Of a DNA stretch of 64,000 nt, positions 1 to 64,000 are shown piece after piece. Where the stretch lies: contig DF237091.1 of the NCBI GenBank assembly GCA_000708835.1, forward strand, positions 111,095-175,094, given 5' to 3'. The DNA is from Klebsormidium nitens (lineage: Eukaryota; Plantae; Klebsormidiophyceae). The notes under the pieces are model-generated. The model was not told where the DNA came from. It made no database searches and saw only the letters and a program-made list of their open reading frames with translations. The first letter of the stretch is position 1. The number at the start of each line of letters is the position of its first letter. The translations under genes and the position numbers were made by a program.

Positions 1-174
1 CGGTGTAGGTACTCGATAGACTCGGTGCTGAAGGCTCAGTAGGGCTCAAATCAGCAAGAGTGCATGGCAGGTCTCCCGAGCAGACCCGCCCTTCGAGGCC
101 GCAAAGTGCTCAAGAAGTGGCAACGCTTGGCCCAAGTTTCGGCTGTTTTTCGGCTGTTTTCGGCCCCCAACCAA

Positions 175-223
175 CCACATCCCGACCACATCCCGACCAC
201 ATCCCGACCGCATCCCGACCGCA
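175..223. repeat. 11-bp tandem repeat (CCACATCCCGA, ~4.5 copies)
   Basis: Direct read: ccacatcccga x3, then ccgcatcccga and a partial ccgca. Confidence 0.9.
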
Positions 224-1784
224 ATTCGGCCTCCAGATCGGCAAAAACCTGCTGCCAAAACCCCGGGTTTCGGTAACAAATCTCTCAATTTTGGGCTGCA
301 AATCGGTCCCAATCGGCCGGAAATTTGCGCAGAAACCAGCCACCAATTGCCAGCAGATCGCTCCTGAGTTTCACCTGACGCTTCGCCCCTCCCCTCACAC
401 AGAGCTGAACACCTTCACGCCACGGCCCCAATTTGAGGCGAGCAATGTTCGACAGATTGGCAGAGAAATGCTGCCAAACAGTGGCAATCATGGCCGCAAA
501 AGCGCCGAAAACTGCCACCAAAACCCTCAGCCCAGCCACAAACAAATCCTATCCCCGTGAAACTCCCGTGAAACTTGCAAACAATGGCCTCCGCACTCTG
601 TTGCTTGCCTGGTCAAAACGGCCCCAAAAGGCTGCGATTCTGCTCTGAGGCGGCTGACATTGGGTGCAAGATCGAGCAAACAAACGTCGCAGATCAGCGA
701 AAGTCTGCTGCAATGTAGGGCACAAAAGCTCGCCTGACCGGACGCTTCCGGGTCTTAGCCGGGCACAAAGTCTGCTCCAAGGGAGCATGAATTATGGAGC
801 AAGAATTCTGTCCACAGGTGACCTCAAACCGCGTCAAAGTGGTCTGATACAGCTGCACTTCAGCCTCAATTCAGCCTCGCTTCAGCCCCAGAAGACGGAA
901 AACTTGTTCACAAATGATTCGCAAAACGTCTCAGGTTGTCAGGACTGGCCTCACTTTCGCTCCCACACGGGCTCCCCCTTTCCGGGTGCGGGACAAAGTG
1001 GTCCCTCAAATTGCCGCCTGTTCCGCCGGCCATTATCTTATTGCGCCGGTGGCAAAACCCTCACAATGTCTGCCAACTTGTCGGCGAAATGTGAAAAGGT
1101 TTGTGCTGGACCCGTCCCAAATTCAGCTCACAAGACGCCAAAGGGCTCCGAAATACAGAAACAATCTGCTCAGCCTTCAGCCCCAATTGCGCCCCAATCG
1201 CTTCAAAAGCACTGGAAATCGGGGCGCTTTCTGGACCCAACCAGGACTCGGAAGGCCTGCTCGTACCAGGGCGAAATTACGCAGAAAACGCTACCGTTTG
1301 CGCGCGCTTCAGCCAGCACTTGGCCACCAGATTGCCCCGGAGTTCAGTGCAAGATCAGCGTCATATTGGTCGTTGTTCAACCAAATTTGTTGCAGTCCCG
1401 CCTAGGATCGGCGCAGGCTCAGCCTGGGTTCAGATGCATTTCAGACGCAAGTCAGACGCACTTCAGACCGCGGGTTGAGATACAACGGGCTAAAATGCCC
1501 TGGATTTGGCCAGCAATCGGTGAGAAATTTGGTCTGCAACCAAACATTATCGGGGCACATGCACGCGCCATTACCGGAAAACCGGCCTCCCGATCCGGCC
1601 CATCCACGCGCAAAGCCCGACACAGTTTGGGTCCAAAAGAGGTGGGCGGGAGTCAGGAGCGCCCAAATGCAGGCGGCGTTCGTGCAGTGGAGACTCGAAT
1701 TTCGTCTATGGATCAGGGGGAGATCAGGGGGAAACGTTCAGGGACCTGGGCAAAAATCAGGCAAAAGTAAGGGGGAAATCAGGA

Positions 1785-1912
1785 GGACCAGGGCGGAGTT
1801 CAGGGGGAGTTCAGGTGGACATCAGGCGGCGTTGTCTCCAACTTCAGGCGGACATCAGGCGGCGTTCTTGCAACTTTCAGGCGGAGATCAGGCGGACTTT
1901 AGGCGGACTTCC
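1785..1912. repeat. Degenerate short-period repeat built on a CAGGCGG core
   Basis: Recurring aggcggagttc / aggtggacatc / aggcggacatc / aggcggagatc / aggcggacttt units. Confidence 0.7.
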
Positions 1913-2091
1913 GGCCCGCACTCTGCCTCAAAACGGCCCCCACATGGGCTCCACTTCAACTGCGAATGTCACGTCCAAAGCGTCCCTGCCTAGAAAGCTT
2001 GCACCAAGATGGTCGTCCCTGAAAACGCATTTGAGAGGTCTCGACTCTCATGGAGCCTGGAAGGGCGGGGAACAGCGGCTGATGCCACCCA

Positions 2092-2512
2092 GAAGGCCGG
2101 GGAACCAGTAAGCCAAAGCTCCAAAAGGCCGGGGAATAAGGGCGGGGACCGGGAAGCGATAGCTCCAAAAAGCCGGGGAACAAGGCCGGGGAACATGAGC
2201 CAAAGCTCAAAAGGCCGGGGAACAAGGCCGGGGAACAGTAAGCCAACGCTTTAGAAGGCCAGGGAACAAGACCGGAAACCAGTAAGCCAAAGCTTTAGAA
2301 GGCCGGGGAACAAGCCGGGGAACAGTGAGCAAACACTCCAAAAGGCCGGGGAACAAGGTCGGGGAACCAGTAAACCATAGCCTCAAAAGCCCGGGGAACA
2401 AGGCCAGAGAACGGTAGGCCAAAGCGCAAAAAGGCCGGGGAGCGAGGCCGGGGAATAGTAAGTCAAGGCCGCGGAACAGCAAGCCAATAACGCCAAAAGG
2501 CCGGGGAACGAG
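2092..2512. repeat. Degenerate minisatellite, ~45-47-bp unit, about 9 copies
   Basis: Unit approximates (AAGGCCGGGGAAC)2-AGTAAGCCAAAGCTCCA, repeated with substitutions and indels. Confidence 0.85.
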
Positions 2513-4099
2513 GGAAGACAGAGGAAATTTGTTGCCCAGAAGGGCCGGAGAATGGCGGAAAAATGTAGACCGCGGGCCCGGCAGATGGAGTAGAACAGTG
2601 GAAAAGTGCGGACAAGATGAGCAACAGAACTGCAACATCACGGCAAAATTTTGCCTCCTAAAAATTTTGCCTTCAAATGGTCATGGAAGTGTGCAAACGA
2701 GCGGAGCAGAAACGGCCGTTAAATGGGCGAAAGCAATGCTGGAAACTTTGTCGCCAACGTGCAAGAAGAGAAGGAAACCCCCGAATCATCGGCTACCAGA
2801 ACTAGAAACCAGCCCGAGTTTTCCCTCTGGGCATGGTTAGATTCTTCCCCGAAAGCAGAAAGGGAACAACCGTCAGACCCCCTGGTTCCTTCCGGATTGT
2901 CCAAAATTTCACCTCAAAACCACCGGGCCATGTCCCCAGATGGGCCAAAAAGCAGCCGTCAAACCCCGTGAACTCCTGCCCTATCCGCCCTGGATTTCCA
3001 CCAGAATCCACCGCCAATGTCCGCCATTTCCCCTGACATCCACCAGGAATGTCCGCAATTCCCCGGCCAGATGCAGAAGAAAACAGCGGTTAGAACCCGT
3101 GGATCCTGTCCAATTCTGCCTTAGGATCTCCCCCTGAAGCCACCGGCAATGCCCAACATCCATCCCAAGATGCAGAACAAAACAGCCGTGAAAGCATCCT
3201 TTCTCTGAGGCCTTGCAAGGGCGAAAGTGCTGATTGACATTGATACAAACACTAAGACAAACATGCAACGAAACCACAGACTTCAGCAACCGAACGAAGG
3301 CCGAACTGACTTGAAAGAATCTGCAGCATATCGGCGCTGGCCACGCAACCGTGGGAAACTGGTGTCCTCGAACAATGGACAAAACCCGGAAAGTGCCGAG
3401 CTTTCTGCTAGAATAGGCATAATCGTCACTGACAGTCAGAATGTGCTAAGTGGAACCAGATGGAGGCGAACAAAGTCAGAATAAAGGCGGTCGTCAACAG
3501 GCAGGGTTAGGCGCACGGGTCAGCATCAAAACGCTCTGGCCAAATCGTTGCAGACCGACTTGGAGAGATGTGGATGCACAAAAAACTTGGCGTGGCCGAG
3601 AAACGAACCTTGGATCAACAAAGCTCAAAAAGGTCTGTGGTTGAATCCTCTGTTCTCAGCAATCAAATTTCGTTTTATTCGAAAGACAAGCTGCTTTGTT
3701 CTAGAACCGCTGCAGCATTCAGCAACGTAGAGTGCACAGCAAGGCGCGGGACTGCCAAAGGCGGGACTTCAAGGTAAGTAATGCATACGACAGATCGCCT
3801 ACATATTAAGGACACCGAAATTGGGTTCTCGTGTATCCACAGCTACCTAACTCCGAGCTTGTACATGTCAAAAGCACAAGCCAAGCATGCCGGAATCAGA
3901 CTTTCTATGTATGCTTTGCACCAGAAGGATTTGTAGGGCGATGCCATCAACTGATTGAACACACCATTCACACAAACACTCAGAAAAGCAGAGAAGACGT
4001 CTTTAAAACGAACTCCCGCTCCGAATTTGTTACCGGCGCAGATCCGTCACAAACGCAAGTAGAAGCAAGCAATAACACGTCAGCTCTTGGTTCCGCTAG

Positions 4100-4600
4100 A
4101 ATCAGCCAGTCCACCTGCTTGTAGATTTTCCGTTTCCTTGAAGCACCGGACAGTTCGACCCCAGAACTGACCCACGGCTCGGTAGATAACAGCGGTTTGC
4201 GCGGAATCTGTCACGGAGTTTGCGAGCGGAGCACTTTCTGTGCACTATAAACCGGTGCGACACCCGTGCACGATTTAGTGACGTCACCAGCAAAACGTTA
4301 GTTCTCAGCCCGTCGAATCCCGATGAACCGAAGTTGATGGTTCCGATCGGCGCTACCGGCGCTTATGACGTCACTGATCGTGCAAGACAAGGCTGCTCCG
4401 ATACCGTGCACACCAATTCGATCATCAGCGACTCCGTGACACGTTTCACGTACATGGCCGTATCCCGTCTCCTGGAAGCACCGGAACACTAAACCCCCGG
4501 GGCTACCAGAGAACTGACCCACCTGCTCGGTAGATTTTCCCGTCTCTGGAAGCACCCAGGATTTCGACTTAGAGAATCGACCCACCTGCTCGGTAGCAAT
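4100..4600 (-). repeat. Decayed tandem copies of a GTF3C1 exon end plus 5' splice site
   Basis: TACCGAGCAG|GTGGGTC at the functional donor (GT 4585-4584) recurs at 4522, at 4175 (GAGCC|GTGGGTC) and at 4114 (AAGCAG|GTGGAC), with shared flanks such as ctggaagcacc and agaactgaccc. Confidence 0.8.
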
Positions 4601-7600
4601 CCCCGTGTCCTTGGCAATCTTCTCCACCTCTTCCGCGCTCAGCTCTTTTTCCGCCGGAATCCGCCGCCCGAGCTCGATCCGCTGCCCCGGGGTCAGCTCG
4701 TGCCGCGTCGCCCAAACCCGTCCGACGATTTCGGACGCTACAACTCCAGGGAACGCGGCCCGGGCGTCCTCTTTTCTCAGCCCGCTGAAGCAGGCTTCGA
4801 GGCGATCCCAGTAAGACAGGACGTCGGACTCGTCGGATGTATTGAAGGAGTGGACAACCGGGCCGCCGTCTGCGGGGAAGAAGTGGTCGGGGCAGCGTTT
4901 CAGCAGTATGACGTGTTGTATATGAGGATTTAGACAGCACTTTCTCGAAGAGAGGAGCAGGGGCAAAAGTGGCTGGGAGTGGTTTTGCACTAAACGTTGA
5001 TCGAGATGCTACTGATCACATGTGTAACCCGCAGGTTTGGAGCCCTCCTAAACATCGGGTGCCCGACTCCTCACGCTAAAACGTCTTTTAGCAGACAGGA
5101 AAGCCCTCGCTAGAGAGATGAGGTAGAGAACTTTTCTTCAGAAAACAAAATGAAGACTATATCGGGAAATTGACCAACCATCAGATGCTTCTGGAAGTAT
5201 TGCAAGAAGGGAATTGTCTATCCTTGTTTTGAAGAAGCAGAGACTAGGAACAAAAGTCGTCAACAGATGAAGCAAGAAGACGTGCAGACTGAGTAAGCGG
5301 TTATGATTTCACAGCCGAAATCGAAGGCAACAGGAAGTGGAACCCCACAAAGCCCATCGTCAGATCCTGACCTTTTTCTGAATACTCAAGCTACGCTCGA
5401 AATCTTGTAAGACATTGTCCCGAGTCAGGTTTCCATGCAGGATCCGAACACAGATTTCGAGCCCAGTTGTCAGGTTTGAGTCATCATCACTCGTTCCAAG
5501 AAGGGTTGTTTCACCTACGGACTAAGCACGAACTCAAGTTTGGTGTAAAAGCGAGACAACCCCCTATGTGCAACCGATGTTTATGAAGCGCACTTGCCAG
5601 TTTTATTAAAAACGATTTTATGAACACGCTTGAACTTCTAATTTGATCTAACTGCTTCCACCCTATTTTCCGTCTTCTTACCTGCAATACAAGCGTTTCT
5701 TCTGATCTGCCGCAATAGTTCGTGCGAGTGCCCCTAACCGTGGATGCCTATCTGGCTTCCTCAATGAATTCGAATCCCCACTTTGAGACTGGGTCCGAGA
5801 CTGAGCTGTGGGCTTGCAGATTAGGCAAGGTCTGAAAGCGAAGATAAAGTCCGAAAAAACAAACCTGCGGGCTCCTCAAAGTAGATGGTGTCATTCAGCT
5901 TGTACAGAGCCCCCAGCTTCTTCAGCCCAAGAGACGGACCGCCGTTTCCGACTTCACTGGTTTCGAGAGTCTTAGGGGTCACCAACTGTAAAGAAAGGGA
6001 GTTGGAGAATCAAAAAAGCTGCAATCAGGTATTAAATGGTATGTTTTGCTTCTTTTTGAAAGATATAGGTGTGAACCTGAGAACTTGAGAAGGCCACTGG
6101 TAGGGCCCAGGTTCACAACAAACGTCTGTGGAATTCGAACGTTCAGAAAGGCCCTTACTAATACGGTGAAGAGTACAGTCAACCCAGAGGATGAAAGCCA
6201 GTAAGAAAGCCAGGAAGAAGGATAAATAGAAGGCACACAAGTATAATCTGAAGGACCATTTGACCATAGAGAACAACGAAGAGCCAGATAACGAACCCTG
6301 CCCTTTTCCCGCCACTCACGGTGCCACTTTCCGGAGGCAAGCAAACCTTCAAACCTTCTTGGTTTCTTCGGATGCACATCTGCCTTCTCCTTCCACGTAC
6401 TCACAAACCAGCCTTTCTCCCAAGCACTGTTCTTCCGGCTCTCCTCGGAGTTAAGCACTCCCCCCAATCCCTCTTATCCAATCACATCCGAGCAGTCTGC
6501 CCCTCCCCCGGGCACTCTGCCCTCTTCCCCCGGGCACTCCACCACTTCCCCCGCGCACTCAACCACTTCCCCCGAGCACTCAACCACTTCCCCTAGTCAC
6601 TCACATCCATTCTGCGCAATCTCTGCCCCTTCCCCTGAGCATCTCATGGGTCACTAAATCACTCATAATAAGCTGAACTTACAATGAGCTCAAGTTCTAG
6701 TCTTGGAACGGGTAGGATTAGAAAGGGAGTTTAAGGTGGGCGGAGCAGGTAAGGCCAGCAAGTGGCCGGAAATGGCCGGAAATGGCCGGAAATGGCCGAC
6801 CCTTCTTCAAAAGAGCTCAAAGGGGGGAGAGAGGCTAATGTTAGGGTTCGGTCTTAGCTTCGTTCATACTATCAATTAAGCTTATGACGATTGTCCCAAA
6901 GAGATTTTGAGCACTCCGCCACTTTGCCCAAGCACTCACATCCATCCTGCGCATCATGTCGACCGTGTTGGCCAGGCGCGTCATCGCCTGCGGACCCAGG
7001 ATCTCCGTCCGCAGCTCGTCCGGCGTGCAGTCCCTAACCCGGGCGCCGTTTTGGGTTAGCTCGTTAACCCGCTCCAAAGGCAGCGCGGAACCCACGATCT
7101 TGATGTAAAGTTCGACGGGCATGTCCCGCATGATCTCCAAAATGTTGATCCACTGGTCACCCTACAAACAAGCAAATTATTTGTTTGGAAACCGAAAATT
7201 TGGATTCAACAAGAAAAGTGTTGTAAGGATAAAAAGTGGGCGGATCGGACTTCTCCTGTCAGCCTCTTGGTCTCAGAATCTTCTTCGCGCTTCACAAAAG
7301 AAGATCCTAATCCATAAAGCCTAAAAAAAAGTGGTCAGAAGAAATTAGTCGCGTCAGGTCTCTCGTATTCCTGCAAGAATTGTCACGACGGATCGTGAAA
7401 TGTCACGACCAACGTTATTCTGCGGTGTGCTTCTAAGTTCGTTCACTCACAACTGAACTCCTTCCGTTCTCCCGGCACCTACATCAACTACCCAACCTCG
7501 TCACGTGGACTGAGTATGCACCTGCCAGAGGCAGAGAATTGGACTTTCGCATCGCTTTGGACTCTACATGTGGCGACGTTTTGGAACCGCAAGAATATTG

Positions 7601-10600
7601 AACCAGCTTTGAAGGAAGATCGACTTACTCGGTTTCCGTTGTCCCCCGCCACCATTGGGTTTGAGTTCTCATCCCGTTGCACGCGTTCGACTGCCGCCGC
7701 AACCGCTCCTTTCAGAAGAGCCTCCCCCGCAGAAGCAGCCCTAAGGGCCTGTAAGAATGAAGTGACGGTTGGGTTCTTGAGTGACACAGCCATTTGGCTG
7801 ACGTCAGAGCTAACATCAAGCTGAAGCAGCGCGGCAAGCAGTTGAATAGGTTCAGTGAGGTTAGGATTGAAGCACGATTGACACGAACTTGGCGACTCGG
7901 AAGCAACGTCTATTTAAGAACGTCGGAAGAAAACCTCAGAAAAATCACGCATAAAGTCTCTTGTTGAACGATCGAACGGCCATTTTGTACCGAAGCCTAA
8001 AAGAGAATCCAAGACAGAAGAGGACGGGATGTTGGATCCCTTGAAGCGAAGATTGACACAAGTTTCAACGGAACCGAGGATTTCCAAGCTCAATAGCCAA
8101 GAAAAGAGAATTCCAAACAGTACGCAATTTTGGCACGAGACTACCAAGAACACTCGATACCGCAAAGTAAAGCATTACCAGCCTCGCAACAGCAAGCAAG
8201 CTCAGTCTTTCCCGCAAGGCTTGACAATCAACTTCCACGCGGAACCGAACACTTACCGCCGCGCCGGATGCCCCCCCGGCAACCACCTTGAACCGCAGGT
8301 ACTTTTCCAGCGCCGACTCCTGCTCCGCCTTCGCGCCTTCCACCAGTTTCTTAACCCTCTCCACAACTTCTTGCGCCGCCCCTAAACCTTCGCCAAAAGC
8401 CGCACGGGGATCCTTAACCGAGGGCCTCATTCCCCGAACCTTCCCGGCCCACACTCCTGAGCTGCTCGGAGGAACGACATTTGAAGGTCCCGGTTTAGAG
8501 GATTTTCCTGCCCGGCCCCCAGGGCGTTCCCCCGACCCGCTGACGTCATCCAATTCCGAAACGCCTCCTTCCGCGACTCGGGCCCGTGAGTCGCCGCCAA
8601 TCTCAGGACCCGCTGCCGCTCCCAAAGCGTCGCCACCTTGACCAAGGAGGTCCGGAAACATGCCGACGTCAGCATCTACGTCTGCCACGTCAGCCGGGGC
8701 TGGCTGCCCCTGACGAGGGCCTGTTGCTCCGGCCGCAAATTCTAGAGCTGGCGCATCTCCGCCGAAAACGGCGCCTCCGATGCTGACGTTACCGCCCAGT
8801 GCGGCCCGCGCCAGGCTCTCCCGGATGCTCTGCAGCGTCTCGTACACGTCCGGGCGGCAGATCCGCCCCACCGGCCGATCGAAGTCACGTGCCCGCTTGG
8901 TGACGTCAGCAGCGCCTTGGGATTGCCGTTGCTCAGTGCCCGGAACTTCGCTGGCAGTCTCTCGATCCTCCGCTGGGGTCCCTGCCTCTCCTTCGACTGC
9001 CGGTTCGTTTGCTTCCCCGTCACTAATGGGCTCCGTTCCCGTTTCCAAACCGACGGCTCTTCCATCGGCCACCGCTTCGGTCTTGTTCGCAGCAGGATCC
9101 ATTGCGGCCGTCACTGGAGAACCGAAAACGTGTTGCCAAAGATACAAGTGCAGCGCGCGCGCCCGGAGCGCTTTCGAGTACAAGTACCCGTTGTGCTTCA
9201 TCGCGTTCTGCATGTCCAGGTTCTTCTCCGCCGCCTCTCGTTTCCGCTGATGCAGCGCCTTGTAGTTTTCCAGACGCTCCACCGTCACCGTTGCCGGGGC
9301 CGTTACCGCCTTCTTCGTCTGGAACCCGGTTTGGCGGCTGATGCGCTCGACTCCCCGGGCTGTCTTACCAATAAAATCGGCGAATTCTTGGTCGGGCTCG
9401 AAGTCCCCGGGGATAACGACCTCTACCGGTCTGCTTTTCGAGGGATCCCCCGCGTCTGGGACGGTTATCAGGACGCCCTTGACGAGGCCCTCGGTTTGGA
9501 GGTCGGTTAGCGTGCGGGTTACGAGCTTGAAATCGAGCGGCTTGTCGCGCCCCATCTCGAGGGCGAGCCACCGGCTGAGGGTGCTGCGGATGATGAACTT
9601 GTCCTTCTGCGGTTGAGAAAAGAGGAGATGATGATGCGGTTTTCAAAAAAGGACTCGATTGGAATGATCAGCGTGTTGGCAGAATCTGAAATTGCGTAGC
9701 AGTTTCAAGCCATCCCGAATCCTTTGCCGTTTCGGCGAAATCGGACAACATTGAACGCCTGTAGCTTGGCAATAGCAAGGGTTTCGACACTGAAGGCAAC
9801 GTTATGGAAGAAAGTGGTGAAGACATCGTCCACATGGCATATTGCGTTTGAGGACTCAGAACCAGCTTCCGTTCATCATCTGGCCCTTGGAAAGAGAGCG
9901 GCAAGCCATCTACTCAGGTCAGAAGAACCGTCACACCTTAGACTGCCATACTGGTCGTAATCGCTGTACTCTGTTTTTTTATAATTGCAGGCGACTTGAA
10001 TCGAAGCGAGACGTGCTCGACAAAAAGGGTGCAATCTGCACAAACCCAACGCCGAACTCTGTGCCAGCTATGAACCTCCAAATGCTTGTGGCAAAGTGAC
10101 CCCCTCGCTGTAGCTGTTGCTCATTCCTTGCAGACAGAGTGCGCCAGCAGCACTGTGGGGAGCACTGGAAGCTTCGTTTTTACCAACGGATCAGAGCAGA
10201 CAAACACGAAATCGGAAAGGCTCTCCGTTCGTCACCTCAAGCTTCTTCATAATCAGCTCCTGCCGCACGCGCGCGTCGCTGGTCACCATTTTGGACGTCC
10301 GCCGGAAGCGGCTCACGTGCGGGCCCTGTCCGAGCCCCTCCTGCTCCGCGCCCTGGTAAACAACCAGCGCCGTATCGCGAGCTCCTTCACTCACAGGGCC
10401 TTTCGCCGAGCTTTCCCCCTGGCCGCCACGTGTCCCCTCCTCTTGCTCGCCACGCGTTTGCTCCTCCGTTCTCCCAACTTCGGCTCCCTCCATCTTCTCA
10501 TCGTCCATCCCCCTCGTTTCCGCTTCCGGGGGCGTCTCCGCCCGCGTCTCTCTACCCCCCCGCACGCTCTTCTCCGCTTCAGGGGGCTCCTGCGTCTGCT

Positions 10601-13600
10601 TCTCCGGCGCCCCCGGAAAGTTCCCTGCCGTCCACAGACGATAAAGCACCGCTTTTTTGAGCGTCTCCGCGTGCTGGACGATGCTTCCGCTCTCGATCAG
10701 AGTGGTCGACCATTGCGTGTTGTTCTTCCGGTTGAGGTGCAATCGTTTCCATAAGTGGTTGGAGCGAATGCCCTCCCGCCCAGCATCGCGTACGCACTCG
10801 TAAATCTGTTGGTCGACCGGCACGTCGAGGACGACGCCCTCGGGGCCCTCTTCTTCTTCCATCTCGTCCTGCAAGAGGAGTATTCATAGTCCTTAATCTT
10901 TCTAAGATGGCCCCAATTGAAAAATATAAATCAACTAGAATCACGAGAACTCTGGAAAGTATGCTCAATCGACCGGCACGTCGAGGACGACGCTCTCGAG
11001 GCCCTCCTCGTCTTCCATCTCGACCTGCAAGACAATTTTCTGTATAGCTTTTGAGTTCTCGACCCGCAATTTTGCTCGCTGTCTGTATTGTGGAGTATTA
11101 AAACTGATGGCATAACGAACGCCCTGTGACACCGTTTCGACCGGCACGTCGAGGACGACGCCTTTGGGGCCCTCCTCTTCTTCCATCTCATCCTGCATGA
11201 GGAAATCTCCATTAGACTTAAGTTTCTCCGAACTCACTATCTTTTCTACGGACCTACATCGACTTGAATGACGGACACACTGGTAGAGCTTGTGTCGACC
11301 GACACGTCGAGGACGACGCCCTCCTTTTCCTCTTCTTGTCCTGCAAGCATATGATGCAAGTTCGTAAATCTGAAATCACCCGCAAGCTCAGACTGCTGTT
11401 GGGATAGAAGGGTCCTGAATCGACGGCGGCCGCGCTCGTAGCTGTGATGGTCGATGAGTGAGTCGAGAACGACGCCTTTGGGACTCTGCTGCTTTTCCAC
11501 TTCATCCTGCAAGAGGCGCTCTAGTGTGCATCCATTTTCTGAACGGTCAAGATTGTAAACGGGAAGCAATCCGCGGTCTGCAACGAGAGGCTTTGTCACA
11601 ACGCCCTCCTCTTCCATCTCGCCTCGCAACTGTTCCCAGTGCCCTACGATGTTGACAGAAGGGGCGACAGCAGATCCGGTGGCAACAATCAAGGCCACAT
11701 TCTAAACAAGAAAAGGGAGGGGCGAAGCGGTATATTTAAAGCATGACAAAATGAGAGAGCGTTTAGACCCATTGTTGGTGTTTCAACCCGTCGCAGACCC
11801 CTGATATACGTCTCGAGCATGCGGAAGTGCGAACAACACAGCGAACGATTAGCGCGCACAAACCGAGACTTTCGTCCGGCGGCTTCAGGAACCCCGACTC
11901 TACGATGTCCACATACTAAAGTAAAATTCCAATAACGAGCTGTAGTTTCAGTTGGCCAACCTCCGCTTGGGGCTCAAACATCACCCAAAGGAGGAATCAG
12001 GAACTTTAAGAGGCCTATTTTTATTTTTTCATGAAAAACCGTCCTTTCAAGTTTCAACCTTTAAGACACCGGCCGGCACGGGTGTGGCGAGAGCTTGACT
12101 CAGCGTATTGCAGAGTAGCAAAGCAGTGTAGTTCACAGCTGACCTAAGCATGCAAAAACCCATCCGATTCGAAACCAGCTTGCCATGATCCCCCAGTCAA
12201 CAAGATCCTCACAATCGTTGTACGAAGTCCTCTGTGACAGATGCGAAGCTAGCTGACTTTGTGGCTCACAAGTCCTTCAAACTTATATTTCTGATTCAAC
12301 CCTAAACGCTCACCTCCGGCTGCGGCTCGGCAGCCTCGTGGAAGCCCCTCTTGAGCTGCAGGCACGCCTTGGCGCGCCCGTTCACCTCCGCCTGGAACTG
12401 CCGCACGAGGCCCTCCGCCTCCAGCCGCCGCACGAGCGCGCGCCACTCGCGCTTGTTTGTGTACCCCATGCTCGCGCGCAGCTCCGGCTCTACGAGAACG
12501 CCGCCCCGCGCGGCGCCGAGGACCCCGCAGATGTCCTCCAGCTGGCGTGTCAGGTCGACGAACTCGAACTCGTGTTCGGACGGTCCGGGACCATCTTCAG
12601 ACGCTCCTGCGCCGGCTTTGGACGCCCCAGCTGCTTGGTTGAGGTGTTCGGACGGCCCTTCTCGCGGTTCGGACGGCCCTGCGCCTGATTCGGACGGTCT
12701 CCCGGGGGCTGACGCTTCCCCTGGGTACGTCAGCTGCTTCTGGCCCCGTTTCGTGTCGCTTGGGCCCGTCCGAAAGTGCGTCCGGTGGTCGATGTTCACA
12801 GACCGTCCGAAGCGCATGAGGTGGACCAGGTTTGTAGGTGCAGGGAAGCTGCCTGCGGCAGCGTGGAAAAGGACTTGGCGCCGCGTGATGAGGCCACGTG
12901 TCTCCAGCTGGCGTAGGTGGTAAAAGTAGTTGGTCGGCGCGATGCCGAAGCTGCGGGCGAGGTCGGTCTGGAGAGCGCCTCGCTCCCTGGAACGGACAGG
13001 TTTGCAACCGTGGAGTTATTCCTCAGTATGGTAGCGAAGACCGCCGTATCGAAGCGAAGACCCTCAGGGTGTTCGGACGTTTGAAAAGCTGGGACGCTAG
13101 TTTCTCGAACGGTCTTCACACAGAGCGAAAAGGTGAGATGGGAGTTTGTTGAAGAGCTTGACAACATATCTGGTCAAGAAAGATCCGCCACTGGGACTGG
13201 ATCGGCTCAAGGGGATTAGAAGCCATTTGAAGAGGGCATGACTTTTGAAGCAAGAGCCTCCTAATTCGTCGTTGGCAGCCTTCAGTATCTTTAGTTGTCT
13301 GGGTCAGCCGGCCTGACTGCAGAGCGAGATTAAGAGGGACCATGATCAGATCTCAAAGTCAACTCAAGACAGTCACGGCGGAATTGATCAGATTTATCTT
13401 CTGATGACGACTCTATATAGTGGTCAGAGCATTTGATGTCAAGAGAGTGAATTGTTTGTCCTCACCTCGACTGCCCAATCCTGACGAGCGACTCATACTG
13501 CACCGCACTGAGTTCGTACCCAGAGAGCACCCTCTCATACAGCCCCAACGCACTCTCCCGCAGCCTCAGCGACGCCTGCACGCGCACTGAGCCCCCCCCC

Positions 13601-14196
13601 AGCGCAGCCGCTTCTTCCCAAATCTGCAAACTTGGCTGCGCCTTCTCCAGAAAGTACCTCGCTGGAACTTTTTGTCCTGTGACCGGGGGGGCAGCTTCTC
13701 CGGTAGCAGGTTTTGAAACATGGGGGGGTCTCCTGGGAGCTTCTCCTGTGCTGCTGAGAGTGCTTTTGTCCAGGGGGTGGGGAGAAAACAGGTGGATTTC
13801 GGAGGTGTCGAGGAGATAGTTCCAGATGAATGCGCAGAGGGGGGGGTCGAGTGAGAAGCCTGCAGTTTGAAGGGGCTCCTGAAGGATTGTCCACAGTGTG
13901 GGGATAGAGCAGCCTGCAGAGTGAAAGATGTGAGAGTCATGAGAGCCTGGGGAGGGGGCAAGCTACGACGCTTTCGCGTGTAAACTAAGAACTACTGTAG
14001 ATCTCATTCATTGGGGCGTGCTTTGGTTTACTGAGGGGCGGTTGCGCATGGAAAAATCCAGTAAAGGCCAATTTGAATCTCTCACCAGCTCGCCTAGGGG
14101 CCGGGGCTACGTAAGTCACACACAATATCAGACAGACTTACCTTCCGGCCCTTCCAATGCAATCTGCTCCACTGCGATGGAAGTCACATCATCCAT
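4586..14196 (-). CDS. GTF3C1: TFIIIC B-block-binding subunit (GTF3C1/Tfc3/Sfc3 family); 3' part not located in window
   Basis: Phase-consistent GT-AG exons: 14196-14142, 13913-13466, 12986-12314, 10868-10236, 9606-8257, (possible ~7748-7630), 7161-6940, 5985-5865, 4869-4586. N-terminus MDDVTSIAVEQIALEGPEGCSIPTLW matches the family start. B-block winged helix reads GALQTDLARSFGIAPTNYFYHLRQLETRGLI. Plant-type blocks: MKHNGYLYSKALRARALHLYLW, MPVELYIKIVGS, YFEEP, YWDRLE..AFPG, EKIAKDTGIATEQ. Confidence 0.88.
6492..6604. repeat. ~21-bp tandem repeat (GCACTCAACCACTTCCCCCG-like, ~5 copies) in a GTF3C1 intron
   Basis: Direct read of consecutive units. Confidence 0.85.
6760..6799. repeat. 10-bp tandem repeat AAATGGCCGG x4 in a GTF3C1 intron
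   Basis: aagtggccgg followed by aaatggccgg x2 and aaatggccga. Confidence 0.9.
10965..11630 (-). repeat. Array of decayed copies of the GTF3C1 exon-4 acceptor and exon start
   Basis: TGCAG|GA.GAGATGGAAGA...GTCGTCCTCGACGTG recurs with exon-like starts at 11024, 11192, 11340, 11506 and a mutated one near 11625. They encode variants of DEMEEEEGPEGVVLDVPVD, the start of the functional exon at 10868. Confidence 0.85.
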
Positions 14197-15186
14197 TGTG
14201 CCTGTGGCGCTCCGCTTTTCTCGGGCCTTGCTTTTTACCCTTGTATGATATCTTAATAATGACTTCGTGGTGAATTTATACAAAATCTTAATGAGCTGGT
14301 ATTCTGTATGCTGCCAGATGGTACTCCCCTAGTTGTTGCTCAGTACCTCAATCTATTTTTCACCTTCAAGTCATTGCACAACCTTGGCTTACGCCGAGCA
14401 TGATGGTTGCTGTATGCTGCTGCCTCACAATTCATCGTAATCGAGGACAATGCTGACAAACATCGATCTCAAACAAGGAAATAAGAGGGGCCTGTCGCCA
14501 GAGCCTTCTAGCAATCAAGAGGCTTCCATACGCAAGGCTGGCATGATTTGTCTGCTCCTTCATTGCTTGGGGGCCTCTTGGTCATTGTGAGAGCAGGTTA
14601 TCCCAGCTGATAAAGTGCTGAAGGGAAACTGTCACAGTCTCAGATCTCAATTTCCATCTCCTCCTGGCTGGCTCGTCTTCAGCCTTCACTTTTGACATCC
14701 GACAAGTTTGCCAGGTTTTGGCGCCCGGACAGTCCTATAGCCAGAGAGGGTTCCCTCGGACCTTGTTCTCGCACTCCTAGTTTCAACCCTGAGCGACTGC
14801 ATGGTTTTCCAGCGTTGGATGGAGTACCCAAGATCCACCCGGACGGTTCGGAAGCGTCTTGGTCAATCTGACGGTTGGGAAAAGTTTGCCATCCACTGAT
14901 CCAGCTCGGATGTTTGCAGCGCACCGTTGAGTCTGTGAAGGTTGCTGATCAACAGTGAAGTTGGCATTGGATTCTGGCTCAAGGAAGAAGCAGCTTTCTG
15001 GGCAATGTCGCATGCCTGGGCGCAGAGAGGCCGCTGTTCGCAACGAGAGGGCCAGCTCTACCGCACATGCAGCTTCAGGGCCTGCATTGCAGCTATTCAT
15101 TTGAAATTGCTGCGTGCTTGACCGTGCTTCTAGTAGCTAGTAAGGGTCCTGTTTTGCGGCAGCGTTTTGTCTCCTTGCAAGGCGAG

Positions 15187-18071
15187 ATGGCCGGTCTTCC
15201 GTTGACAGATCTGTGCCTCGAGCACATCGCTTCCCACCTGCCTGCATTTGCTCCGGACTTACCCACACTTCCTCTAGACCTTGCGGAGCGCCTCTTCAAG
15301 CACGTTGTCTCTAGCCACCCCCGCCTTCGGCCTCAGCCTCCTTCCGGGAAAGATAGGTATGCAGTCTTGAGCGGTGGCCCCCCCTCGACCCTTCTCAACC
15401 TTCATATCCTAGCTGACCTCTTCTGGCAGCCTTGGGAGATCAAACTAGGGTTCAGTAACAATCTCTCCAAGTATAGCCTACTGCCGCTCTTCTCAGAGTC
15501 CCTGGTCCGGCTTGACCTGTCGGCAAGTGGCAGGCTAGAGGACCTGTCCTTCCTATCAAGCCTGCAAAAGCTGCAGTGCCTCAACCTCAGCCGGAGCTTA
15601 GTCAAGCTTGACAATCAGCAGGTGTCACATATTGCGAGCATACCTAGTCTGCGGTGCCTTAGCCTTCAGTACGCCCAGTTTACCGCCGAGCCCCAGCTGC
15701 AGAAGGAGACAGTTGAGCAACTTCTTGCAGGTATGTCAAGGGTAGGATACTTTGAGTCGCTGTCTTTATTTTGGGATTGTGTTTGCATCCAGCTGCTCGC
15801 AGGTGTCCAAGATGACTCAACTTGCATAAGGGAAGGTTCGATGTATACGAGTTCGTTGAGAGTCAAGTGGCCAAGCACGTCTGGAAACATTTAGAGTTTG
15901 AAAAGTTGCGTGGGCTTAGCTCAAGATACAAGTGGGCAAGTCGTTTAGATTCTTACCCGGAAGTAAAGTCAGCAGTCCCAGCTTTTGAGCGAAGCACCGC
16001 CGAGTATGGCAACACATAGACACGAAACGCGAAACGTTCTGACTGCTTCTTTTTGTCATAGGGCTGCAAGTATGTACCTGAGAATAGAACCTCTTCTGGT
16101 TTCCTTCTTCACCCATTCTCTTCTATTTGCAAACAATTAAGCCAGCTAATCACCTGAGCCCTGTTCAAAGAGCAGCTCAAAGTCTTGCACGTATGACCTT
16201 ACCCTTTTTTCTGTCCCTGTTGTCAGGCCTCCCCAGCCTCCGTGCTCTGGACATCTCCGGCATCCCCTCTGTCGATGACTCTACCATCAACATCCTCACG
16301 TATGGACACCAGTACGCCCGTTGGCAAGCAAGCGTCCAACAGGCCTACGAGTGGAGAGCGGCGCGGCGACGACCGCTGTTTGGACACACCTTGGATGCTG
16401 CAGACAGCCTGGATGTGTGGTCGGACGGCCTGGGCCTGCAGTACCCCCTCACCGCCTTGGTGTACCTGCGGGTCGCGGAGTGCGAAGGCGTCACCGACAA
16501 AGTGGTGGAGTATTTATCTGGTAAGAAACCAAACACACTCATGTTCAGATTGCGACAGTCTTTGCTGAGAGAAAAAACGTTCGTTTTCCATTTCTCAATC
16601 CTATGTTTCACTTCAGGTTGGAAGCCTGATTGTTTTTCATGGAGCTTGCAGCCAGAAACACAAATTGCTGGGCCGTTCAATTGTCAAACAGCAACATGTG
16701 TTGCACCTTTAGCCATTAGTATAGCATCCAAGGAGTCTAGAGGGGCGTGGCTAATTGAAGGGGCTTACGAAATTGGAGGCGCTGCATCTTTGTTGCTTTC
16801 TTACATGTCTGGATGTATAAATGGAGCGGGTTATTCTGTTCTAGCGAAAGTTGACAAGATGGCATACGTTTCTTCCGAATCACTATTTGTCAAGGGTTTT
16901 CGCAGGCGTGGTGCGAATCTACTCCAGCAAGGTTGGCTACCTGCAATTGGGGTTTAAACATGGAAACGGTCGTTTTGCTCGGACCATGCCAAAGCCTGGC
17001 TTCTCTCTTTTTGCAGCGCTTCCTGAGATTGCCTTCCTGGACCTGCGTTCCACGCCCCACTGCCGGGGCTCCTCGCTCATCACTCTCAAAGGTACATTTC
17101 CTTCTTCATGATCTACTGCGTTTAGTTTGTTGGAAGACTGCGTCTCCTGTGCAACGTCTGTGGTTCTTCGAATCAGGTGGCTCCTTCAAAGTTGAGAAAT
17201 AAGCGCCGCTGTTCAGTCAGAGATGCGCCGCTGTGAGTCACCTGATTGCTATGACGATTGCAGGGCGTTGCAACCATGTTTACCGAGCTGTAAAAGCGAT
17301 TGCGACATCCTGGAATGCGAAGTCTTTTTCTTTGCGCAGTCTGCCAGGTAGATCCGGGTTTGTCAGAGAGACTGCTTTTCTGGAGACTATCTGACCACAA
17401 CACTTTGCGATCGCTCGGAGCATTAGAAGAAGCTCGTGATGAGATCTTTTGGTGTGTTGATCCTTATAAAAATTCGCTTGATGCTATGTAGCATTTGCTC
17501 TCCACTTGTCTCCATAGCAGTCCGTCTGTTCGTCTCACTTCTGAGCACATCCGCCCATCCTTTCAATTTTCGCGCCAAGCCTGCGATACTGTTTGCAGGT
17601 CTTCTCACAGGCCTTCATCGCAATTTTAGCACAACCCAGGATTTTGAGATTGTTTTCCAAAGATGACGGGGGGCAAGATATGGATATATTCCTTTTCAGA
17701 GAATGTACTGGGGATGAACCGAGTGCCACGTTCGAAGAAACGATACTTACATCGGCTGTTCAGTACAATGATACAGTAAACTCGGCTTTTGTGAACAGCT
17801 GCACAACTTGTCCCTGCGTTTTTCTGCAGCGAGGCATGGCCTCACTTCAATGCCAAACAACTCGAAGCTCCTCTTTCGGTCAAACGCCACTGTCAAGGCC
17901 GCCTTAAATGGGTGTTGCGGCTGCCGGGCGCTCGCAAGTGGAGGAGTCCACATCCTGGAGAATGAACCGAGGGGCGTTTCGGATGCTCTCTCCTTTGAGC
18001 ATCCAGTCAGGGACTCAAAGGGACAGAGACGGTGGGAGGAAGAAGGTCTTAGCTTATTGTTTGAGGCATAG
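15187..18071 (+). CDS. Leucine-rich-repeat protein (RNI-like LRRs); last exon(s) uncertain
   Basis: Phase-1 exons 15187-15730, 16227-16520, 17017-17091, probable last exon ~17830-18071. N-terminus LPLTDLCLEHIA..LPTLPLDLAERLF. LRR units LVRLDLS, LQCLNLS, LRCLSLQ, LRALDISG, LVYLRVAEC, IAFLDLRS. Confidence 0.75.
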
Positions 18072-18446
18072 CTCGCTTGAGTCTCAAGCAGCATGTACAT
18101 AGTAAAAGCACTCCACCTCGAAGAGGGTCGTTTGTGGAAGCAATGACAGGCACTTGACCTCATGAAGTGATGGAGGCTGTGGCCGCCGCCACAAAATGTA
18201 TATCAGTGCCCTTAGAACCCTGTTGCACAGCAGTTTGTACCATATTTTGGCAAGAGTATCCTATTCTGATGGTGCAAATGACCACAATTGGCGCTCGATT
18301 ACGGGGAGGGTGTCATGCACGTAGCCTACTTCCTTTGAGCATCCGGTCAGGGACTCAAAGAGACAGAGACGTTGGGAGGAAGAAGGCCTTAGCTTATTGT
18401 TTGAGGCATAGCTCGCTCGCGACAGTCTCAAGCACCATGTACATAC
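17991..18446. repeat. ~110-bp dispersed direct repeat (17991-~18101 and 18331-~18446) covering the probable LRR gene stop
   Basis: tcctttgagcatcc.gtcagggactcaaag.gacagagacg.tgggaggaagaagg.cttagcttattgtttgaggcatagctcgct occurs twice. Confidence 0.9.
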
Positions 18447-19173
18447 TAAGTAAAAGAATCTTAGAATCGTTCGTTAAGGGCTGGCTGCAATTATGACCCA
18501 ACGTACCATCCATGTGCCCAAATTGCTCACTAAGCGAGCCAGAGCTGGGTCACGTCAGAAATGTAACGAATTTGCATCTGCCAGCTATAGCATGCCGGGC
18601 CGCGGGCCACATTTGATATAGAACAAGTTTTTAGTAGCCACTGTGCACTGCGTGCAGGCAAACATGCGCACGTCACGCATCTGCATGTGCTTACATGTTG
18701 GCTCAAATTTTCGATACGGAGAATATTTTGTAGTGTATTGTGACGCCGGCAGGCCAGTGAGCTGCAATTTGCTGGCATGTATATGTGTATCATCATATAA
18801 CATGATTCATGCAATCGTATCAATGCAAGATTCGACCTATGTGCACGCGGCAAGTGTTTTTGGTCATGGCAGGAGATGCTTATATGATATGACTCACGTA
18901 CCATGTAATTGTCCATAGCGGATGCATGCCGCCACGATTGCAGGGGCCGCCAGACTATCCTGGCTACTCGGCAAGGAAAAGGGTTGATAGCAGCTTGAAG
19001 CTGCATCCAAATCTGGTGACTTTTCATATCCTTGAATTGAGGCGGTCATCCAATTTACAGGGCAGGTTCAATCAGGGATTTAAAAACACACGTGAGACTC
19101 TGAGCTAAGCTGAATGTCATATCCATCTTACTACAAAAGAATTGGAGATTGATTGGGACCCAAAGCAAAGCCA

Positions 19174-19949
19174 TCAATGTCCATGATCTACGTTCTTCCC
19201 ATCCTTCTTTTCTCGCGCCTTTCGAGCAGCCTCCTTGTTAATAACATTCATACGTGCAAACTGCAAATGCAAGTGAGAGTATTTGAGTGAACGTAAGGAG
19301 GTACGAATGTGAAACATCCACGCAACGTCTTTCCCACCCAAGGAACTAAACCACAAGACCTCAAGCAGTGCACAAGCTTATTACCCCTGCTCTTCAGATG
19401 CCGTATTCAACATGACAAGAGAAATTCAGTCCACAAGATTGACAAACCAAACGCTGAGGAAAAGCAGCGATAAGCGGCTCGTTGCTCAGATCAACAACCC
19501 CAAGGCCACATCAAAAAAGATGAAGTTGTGTTCTCTCTTTAATTTGCAACCATTGTTTGCTCTCCTTCTTCGTTGAACGTTAATCTTGTTACCAGGCGGG
19601 CTCTGCTTTAAGGTGTGTCTGCATTTGCAAAGCTGTATGCAATGTTGTTTGAGCGGTACCTCCCCTTCTTTCTTGGAAATAGGACACAGACACTCAAACG
19701 CGCCAGCATTCCGAACCCGATCCAACCTTTGTTGTTCAAGCAACGTCTTGCATCCTTGGACGTGCACTTGAAAATCTACAAGCCACTGGCAGTGCTCACC
19801 TCTTTTCGATGATGCAAACATTCCAGGTAGTCTTCTCTAAGGAGCCTGCAGTCCTCTGGCGTCTCACATTTGGTCATGCATTCAGAGAAATCCATCCAAA
19901 GGGGGTAGCACCTCCCTCTCATGCCATTTATGCCAAAGCCAGAAGCCAT
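19174..19949 (-). CDS. NDUFS5: NADH:ubiquinone oxidoreductase subunit NDUFS5 (15-kDa subunit, twin CX9C), 78 aa
   Basis: Exons 19949-19800 and 19260-19174 (phase 0) translate to MASGFGINGMRGRCYPLWMDFSECMTKCETPEDCRLLREDYLECLHHRKE|FARMNVINKEAARKAREKKDGKNVDHGH*. This matches plant NDUFS5 (MASGWG..GRCY.FW.DFSECM...LREDYLECLHH.KE). The main exon is absent from the ORF track. Confidence 0.93.
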
Positions 19950-20327
19950 CTAGCCCCAAATTCTTGATAAGCCGCAGCTCTTCCAAGTACGATCCCCAAA
20001 TCCGCCCTTTCGTATTCTCTCCGTGAGTGATGTATACTGATCCTTGAGAAATCAACCGCCCTCAAGCATAGCGTCAGAAGTATCAGCGACCAGCACGTGC
20101 TTTTTAAGAGACACTCGTGAATACCCGTTTTCCGCTGTTGCAAAACTCCACCTAGCACAGCAGCCACGGAGGGGCGCCTCCTTACAGCTGGCTCCACCTA
20201 GCTGGAGGACCTACGAATTACAACTTTTGCACATTTCCAGTCTTTCCTTCTGGCAAATTTTGAAACTAGGTGTGGACCGAAAAATAGGAAACAATCATCG
20301 ATAGCAATTTGGGTTAAAATGCAGTAT

Positions 20328-21276
20328 NNNNNNNNNNNNNNNNNNNNNNNNNNNNNNNNNNNNNNNNNNNNNNNNNNNNNNNNNNNNNNNNNNNNNNNNN
20401 NNNNNNNNNNNNNNNNNNNNNNNNNNNNNNNNNNNNNNNNNNNNNNNNNNNNNNNNNNNNNNNNNNNNNNNNNNNNNNNNNNNNNNNNNNNNNNNNNNNN
20501 NNNNNNNNNNNNNNNNNNNNNNNNNNNNNNNNNNNNNNNNNNNNNNNNNNNNNNNNNNNNNNNNNNNNNNNNNNNNNNNNNNNNNNNNNNNNNNNNNNNN
20601 NNNNNNNNNNNNNNNNNNNNNNNNNNNNNNNNNNNNNNNNNNNNNNNNNNNNNNNNNNNNNNNNNNNNNNNNNNNNNNNNNNNNNNNNNNNNNNNNNNNN
20701 NNNNNNNNNNNNNNNNNNNNNNNNNNNNNNNNNNNNNNNNNNNNNNNNNNNNNNNNNNNNNNNNNNNNNNNNNNNNNNNNNNNNNNNNNNNNNNNNNNNN
20801 NNNNNNNNNNNNNNNNNNNNNNNNNNNNNNNNNNNNNNNNNNNNNNNNNNNNNNNNNNNNNNNNNNNNNNNNNNNNNNNNNNNNNNNNNNNNNNNNNNNN
20901 NNNNNNNNNNNNNNNNNNNNNNNNNNNNNNNNNNNNNNNNNNNNNNNNNNNNNNNNNNNNNNNNNNNNNNNNNNNNNNNNNNNNNNNNNNNNNNNNNNNN
21001 NNNNNNNNNNNNNNNNNNNNNNNNNNNNNNNNNNNNNNNNNNNNNNNNNNNNNNNNNNNNNNNNNNNNNNNNNNNNNNNNNNNNNNNNNNNNNNNNNNNN
21101 NNNNNNNNNNNNNNNNNNNNNNNNNNNNNNNNNNNNNNNNNNNNNNNNNNNNNNNNNNNNNNNNNNNNNNNNNNNNNNNNNNNNNNNNNNNNNNNNNNNN
21201 NNNNNNNNNNNNNNNNNNNNNNNNNNNNNNNNNNNNNNNNNNNNNNNNNNNNNNNNNNNNNNNNNNNNNNNNNNNN
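20328..21276. other. Assembly gap (949 N)
   Basis: Run of N; probably hides the first exon(s) of the Ca2+-ATPase. Confidence 1.
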
Positions 21277-22294
21277 GCCACTTGACAGGAGATATGTCTG
21301 TGATGGTCCTTTATTACCACAATGAAGTCCCACTTGCTTGTCCATTGCTCCCTGGACACAAAGGAATTGAGGGTTAAGAGTATGTCTGCGGGCGACTCTT
21401 CATTTGTTTCGTGAGTTCTTCAGCAACTGCGCTTGCAAATGCTTGTGATGTGCTTGGAAATTTCGTGGAGAATGTTGTTCAGGTTCATCCTAGTTTTGAA
21501 ATTGCATCAGGGGATTTTCTCTGCCAACTGTCAGAGGGCTGTAATGTGTGTGTGCCCTTGTTCGCCTTCCTGCCTCAGCACCATGAAGAGTTTGTAGCCT
21601 GATGTAGGTTTTATTCCATAGACTGTACTTATCCTTAATTAGATAATTTGAAGATGGGGCACACACGAACCTTTCTTAAATGATGTCGCTGACCTGAAGC
21701 TTGCAGCACATCAGCACATTGTGAAGATGAAGGAGGGCACATGAAAGTGGCCTCTTTGAACAACATTTTTTCGATCCAAGCACTGAGGTTTTGTTCAGCA
21801 GGGCCCTGATGCTGATTGTACAGTCAGAATGACAGGTCACAGAACCAGAACCTCACCAGATTGTTTTCCAAAGCTCGACGCTTTGGAACACATTTTGTTG
21901 TTCAATTGTTCTCCAGATTGTTCTTCAACTGACAGAAGCCTACTCTTTGTGCGGCTTGCGACCGTGTGGCAAGTTCCGTCTGAGGATTAAGCACACATTA
22001 CATCCAAGAATGGCTGCACGGCCCAATGACTCTGACCGTGTCCTTTGTTCCAGCCTCTTCATCATATATGTCGCAGAGGCATCAAATTTTTGATGCGGTC
22101 AGGAAATGCGCTCTCAAAACCCGTTCATTGCACCTTCTTCAAATACCAATGTTTGTTTCGACCTACTTTTCCAAAAGAGCAGGACATTGCCCTCTCGCTG
22201 AAAACCATGTGGACAATCAGAACCTCCCTGGAAAAGTTTTGCAGCGCTTGCTGGTCGACGGACTCTCTGTTAAGGCACCAATTCCCTTTCGCAG

Positions 22295-25200
22295 GAAGGA
22301 GAAGGACGATGTGGACCTCTCTGCCAAGGAGACTGACTTGTCTGAGGGCGAGAAGAAGGGCGGCTTCGGCGTCTCCGACAAGCAGCTCGCGCGCATGATG
22401 GAAAAAGACGATGTTCACATCCTGGAGAAGCTCGGTGGTCCCGAGGGGGTCGCCAAGTCCCTGAAAGTCGACCCCCAGGACGGGATCCCGGGCGACGATG
22501 CCGACATCAACTCGCGCAAGGAGATCTTTGGCTCCAACACGTACCCCGAGAAAGCGAGCAAGGGGTTCTTGGTATTTCTTTGGGAGGCGTTCCAGGACGT
22601 GACGCTGTTTGTGCTCATGGTGTGCGCATTCATCTCGCTGGCGGTTGGGATTGCGACGGAGGGGATCGAGAGCGGGTGGTACGATGGGGCAGGTATCCTG
22701 GTGTCAATCACGCTGGTGGTCATGGTGACGGCCATTACGGACTACCAGCAGAGCCTGCAGTTCCAGAGCCTGAACAAGGAGAAGCAGAAGATCTACATCA
22801 ATGTGAGTGGCGTTCTGCTCATTGAAATGGTTGGTAATGTCCCTTTGGAACAAATTCTCTACTTTCACAGCCTTTCTTTTGCCAGCTCTGATGTGATTCG
22901 TTTGCTGACTTAGCAGAGAGGATAGCTCCGGTGAGTCAAACGAATGTGCTTCTTCTTTTTAAAAAAAGCTGTAGATACCATTGTAGATATGAGCAGGCAC
23001 ATGACTTCCAGACCTAGGATTTGAAAGTTGTTTGAACAGACGAGCACAACGGTGCACTCACTCCTCCCCGAGAAGAGGGAGGAAGAACGAGGATGCACTA
23101 CTAACGAGGAGGACAAAGTCGTTTCAGGGCCTCATCTAGACTACTTTCAAAATTACCTTTCACAACGATGCAAATCGAATCATCGTCTGACGTACTCAGA
23201 TCCTTTTACGCAGCAGATCCGAGCTAGAGTAACATCAGTCTACCGAAAAATATGAGCTTGACTGCGGCGACTTGAGGCCACTTACGACATGCTGACGTGT
23301 GAGCTACAGCGAAACTTCACCTGCCAATCAGTCGCAACCTAAGCTAACCCTATGCTGACCAAACCCTGCAGGTCACGCGCGGCGGCCGGCGCCAGAAGGT
23401 CCTCATCTTCGACCTGGTGGTTGGTGACATCGTCCACCTGTCTATCGGCGACCAAGTCCCTGCAGACGGAGTTGTGGTCGAGAGCAACTCTCTGACGGTC
23501 GACGAGTCCCAGATGACGGGCGAGAGCGAGCCCAAGAAAAAGGGCCCTGACGAGCCGTTCCTGATGTCCGGGTGCAAGATTGCGGATGGGGGGGGCAGAA
23601 TGATGATTGTGGCGGTGGGGATGAACACTGAGTGGGGCCGGCTGATGTCGACGCTGAGCAGCGATGATACGGAGGAGACACCGCTGCAGGTAAGGGCGCC
23701 GAGTTCAAAGACACTCAATTATCTCGAGATTACCTCTATGATGATTGAAGCAATCTGCCGATGAATCTTTCTAAAAGTTGTAAATAGCAAAATGCAGCTA
23801 CTGCTGAGCCAACGACACTGCCAGAACACGTAAGAAAGCCTTCGAGGAGGAAGTTGTGCGAGTTGAGGCATGCATGGCGAAAGGGGCTTTACCGCAAAGG
23901 GAGCTTAAACAAGCCAACAAAAGTAGGATTGCGAAGGGAGTGCAGGGGTGTCTGGGACTTGCACGCTTACGACCATTCAAAATCGTGGCTTCTTGTTTCT
24001 GGTCTTAAAGGCGGCATTTCTTGCGAAGGGTCGCCAGCGGAAAGCGATTACTCAAGGAAGCAGTGCCTCTTGCCCCACATCTTTGCCGTCCCAGAATTCG
24101 CTGAAACTTCTTGACCCCGCTTTCCAAGTCAGCGCTTGAACCTATCTCTTGTAAATCCCTGAATTACTCGTACATAGGACACCTGACTTCAGTGCCGAAC
24201 ACAGTTGACAAGCTTGGCCTCCAGATGTGTCGATGATTCTCCTTACCATCTCATAACCCACCCCAAAGCTTCTTCTAACTCTCCACTGATTTCCAATAAT
24301 CTCCTCTCCCAGGTGCGCCTCAACTCGGTGGCGACCATGATCGGCAAGCTGGGCCTCTCGGTCGCCGTGCTCGTCTTCTTCATCCTCATCGGCAAATTCC
24401 TCTACAAGAAGAACTTTGACTTCTCCGACTGGAGCGGGGGCGACACGCTCGAGGTCGTCAACTTCTTCGCGATCGCAGTCACGATCATCGTGGTGTCAGT
24501 TCCCGAGGGGCTGCCGCTCGCGGTCACGCTCACGCTCGCGTTTGCCATGCACAAGATGATGGAGCAGAAGGCGCTCGTGCGCCACCTCAGCGCGTGAGTG
24601 GCAAATGCCGTTCTCCATCAATTGAGCACCTATTCAGTCGACTGCTAAGCGGTTTCATGTCTTTGTTGATCACGGCTGTTGTCTTCTGGGGGTGGAGATG
24701 TGCTCGGCGTTGTGCTTTCTTTTGTGGAGCTTGGGGATGATGGAAATTCGTGTTAGGGATTAGGATTTTGTAAGTTGGGAAAATGAGATGCAACAAGGGC
24801 ACATTGACTCGTTTGGGGCTGCATTCGTGTATCAAAGGCCGAGGTACACTGCTCTGAGCTCAAAAATTTTGACGCGAAGAGGCACAGGTACACTGCTCTG
24901 AGCTCAGAAGTTTTGACGCGAAGAAGCACCCCGAAATGACAAGGAGCCTCCGAGGAAACCTTCGTTTGAACAACGGGAGAGATACCTACTTGGTCGAGGT
25001 ATCAACCTCCAGGTTGACCCGCGACTGAATTTCTTGACTGCAGGCTCTCCTGTATAGGATAAGGTTTCAGAAAACGGACGCGCTAACTTAAATCTGAACG
25101 CCGTTGGCAGGTGCGAGACCATGGGTTCCTCGACCACCATTTGCAGCGACAAGACGGGCACGCTTACCATGAACGAGATGACTGTGGTTAAGGCCTGGGT

Positions 25201-28200
25201 TTCGGGGAAGGTCCACGATGACCCGGCAGGCGCCGTCAAGGAGCTCCCAAAAGAAGCGCTGGAGATCCTTACTGAGGCGATGTGCTACGTAAGAGTCCTG
25301 GAACGCCCACTGAAAGTATCTCTACTTTTCTCTGCGTGTGTTTGATGACATTTCCAGGGACGTTTTGAGACCTGTGATTGAAAGTTTTTTGAGAGGTCTC
25401 TTTCGAAAAACCTTTCGGCGAACATGTCGATGACTCCCTCAGATTGTCTGAGGTGATCAGACCCAAGGTTCTGGAAGCTGTTGGATTCTCGCTTGTCTCA
25501 GGGGGTGTCTCTAGGGGCCCCCAGCAACATCAATACGCCAACAAGGGATTGTGTGCCCTCTGACTTGCAATGTCTGGAAGAAGCTTGTACCAGGCCGATT
25601 TTGGGAATGACGGGCGCCAAGCTTTGCGGTTTTTCAGCGGATATCATGTCTCGTTTCTCTTAAGAAATGATTTCAGGTGTCAGGGAAAAGAATTGGCATG
25701 GTAAATTTGGCATCCTTTTGTTCCTCGTTGTTGGACTCCGACTGTACTTGTGCCGGACCTGAAAGCTCTTGTCAGAAAATGGCTCCTCTTGAAGTGGAAG
25801 CACAAGACTTTCCACTTCTTTGTATGCAAGACCGCTAATGAGCCCAGTCGCCCACAAGCACATCTTGCTGATACCATTCTGACATGTGTCACCCGTCTCA
25901 CAGAACACGTCCGGCGACGTCTACGTCCCCGAGGGGGAATCCGAACCCGAAGTTTCGGGGTCGCCTACCGAGGCGGCAATCCTCAAGTTCGCGCTCGCAA
26001 TCAAAACGGACTTCAAGGGCGTCCGATCGTCCGGCAAGGTCCTCAACACGGAGCCGTTCAGTTCCGCCAAGAAGCGGATGGGAGTGATCGTCGAGAAGAA
26101 TGGGAAAGCGCGCGTGCACTGGAAGGGCGCGAGCGAGATCGTGCTCGGTTTGTGCGACCAGGTGACTGATAACCAGGGCAAGCCGGTTAAGCTAACCAAG
26201 GAAAAGAAGGACGAGCTGCTGAAGGTGATCGAAGACATGGCCAAGGCGAGTCTGCGAACCATCGCGTTTGGCTACCGCGAAGTTTCCTCTCCCGGGGGGG
26301 ATTCTGTACCCGAAGACAAGCTGATCTGCCAGCTGATCGTGGGCATCAAGGACCCCCCCAGACCGGGGGTGAAAAACTCCATCAAGCTGTGTCACAAGGC
26401 GGGGATCGTGGTTCGTATGGTGACGGGGGATAACCTGACGACCGCGCAGGCGATCTCAAAGGAAATTGGGATTCTTGACCAGGGGGGCGAGATCATCGAG
26501 GGGCCGAAGTTCAGAGAGTTGTCGGAGGATCAGATGCGGGATCTGGTGCCGAAGCTGCGGGTGATGGCGCGCTCGAGCCCCACGGACAAGAACCTGCTCG
26601 TCAAGCATCTGCGCGCGCACGGAGAGGTCGTGGCCGCCACAGGGGACGGTGCGTCCTTTGTCTCGCTAGCTCAGCTTGGTATTTAACAATTTTGACTTCC
26701 GAATATGTGAGATTTGCTTAGCATCGTCCATAGTCCAGAATTAATGAAGTTCCTCTACGACAACTCAAACCCGCGGTTGATCTCGATTGTGGGACGCTCT
26801 GGCGGAAAGTTTGCGCGACTGTGCTTGAAGTATGTAGATAAAGTATCCCCGAGGAGTCCAGAATGATCAGCCGCGTGCATCCCAAGCTAGCAACAATTGG
26901 ATTCCGTGTAGAGGCGTCGGCACGACCTCAGCTCCGCAGGTACAAACGACTCCCCTGTGGTGCACGAGGAACGCATCCGGGAGGCTTGCAATGAAGATCT
27001 CCAAGACGGAGGTCGCCAGAAAGAGCACTATATTCTGAACCTCGACCCGTCTCCTCCACTTACAGTCGTTAAGATGAATCTTCAAACTCGCAAGCACGAC
27101 CAACGCTCACTTAACGTGGACCGGCATCTGGCGACCAAGCGTTTGGGGGCGAGTCGTCGCCCCCAAACCCGCAAAGTCTTGCTTCAACCTAGCTTTGAAT
27201 CTGCTTTCCACCAACATTTAACCCGCCCCGCAGGCACCAACGACGCCCCCGCGCTGCACGAAGCCGACATCGGGCTCGCGATGGGCATCGCCGGGACGGA
27301 GGTCGCCAAGGAGAGCGCGGACGTCGTCATTCTGGACGACAACTTCAGCACCATCGTGAACGTCGCCAAGTGGGGCCGCTCGGTCTACGCCAACATCCAG
27401 AAGTTCGTGCAGTTCCAGCTGACGGTCAACATCGTCGCGCTGATGCTCAACTTCATTTCGGCCGCGATCACGGGCGCGGCGCCGCTGACCGCCGTGCAGC
27501 TGCTCTGGGTGAGCGATCTTTGCGGAATCGATTGCTGGGATATCAGGTTACTAGTTGGCTTCTTTTGAACGGCTTCTTATCCAAAAGTCGGTTTAGTCAA
27601 TGCTCGAAGGAACTGCGCATGTGATAGTGGTGCGTGAAGTGTGTCTGGGCTTCTCGACGCTGCACTGCTTGTTTTTGAGACTTGAGCTTTTTGGTCATTT
27701 GTTTCCCCTGCAAATCAAGGTTGATCGTTGTTACTGTACGTGCGCTTGCCTAAAAGGCCCCCAAGCGAGAAAAGCCTCCTTCAGGCGGACTCCCTCAGAC
27801 CGGCTGAGTCCCTGCTTAATAGCTTCATACCATATCTAAACCCACAGCTTCAGCGGCTAGATGCTTCTTTCCATATTTCGTCCATTCCACCTGCTTAACC
27901 AACCTTCAAACCCTGCAGGTTGACCTGATCATGGACACCCTGGGCGCACTGGCCCTGGCCACGGAGCCCCCCACCAACGACCTCGTGACACGCCCAGCTT
28001 AACCACACCCGAACCAGCCCTAAACCCCGCCCCGCTACCTCCTTAACCAACCCTTAAACCCCCGCAGGTCAACCTGATCATGGACGCCCTCGGCGCACTG
28101 GCCCTGGCCACGGAGCCCCTCACGGATGAGCTCATGACAAGCCCAGCGTAACTCGTTTCCGAACCACCTGACAACCGCGGCATTCCACCTGCTTAACCAA

Positions 28201-29686
28201 CCTTCAAACCCCGCAGGTTAACCTGATCATGGACACCCTCGGCGCCCTGGCGCTGGCCACGGAGCCCCCCACCGACGAGCTGATGACGCAAGCCCCCGTC
28301 GGGCGCCACTCGAGCCTCATCACCAACATCATGTGGCGCAACATTTTCGGCATGGCTGCGTACCAGCTGGTGGTTCTGCTCGTGCTGCAGTTTGAGGGGC
28401 GCAAGCTGCTGGGACTCGGCAAGTCGGACCACGACACGCTGGTGCTGCAGACGGTCATCTTCAACAGCTTCGTGCTGTGCCAGGTGAGGGGACGGGGTCC
28501 GTGTTTTCATTGATTGCGACTCTCACTGACGTTCTTCCTAAATCTCATTCTAGTCTATGCCTACGCTCTGCACTTCAAATCTAGAGCACGACACGCTGGT
28601 GCTGCAGACGGTCATCCCAACAGCTTCGTGCTGTGCCAGGTGAGGGGCGATTTCTTTTTTAACCTTGACCGAGTTCTTTGTTGGTGGATCGAGTCACTGT
28701 GTTCGGGCTTTGCACTTGGAAACTGAAAGCCCGGTTGCAGACTCTCATCGTCAACAGATTCATATTATGCCAGGTGAAGGGCTTCAGTTCTGACGATTGT
28801 CGGCCTGTACTGAAGTTCTTTTTTGGTGGTTCGAGTCACTGAGTTTGGGCTTTGCACCTAGGATTAGAGCATTGATGGCCTGGTGTTGCAGACGGTCATC
28901 TTTGATGCATCTTTGTGCTGAGCCCAATGGAGGGATTGGAGAGTTGTCTTTTTCTTGAGATGGTAGATCGCGTAAATGTAGGGTCCCTTCAAGGTCACCG
29001 AAGAGAGGCGGGCAGCTGCTTCTGCTTTTGCGTGTTGGTGACACCTTCCTTCTCAAATCAGGGGTTTCTTGCAAGCCGGACCCGCACTTTTGACAGCTGC
29101 CATGGACGCGTTGTTCTGTGCCGGTTCAATATAGCAGACGCGATCGTTGTGGGCATCGAAAAGGTTTTGAAGTCGTGGCAGTAGATCAATCATGGTCGTT
29201 GTGAAGAACCCGGTCTTGGACAGGGGTCCCACCTTTGCGCCCCCGGTACTGTGCTCGCAACTTGACGGTTGAGTGACTGCAGGGCAATGTTGCTATAATG
29301 TCGAATCTTTCTTTCACGCCTTTCTGCAGGTCTTCAACGAGTTCAACGCCCGCCACACCGAGCGCATCAACATCTTCCGCAACCTGATCGGCAACCACGT
29401 CTTCCTGGGGGTCATTGCATTCACAGTCCTGGTCCAGTCCCTCCTGGTCCAAGTGGGGGGCTTTGTGGGTCAAATCGCGTCCACTACCCCCCTCTCCCTG
29501 AAATTCTGGGCCATCTGCGTCGGCCTCGGTTTCCTCAGCATGCCCATTGCCGCGCTTTTGAAATGCGTGCCTGTGCCTCGCAAGCCCATGTTCGCGCGGT
29601 CGAAGTCGGCCCGGCGCCGTGACGGGGGTTCGGATTACCACGCTCTGCCCGGGGGGGAGCAGAACGGCGGCGCGGGTTCAGTCTAG
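22295..29686 (+). CDS. ACA: P2B-type (ACA/PMCA-like) Ca2+-transporting P-type ATPase, 5'-partial
   Basis: Exons 22295-22802, 23372-23689, 24313-24593, 25111-25288, 25904-26648, 27234-27508, 28217-28483, 29330-29686, all phase-consistent. Motifs: [89 protein letters not shown]. Confidence 0.96.
24842..24929. repeat. 44-bp tandem duplication in an ACA intron
   Basis: aggtacactgctctgagctca.aa.ttttgacgcgaaga.gcac occurs twice in tandem. Confidence 0.9.
27880..28216 (+). repeat. Two extra copies of the ACA exon-7 acceptor plus first 27 codons
   Basis: cttaaccaacc.t.aaaccc.gcag|GT..ACCTGATCATGGAC starts at 27919 and 28068, upstream of the functional exon at 28217. Both copies end in an in-frame TAA. 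Confidence 0.92.
28484..28905 (+). repeat. Decayed ~140-bp tandem copies of the ACA exon-7 end plus donor
   Basis: gtgctgcagacggtcat...tgccag|gtga recurs near 28640 and 28775, with a remnant near 28885. The intronic block gagtcactg.gtt.gggctttgcac is also repeated. Confidence 0.85.
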
Positions 29687-31205
29687 AGAGTGTGTTGCGG
29701 GGCATCGTACAAGATAGCACGCAGGGTTACGGTCGTGATCAAGTAAAGATGAGTTGGCAGTCGCGAATGCTGCCTTGTCGGATCTAGAATCAGCGTTTGT
29801 GGATGCCCGTTTTGGCTAGCCGTACAGAATGATGTTTTCGAGGGCACTTCATTAAACACAGGGATCCCAAGGAAGTCCTAGATTGTCGTCTGGACCGTTG
29901 GACTAAGTGAGTCCCAAAATCAATATCATCCGTTTTGACCCATATACTTTGCTTTTGAATATCTTGATCGACGGTAAACGATGCATGCCAGCGGGTGACT
30001 GAAAGCAGCACAACTTGGGCGGCGCAACCGGCCCGGCCGCCCTCACTGCACTGCATCAATACACATATGCTGATCAGTGCACCATGCGCTAAGTTCCATG
30101 CGTACTTTGCTTGAATACCGCGCGCACTGACTCAGTATATGTGGGACGTGCATAAACCAAGCTGCCATGGGCCAATTTATCAAAAAGTGTCAGGCTATAG
30201 ATTAGGCCGCGGCGCGAGTGAGCAGTACGTCCTGTGGGGCTGCAAAAGAGGGAGAAAAGTACCGTCTGGAGTACAAGGTTTCGTTGTGCAGGCGTGACTG
30301 ATACACTGAGCCTGATCGACGGCTCGGTGGCTGAGTCGCCTCATGTCATAAAATGAGCGGCCTGGTGCATGCCTAGCCTGGCCCCATGCTGAAGTTAGGG
30401 AATGGCAAAAATGTCGAACGTCCCGTCAAGATTCCGCGTCACGCCCCGCGCCCTTCCACGCCTATTCCTGGCATCATCGCGAATGATTCATGGTCGTGTA
30501 CTGAATATCATATTATTGTATATGCAGCCTATATATTACCGCAAGCGCTCCATGACGTTCCCAAACACAATCGCTCGTCTAGCTAGCTCAGCGGATTCAT
30601 CGCGGCAATCCGCACACTTATGCACGATTATGCTATTGAATCGTTAGCATACTTTTTCGGCCTGTCACTATTGACGCGACACACACTATTAAATGACCTT
30701 ACTAAGGAACTTGTTGAACCGAACGATCGCTGCTGTCATGACACGGCGAGATACTCCAAACGGCCGCGTGTCCAGCAAGCTAGAGTCTTGCTGCAGCTCA
30801 AAACATAGGTCTTACCAATCCTGAGGGCCAGCACCAGACCGGCCGCGGCTTCAACAAAGCGTGCAAAGAACCGAAATGCTGGTACAACTGCCACGCGCTA
30901 TAATTGGGTACAATATGATTAAGTACAATTCTTGTCACGAACTCGAAGCCTGTTGGAAAGTACCCAGTCGGCTTACGTCAGCGCTCGAATGTCTGGCATG
31001 TTACGTTGTTGAAAGGCGTGTACTGAGAGCTCGGTCGAAGTGGCATCTACACTCAAGTGAATCGAACCTCGAAATCTTGCAATCAAAAAACACTCTCGGA
31101 CAGTTTAAAAACGAAGAGACGGTTTTATAGTACATAGTGCACAAGCGCCCAGGAGAGCTTGGTTCTGGCTCAACTGATGCGACTCGAGATATGCCATACG
31201 TTGTC

Positions 31206-33535
31206 CTAAACTAACAAGGCTTCCTCCGCTGAGGGCCACGCGAATGTTGGATCCTCTCTTTTCCGAGCCGAAAGATAAGCCACCACCCAAACAACCTGCA
31301 CAGCCCACGAGCGCAACAGCGTTGAAAGTTTGCGCGTCACACGTGTTAGAGAAAGCTGTAAGTCGAAAGCTTTTTCCAAAAGCAAAGCATGATGCCTACG
31401 ATCTGTTAAGCAATTGAGACCGACTCGTAGAAGAGACGTTTGAACGGTCGATATTGTCCATGCTCTTTGACGATGCTGTAAAGCCGCAACGCTTATATTC
31501 AACGGGAACAAAAATGAAACATCAGGAAAGACGACTTCACGGACAGGCCCCAGCATATTCAAGATAGAGTCACCAACTTGAATTCAGGGGGATCTCCTGA
31601 CCTTTACTGGCATCTTTGGATCTGCCCATGTTGACAGTTGGAAGGGAAAGTAAGAAGTAGAACTACAGAAGGGGACGATTGTGCCAGTGCTGAAGCCAAA
31701 GCAAAGCTGGCTAGCTTCTCTTCTCGCTTGACATCATTCATATGCGCCATTGTTCCAGTCAAGCTGTCCGCATTCTCAAGTCTATAATTCCTGTAATTGA
31801 TGGTCAGTTCTGGACGATTGCAAAACGACAGTCGTCTGACCTTGGGCTCGACGACACGAGGATCACTTAGAAAATGAAGTAACAAAGACGAAACGAGGAC
31901 GAAAAACAAAAGAACGACAATATCGAGAGGAGGACAGCGCGAAGCGAGCGGAGATAACTAGAGAAGGCGTTTGGAATCCAAATCAGCGGCGATTGGCCGC
32001 ATTCTGGAAACATCTGTCGCCATCATCCAAACGGCTGTGGCCGCCCGCCTTTGCTGTTCAGGGCTCACCTGAAAGTACGCAACCGCTGGGCCCATGGCCA
32101 AAAACCCCAGAACTGTCGCCACAACCACCCAACTGGAACCCCACAGATGGGGCGTAAACCCAAGAAAGATGTAATCAACGAGGGGGTTGAACATCAGGCT
32201 GAATGCAAAAAGGCCAAACATCTGCAGGCGTTGGCCCTTTCCCAGTCGCACGCTCCGTAGGTTGGAAGCGATGCTTGTGCTTCCCTCGATGAACGCTGCT
32301 GGCAGTGCGAGGATCAGGGTGCTGCCTAGCGAGGTGGTCAGCGTAATCAACGAGATGCAGAACAGGAAGAAAAGGGCGACCTCTAGGCGCGTGTGGGGGG
32401 GTTCTGCGAAAAGAGACCACTGGTTCAGAATACATGCGCGGGGTTTAACCAGGATCCGGTACTGTTGGTGTACGCTTGATTGGGTCCCCTTTTTCTAGGC
32501 GAGAATGGTCAACTTCAGGTGTGTGCCTTTGTATCGTGCACTCTGGTTCTTGCAAACGAGGCTGTCAACGAGTTGCACTCAGGGGGCTCACACGCTCAAG
32601 TTACAGAAGGTTGTTTGCGATCCCCTGTGAGCTGGTTGACTGCCTTTGATGCAAGCAGATGTAACACAGAATGAAACACAGCAAGCGAAGCCTGGCTATA
32701 GTTTGACCTTCGATTGAGTCTTGGTAAATTCTGTTGGATATGAATGAAGCAGGGAATCAGGCAAGCTGGTTGGAGAGCATTCAAAGTGTGGGATCTCCTA
32801 ACAGAAGACCGCCCCTTCTTCATAAAGAAGGGCAGCTTTTCATGATCGACTCTCACAAGAAGCTGCCAATACATGGTAGACAACGTAGATAATGCAGGCG
32901 TTGACTTTTTGAGTCCTCTCGTTCTCAACCGGTCTCTAAATCTGATTGCCTGCAACATAGCAGTGCTCGAATTGCCAGCTGTCAGATTACTGAAACTTAC
33001 GCGGGCTGAACCAAGGAAACAAGGTGAAGAATACGCGGGCTACGGCAAGAAACGTGCCAGTTCCCAGCCCGTAGAGTATCACGCTGTTGATGACACTCGT
33101 TCCCCAGATTTGCCACGGCCCTCCAATATTGCTACCAGCCAGGGTCTCAGAGGCTTGAATCCGTGCGGTTGAGGGGGATCCATCTCCTTGGAAGTCCTTG
33201 CGCGTGACATACACGGCAAGGGCCGTCTCCATCGTCAGTACCAGGGTCAATCCTAGCGCGCCAACGAGCGTGAAAAAGCGGACAAGCGGGGAAGCCCAGT
33301 TATTGCCGTTCAGAGCGAACCAGGGCAAGGAAACGTAGGTCATGACTTGCAGGAAAACCGCGAGAGGCAGAAAAATGAACCCTCCACGACGGAAGATCTG
33401 CCAGGACTTGAGCAGAATACCATTGGAGCTCAGAACCTGGACTGTTTGCCGCTCATTGGAGGTGTGATCAAGCGCTGCGTTGGCGCTGGAACTTGGCGGG
33501 AAGAGAGGCTGCTCGTCGCTGTTCAACGACGCCAT
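31206..33535 (-). CDS. Uncharacterised multi-pass membrane protein, ~339 aa
   Basis: Exons 33535-33001, 32403-32069, 31355-31206 with matching phases (1, then 0) and canonical donors (GTAAGT, GTGAGC). About six hydrophobic segments. LALPAAFIEG..S.LRS..L..G..LQMFGL recalls widespread plant uncharacterised TM families; family not firmly assigned. Confidence 0.7.
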
Positions 33536-36500
33536 GGCAGAATATTTACTTTTGCCGACTACTTTTACGGCCAGAAAAGATGCCGACGAGTTTTGATCAG
33601 AGTTCGGAGGAGGCGTCAACGTCAGCTCGCAAGTGCCAGTTCCTCAATAGGAGAAGCGATTGAACAGAGGGCGCTTGGGCCGGACATTGATGAAAATCCT
33701 CTTTCAGGAAGATCCCAGGTCACTCCGAGAAACGCAAACAACTTGTGATGAAGGCGCCCGTACTTTACTCTACTGAAAGTTTACTCTACTGAAAGTACCT
33801 CTTTGAGCCAAGGCGTGGTGCGTGCATCTCCACCAGATTCTTGGCAGATGCAATCACAAACGTCGCCCATCAATCCACACTGCAGCGACAGCTTTTCTCG
33901 ACGTGACATGGTTTCCCAAGTTCCTGCACTGGCCCGTGTCAGTCAGTGGGCTATTGTTGCGCACTCCCTTCAGTATGCGTACTGTTTGACTGAGCACTCC
34001 CTCTGTGACGTCCTACGGGCGTCACGTCGACACTGGCAGCCTCCGAGTCGCGGTGACGGAAGTCGCATCGCCGATTCGCCGACCCTCGGCTTGACCGTAC
34101 AGTTAACGACTTTGCGGGCGTCGGGATCGGATGATCCCCAGCCGGTGTACAGGCCACGTGCACCACGTGGACAAAGCACCCGGGGTAGCCGGCGCGGGTC
34201 ACTAGGTCTGATTCCGCCGCGTGCAGACAGTGATTGCCAGTCTATGGTTCCAGTTTTCAGCCTGGTGAAACGGAGGCACAGTATGCAGACGGTATGCGGG
34301 CACAAGCGGCTAGCGCTTGAAAGAATACGACTTACTCAGGCTTTGGACATTCCGGCGCTGGACAGAACCATCACTGATGTTTAGGCCGGAACCTTTCGAA
34401 GCGGCCTGCGTCCGTTGTACCACGTATAAGGAAGCATTATCCGTTGCACAGAAAATCGTTGTAGGCAAGCTACCGAGCTTGAAAATATTGATCTGATAGC
34501 TCGAGGCGCTCGGCTTGTGCGAATCTGCCTGTGCCGGGTGGAGGATCAGTGCGCGCTCTAACTTGGCCCAGAATACAAACATTCAGATTAAACGCTTGAC
34601 GACGGCTGTCAACATGATCAGTAATCAGATATGTAGCTTCGATCGCCGGTAACGAACACAAGCAATTTCAGTTTAAGACCGCATGCTGCAGGCTTCTCCA
34701 AAGGAATCTGCATTAGTCATGACGGACGTGAGATTTGAGACAACGGAAAATGAAAATCCGAAAAGTTCGTCATTCATAGATCCATTACAAGTACATGTGT
34801 CCACTGCCCCGTTTGCGACTGAGAGTGCCCCACGTTTGCTCAATTGACTTCACCACATCTGCTGCATGATTCCCGCTATCCCGCAAGTAGTCGTCCCCCT
34901 ATGACTACTTGCTTCGTAAGGATGCTTTAGAGAACGTTCTTTGCACTCCTTCTTCAGAACCCTGGTGTGAACTAGAGGTCCTCAAATCGAACAGTACGAT
35001 AGAGTCTGCCCCTCTTCATCTTTTCATAATCGGAGATCGACCATCATTCACTCGTTGCCAAAACGCGCCTGCCCTTGGCAGTATTACCAATGTCTTCCTC
35101 CAGGATGGTCCGAATCCGACGTACACCGAGATTGAGTCCGCGTCCGCGGCTTTCTAGTAAGTTTAGACTCACTTGCTCCCCCGCTTCGGCTTGCGGTAGG
35201 TAGCTCCCTTCTTCTCAAGCTGCATCTCTTTGACTAACCAGAACGTCTGGGCCAACGGAGTATACCAAGAGGAGTTTTGACACATCGCACCAATACACAA
35301 AAAAACTTCGATATACAGAGCACTTCGAGTCTCTGTCCTACCGCTGTGATCAATAATGGCGGCGCTGTAGAGTATCGTTATACTCCACGCGTTCACAATT
35401 CCTTCATACAGTGCCCTACAATCCATCGCGCAGCAGCGCCTCCCATCTGCGCTGTCGACGTATCTCCCTTTTCCTGGAGCGGGCCGAGTCGTAAAGCCGG
35501 GCCTGTCCCTGTGGTCAGCATCTAGCTGCGCGTGATAAGTACGTCACAAGCGAAGCACCGGCTGCGACATCAACTCGTCCCGACCCACCAAATTCGTCAA
35601 CAGCCAGAGCAACCGGTTGGTGTGCTGCCCAGGGGAGTGCGCGGCGGTGCTCGGGACAAAATGGCCTGCCCTCAAAAGTAGCCTTTTGGAAAACGAGCGG
35701 CGAAGAACTGTCTTCTGAATCCTGACCGGACGAGCGTATAAATGCGTCCCCTCTGCAAAGCTGAGAAACAGAGAAAGAACACAAAGAGACTCGAGAAGAA
35801 GGGTACGACTTCTATCACCGCTCATGGGCAGAAGCAATGGGTCGATACTAGAGGGGTAAAAAGTGGGCATACTTGATTCAGAAGAGTTGCTTGAGGGTCG
35901 ACGTACAGTGGTTACTTCTCAATGACATCCGGGGGCCCTCATGCTTATCGGGTAGGCTCTATTCAATAAGCTGAAACGCTTCACTTTATCTACCAACGTA
36001 AGTACTACTGTAGGCGGCGTGGATTTATCATGCGCGCTATTGGCCGTCAACTGCGTATGCAAGCAGCAGCTATTTTCTGATCATTCCTAAGCATGTTTTA
36101 CTCGATCCTTTCGTCCTTCCTCAGTCCCGACTTGGACACAGTCGCAAAGAAGAACATGTATCGTCGTTACTGGTTCGACACATGTTGTGATTCTTGAAGT
36201 CGAGTGCGCAAATCAACTCCAGCTTCTAGGGTTCAAAAGCGCAAGCTTGAGGAGAGACTAATGCAAGAGGCTCCCCTTCACTCCATACAAGCAGGCTACC
36301 GATTGGTGAATGATGTGGAACTCAGCAGAATCGGAGAATTTGACCCTTACTGGCATTGGCGAAAGCGCCCACTGAATGTAATCGGTCAGTCGGCTCGAGA
36401 TACTTTCGAGCGGCAAAGTCAGGTAAGCAATTTATGGTCTAGTCAACCTTTTCGACAAGACGCTGGCCCTAGCTCACTAAACCTGTTCCCGGATTCAGCT

Positions 36501-36564
36501 CGTCAAGCAGTTCTGTCTGCGGCATTACGCAAGTGCACTAGTTCAAACTACCAGTACTGTCAAG

Positions 36565-38575
36565 CTAATCTCGCTCACGGTAAAGCCGCATCGTCGTTTG
36601 CACAATTCTGACGTACTCGTAGAAGAGTTTGGACTGAACTCCTTCCAGGCCGTCCCGGCACACCCGGTTGCTTCCCGTCAGGTTGTTGCAGGGGCTTCCG
36701 CCGACGATGAGATCGATGCCCCCCTCTTCATCGACCATTTGCCTCAGCTTTTCGTCTGTTATGGTCGTCACGTCACCCAGGCGTTGGAGTGCGTCAGGCG
36801 GCTTCTCGTTGGATCTCCACCTTAGGGAAACGGCCTGTACAAGAGATGCTCGTGGATCTCAGAAAGCTTATTCAATTGTGTTCTACGATGTGTGTCAAAG
36901 TTGTCCACCTATGTTTCATTGGTGGAGCCCGGGAGAACATTTGAGCGCTCCTTTTTGGTCCCACATGATGAACGGCCGGTGGTAGAAACTCCAAGCCAGA
37001 TAAGAATGAATCACTCAGAGATGTTGAAAGATTGCCTGTACGACCGCTGTTTGGCATCGACTGGGCATTGCTAAGCGTAGTTCGAGCACAAACGAATGTC
37101 AGAGCTACAATTTTGGGTCAACGTCCTGACACGCCGCTCACAGACACCGGCGATCAAAAAACGAATCCCTTACATATTGCCGCTATCTTTCTTCGTCCAT
37201 ACATTTTCAAAGAAGGAAGGGGAAGCCGTTTCATTAGCGGCTTGCCTCTGAAGGAGTCGTTTACATAGTTCCAGGTTGAACCCAGTCACTTTCAGCTGAA
37301 AGGAATCGAGCTTACCTCTTGAGCGTCCGCATTGATCTCGGACGTCCAGTACCGCCGCACCTTGATCCCCAGTCTGTCCAGGGCCACCGCCGCCGCCCCA
37401 ATGCCGTCGAAAAGCGAGAGAACGCTGAGCCCGTCCGGATGCGCCTCTCGCTCCCGCCCCCGTAGCGGCGACAGCAGATGCATCACCGTATCCACTTGAA
37501 ACGACTCCCCGAGCGCTTTCACCCTCTCGACGCTCGAGCCAAAGCACGCGGTGTGGTCTTCCGGGAAGCCCATGACCGTCTCGATCTCGCGCGCCTCCAG
37601 CCGCCGCAGCCGGCCGCCCGCCACCCACGCCAGGTTGTGGTACGCAATCATTTCTAGAGACTTGGCGGGCGGGGCCGCCTCCCCCAGCGTTGCCAGCTCG
37701 TTGTTCAGAAACGCCAGCCGGCGGGGCCAGATCGTCTGCGTGTTGATGCAGCGCAGCTTCTTGCGCTTGTCCCAGGGGGGAGTGCCTCGGAGGTGGCTGG
37801 GGGGCAGCACCGACTGCATGGTGATGAGCTCTTTCCTCGGGTCGGGCACCGGTGTGCGCGGGTGGGGGGGCAGGTTGTGCACATACTTGCGCGCGCGCTG
37901 ACATGCCGAGAAGAGGTCGGAGTTGAGCGCCTCAGCGGGCAGCTCGAGCTCTTTCTCGATGATTCTCCAGGTGCCACGTGGCGCGTTGACTACGTTCTCG
38001 AAGAGGAACATGGGCTTGGCGAGCTGGCCGTCCGTCCAGAGCGCGTCAGCCTCGTGCTGACGTGGCGCCGCCCCATTGGGTCCGCATGTACTGGGGCCCG
38101 GGTTTGCTTCGGCTCCGTGCTGACGTGGCGCTCTCTGATTGGTTTGGCGGGTGCTTGGGCCAGGGTCCGCAACAGGGGCTGCTTCCAAGTCGGAATCATC
38201 ATCGCTCTCAATCATTGGCTGTGAGCCGAATTGCGCAAATTGCTCTGCAATCAGCCGATCCGCCTCTTCCTGCGGGTTGCGGCTGTCAAATTCATCCTGT
38301 AGACTGTGTGCTATGGCTAAATCCAGCTGATCGTCTTCTGGAGCCGCTTCGCTGCTCAAAAGATCCGGCCCACGGAGGCGACGTGCCTCAGCTTCTTCTG
38401 CCTGGTTGATTTCATCGAGCACCGCATCAAGGTCCCGGACTGAATCTATCTGCTCACGCAGCTCCACTCGCATCCTTGCATCCTCCCGGCAGACGGTCAC
38501 ATGTGCTTCGTACTCGGCTGGCAGTCGGAGGTCCGGATAAGCGCAGACCTCGCATGCGCGGACGTCACGTGCCAT
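36565..38575 (-). CDS. DRM: DRM-type (circularly permuted) DNA cytosine-5 methyltransferase, 509 aa, with N-terminal ubiquitin-binding-like motifs
   Basis: Exons 38575-37316 and 36834-36565 (phase 0). Motif order is VI (FLFENV), VIII (RARKYVHNLP), IX (RRLEAREIETVMGFPEDHT), X (KALGESFQVDTV), I (VLSLFDGIG), II (SEIN), III (GDVTTI), IV (VGGSPCNNL), which is the DRM permutation. Confidence 0.92.
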
Positions 38576-41379
38576 GGCGGAATGACGCACGTGTGGATAG
38601 GCGCCCTCCCAACTTGAACTCGAATCTTCTAGGTACTGTGCTTGTCAGCTTGGCAGTCTGCTAGACAATCTGCGCATTAGTGCTTAAAGACACTAGTGCC
38701 TCAAATGAGATCCTAAGACTCTTGCTTTGAAATATGATTAATTTGGGTTTAATGATCTAGTAGCCATCCAAATGGCGGAAGGCCAGGCAAGGAAAATGTT
38801 CAAATGAGAGTCTGTAAGACCATGAGCTGCCGTCTGCTGCCAAAGCCCCACCTGAGACTCATCACTCCCTTATCGTTCCCACTGTTCTCATTGTCGAGTC
38901 CTAGCACGCACAAGACATATATAGGTAGCTGCTGGGAGGCTCCAAGGGAGGGGCGGTCCGAGTCACTACCCCCAAAGGTTGGAATAGAGGCGCGTCTGCA
39001 CGCTCAGAAACGAGACCCTATGCTAAAACCTCTCCTGATCCATTTATGGTACCCTTTGGCATAACCCGGCCGCTGAATGCCTCGTTTTGAACCCCTTTTC
39101 TAAAACCAAACCGTTTCATCTGTCTCGTTTCCTCTCGCTTTTCGACTATCTGGAAGCCAATTTGACCAATTTGTACGACAACGAGACGAAAAGCACTCCG
39201 TTTCTTGCTTCTGACTCAAAATCAGAGTCAGAAACCAACCACGTATGCCACTTCTGGCCCTACCACCAGCCCGGGCTTTTGCAATAGCCTATCACATAAC
39301 CAGGCAAGCATTTAATGGGACCCTTCACCTATAACCGGCGTCATGGCTGGAGGCAGTTCTCATAGCCCTTCGATAGACGCGGCTCTCTTCCATGACATGC
39401 CAATTTCAGGGGGTAGTGACCGCCCCTCCGCTCCAAGCCCCTCGAAGCAGCGGCCGGGCACCTCTGACTGTACGGGGTGTAACACTTGCAGGCTGCTCTG
39501 GCCGCCTGTCGTTACTGTCGCAGAGGCCTGGCTGCAGCGCTGCGAGAGCGCTGCAATGCATGATGATAGGTAGGTATACTGTCTTGTTTTCTCGACTCGA
39601 TCTGCGAGACCTGCTGCATGAGGCTGTGGACGTCCCTGGGGCCAAGACTGCGAATCCGTCGACGTTTCAATAAGTTATAAGCCGTCGATCAGTAACTTAA
39701 TCTGATTCAACTGAGCAGGGGGGAATCTAATCGGACGGTCACCGGGCCAATCGGACGGCTGGCTCTGCCGCCGTCCAGGATCGGATTGATGCGCCAAACG
39801 GGGCGCAGAGCGCCCCGGGGCAAATCCTGGCGCCCCCGGGCGGAAGCCCGGGGCGCCAGAGCGCCCTGGGCCGCAGGCCCCGCCTACTTTTGAGAAGTAC
39901 TAGGATCCAGGCCGCCTCAACCGGGAACTCTTGAATTTGATTTCCAAGTACAGATTATAAGAGCAATTGCACATATGAGGACACAACGGAAGCCCATATG
40001 GTTCCAGGAGGTGGAGATAAGCACTTGCAGTGAATTGAAAATGCTACGAATTTCAAGTCGAGCTCTCTACACTTAGCCAAGTTTCATGATAAATCTGCAA
40101 GGATATGCTTCGATAAAGGCAATTGTTCCTATAGTAGGACCTGCTTTGGATACGAGGGCACGGATTCTTTTTGACTTTTTGCCGACTGCTTGTTATACGG
40201 TCCGTATACCGTAGTCTGTAGACAGACGTCTTGAGGCACAGGAGGCAGCCCAGGACCGGTATGCACGAATTCGGCTCGGTTAAACACAGCTTCCGCCAGA
40301 ATGCCTACTGTACCGGGCGCTGGCGCCCGGGCTTGGGCGCCCCAGGCAAGCTGGTCAGCGCCCCGGGGCGAAGCCCAGGGGCGCCACGGCACCTCCGGGC
40401 AAAATCCTGCTAGAACCCCTGGTAGAGCAACCGTCGGCGTTGAACTGCAATCCGGCGAAGAGTAACTTCATGTCTGGCCCAGTCGAAGTAATCTGACAGT
40501 CGGTGAGTCGGCTGTTGCAACCTCTGCAAGTTGCATCATGCAGCGAAGTGTGCGGCAGCCAGCTGGCCCTACCTAATCACAGAATACAATACTGTAGGCA
40601 ACCCTACCACCAGACTGCTGGACTGCCATGCTAAGGTAGGTACTACGGTACCTACACCGACAGTTGCTGCTCAGTCATGATTGATGCGCACTTTGCACTG
40701 AACGAATCCTTTGGTAGGGCTGCTGTAAGCTCACATTGCGCATTAACAGCACGCTCATGCACTTGCCGGTAAAGCCAATATTGTTTCAGCTCTCAGCTCA
40801 TGATCTTCTTGCAAGCTAAGGATTCCTTGAAGAGAAGGGGCGCGATACTGGACACGTGACGATCAGTAAGCTGTGCACAATGCGTAATAAAGGTGCACAC
40901 TGCACAGCACGTGGACGTCATGAACGCTGCACTGGCAGCCTGATAATTGGACGCCTAAGCCACGACTAGGTAGCTAGCTAGCTCAATCTGGCCAATACCT
41001 ATAAGTACAAGTGCTTCAGGTTTCAGGATTCCTAAGATTTAACAGTGAGCATGCAGGATAGGATAGGTACATCTGAACAAAGACAGTTTCTAACTGCTGT
41101 AGCGTCAGAGCACAGCTGCTGCTTGTAACTGAAGTCGGCTGATGTATAACTCACAGCTGGTGGCGGTTCATATACTTCAACTTCAGCAGCTGGGCGTCGA
41201 CTACCTACCGTATCCCAACATACGGTGTACCTAGGCGGATGAGTCCTAGCACAAGTCCTGCACACCCTTGCGATTGCAGGCCGTCCTCGGCCCACAGGTG
41301 ATCATCCCACTCAACCCACCATGACAGTCTCAGTCGCCTAGCTTCAAGTAAGAAGAAACAAGATCCTTTCGACCTGCAG

Positions 41380-44300
41380 GCCTACTTTGAGTACCGTCCT
41401 TTGATGAAAGCGAAGCAGCAAATTGAAGAAGGCAGGTTGGCAGACATTCCTGCTGGCAGATATATACCCAAGTCTTTCCTGCCGTCGTTCAATGCTTCTT
41501 GCACCTCTCCCGCCAGGATGAATCCCATTGCTGCCAAAACGAGTCCTCATCTGGCCGACTCTTTTGGCTTCTGGACAAATAAGGGAGGTGTAGGGAAGAC
41601 AACGCTTTGCTATCATGCGCTTATCAAATATGCGCAACAGCACCCTTCAAAGAAAGTCCTGGTAATAGATGCCGATCCACAGGCGAACCTATCGATGCTG
41701 CTGCTCAACTCTGTCAGAGCTAAAGTGAGAGAGGATGGCACGGAGAGTCCAACGGAGTGGATTAGAAATGATGGGAGTCAGACTATTGTGAGCCTTCAGA
41801 GGGAGGCGGTTGATGACGACGGTCAATGTCCACGCACGATTGTGGGCTACATTATGAGTTACGGGGGCATCCAGCCAGTCCTGCCGCTTCCCAGCTTTGA
41901 CAGATTCCTGGTCCATGTGCACACCTACAACCCACAGCTTCCCGAGAATATCCATCTCCTGTGCGGGGACTCGAATCTTGAGATCCTTTCCGCTCTCATG
42001 GTGGTGAACGCCAAGAACACGGTTTCCAATTGGATTATGCTCCACCGCATCCTGGAGAAATTCATCACGAGTTTTGCCGACCAGCAGGGTTTGCAAGGGT
42101 CCCAAACGACGGCGTTCATTGACACCAATCCCGCCTTTACAATCTACACCGAGGCAGCTCTTGTGGCCACCAAGAAGCTCATCATCCCAGTCAACTCCGA
42201 CGACTTTTCAGTGGAAGCAGTCAGGAAAATGTTCTCCACACACTGTACGCCACTGCGCCCATTGCAGGGCCCTTCTCTAACGTTGCGCAAGACGTTGGTG
42301 TCTTTGCTGCAAAGGCCACAGCAAACCAGGTGAATCTGCCGAAAGTTCACCTCCTCGTGCAAAACAACACCAAGATACGGGAGACCAGGGCCGTCCAAGC
42401 AACAGCAGTCATGGGCTTGAGGCTGGTAGAGGCGTTGCAGGAAGGGTATAGAGGGCATTCTCAGCACTTCACGGAGGCAGTGCCTGTGGCTGCAGACAAC
42501 GACGGACTCTTCAAGCAGGCATACCTGCTGGAGTTTAAGGACCTCCATGGTGCAGGGATCACAACCGCGCACTTTGGTGCTCCGCTGAGCTTCGTGCTGC
42601 AGGCAGACACGATGGACGATCCAGTAAAGGCTCGCTTGAGAAGAGCAATCGGTGAGTACTTTGGAAAGCACTACAAAGGGGGCTCCGCAATGCAGCCCGC
42701 TGGAGAAGCGGTTGAGGCCCTCGTGCAAGCAATGACGAGGCGGCCAAGCCAAAGGATGGGCCTAGTCAACGGCGCGGGTCGGGCGGGTAAGCATGGCAAA
42801 GGGGGCGGGGGAGGGGGAGGGGGCGGCGGGGGCGGCGGCGGGAGCGGAGGTAAGGGCAGCGGCGGCGGCGGCGGCGGCAAAGGCGGCAAAGGCGGCAAAG
42901 ACGGGGTCGGGGGCGGGACCGACAGTGAGCAATGAAATTTCCGGATATTTTTTCCACGTTTCAGAGCAATCATACGCAGACTCTGTTGTCAGTCAACACA
43001 GCCAAAAGAATCGCAGCAAATGCTCCCATATACGGTATCCTGGACAGTATATTGTAGATGACTTTTTGTTGAGGCGGATCAAAGGCAAAGGCTTCCCGTG
43101 ACGCTGATTTCTGGAAAGACTCGTCTGTTTGGAGCATTTTTCGATGCAAGCCCGAGCTTAATGACAAAGCGTCTCTGAAGCCCTGCACCCAAACGTCCGC
43201 TTTGCGAGCCAAGAGTAACCTTCTTCACCTCAAACTCTGTAAGTGCTCAAAGTGGTGTTCATGTCACAAGCAAGGCAGACTTCTCAGATACGAGTGAGTC
43301 GCACATGTACAACAGATCAGGATACGGAAAGAGAAAAGAGATTAACAAAAAGACGTTTCTCCGTCTATGCGTCTGCGAACAGGGAAAATGGTCTTCCCTT
43401 CATGACAAACGCGCTTCATTGCAGACGATTCCGACGATGACAGGCCGTTGCGACCTCTTTCGTCCCCTTCCCCCAAGCCGAAAAAGCCGAGCACGAGTGA
43501 AAAGAAGGGGGATGGCAAGAAGGCGCAGAAGAACGGTGAAGACCATGGTGAGTTGTACTCTCATAATTGCGAAAAGCAGAGTTAGCTCGAAAGGAAGTGC
43601 CATGCATTGTATTTGCATAAGACCAACTCTTAGCAGCAGCGCTGACATTCTTGTGACATCACTTGGTTGTGCAAGCGGTCTAGTGCTTCGACGGGGGTGC
43701 GGCCAGAACGGGAGGCTTGCGCTCCGTTTAGAACTCACAAATATCCTCATATGTACTCGGACAATTTCTGCATCGCGGACTTCCTTGAAAAGAGCACAGA
43801 TCTGCAGAATTCACCTTCATTAAGGAGCGCCTTGATCAATAACCTTGCGAAGCAGTACGATCCCCTCTCAAAGTCGTCAGGCCGTTACCTCTGTTCTTGC
43901 GCGTTCCGTGCAGTTCGGTCAGCCGTTGCCATGCTGGGCAACAAACTGCTGCTGAAGAAGCTGAAGAAGCTGGGCGTCGACACCAATGGCATCAACGAGC
44001 GCCAGAACCTCGATAATCTGCTGATGAAAGCACTGCCGTCGAAAGAAGGTAACGGCAGGGGGGGTGAGGATGCCGGGGGGCCCGAAGGCGGGGCTGGCGC
44101 CGGAATCAAGGCCGGTGAGCAATCAAAGTCCCGAATCCAGAAGGGTGGGATTGCTTAAAGCATTGACCTAATGGAATCAACACTCAGCGGAATTGGATCT
44201 ATTGCATGCTCCTCTTCGTTCTGTGCCGAATCTGATGAAAGGGCCTTTTTTTCTGGCGGCTTAAAGGCAAATGCTTCAAGCAAGTTGCTGTGACACCAAC

Positions 44301-46568
44301 TCTTCGACGAGAAGGTGTGTCTGTGCCAGTCTGGAGCAGCTTTGATCAGCAAGCGCAATCCCAAAGGACGAAGCCTCTCTGAAGCCCTGCGTCACTCCTC
44401 CATCGTGCTCGCCGGACCAACAATAGCCTTCTTCACCTTAGAGTAGTATGCTGGTGCTGATCATAGTGGAATTTTATGGATCATAAGCAAGGCAAACTAT
44501 CCCAGGTTCGAATAATGCAAAGTGACTCATACGGGATCTAAAAAGAGAGCAATCAGGAGTAAATTAATGTCTCGTCTATGCGTCTGAGAACTGGAAAAAA
44601 AATCCTTTCCGTAAATAGCAAATGCTCTTTGTTGCAGATGAGCCCGATGATGACAGGCCGTTGCCGCCTTCCTCGGCCGCTACCCCCAAGCCGAAAAAGC
44701 CGAAAACGAGTGAGAAGAAGGGGGTCACGAAGGCGCGAGAGAACGGTGTAGAACATCGTGAGTTGTACTCTTATAATTGCGAAAAGCAGAATCTGCTCGA
44801 AGGGAAGTGCCATGCATTGTATTTGCATAAGTACAATCTAAACGCAGCGCGGACCCCCTTGTGACGTCACTTGGGTGTGCAACGGCCCCGCAACGGGTAC
44901 AGAGCAGCCTCGTCTCTGGTGCAGCCATTGCGCTCAATTTCAAATACACAAATATCCTTATCCTTATACGTACTCGGACTTCTTTCATCGCGGACTTCCT
45001 TGAAAAGAGCACAAATCTGCAGAATTGACTTCATCGAAGAACGGTCTTAATCAATAAACTTGCAAAGCGATACAGTCCTTAAAGTGGTCAGGCCCTCTTA
45101 ATTACCTCTATCCTTGCGCGTTCCGTGCAGTTCGGTCAGCCGTTGCCATCCTGAGCACCAAACTGCTGCTGCAGAAGCTGGAGGAGCTGGGCATCAACAC
45201 CTTTGGCATCAAAGAGCGCCAGGACCTCAATAATCTGCTGGTGGAAGCACTGCAGTCGAAAAGAGGTAAGCAAGCGCCTTATTACTCTGCCAGGACTCAC
45301 CATGCGAGTCCCTTCGGCCCCTGGTCCTGCTTCATATTCTCAGTGGGAATTCTGATCTAGTGCTGTCAGAACTGCGTCTTGGAACTGTCACAAGTGCTGT
45401 AGTGCTTGATCCTGCAGAACCGTCTTCGGGTTTCTGATTCCAAGTCTTTGTTTTGTTGCTCCACGAATGCGGTTTTCGATCCGTTTTAAAACGCTCGATT
45501 ACAGGATCTGGGTGTCATCTTGCTGTAGCCTCTTGAGCCAAGTGTTAAGGGCCTTCAGATAAGTGCATCAACATGATCCTTCTCTTGATGGTCCCTTCGT
45601 CATTTCTTCCCCCAAGAAGGATTCACCATGGCGACGTAGGTTGAGGCCAGTCTCCGGAAGTACAGGAAAAACCTGCTGTCTCAACCAGCGGCCACGGAAG
45701 TTTTCCGAAATGCAACCGGAGCCTGGCTTTCTCTGCCTGAGCACACTTATCTAAATTTAGATTCCAATTGTCTCAAAATCTCCACAGCGGAGAAGTCGGC
45801 CACAAAGCAAGGGAAGGGAGAGAAAACCCCGAAGCCGAAGAAGCGGAAAACCTCAGAGTCAGATGGCAAAGGAGAAGGTAAGCAGCAAGATCCTATCCAC
45901 TCTGCACTTCATGCTATGCTCTGTTCAGGAGGAACATGGACGCAGGTGCAAAGACCGTGTGTAGAATATAAAGCGAGCTGCAATGTGTTGGTGCACGGCT
46001 CGTTTGTTAGCGACATCGACGGGCGACGTATCGATTTTTCGCCGCATCGAACTGCTTTTGGAACACGTTCTGCCAACTTTCTGTTCTGGGAAGAAGCCCA
46101 AAGTACTGCTTGCGAAACTGTCGACTATTGGTTCGTTCGCACTGCTAGTCTAAAACTTCTTCCAAGGCCTCCAATGTCCACCAATCTGCTTCGAGCGAGC
46201 CAAAAGTTCAAAGTGCATGCCTGCATTAGCCTGTGTATTGCCTTCAACTGGACCCTTGTAGGATCTTCAGAGTGGGCTTTCGGTCTCCTAGGTGGTGGGG
46301 TCTTCAATTAGATGCGGAGGTTTGGTTGATGCTTCATGAGATTGAAAGTTACAAGCACCAGCGGAGATACCTCATGTACTGCTATCCATGAATAAATGCC
46401 ACGGACTATTATTCTACACATCAGTACTATTCGAACCTTTTGGTAAAAGGTGCCGAAATCTTCGACGCTTTTTTAATTCTCGGCTAAAGAACAATTGGCG
46501 AAGCCCTTCCCAAATCGAAATCACCCGCACACTCTGCAGGTCCCAAGAAGAGAGCTAAGAAGGAGTAG
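41380..46568 (+). CDS. ParA/Soj-family (SIMIBI) ATPase fused to a Gly-rich linker, two basic + SAP/HeH-like modules and a Lys-rich tail; one 2-nt frameshift in this assembly
   Basis: Deviant Walker A FWTNKGGVGKTT, A' LVIDADPQANLS, B FIDTNP. Exons ~41380/41404-42924 (frameshift at 42237-42243), 43425-43547, 43914-44048 (or -44114), 44638-44757, 45131-45265, 45788-45877, 46540-46568. All six downstream introns are phase 1 with canonical sites and internal exon lengths are multiples of 3. Ends GEGPKKRAKKE*. Confidence 0.8.
43050..45300 (+). repeat. ~1.2-kb internal tandem duplication (two exons plus their introns) in the ParA-fusion gene
   Basis: Paired sequences at offsets of ~1185-1220 nt: 43425/44638 (ttgcag|a.ga..ccga.gatgacaggccgttgc), 43914/45131 (ttgcgcgttccgtgcag|ttcggtcagccgttgccat), and intron blocks such as tactcggac..ttc..catcgcggacttccttgaaaagagcaca.atctgcagaatt. 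Confidence 0.9.
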
Positions 46569-47804
46569 ACAACAGCCTGGAGTCCAGGGCCGCTTCTCAG
46601 ATCAATCGTTCTGTCTACAGCCCTACGCTCGGAACAGTAAATCCACTGAATTCGCCTACATTGTGGTTAGGAGCTACATCGAAAGCTATGATCAGACCAT
46701 GGAGAGGTATAAGGCCCACGTTTTTCCCAAAATAAACTCGCTCTGTAGATTTATCGAAGACTGAAGGCTGTAGCGCGATCGCTGTCGGCTGCTCCAATCT
46801 GATGTTTTGCACGAATCTTCACCAGATCGACGTATGCAGCTCTTCAAATGTCTGACCCTTCATACACCTCACCTGAGCTTTCAAAAACCTTGCGACCTGC
46901 TCCCGCTCAAGTCGAATGCATTGGATGAGCGCAGAAGCCGCATGAACTTGCAGATAGCTGCAAATGCGATTGAAATTCAGAACGCGACACTCTCACGTCG
47001 CGCTGATGCGCCGCGCGCGTGCACGTGATATTGTCTGCTAAGTGCCAGCTAGGAGCCCGGGCCGGCGGACGACTACCCGGCGTCACATGCAAGAGCTAGT
47101 CTGTTTCTTTGCCCATGCTTTCATAGAGCTTCAAAGCAAGCATCTGAGGTCCTGCATGGGGCTATCGAAGTACGTGCGCAACCTTATATACCTGTGTACA
47201 CGAGTAATTCTCAATGGACATACTAAAGGGGACATTGGCGTTCGAAACTGGTCACCGCACTCGGCGGCGATCTGCTTTCTGCAACATGGACCATAGGCTC
47301 ACGTCGGCGGCCCGGGTTAATGTTGCTTCGCGGCGTTGAATGACACGCGGCGCAACTCGCAATTAAGCTGTCAATTTCCGTCAGGTTCTCTTAAAGACGA
47401 CCATCGCGGCCACACTCCACAAAGCATGTTAAGATAGTTGTGACAAGCTCTAGGCTTGAGGTAATTCGGGCCGGTATAAACACCCTCCATACAAACTGAT
47501 TGTGGAATTCCAAAAGGAATTCTGTCCAGAGTACGAGTCAGGACTCGATCATAGCTCGATCAGCGACTAAAATTATGCACAGCAAGACAGCGCAAATCTG
47601 GACTGTCATGTTTTGGCCCATTACGGTCAGGTCAGGGACTGATCAATCAACAGAACAACTCGTTATCTTGAGTTGGCCGATACTGAATTGGCCGTCAAGT
47701 TGTAAAGTACAAGACAAGCTCCTATTGAGCTAAGTTCTCAAGTGCCAATTAACCATGGACCTGGCAATACACACCAAGCGCTGTACACGTTCTAAGCCGC
47801 AACA

Positions 47805-47838
47805 GCAGGCATGGTTGGGCATGCCCAACCATGCCTGC
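47805..47838. repeat. 34-bp perfect palindrome
   Basis: GCAGGCATGGTTGGGCATGCCCAACCATGCCTGC equals its own reverse complement; checked base by base. Confidence 0.95.
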
Positions 47839-47925
47839 CTATAGGGAACCAAAAGCTAAGCACAATGACGTGGTCAACCTTACGTCGCTCCAAGATGAAG
47901 TCAACGAACCTCGGTCTGCAACGTC

Positions 47926-50900
47926 CTAGTTCTTCTTATTCCTCCGCTCTGCGAGCAACTTTCTAATCCGCAGCGTGTTCCCCAATCTCCGTGTGGCCGG
48001 TCCGGAGAGAACGATGGACGCGAGCACAGCCTCGCTCATCACCCGGGGCGATGACAAATCCTCAAACTCGTTGTCGTGCAGAAGACCGTTCGTTTCTTGG
48101 AGGCCCCGTTGCGACCGCTGTCGCTTCTCCTCTTCCCGCTGCTTCGACATGGCCGCCTTCCGCGCTTGCCGTGACAGCTCCCGCGCTTCCTGAGCAGCCT
48201 TTATCTTTACGAGCTGGGCCGCCCGTTGGGTCACTTCAAAAGCGATAAGCAGCCGCTTTATGCCCTCATAAGCGACCAGGAAGAGCGCGGAGGCAGGGAC
48301 CTGCAGACAGAGAAAAAGTAGCCCAATCAAAGTCCACGGCAGATGATGCGGATAAGAAGCCCTTCCCGGTTTGGTTACAAGAACCAAAGTGACCTCGTGC
48401 AAGTCGCGACTACTCCCAAGCGTAAAATTTCTGCGCATCAGAAAGGCAGCCTCGCAACGGCCTGCCAGCCCCGCAACGTTGACAGCGGTATCGTTGCAAT
48501 CAAAGTTAACTGACAGGGCCTGCCAGTTTCAGCAGGGGATAGGGCGCTCGACGTCGACATGCTCGATCGGTCGAGAACCCGCCCAGCAGCCGCTAATCAA
48601 GGCTGCCTCGAGAGACCAAATCATTGGCCGTAAGACAGCTGACAGCAAGATACTTTCGAGACTGCCCCAAACCTTTTGACGAGGCTCTTTCGAAATCTTG
48701 GATCGACACGAGTCGACTAACTCCGAAAAAACGGGTCCTTCTGAGTGCAGCGACATGTAAGGACTATATACGAAGAAGGAAGCAACCAACTCCATTTTGC
48801 CTTTGACCATCGTAACCTCTTTCTTAGGTGCGAATACAGCCCTACCTACCAGTACCAGGCCTGTTCTCCGCAACCCCCAGACTACAACGGATGCAAGCAG
48901 TTCCGATAATCACTTCACTACTCGGAGGATCTTTTTTGCATACATTCTCTCTTTAAACAGCACAAACACCCTCAGCACATCGTTACTCCGCACCCCAACC
49001 CACCTAACCCCCAAAACCAACCCCACCGGTCCTCGTCGAGTCCCTTAGTATCAGTGTACCTTGTTTCTTTGATGCTTTCGCTTTTTTGCAGATTCGCCTC
49101 ACCTTGAGCATCACCCTGGGCAGCATCCCATAGGTGAACGCCAGCGGGCCCTCGTGCTTCAGGATGCTGCGCACCGTCTGCCGCACCCCGATCTTGACGG
49201 CCCCCTGCGTCAGGTCTTGCGTCATGACACGTGTCTTGACGACGTCCATCGGATTCGTCACGACGCTCGCCACGAGGCCCGCGACCTGGAACAAAGAGGG
49301 GCGAGTCGCGTCTGATGTCTGCCCGATCAAGTATTGGCGAAGATCCAGAAGGATTACCGATGACGCGCATCCCGTTGTTTATTACGGAAGTGCGGTCTGA
49401 ATGATAACGGAATGTTGTCTCCAGAGTTTTGAACGACTGCCCAACACTAACTCAGTCCCTGTAGACCTTGCGATGCTGCTCTTCGTTCAGAGAAATCGTG
49501 AATCAGATTTTGGTGATCTCTCAACGACACTGCTGTTGCGGTTTGCGGTTTGCAGTTTGTCAGACCGGAATCTGTCCACAGTTTGAGGCAATGGAAAGAA
49601 AACGAAGCCACATTTGCACAACCTCCGAAAAGTAAGGTGACTGCAACGAGGTGTTTACTACAAGTGCTTTGGAAAAGAAAAAGGTTAAGCTCTTGTTGGC
49701 AGGATCGGCTACAGTCTCGTCACAACCTAAGCAACGAAAGCAGCCCCTATCCGCACAAAAACGGGAACGTATCTACATTGGCAAGCAATCTCCAGACTCG
49801 TTTCCGAGACGAGACACGCTCGAGAGAACTGGAATCTTAGGCTCACCGCGCCCATCCACAGGTTGGTCAGCACCTTCTTGGCCTCAGACGTGACCGGCCG
49901 CTTCGGCGCCCCCGCCTCCTGGGGCCTGTTCACACCGTACGCCTTCTTCAGGGTCTCGAACGTCATGAACTGGATGGCGGCATACGGGATGTCGCGCGCC
50001 AGCTGAAAACAGCAGAGAGTAAAGTCCTCAGGTGGAGTATAGGTGTCCCCGTTTTTCGTTTGCCAAGCTAGATTGCTTTTAATAAATCGTCTGTTTGACC
50101 CTTCAAGTCCTTTCTTTCGCCCTCACTGCCCATCCCTACGCGCTGTTCCGACTTCTTTCCTGATCTGCTTGATTGACCGTCAGCCAGCACTGCGCTTGTT
50201 CACGCCGGTGAAGTGTCATACGATGCCACAGTTTGTCAGCATTTCGGAAAAGCAGTTTTCTCTCAAGTACGATGAAGCTAGCGCGCAATCGTCCCACCTG
50301 AGAACGCTTCGATGTTGAAGGTCCAACACACTTTACCCTTTTGAAGAAAGGCGCAGTCAAACTTGAATTGGGTCAAAGTGGAGGCGTTATGCGCAAAGGC
50401 CGAGCGAACAGCATCGATTTCTGACACTGACCCTTGCTTGCTATACCCATAAAATCCAGAGTTCGTTTCGACCTTTAAACGTTCTTATTCACAACGCTGA
50501 AAAGTGACTATACGAAGGGCCCTAACTCTTTCCATATCCTCAGTCTTGAGAAGCAAAGGCTGATCTTGTTGATAGCTAACAACATGGATTGACGTCGTTG
50601 CCTGATTACTGAGCACCACAATATAGGCGAAGCGTACCTGGATACCGTAGCCGGTGTAAAAACCGCCGATGCCCTCGGTTCTGCTCATTTCCCGGATTGC
50701 AACGACCATATTTGGGTAAACCCGAGCCTGTACCCGCTGTTTGACGACCTGTGGGGAAAGCTTTTATAGATCAAGGCGCTGTGTTTCAGGATTATATGGA
50801 CCAGAGTTTGGTTGTTTGAATAACGTCTGGAACACCATCCTAGCCACGGCCGTATAAAAAGCCAGGTTGACTGCACAGAGATACACAAGCTTACTACGGG

Positions 50901-53640
50901 CAATGGATACTCGACCAAGTACCAAGTTTCGCACAACAAGGCCAAAATTCGGGTCTCCCTCTTCGAGGGCAGTTGTGGTTAGACACCATATAAAGTCTCG
51001 AGAAGGCAATACCCAAGGGTGGTAGCAGACGTTTAATTCATGGGCCACCATGTCATAATACATAATAAACTGCCTTGCCACGAAACCTGGCAGGCAGTTA
51101 CAACACATGCGCCAATCGATCATTACAAGGCTTGCACAGAGAGATGCTCTGAAACAATGTGGCATGACTGAATGTCCACCATTTAGAGTCTGGCCAGAAA
51201 GATGCCTTCAATGTTTGACAGGTCCTACTGCGAACCCACCCCTCGAAGATCGTCTTCCGACAGCAAGGACGCGCTTCTCAAGAATCTGAAACAAGCACTT
51301 CCGAAACACAGTCCGGGGCACACGCTCTCCACTACCTGATTCATACCTCGCCTTGCAACGACGCTGGCTCAGAAACTTCTACATATAGAAGGAGACCACA
51401 CCGCCCTCACCTCTGGAGGCACTCTCACTACGCTCGCTACCACGTTTCCAACAGCTGCCCCCACGATCGGCCCCACTTGGCCCAGCGTCTTGGGGAACTT
51501 TGCCTCCGTCCACTTCTTGACCGCTTCATACGTGGCGAAAAAGATGGCAGACGAAGGAGCCGACGTGCCTATGCTGGCTCCAAACCCTCGGTACAGCCCC
51601 ATCACTCCTTGAGTCTTGACTACACCCACGGCGCAGTCCGTGAAGGTTTTGTAGCTGTTTGTGGAAGACTGCAGTGGAACAAAAGGATGAGCATAAGATT
51701 GTGGACGCACCTATTTTAGCTCGGAATTGCCATGTTTTTAAGACAGTCTTAACAAACTTTTGCTGGGGTAAGAGAGCCATCAGAGGGTCAGAAAGGGACT
51801 CCTAGGTTGGCTAATTGGGGTAGTGCACGCTTCACAATGGCTCTGAGTCTCACGATATCGAGTATCTTTCTACAGCTGTGGTGGCAGAATAGAATGAACA
51901 TTCTTGACAGCCTGAATTGGATTCCCTCAGACTTCTGACCCCAAAGGTCGCTTCCGAGCAGGTTCGCTGGTCTTCTGCCTTTTGTCTGTGATACAAATTC
52001 ACCTATTTGTCGGCCACTACAAGACCAATACATTGCTCAAAGCAGCTGTGCTCAAGGACAAGTACACCACTTCGAACACTCTGTCAGTTGGAAAGAAAAT
52101 TCAGCACCAGCATATAATGCAAAAGAAGAGAGCCATTGCGAATCCACCTTGCATACCTGGAGAATGGTTTTGGTCGTGTCAAAAGGTTGCAGGACAAGCT
52201 TGGAGAGGAAAGACGCAGACGCTCCCGCAATGAAGTTCTCCTTCATGGTTGAGCTGCGCTGCTTCTTGTCTTGTTGGGAGCCTGTTTTGTCTTCAACCAC
52301 CCCTGAAATCACCACGAGAAGCTTGTTATGTGTCACGAAGGAATTGACGGCTTGAGTGTGAAGAACCTACTGCTTACATCTTCTCGCAGCTTGCATTGCA
52401 AAGTAGTCTCTTGAGAAAGGAGTGACGCAATCGCAACAAGATTTGTAAATCATAGAAATGCACTCATGTGCACAGTACACAAAGTTGTCCAACAAGCCCT
52501 ATTTCAAACTAGAAGGAGCTGGCCAGGATTGCAGGATGGGACTTGTGCACTTTTGCATAGTTATATCTTGCTTTGGAATGCAAGCGACTTCTGCTTTCAG
52601 CTTCCATCGAGATTTTTAAGGACTGTAGTATTCTCTTGACATGAGAATGTTTGAACTTACAGGAATCAGAGGGGGGAACTCCTACGCTTCAGTGGATAAG
52701 AAACGCACCTGAGCTTGTCGACTCCACGTTTGCAACAAGCACAACCGCCGCATTCTGCCTGCTTTTTTTTCTCACAGGGCGTACTTTCTTCGCTCGCTGA
52801 GAGAATTGACCAGGGAGTTGTTGAAGGTCAGATAGCCTGTCCTTCAGAAAATTTATTGAGCTTTCTATCCGGCTAACACCTGCAGAGAAACGACCCGGGT
52901 AAGGATGATGCTTAGCACTTGACTCGGAAAATGTATGATTGGATAGTCATCATGATGCTTTTAAGCAAGGACTCTAGATCGGTCTCAGTGGTCATGACAC
53001 AGCACGCATCGCAACTCTCCAGGAGTCAACATTAATTCTGACGTCTTAGGCCCCACAATGTCTTCAATTGATAGTCCAAAACGAAAAGAGCCCTCAATCT
53101 AGATCAAAACATGAGATTCACAGCAATTGCCAACTGTACACGACAGAACAATTACAGAAGCGAAAAACAAGTGGTTTCAGAGGGACAGTTTAGCTAGTAC
53201 TCTCCTAAGAGCTTACGATTCTCAACCAACAAAAGTATCAAAAAGAAACCAGCAGATATTTGCTTCCTAGGAACACCTTTCCTTTACTAGGACAACAGCA
53301 ACCTCTGCCCCTAGGTGGAAAAAAGTATGGTCCAGATTCCAGACGTACTGTTTTCTGTGATTCCTCTAGTGAGAGTGTCCTGCCAATCGTACTTACCTGG
53401 ATTGGCGTCAGCCTCGTCTGTTGGCATTGCCGCCAAACAATGTCCATCACCATCCTCTCTCAGGAATGCTTCTGCAGACTGGTCGTCCCAGACTTCTGAG
53501 AACCTCTTTGAAGTCGCCTGGTTGGATATTTCCACATTCAGCTTCCCTAAGGGGGTAAGGCCTGTGTAACCATACTGCAAAAGGCCTACGTCATCAAAAG
53601 CCCGCAACACATCACTTCTGTGTGCACGTTCCTTCTTCAT
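47926..53640 (-). CDS. Mitochondrial carrier family (SLC25) protein, SAMC/SLC25A26-like, with long N- and C-terminal extensions
   Basis: Exons 53640-53397, 52879-52709, 52302-52157, 51668-51411, 50748-50638, 50002-49847, 49285-49103, 48300-47926. Three PxD/ExxKxR signatures: PFDTTKTIL, PPEVVKQRV, PMDVVKTRV. Also GLYRGF, ARDIPYAAIQF. Start codon uncertain. Confidence 0.88.
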
Positions 53641-53898
53641 TGTCAATGTACTACCAGCTAAGATGGACTGGACTGATTAATCAACGTTTCCAACGATGTA
53701 CGCTTTGCGATTTCTGCGCTTCGGCGCAGATTGGACGACCTTTCAATCTTTTTACAAACTGCATGCATGGGGAGGGGCAACACTCTTAATCTGGGGAGCA
53801 GCTCAAATCGCAGAACCAGCAAAATCAGCTGTGCTGTAAGCAGAGCGATCGAGGGGCAAAAAGCAATGCTGCCGATGCCGAATAATTCCTTCTGAGGA

Positions 53899-56800
53899 AT
53901 GACTGAATTGGACGGAAATCTGCTGCGGAATCAACTCCACTCGATCAACACTTTCCTTCTCGAATCCGATGTTAGCCCTTCACCAGCGTTCACTGCCGAA
54001 CGGAGCCCTGCAGAAGCGCTTTCTTGTCCGCCATGGCGCAGCGGTACGTCCCCCCATTTGCCTGATCTGGGTAAGTTCGCTGCTCCGAACCTTTTGTGGT
54101 GTTTTATGCCGATCTGGCAAAAAGCTTTACAAATTCTGTCGTCTGAGATCCGTTCTATCTAGCCTTATTCGAGCTATGAAACTTTCGACGGACTCGGAGA
54201 CGTACCGCGAGAGGTTTCGGGTCGCCCAGATTCCTTCATGGTAGGGGGGAATTTGGAGAAGAATCTTCCGCACGAAGAAAGTTGCCACGTGTCGGGAATC
54301 TGGTCGATCAGGCGGCCGCGGATTGCATCCGCGGCCGCCGGCACGGTCGCGCGGGCTTTTTGCATGGCGCCAAATGACATCAGCATTTGGATCTAGCATG
54401 GGCAGAGAACTGGCACTGCAGCAAATATGGCCTGAGCAAGCCGGCAGCATTGCATGTGCGCCTTTCCGAGCGCCACGTAATCTGCTCTGTACATGAAAAT
54501 TTCTCTGTGTTCTTCACATAGCGACGTTCAGCGATGGTTCAGGGCATGAGTGGTCACAGGAAGGACGTATCTTTTAACTGCAGCTTCAGGCGATCTCAAT
54601 CTGCCTGAGAAAAGCATCTTTGCGACGCTGGCGGCGTCTGAGATGCTCGTGCCGCGGCTGGCCCTTGCACTATGTGAAGCAACTCAGATCACCGGGGTCC
54701 GTTTTTCAATCATCCATGAATCCTGGTTTCGAGCGCTGTTCGGACCCGGCACAATTTGGCCAGACGTTTTGGATGCATGTCAGGCGCAGATCTTCGGTCC
54801 CAGGAGCTCTCACTCGCCCCATCATCGCAGCACTCATGTGCAACACACGGCTTCCAAGCTGACACCACTCCTTCCCTTTCCCATCTTTATGCACACCACC
54901 CTCTTAGAAGAGTCCTCATACCCTTCGTGGTTCGATTGGAAAGTGCCATATCGGACCTTCGGCTGTCCCATTAGAGCGTACTCCTCGCTTGCCCAGGCCA
55001 ATGCACGCAGCGGCGATGCACAGCGCACTGAAAATAGGAAGCCCAGCCTTTATGAAGAGCGGACGAGGCAGAAGTGGGGGTCGCCGATGGAACAAAGGCG
55101 GGGGCTCTTGCTGGGGACTCTACTCAAAAGCCTTCCGGTCGATGCTGACTTGCGGGTTGGTGGTGCTTTCTCGAACTTGTGTCAGGTTTCACTATGCAGA
55201 CCTTCTGAAAACGTTTGAGCTGGCGGCAGACCTCTGCAGGTCACTGCACTTGATTGCCTTGTTTTCAAAGTGCATCAAGCAGTATTTCAGAGGAAGGGTC
55301 GTAAACATTATTCAAAGCAGTGTGTGAAATTCTGTGCATCAGGCCCAATCTTCCCCACGTTATAGTTGTTATTATGTCGTTTCTTGAGTCCTGAACTGGT
55401 CTCTGACCCTTTGAAACACTGGACGAGGGCCCAATCAAAGAGCGTTTGGGTAATCGGCTTCCTTACAGGGGAGCGCCAATCCTCGTCTTGAGTACCCACT
55501 GCCTTTTCGAAAGTTAAATGACAATTCTAGGGCACCTTTCCGACCTGTCTGTGGTGTGAATTCGACACCCCTTTCGGCACACTGAAAGTGTCTGGAAGCA
55601 CACTGTAACAGCTGTCTTTTTGTCCAGCAATGACGGCCACACATTCTCGCCTGCATCTTTCGCCGATCTGCTGTATTACTGTCCTGTAACCATCCTGCTA
55701 AGTGGCTTGAAGCTGTCATGTTGACTTTTTCTCGGGCCCCCTATTTTCCTTTGGCCGCTCCCTCAATCTGTGCCCTCTCAACCACCGAGCAGGGGCCATC
55801 GATGCTTTCCTGTTCCTGGTTTGGTTCTATACCGCATGTCTACTATAATTGTGTCCTTGATTACTGGTTGATTTATCCCGCAGGCCGAGCTCTTGAAAGA
55901 GGGCCAAACCCGAGACGACTTCTCTCCCGTCGAGATCCGCCTTGCCCTTCGGACGCTCTGCCTAGACGATCTTGGACGCAAAACGGTTCCCGACTGGGAG
56001 CGCGCGCTCCAGCTTGCAACCTGGTATCTCGAACCCCTTTGGAAAGTCTCCCCGTTCGACCACACCGTCTTAAACGAACTCTGGAAGATCCTGGGAGAGG
56101 CGAGGAGGGCGGACCGGATCATGGCGTTGTATGAGGAGGGCAAGCGGCAGCGGGGCGTGTCGTTTGGGAAGCAAGTTGTCGAGAGGGTCGTGAAGTCGCT
56201 GTTTGTGGCGGGGTATTACCAGGAGGTGGTTGACGTCATGGACGAGGCGCAAGAGAACGGGTGGGAGGTGGAGCTGTTTGATGAGTTCATCCAGTCTCAG
56301 GTAAGGGGCGCGATCTTTTACGTACTGCTTGATTTACTGGTGTTCTGACTTTTATAGCGCTTTCGAGCATCTGCCGGTCTCTTAAGATTTGGGGAAGCCC
56401 TGAGGACGACTCAAGCTAGTCAAGATTGAGACAACATAGCAACAACTATTCTCGAGGTCATCTAGTCCCTGGTGAGGTGCGCAGTTCAGAATTTGATTTC
56501 CTTCCCCAGTCGTGCAACGACACAAAGTGCGCAAGAGGAGGGAGCGGGATCTTGCGGAGGGGCGGGCAAGCTTCCCACTTCTGTGAAAAATGGAGTAGAC
56601 GGTGACTCGTTTTTTGTTCGAGAAAAGCTTTTTACTAAGGTCCATGTGCGGTGTAGGGTTGGCTGGACGGGACACGGCCGCTTCATGCAAGTTGCTTTGA
56701 CCGACTCATCGATATTCATTTATTCGTGGCTTCGGTTCCAATTTTTGGTTTCTAGCTGGACGACAGCTGGCTATACTGAGGTGCCGTTGGCCCATCAGCT

Positions 56801-58982
56801 GTCAACAAAGTCATCAAACTTTTTTGTCGTCAGTCGATCTGGACCAACTTTTTCGCAGGATTAGACGCTGAGGATTTAAACAAAACCTTCCGCAAAATCA
56901 GAGCTAAGGATACAAAGAAAACCTGTCGAGAAGTAGTCTGCGTACGTAAGGCATACTGAGTAGGCCAAGTGAATGCACGTTATCTTCAGGACAGCCCCAT
57001 GATTTGACGTTCTTTGTTACAACGTTCTCATCAACGACGAAAACAACGACTTTCGAGATTTGTTTTGTGTTCAATTCTGCACAACGGACAAAGCCCAGAA
57101 TATCTCGGAGGCAGTGGCACTGAGGTTTAATTCAACTTGAGATTTTCGAAAGCTCATCTGCGGGCCTCCCTCTTGATCAGTGAAAATGCCTCTCAACCAA
57201 TAAGAGGGTTTCGACAACAGGTGGAATAGAAGCAAGAGATTTGTACGCTTGTTGGCTGGTCGCTTGAGGCCGAAGATAATCCTCCGCCTCAGGCCGGACA
57301 AAGGCCGTCATGTTTCATTGATGCTGGCAGACCTCGATACTGTTGACTTGCAATCCTCCGTGGCAGGCAACAGCGAGAGCTTAAAGAAGTGCTGACGTCC
57401 TTCTTGATTCAGAGTTTAGCCAATTGCCTTCTCGCCACTGACCTCTGCAGATCAAGCTGTGCACGGTGACGAAAGCACGAGGTTATACACGACGTGGGCC
57501 TTATACGAATATTCTGGAATGACAATCTCAAAGCAGCCGAATATCGTTGACAACGCTCGCATTATAAGATACTTGGAGCTTCGATGAGCTTCAAGACAAG
57601 CACGTCATACATAAAAACAAGTCGTCCCATTACCTTGCGACACGTGCTCATTCTCCGCTTATCTACGACTCCAGTCATCGCTTTACGTGGCAGGTAAATT
57701 TGGGTATGGTCGACGAAGCGCTGATGTCATTCGGCACCGCCACTGCACGCAAGCACGGCACGCCGGTCCTGACGCAGACCTACGCCGCACTTCTCGGCGC
57801 GGGGGTTCCGAGCGACCGGCTCCGTTCCGGCCGGAACGACTGCGACCTCGCGCGCGCGCTCGGACAGCTGGGCCGGAAACGGGAGGCCGTGCAGATCTTA
57901 CGGGACACCGTATACGCTATGCGACGGGGGCAGTTCTTTCCGGTGCACCTCTGGCTGGACGCTATCGTCACGGCGATCGAGATGGGGTGCGTAGAGGAAG
58001 CGGAAGACTTCCGGGACCGGGGGCAACGGAATGCGGGGTTCTTCCTCGCGCCCGTGCTGAGCTCCTACGTTAAGCACCGGCACGTGCTGATGTCACACCG
58101 GGCGTTGCTGACTGTGCTCAAGTTGGAGCCGGGGTTGAACGTGAAGGGCATAGGGCCGGCGCTGATCAGCCTGCTGTGCCTGGCGCAGCACGCGGACGAA
58201 GCGGTAGAGGTGCGCGAGCATTCTCTCACGTTTGGGTCCGTTCCACCATTCGTCTCCCCTTTCGATGCGTGTTTCGTAGCGCAGCTTCGTGGAGGAATAT
58301 CGTTCTCTAGAATATTTGGGTCTGTATTACCATCTTCGTTTGTGTATCTCCCATTTTTTCGCGCGTTTTCGTCTTCACATCTGTTCTCCATTGCCTTCCG
58401 AGGCCCTAATCCTTTTCATGATTGATGGTTTGTATGCTGTGACAGACGTTCAGCAAATTGGCGTTTTAGTCACCTCTTGTAAAGTCGTGTACTTCGTTGG
58501 GTCGCAGAGCTCTACGTGGAAACCTGCGGGCTTACGGGTTGACAGCCCGCTACTCTCAGCCTCCTATGGTTTGAAACCTCTCTGAAAGAAACTTAAACTC
58601 GCTCTGCATGCAGATTTTAGACGCGTTGCTCAAGCAGGGCTGCGTCCCGTTCCCCAAGACCTTCGGTAAAATAATATTTTGCCTTCTCGACGAGGGCCGG
58701 CTGCCTGAGGCGGAGGCCGTGCTCGCGAGCTTCTACCAACACGTCGAAGCGCAGCCCGACCCGCAGCTGAGTACCCGCGTCTTCGACGCGTTCGTTCGTC
58801 GATACCTAAGGGTTAAACAACCCGAGCGGGTTTTGGAACTGGTTAGGCAGGCGCGCGCGCATAAGCAGCTGATCCCGCTGAAAGCGCTGTACGAGTGGGT
58901 GCAGCATCTAGAGCGGCACAGTCGGGTGAATGCCGCGGCGTTGCGGAAGTATGTACAGGAGGCGACGAGTCGGAAGCAATAG
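53899..58982 (+). CDS. Helical-repeat (degenerate PPR-like) protein
   Basis: Phase-consistent exons 53899-54070, 54584-55185, 55884-56300, 57694-58209, 58614-58982. PPR-like helix pairs such as VVKSLFVAGYYQEVVDVMDE, VNLGMVDEAL, PFPKTFGKIIFCLLDEGRLPEAEAV, VFDAFVRRYLRVKQPERVLELV. The first two exons are less certain. Confidence 0.72.
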
Positions 58983-59914
58983 GTTAAAGGGCAACGTGGA
59001 CAAGATCAAAACGCGAATTTACAACGAAGCCTTGGGGCATTCTTGGAACTTGTTGGAATTCTAGGTTTAAGCCGTAGGTGTCAGTTGCTAGCTGGCAGAC
59101 AATCAAAGGGTGACAGGTTGATTACATGAAATTGACATTCGTGGCTGCATTAGCCACAGCGGACAAGTCCCACAGCATCAGCTCAGTACTTAGACAGCAA
59201 CGTTGGCCCTCATGCTCACAACGTATGGCGAGCCGATCAGTTTGCACAGGTGACATCTGTTGCACCACGGCTAGGTTCACCCACAACCTGAATAGTTAGC
59301 GGGACGACCCGTATATCAGAGTGCATACATATGCACGAGCTAGGGCGACTGCATGCATAACGTCTAGTGGCCGCCTCATGTGCGCGGCCTGCGTTTGCAC
59401 CGTGTGTGATCAGTAATACAGAGTGCCCCGGTTTGCCAGCGCGGCGCCACTCTGCAATTTTGCAGATCGTTCCAACTGCGACCATGCGCAGTACGTAGCG
59501 TAAGTTCAAGGTCGCGCACTTGACAATAAGTGAGATTAGGTGATTACGTACCGATCTATGTACGTACGTGCATGACAAATAAGAAGCTAGATCCAGCTTT
59601 ACCTTAACTCACATGACCTCATGTGTGGTTGGAGTCCAACCATGATCATTTGATCCAAGCTGTACCTGTTTTAATTGGCATGTCATGCAGTGTGTCGCGC
59701 CGCGCCAACGTACAACTATGTGGCCGAACAGCTTGCATGGCATCTGGCCCCGCATTTTACCTCAGTCATGCTGGCAAGATATCAATAAAAAATAACAAAT
59801 TATGATAATATTACAATGCATGTCCGACCGTCACTTCATGCGGATTAATACATGGCCGCATGCGCTTCGCTCGATTGCTGGCACACGTTGTACAGCATTC
59901 ATATAGGAGCCACG

Positions 59915-60431
59915 TGTCGCACCTACATATCTCCTAGCTGATTCGTCTCGATATGCCACCGCATACTTTACTCACAGCGCATCATGGGCATGCCAGCCGC
60001 ACTACCCATGTGAATGAATTGCGCCACGTTCCACGCATCACAGAAGGGCCATGAATGTAACCGGAGTGCACATCATCTTCAGCTTCACCAATGCACCATC
60101 ACATGAGACTTTCTCCAGGCCAACTTAGAACTCTCAAGGGTCTCCACTGAACCGCCCTTAACAAGCCCATGTATGAACAGAAGAAAGAATGAAGCTTGAG
60201 GCTTCATTCTTCCCCTATGTCATGTCCTAACCCTATTTGGTGTTGCTGCACTTATTTTCTAATTAGTGTCCTCTGTCTAGTTAAATACCTTAACTAAACC
60301 GGACACTAACCGAACCCGACACAAACCAGCCTGACAGCTGTCGCACCTACATATCTCTAGCTGATTCGTCTCGATATGCCACCGCATACTTTACTCACAG
60401 CGCATCATGGGCATGCCAGCCGCACTACCCA
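59915..60431 (-). repeat. Putative 3' LTR region: two 93/94-bp direct repeats (59915-60008, 60339-60431), each TG...CA on the element strand
   Basis: Near-identical copies with a 1-nt indel. A polypurine tract AGGAGGGGA (60440-60432, minus strand) immediately precedes the TG at 60431. Confidence 0.7.
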
Positions 60432-63400
60432 TCCCCTCCTGAGCCCGTGTCCACAACAAGGGCACACCTTACTACCTGTTTGGCTGGCGATCCTCCAGCG
60501 CTCGTCCACCCATGCACTGAGCACAGAACCAGTCCCCGTCAGGCACTGCTGACAAGGGACTGGCCAGACACTCTAGGTGCCAGCCTGCCCCGCAGCCGTC
60601 GCATGCAACAGCATGCGCGCTGCGCCAGTCGCCTTCCCGCAGCGCATGCAGGCAAAATCAGCCGACGGCACTGCCAACCTGGGGTCAACTCGCCCATCCA
60701 CATCTGCGCGGTGACAAGGAGCGCACCGCTCCACGTGCACCCGCACTGTCCGCGCGTCTGCTCCCTCCAGCTCCAGCACGCCGTTCCCCCCCACTGAGCG
60801 CACCCTCAGAATCCGCGCCCCCGCTCGCGTGTCCAGCGTATCCACCATCTCCCGCTGCAAGTAAACATAGTCTCCCACCTCGTAACGCACCACCTGCGGC
60901 TTCCACGCCCCACTCCTGGTCTTAGCATACCGCAGCGTGTCCCTGTGCTGGGCGATCTCCAAATTGCCCATCGCCATGGGCACCCACTTCTTGAACAGCG
61001 CCGCGCGCTCCTCCACCAGCGCCACCAGGCGAGCCTCGTCATCCAGGTCCAGCGACTCCTCCACCCTGACCTTGATGGCGCCAGGCACCACCGGCTCCCT
61101 GCCATGCAACAGCTGGTACGGGGAGAACCCCGCCAGAGAGTGCTGCGCACTGAAATTGTATCCCATGGCGATCCATGGCAGATACAAATGCCACTCCTCT
61201 GCGGGGTGCCCCAGGCACCACTTGCGCAGCGCCCGTTTCACCACCTGAACGATGCGCTCGCTCAACCCGTTCGCCTGCGGGTGATAGGCAGAGGTCGCCC
61301 GGTGGTCAATCAGCGCAGCATCCAGACACGCTTGGAATTCCCCCCCAAACTCACCGCCCCTGTCTGTCACCGCCTTAGCGCACGCCCCATATCGCGTCAA
61401 CACCTCTCGTGTGAAGACCGCAGCCACCGTGGACGCCGGCTCCTTGTCCACGGTGGGCGCCAGGACCACAGTCTTGCTGAAGTGCTCCACGAGCACCAGC
61501 ACATACTGATTCCCCCTCACCGACTTGGGGAGCGGTCCTGCGAAGTCCAACCCCCACCAGTAGAACAAGCCTCTGATGGGCAGCGGGTGGAGCGCTGGGT
61601 GCTTGGCATTGAAGGTGGCACGCACCCTGTCACATGCCTCGCAGCCCCTGACCGCATGCTCCACCTCCGCCGACAGTCCTACCCACCAATAGTGGGGACG
61701 CAGAAGGGACACCGTCTTGCGGACTCCCATGTGCCCAGCGCGCTCATGCAGGTCCCTAACCAGCTGCGCGCGCACCGCTGGCCGCGGAACCACCCTCGCC
61801 TCCCCGCTGGCTAACCTCCTGACCAAGTGGTCCTGCCGCCACTCGTACCCACGGGCCCGGTGATGCAGTCTGTCCCACTCCCGCGGGCTGCACCCTGCAG
61901 GCAGCCCCTCACCCCGCAGCACCGCCAACAGCCCCTGATCCTCCCACACATCTACTGGCGGCTGCACCCCTGTTCCTGGCCCCAGTCCCTGCTCCCCTTC
62001 CGGCTGCTCACCAGGCTGCCAGGACAGGCACGCCGCCGCCGACCACGCGAGCGCCCCCGCCTCCTCCAAGTCGCCCTCCTGCCTCACCCCAGCCCAGTCC
62101 GCGCTGCTCTGCTGGGGGAACCTACTCAGATAGTCCATCTCGTTGTCAACCCCCGGCTTGTGCTTGACTTCAAAATCGAACTCACTGAGCATGAGCGCCC
62201 ACCGCGCCAACTTCCCCGTGAGCTTGGAATTTGTCAAAATCCACTTGAGCGGCTGATGATCGCTTTCCAGCTGAAAGCGCTCACCATACAGGTACTGCCT
62301 TCAGAGCCGCACAAAGTACACTGCAGCTAAGAGCTCCCCCTCGAAGCTACTGTACCGCGCCTCCGCCTCATTGCAGCTGCGGCTCCCAAACGCCACCACC
62401 CGCTCAGCTCCGTCCGTATCCTGCTGAAGCAGAACCCCCCCTAGGCCCTTCTTGCTCCAGTCACAGCGCACCTTGAAAGGCCGCCCCCTCTTTGGCAAGA
62501 CCAGCACCGGACTCCCCTGCAGCGCCTGCTTCAGCGCTGTGAACGCCTGCTCCTCTTCCTCTCCCCAGCGCCAGGGGGCCCCCTTCTTGGTCAACGCATT
62601 CAGCGGGGCCGGCAGCCGGCTGCAGTCGGGGATGAACTGGCGGTAGTAATTTACCACCCCTGAGAATGCCTTCACTGAGGTCACGTCGGTGGGTCGCGGC
62701 AACGAAGCAATGGCCGCCACCTTGGCCACCTGCGGAGACACCACCCCCGGTCTCAACCACATGCCCAAGTATTCCACCGAATCCGCCCCGAAACAACACT
62801 TCTCCGGGTGGCACTTAAGCCCCACCTCCCGCAGCCGGTCGAACACCCTCTGCACCAACTCCATGTGCTCTTCCAGCGTCTCGCCCCCCGCCACCAGCAG
62901 GTCGTCTATGAAGCTGCGCGCAAACCCCTCCAACCCCCTGAGCGTCCTGTCAATCGCCCGCTGAAACCACGCGCTCGCGTTCCTTGCCCCAAACGGACAC
63001 CGCTTCCAGCAATACAGTTTGCTGCTGGACCAGAATGCCAACTTCCGCCGGTCCTCCTTCCGCACCACCAGCTGGTGAAACGCGCCCCGTATGTCAATGG
63101 TGGAGTAGAACTTGGCATGGCACAGCCCCTCCAACACCTCCTCAGGCAGCGGCATCGGGTACCGATCCTGCGCTGTCTGCTCATTCACCCGGCGCAGATC
63201 CGTGCAGAACCGGGAGAGCTTCCAATTCCCCTCGGGATCCTTCTTGGCTGCCATCACTGAATTGGCTGCGATGTCGGAGTCACACTCCTCAATGATCCCT
63301 GCCCGTTCCAGCTCCCGGCACCGCTCATCCACCAGCTCCCATGTTTTCGCGCTGTGCTTGCGCGGCCTCTCAAAGATAGGTTGATCCGTTTTCAAGTCCA

Positions 63401-64000
63401 GCTGGACCTCAAACAACCTGAACTCCCCTATCTCCTCTAGGCTAAACGCAAACAGGTCCCTGTTTTTCTCCACCACGCCCGCCGCGTGCTCCTTTTCGCC
63501 CTCCTCCAGCTGCGAACCCACCACCCAGCCTGACGCCATCTTGCTCCCCTGCGGCAGCTCCACCCCCGCAGCGCTGGCAGCCGCCCCCAGCGCCCCCACA
63601 CTGGACATCTCACTTCCCTGAAGGGGGCCCTGCCTCAGCATCACCAGCGCGCGCCCCTGTCGCCCTGCCGTTGGTCGCCCCGACGACAGCAGCGCCAGCG
63701 CGCTCCCCTCCAGCTCCAGCCGCCCCAGCGCCAGCAGCGCCAGCGCGCTCCCCTCCAGCGCCAGTCGCCCCAGCGCCAGCAGCGCCAGCGCGCTCCCCTC
63801 CAGCGCTAGCCGCCCCAGCGCCAACAGCGCCCGCCCGCACCACTGTCCCCATTTTAGCCACAGGGGGGCTCACACGGCTGGGCCCGCCGCGAGCACCCCC
63901 CCGCTCCTCCTTCCCAGCTGCCACCGCCAGCTGTCCAATGCCTGAGACAGAGGGGCTCACACGGCTGGGCCCGCCGCAAGCACCCCCCCGCTCCTCCTTC
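60432..64000 (-). mobile_element. Degenerate Ty3/gypsy LTR retrotransposon, pol region (RT, RNase H, integrase, PHD finger); 5' part outside window
   Basis: RT: RFCTDLRRVN, STIDIRGAFHQ, CPFGARNA, SFIDDLL. RNase H: VRCDWS, FEGELLA, SDHQPL, interrupted by an in-frame TGA at 62303-62301. Integrase: HERAGH..CEAC, WGLDFAGP, VTDRGGEF, NGLSER. Domain order RT-RH-IN indicates gypsy. A C-terminal PHD is restored by a 2-nt frameshift near 60605 and ends at 60472. Confidence 0.95.
63690..63824 (-). repeat. 45-bp coding tandem repeat x3 upstream of RT (ALGRLALEGSALALL)
   Basis: Visible in DNA and in the translated pol frame. An additional ~84-bp duplication lies at ~63860-64000. Confidence 0.85.

Follow-up and report, generated by a model that had tools for sequence, protein, structure and literature searches.

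The ParA-type open reading frame and the basic exons downstream of it are, on balance, best read as two adjacent units, a ParA gene and a separate tail gene, rather than as a demonstrated fusion. The window, the whole 64,000-nucleotide stretch of Klebsormidium nitens DNA that we analyzed, had originally been predicted to hold a bacterial ParA/Soj-type ATPase spliced onto a nuclear-looking tail; that observation is partly confirmed and the interpretation built on it is supported in part. In the arrangement we propose, unit 1 would be a single-exon nuclear gene of 471 codons for a ParA-family P-loop ATPase with intact Walker A, A′ and B motifs and the C-terminal helical extension typical of the ~356-aa ParA family, belonging to a eukaryote-only clade; it is broken in the assembly by a 2-base CA slippage and intact in another isolate. 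Unit 2 would start less than 500 bases downstream and encode a basic protein of 232-251 aa from a tandemly duplicated exon pair, combining an acidic/basic K/P-rich stretch, a 45-aa helix-loop-helix module of the SAP/HeH/Rho_N type and two C-terminal KKRK-type clusters. In X5, an RNA run of a second isolate other than the reference isolate and the sole RNA data set that bears on the question, unit 2 appears to be transcribed on its own, with the proposed intron 1 included in the RNA and supplying ATG 43367 in the X5 allele, and the ParA ORF is overlapped by a spliced antisense RNA.

The ParA-family ATPase ORF spans 41518-42935 on the plus strand, with a likely start at ATG 41518 (ATG 41404 is an alternative) and a TGA stop at 42933-42935. 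It contains the deviant Walker A motif NKGGVGKTT (FWTNKGGVGKTT, 41578-41604, plus strand), signature lysine included, in columns that are invariant in the family alignment, together with Walker A′ (VIDADPQAN) and Walker B (FIDTNPAF) motifs whose aspartates, D51 and D194, also match invariant columns. Pfam AAA_31 matched the ORF with an E value of 9.6e-17 (61.9 bits; cut-off 27) and the CbiA profile with 38.9 bits (cut-off 25.4), whereas NCBIfam NF041546 (ParA_partition) reached 47.7 bits, short of its cut-off of 180, and other ParA equivalog profiles also stayed far below their own cut-offs. Walker A, the two aspartates and the profile scores place the protein in the ParA/MinD superfamily, but the intronless domain of the original prediction, recognizable by NKGGVGKTT, DADPQAN and IDTNP, is frameshifted in the window and does not form one ORF. 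The window sequence follows frame 1 to a stop at 42331-42333, and homologous sequence resumes in frame 0 from ~42237, where a CACACA run carries an extra CA dinucleotide (42237-42238, plus strand). These two bases are missing in X5 contigs and none are missing in X1; their removal gives ...KMFSTLYATAP..., in agreement with the homologs, and restores the ParA frame. The ORF ends in a poly-Gly stretch encoded by a GGC-rich repeat (42793-42887, plus strand) at which all short-read contigs break, and a GT donor follows at 42925, only three codons ahead of the ParA stop.

Across both frames, C-terminal extension included, the window ParA aligns end to end with bacterial ParA proteins of ~356 aa at ~40% identity, and it is 50% identical to its closest homolog, P0001. 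In the phylogenetic tree a single branch (support 99/95) separates the named eukaryotes from the named bacteria, and P0001 is the sister of the window sequence (support 100/98). The eukaryotic clade comprises Chlorella, Micractinium, a chrysophyte, Chromera, a coral and a mussel, which means that the window gene is not a lone recent transfer; the earlier picture of a horizontally acquired gene lacking a eukaryotic counterpart is not supported by this result. The annotated homologs (Micractinium conductrix, Chlorella sorokiniana, C. ohadii, Chromera velia, Oculina patagonica and Mytilus coruscus) are described only as "ATPase" or hypothetical and share about 30-35% identity with the window protein. 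Like the window ParA, the algal homologs have low-complexity C-terminal extensions (437-551 aa), some with terminal basic clusters.

The absence of introns from the ParA part and the many bacterial homologs at ~40% identity could be taken as signs of bacterial contamination or of an assembly chimera that placed a bacterial parA beside algal exons. We regard this as very improbable, as the original prediction also did: independent X1 and X5 contigs run continuously from the algal flanks into the ORF, the neighbors are eukaryotic (a P-type ATPase, a GTF3C1-like gene, a C5 DNA methylase and a gypsy-type retroelement), and the closest relatives belong to the eukaryotic clade rather than to bacteria. 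These same data already contradict it.

The assignment of the ATPase to the ParA/Soj type, and not to MinD, Get3 or Nbp35, is supported. A search of the family profile against the PDB returned 3pg5 first, followed by Soj at ~1e-13, with ArsA at 8e-12, Get3 and NifH both at ~1e-5 and MinD at ~6e-5; Soj, ParA and McdA are the best characterized of the sequence matches (~1e-13). In Foldseek, the structure model of P0001 gave McdA, Soj and ParA as top hits (TMt 0.69-0.74), ahead of MinD, and its fold resembles those of Thermus thermophilus Soj (1wcv/2bej), Helicobacter pylori Soj (6iub) and Cyanothece McdA (6nop). With these proteins the window ParA shares the deviant Walker A motif and its signature lysine, the A′ sequence Asp-Pro-Gln-x-Asn and a Walker B of the form hhhDxxP. 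By analogy with ParA proteins, it would dimerize in an ATP-dependent manner and, as a dimer, bind non-specifically to DNA or some other surface. In contrast to ParA/Soj, its A′ motif is followed by an insertion, a helical extension of ~100 aa lies at its C-terminus, it is encoded in eukaryotic nuclear genomes, and it has no known ParB/parS partner, none having been noticed among the larger ORFs of the window. The bacterial "ParA family protein" group of ~356 aa (Xanthomonas, Phocaeicola, Moorena, Sorangium), whose nearest solved chain is 3pg5 (DIP2308), shows the same conserved columns as the window ParA. The window protein differs from this group in reading DADPQAN where most bacterial members have D-x-CPQAN, in its added poly-Gly end and in its place in the separate eukaryotic clade. 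One bacterial member of the group lies inside a defence island; PADLOC returned no real match.

The tail consists of six exons (43425-46568) that encode a basic protein of 232 aa (pI about 9.9 for the 232- to 251-aa protein), and since all six exon lengths are multiples of 3, every intron is in phase 1. The sequence features that had been predicted for it are present. Exon A1 (43425-43547, plus strand) is acidic and then basic (DSDDDRPL...PKPKKPSTSEKKG) and has a confirmed 3′ junction; together with its paralog A2 (44638-44757, plus strand), which contains PKPKKPKTSEKKG, it accounts for the DDDRPL, PKPKKP and EKKG motifs. Exon B1 (43914-44114, plus strand), confirmed at both junctions, encodes SAP-like module 1 (43916-44050) and, after it, a Gly-rich extension, and exon B2 (45131-45265, plus strand) encodes module 2 (45133-45264). 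The PKPKKRKTS cluster with its KKRK core lies on the next exon (45788-45877, plus strand), and the last coding exon (46540-46568, plus strand) reads GPKKRAKKE up to the TAG stop at 46566-46568; the exons from A2 onward likewise agree with junctions in RNA. Most of the tail arose by tandem duplication (42925-45265, plus strand) of a unit made up of donor, intron, exon A, intron and exon B, the two copies being 42925-44114 and 44115-45265. Intron 1 is 77% identical to intron 3, and A1 and A2 differ by an in-frame 3-nt indel. The K-[KR]-x-[KR] cores KKPK, KKRK and KRAK sit in predicted non-helical, K/P-rich stretches. Judging from the KKRK-type motifs, the tail protein is probably nuclear, and we infer that it may bind DNA or chromatin.

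We also asked how far the 45-aa module resembles SAP and HeH domains, as had been proposed. The AlphaFold2 model of module 1 shows a helix (residues 2-19), a 9-residue loop (20-28) and a second helix (29-39) at a pLDDT of 80, and its best small-domain matches are the SAP-like domains of MANF and CDNF, but these carry no statistical weight: the superposition on MANF SAP has an rmsd of 1.2 Å over 32 residues and a TMq of 0.63 at a Foldseek E value of about 6, and the VIA Z of 5.0 is level with that of unrelated helical hairpins, so that neither score exceeds those of generic helix-loop-helix matches. Neither module matched Pfam SAP (PF02037), HeH or Rho_N at E≤1; among its language-model look-alikes are low-scoring HeH/LEM, SAP and Rho_N clusters. 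Members of the SAP/HeH-LEM/Rho_N group, such as the C-terminal domains of MANF and CDNF (6h9u_B, 9h0c_B), have ~35-45 aa, an L..L..LG[VI].T.G motif, a loop and a second amphipathic helix; the same layout is predicted for the tail module, with a wider loop-to-helix spacing than canonical SAP has. Its sole sequence relatives among 1.84 billion representatives are the bacterial proteins P0217-P0220 (E 5e-14 to 8e-4), which have signal peptides and 3-8 tandem "EKAKKxGIDTNGLTxEQ" repeats, share the K-K-L-G-[IV]-D-T-N-G core and themselves give only sub-threshold Rho_N, SAP and SinI matches. They are secreted or membrane anchored and unrelated to the tail protein outside the motif, and the likeness may be convergent.

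The RNA evidence is a single unstranded data set from the other isolate, in which 42738-42940 is unassembled. Five of the six predicted junctions, all GT..AG, are present in one spliced X5 contig (43546>43913, 44113>44637, 44757>45131, 45263>45786 and 45875>46538), but the sixth, 42924>43425, which would join ParA to the tail, was not seen in X5 contigs, and over 42941-43546 the same spliced contig follows the genome collinearly. Introns 2-6 are at zero depth in X5 RNA, in contrast to the sequence of the proposed phase 1 intron 1 (GTGAGC...TTGCAG, 42925-43424, plus strand), of which 42941-43424 is present. Contigs have a depth of 57.7 over the tail and 18.4 over the ParA region, and the RNA covering ParA is mostly antisense: X5 contig 6 skips 42307-42524 with CT..AC ends, corresponding to a minus-strand intron (GTATGC...TTTGCAG). 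Removal of these 218 nt from a sense transcript would shift the ParA frame and lead to a stop, and an unspliced sense version of 42307-42524 was found in no X5 contig. Since intron 1 is read through, the tail has its own ATG and the ParA region is antisense-spliced, a ParA-tail fusion is not the main product in the X5 sample, contrary to the original prediction.

A single gene, in which the ParA exon is spliced by 42924>43425 onto the tail to give as its main product a nuclear, DNA-associated ParA-SAP fusion of ~700 aa, is nevertheless a possible, though rather doubtful, reading of the locus. Its frames are phase compatible, exon 2 of this model, A1, has a good acceptor precisely at its start and lacks an ATG of its own in the window allele, and all six phase 1 introns suit the ParA frame, which speaks against the two-unit arrangement. 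The proposed intron 1 shares a paralogous donor (18 of 22 bases) and acceptor with the confirmed intron 44115-44637, which suggests that splicing at this site already took place at the time of the duplication; exon phases and splice sites thus leave room for a fused product, whose length in the fully spliced X5 allele would be 701 aa with ATG 41518 as the start and 739 aa with ATG 41404. X1 contigs end at 42792 and restart at 42888, those of X5 leave 42738-42940 uncovered, and a fused isoform at up to a quarter of the depth could be hidden because Logan contigs drop minor paths. Against a fusion as the main product stand, beside the RNA findings above, the homologs: no homolog of any other organism carries such a tail, and neither SAP-like modules nor K/P-rich exons occur in any of the eukaryotic homologs examined. 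We infer that splicing by 42924>43425 would yield at most an alternative or ancestral isoform. It is conceivable, although we think it unlikely, that in isolates with an intact allele an upstream promoter drives a spliced ParA-polyGly-(K/P-rich + SAP-like)x2-NLS protein of ~700 aa, a ParA-type ATPase tethered to chromatin in a eukaryotic nucleus, and that the wider eukaryotic clade (green algae, chrysophytes, chromerids, corals and mussels) represents an unrecognized nuclear or cytoplasmic ParA-like positioning system.

The preferred two-unit arrangement is helped by the X5 allele of the tail. ATG 43367 shares the reading frame of the tail, which TGA 43403-43405 blocks in the window (43367-43405, plus strand); an X5 SNP (43404 G>T) turns this only in-frame stop into TTA (Leu), opening a stand-alone tail ORF of 251 aa. 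The locus is probably inactive in the reference isolate, because both reading frames are interrupted there. The 19 RNA-labeled runs of the reference organism contain next to none of the stretch, not even the tail exons, a pattern compatible with a single fused mRNA that undergoes nonsense-mediated decay. Scarcity of RNA, the frameshift at 42237 and the stop at 43403 would likewise be expected of a decaying remnant, with a ParA pseudogene and with tail and antisense RNAs that a GC-rich bidirectional promoter yields as non-coding by-products, and the duplicated exons (84-87% identity) are no better conserved than the pair of introns 2 and 4 (85%). Such decay is improbable, given that the 471-codon ParA and 251-codon tail ORFs are both open in the X5 allele, that 41 of the 42 family-alignment columns conserved at 90% or more are kept in the window ParA, on either side of the frame break, that the indel between A1 and A2 preserves the frame, and that both modules retain the hydrophobic core and the G..T.G..ERQ motif while differing in surface residues. 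Against the two-unit arrangement, the X5 contig has six further ATGs before 43367, an uncommon situation in a leader unless the actual start site lies further downstream.

The plus strand of the window encodes a deviant Walker A motif, FWTNKGGVGKTT (41578-41604), with VIDADPQAN and FIDTNPAF downstream of it, and a poly-Gly-coding run (~42793-42887), both read from the sequence; a GTGAGC donor at 42925 directly follows the Gly run, three codons ahead of a TGA. All ParA and tail motifs listed in the original prediction were found in the window sequence. That prediction was largely real but overlooked a frameshift: the motifs of its intronless ParA domain are in place, but a single reading frame over the domain is not, as frame 1 stops at 42331-42333 and sequence matching the aligned homologs resumes in frame 0 from ~42237. 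The break lies within a CACACA run. Contigs of the short-read set X1, probably the source of the assembly itself, are the same as the window at this point; those of X5, a second data set labelled as a different organism, which differs from the window by four SNPs in ~2.9 kb and behaves as RNA, lack 2 bases at 42237. The X5 allele of the ParA ORF has 471 codons from the ATG at 41518, reads ...KMFSTLYATAP... over the break as the homologs do and, of the 42 columns with 90% conservation or more in an alignment of 32 family sequences, retains 41. As the retained columns include those downstream of the break, the frameshift must be recent. A 23-nt GT..AG stretch (42245-42267) was considered as a frame-restoring intron and rejected, since confirmed introns at the locus measure 366-662 nt, its removal would lose the conserved LYATAPIAG and X5 simply lacks the 2 bases. 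No record was returned when public assemblies were searched for the exact products of the frameshifted ORF fragments in the window.

The window ATPase scored over the cut-offs of both Pfam AAA_31 (E 9.6e-17) and CbiA and far under those of the NCBIfam ParA equivalogs; it is not a canonical partition ParA. In database searches it aligned end to end, at ~40% identity, with ~356-aa 'ParA family proteins', a large family found in many bacterial phyla. A closer relative, P0001 (50% identical, 438 aa), is encoded on a gene-poor, eukaryote-like metagenome contig. When the family profile was compared with the PDB, the uncharacterised structure 3pg5 came top (4.5e-17) and Soj next (~1e-13), with ArsA, Get3, NifH and MinD behind. 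An AlphaFold model of P0001 (pLDDT 88) likewise gave McdA, Soj and ParA structures as first matches, although P0001 has an extra long C-terminal helical extension. The profile ranking and the model thus uphold the assignment to the ParA/Soj type rather than to MinD, Get3 or Nbp35. PADLOC matches for the ~356-aa family were discarded as they were at P-loop level only. In Phocaeicola coprophilus and relatives (L003-L006, 8001-9071) a ~356-aa member is found at the margin of a defence/mobile island with a DndD-like gene, a DUF87/FtsK-like ATPase, GmrSD_N, IS66, IS21 and TIR genes, and in Xanthomonas (L002) a member adjoins TonB-dependent receptors.

Named eukaryotic homologs occur in two Micractinium species, Chlorella ohadii, C. 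sorokiniana, a chrysophyte (transcriptome), Chromera velia, Mytilus coruscus and the coral Oculina patagonica. The genomic context of the coral homolog was checked, and it is a single-exon gene on a 38-Mb chromosome with an ankyrin gene alongside; the related sequence P0142, checked in the same way, lies on a 2-Mb contig. An unrooted maximum-likelihood tree of 43 rows (LG+C20) had one branch (support 99/95) that separated 21 named bacteria from 11 eukaryotic or eukaryote-like rows. In this tree the window protein and P0001 were sisters (100/98), and both belonged to an 'algal' subclade (99/95) shared with Chlorellaceae and chrysophyte-type sequences. Given this split and the named homologs, the gene is neither nested in a particular bacterial clade nor unique to this alga, and neither a recent horizontal transfer nor the uniqueness originally proposed is supported, the latter in view of homologs in Chlorellaceae, a chrysophyte, Chromera, coral and mussel. 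A bacterial origin of the whole eukaryotic ParA clade is plausible, which an unrooted tree cannot show. No relevant account of a eukaryotic ParA of this type came up in a literature search, and the eukaryotic-clade genes encode no obvious organelle presequence. An intron-split ParA-family homolog was also seen at 1552-3052 of VFQQ010003122.1 (L022; 63% G+C), its best piece 60% identical to the window protein; this GC-rich contig is probably from another alga, and no tail-like sequence was found near the homolog. In several algal clade members, among them P0121 and P0155, the C-terminus is extended by a long low-complexity stretch that finishes in a basic cluster (..GRKRTRT, ..TNKRRRQ..), a hint that basic C-termini might be widespread in the eukaryotic ParA clade even where SAP-like modules are absent.

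The predicted tail consists of six plus-strand exons (43425-43547, 43914-44114, 44638-44757, 45131-45265, 45788-45877 and 46540-46568), the first five of which are multiples of three in length, so that every intron is in phase 1. Joined to base 42924, they give one open 232-aa frame ending in GPKKRAKKE, with a pI of 9.9, 40 Lys, 12 Arg and KKPK, KKRK and KRAK cores. Five of the six predicted junctions were confirmed by one 1471-nt X5 contig with GT..AG joints exactly at the predicted tail sites, and introns 2-6 had zero depth in X5, but the join of 42924 to 43425, on which the proposed fusion depends, was in no X5 contig. The tail contig is instead collinear with the genome over 42941-43546, so that the proposed intron 1 (42925-43424) is present in RNA like an exon. 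The X5 contig of the ParA region leaves out 42307-42524 with CT..AC ends, which on the minus strand are those of a canonical GTATGC...TTTGCAG intron; its removal would shift the sense ParA frame. As no X5 contig holds an unspliced sense version of this stretch, ParA-ORF RNA in X5 is mainly antisense. Mean X5 depth was 57.7 for the tail contig vs 18.4 for the ParA-region contig, and for most of the X5 tail RNA a ParA-tail mRNA cannot be the source. The antisense contig extends from the ParA ORF in the direction of a C5 methylase exon and ends at ~40917. Between it, on the left, and the sense tail contig, on the right, lies a GC-rich X5 gap (42738-42940) that could be the site of a bidirectional promoter; the gap is also a GGC repeat where all short-read contigs break.

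The missing join, the intron 1 sequence in RNA and the antisense ParA transcript all speak against the ParA-tail fusion, and the locus is most likely a eukaryote-clade ParA-family gene adjoining a separately transcribed gene for a small basic SAP-like protein, both interrupted in the reference isolate. We give a minority but appreciable chance to a fused isoform made at low level or in other conditions. In its favour, exon A1, the first tail exon, opens exactly at a good acceptor, the tail phases are compatible with the ParA frame, and six more ATGs precede that at 43367 in the X5 tail contig; moreover, Logan contigs lose minor paths and the GGC repeat is unassembled in X5. The donor of intron 1 (18 of the first 22 bases) and its acceptor also have their paralogs in the proven intron 44115-44637, because the unit donor-intron-exon A-intron-exon B is tandemly duplicated; judged from this likeness the original donor was probably working, as its copy worked at once. 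Clear sharing between the exon B1 donor region and the ParA exon end is confined to the first ~22 intron bases, and the 65 nt before that donor were rejected as a copy of the Gly-rich ParA end, their alignment being no better than shuffles (183 of 2000 reached the score). With the tail as tblastn query, no match came up next to ParA homologs on the P0001 contig or in the other bacterial and metagenome loci retrieved.

Returning to two separate genes, the X5 SNP 43404 G>T converts TGA 43403-43405, the sole stop in frame before exon A1, to TTA, and the spliced X5 contig contains a 251-aa tail ORF from the ATG at 43367 to a stop at 46566. Of the five allele differences, two leave the window allele with a broken reading frame: this TGA and the CA insertion. 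As the stretch was also nearly absent from 19 RNA-labelled runs of the reference organism, the locus appears inactive in the reference isolate; the data suggest that in the X5 isolate the ParA and tail ORFs are both functional, each as a unit of its own.

The 45-aa module of exons B1 and B2 (43916-44047 and 45133-45264) had been taken as SAP/HeH-like. A helix-loop-helix was indeed predicted, AlphaFold on an alignment of module units giving helices at 2-19 and 29-39 around a nine-residue loop (pLDDT 80), but a Pfam search with the modules returned no family. The best small-domain superpositions were with the SAP-like C-terminal domains of CDNF and of MANF (the latter with an rmsd of 1.2 Å over 32 residues), the Rho N-terminal domain scoring lower, and these scores were not above those of generic helical hairpins. 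Feature-based look-alikes fell in HeH/LEM, SAP and Rho_N clusters with low scores. Among 1.84 billion representatives, the only matches were four bacterial signal-peptide proteins with 3-8 'EKAKKxGIDTNGLTxEQ' repeats, which themselves matched Rho_N, SAP and SinI, all sub-threshold. The SAP/HeH reading of the predicted fold is therefore reasonable rather than established. 'Significant' TAL-effector hits in the PDB profile search were summed 9-residue GLTPEQV matches, and were rejected because the bacterial repeat rows, not the window module, drive them. The two modules differ in 16 codons, all non-synonymously and none synonymously (12 first-, 4 second- and 2 third-position changes), and divergence in the flanking introns is 15-23%. 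With KKLKKLG, module 1 is basic; module 2, with QKLEELG, is acidic. The sample being small, the non-synonymous differences could have arisen by chance as well as by diversifying selection.

In bacteria and archaea, DNA and large cargo are positioned by ATPases of the ParA type, and to our knowledge only plastid MinD and the distant cousins Get3 and Nbp35 have been studied in eukaryotes. The locus and its relatives represent a distinct ParA family encoded in scattered eukaryotic nuclear genomes; if any member acts on chromatin or another nuclear or cytoplasmic surface, this would add a new type of positioning system to those of eukaryotes. Nothing would have pointed more strongly to a nuclear, DNA-linked role than a SAP-like fusion, and the case is weaker than on first reading because the RNA at hand does not support the fusion and the reference copy is broken.

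Contamination, against which the original prediction had argued, is ruled out by the neighbours, which are ordinary nuclear genes: plus-strand exons of a P-type cation ATPase (22000-29700; E1-E2_ATPase, Cation_ATPase and Hydrolase hits), a GTF3C1-like protein and a long minus-strand exon with a C5 cytosine DNA methylase C-terminal hit (37295-38644; E 1.7e-5). At the right end of the window lies a minus-strand Ty3/gypsy-type pol region (60576-63869; RVT_1, RT_RNaseH, Integrase_H2C2 and rve hits), with 61-65% G+C and strong negative GC skew. The window totals 949 N, and a drop of its G+C to 0.24 over 20001-22000 probably marks an assembly gap immediately before the P-type ATPase exons.
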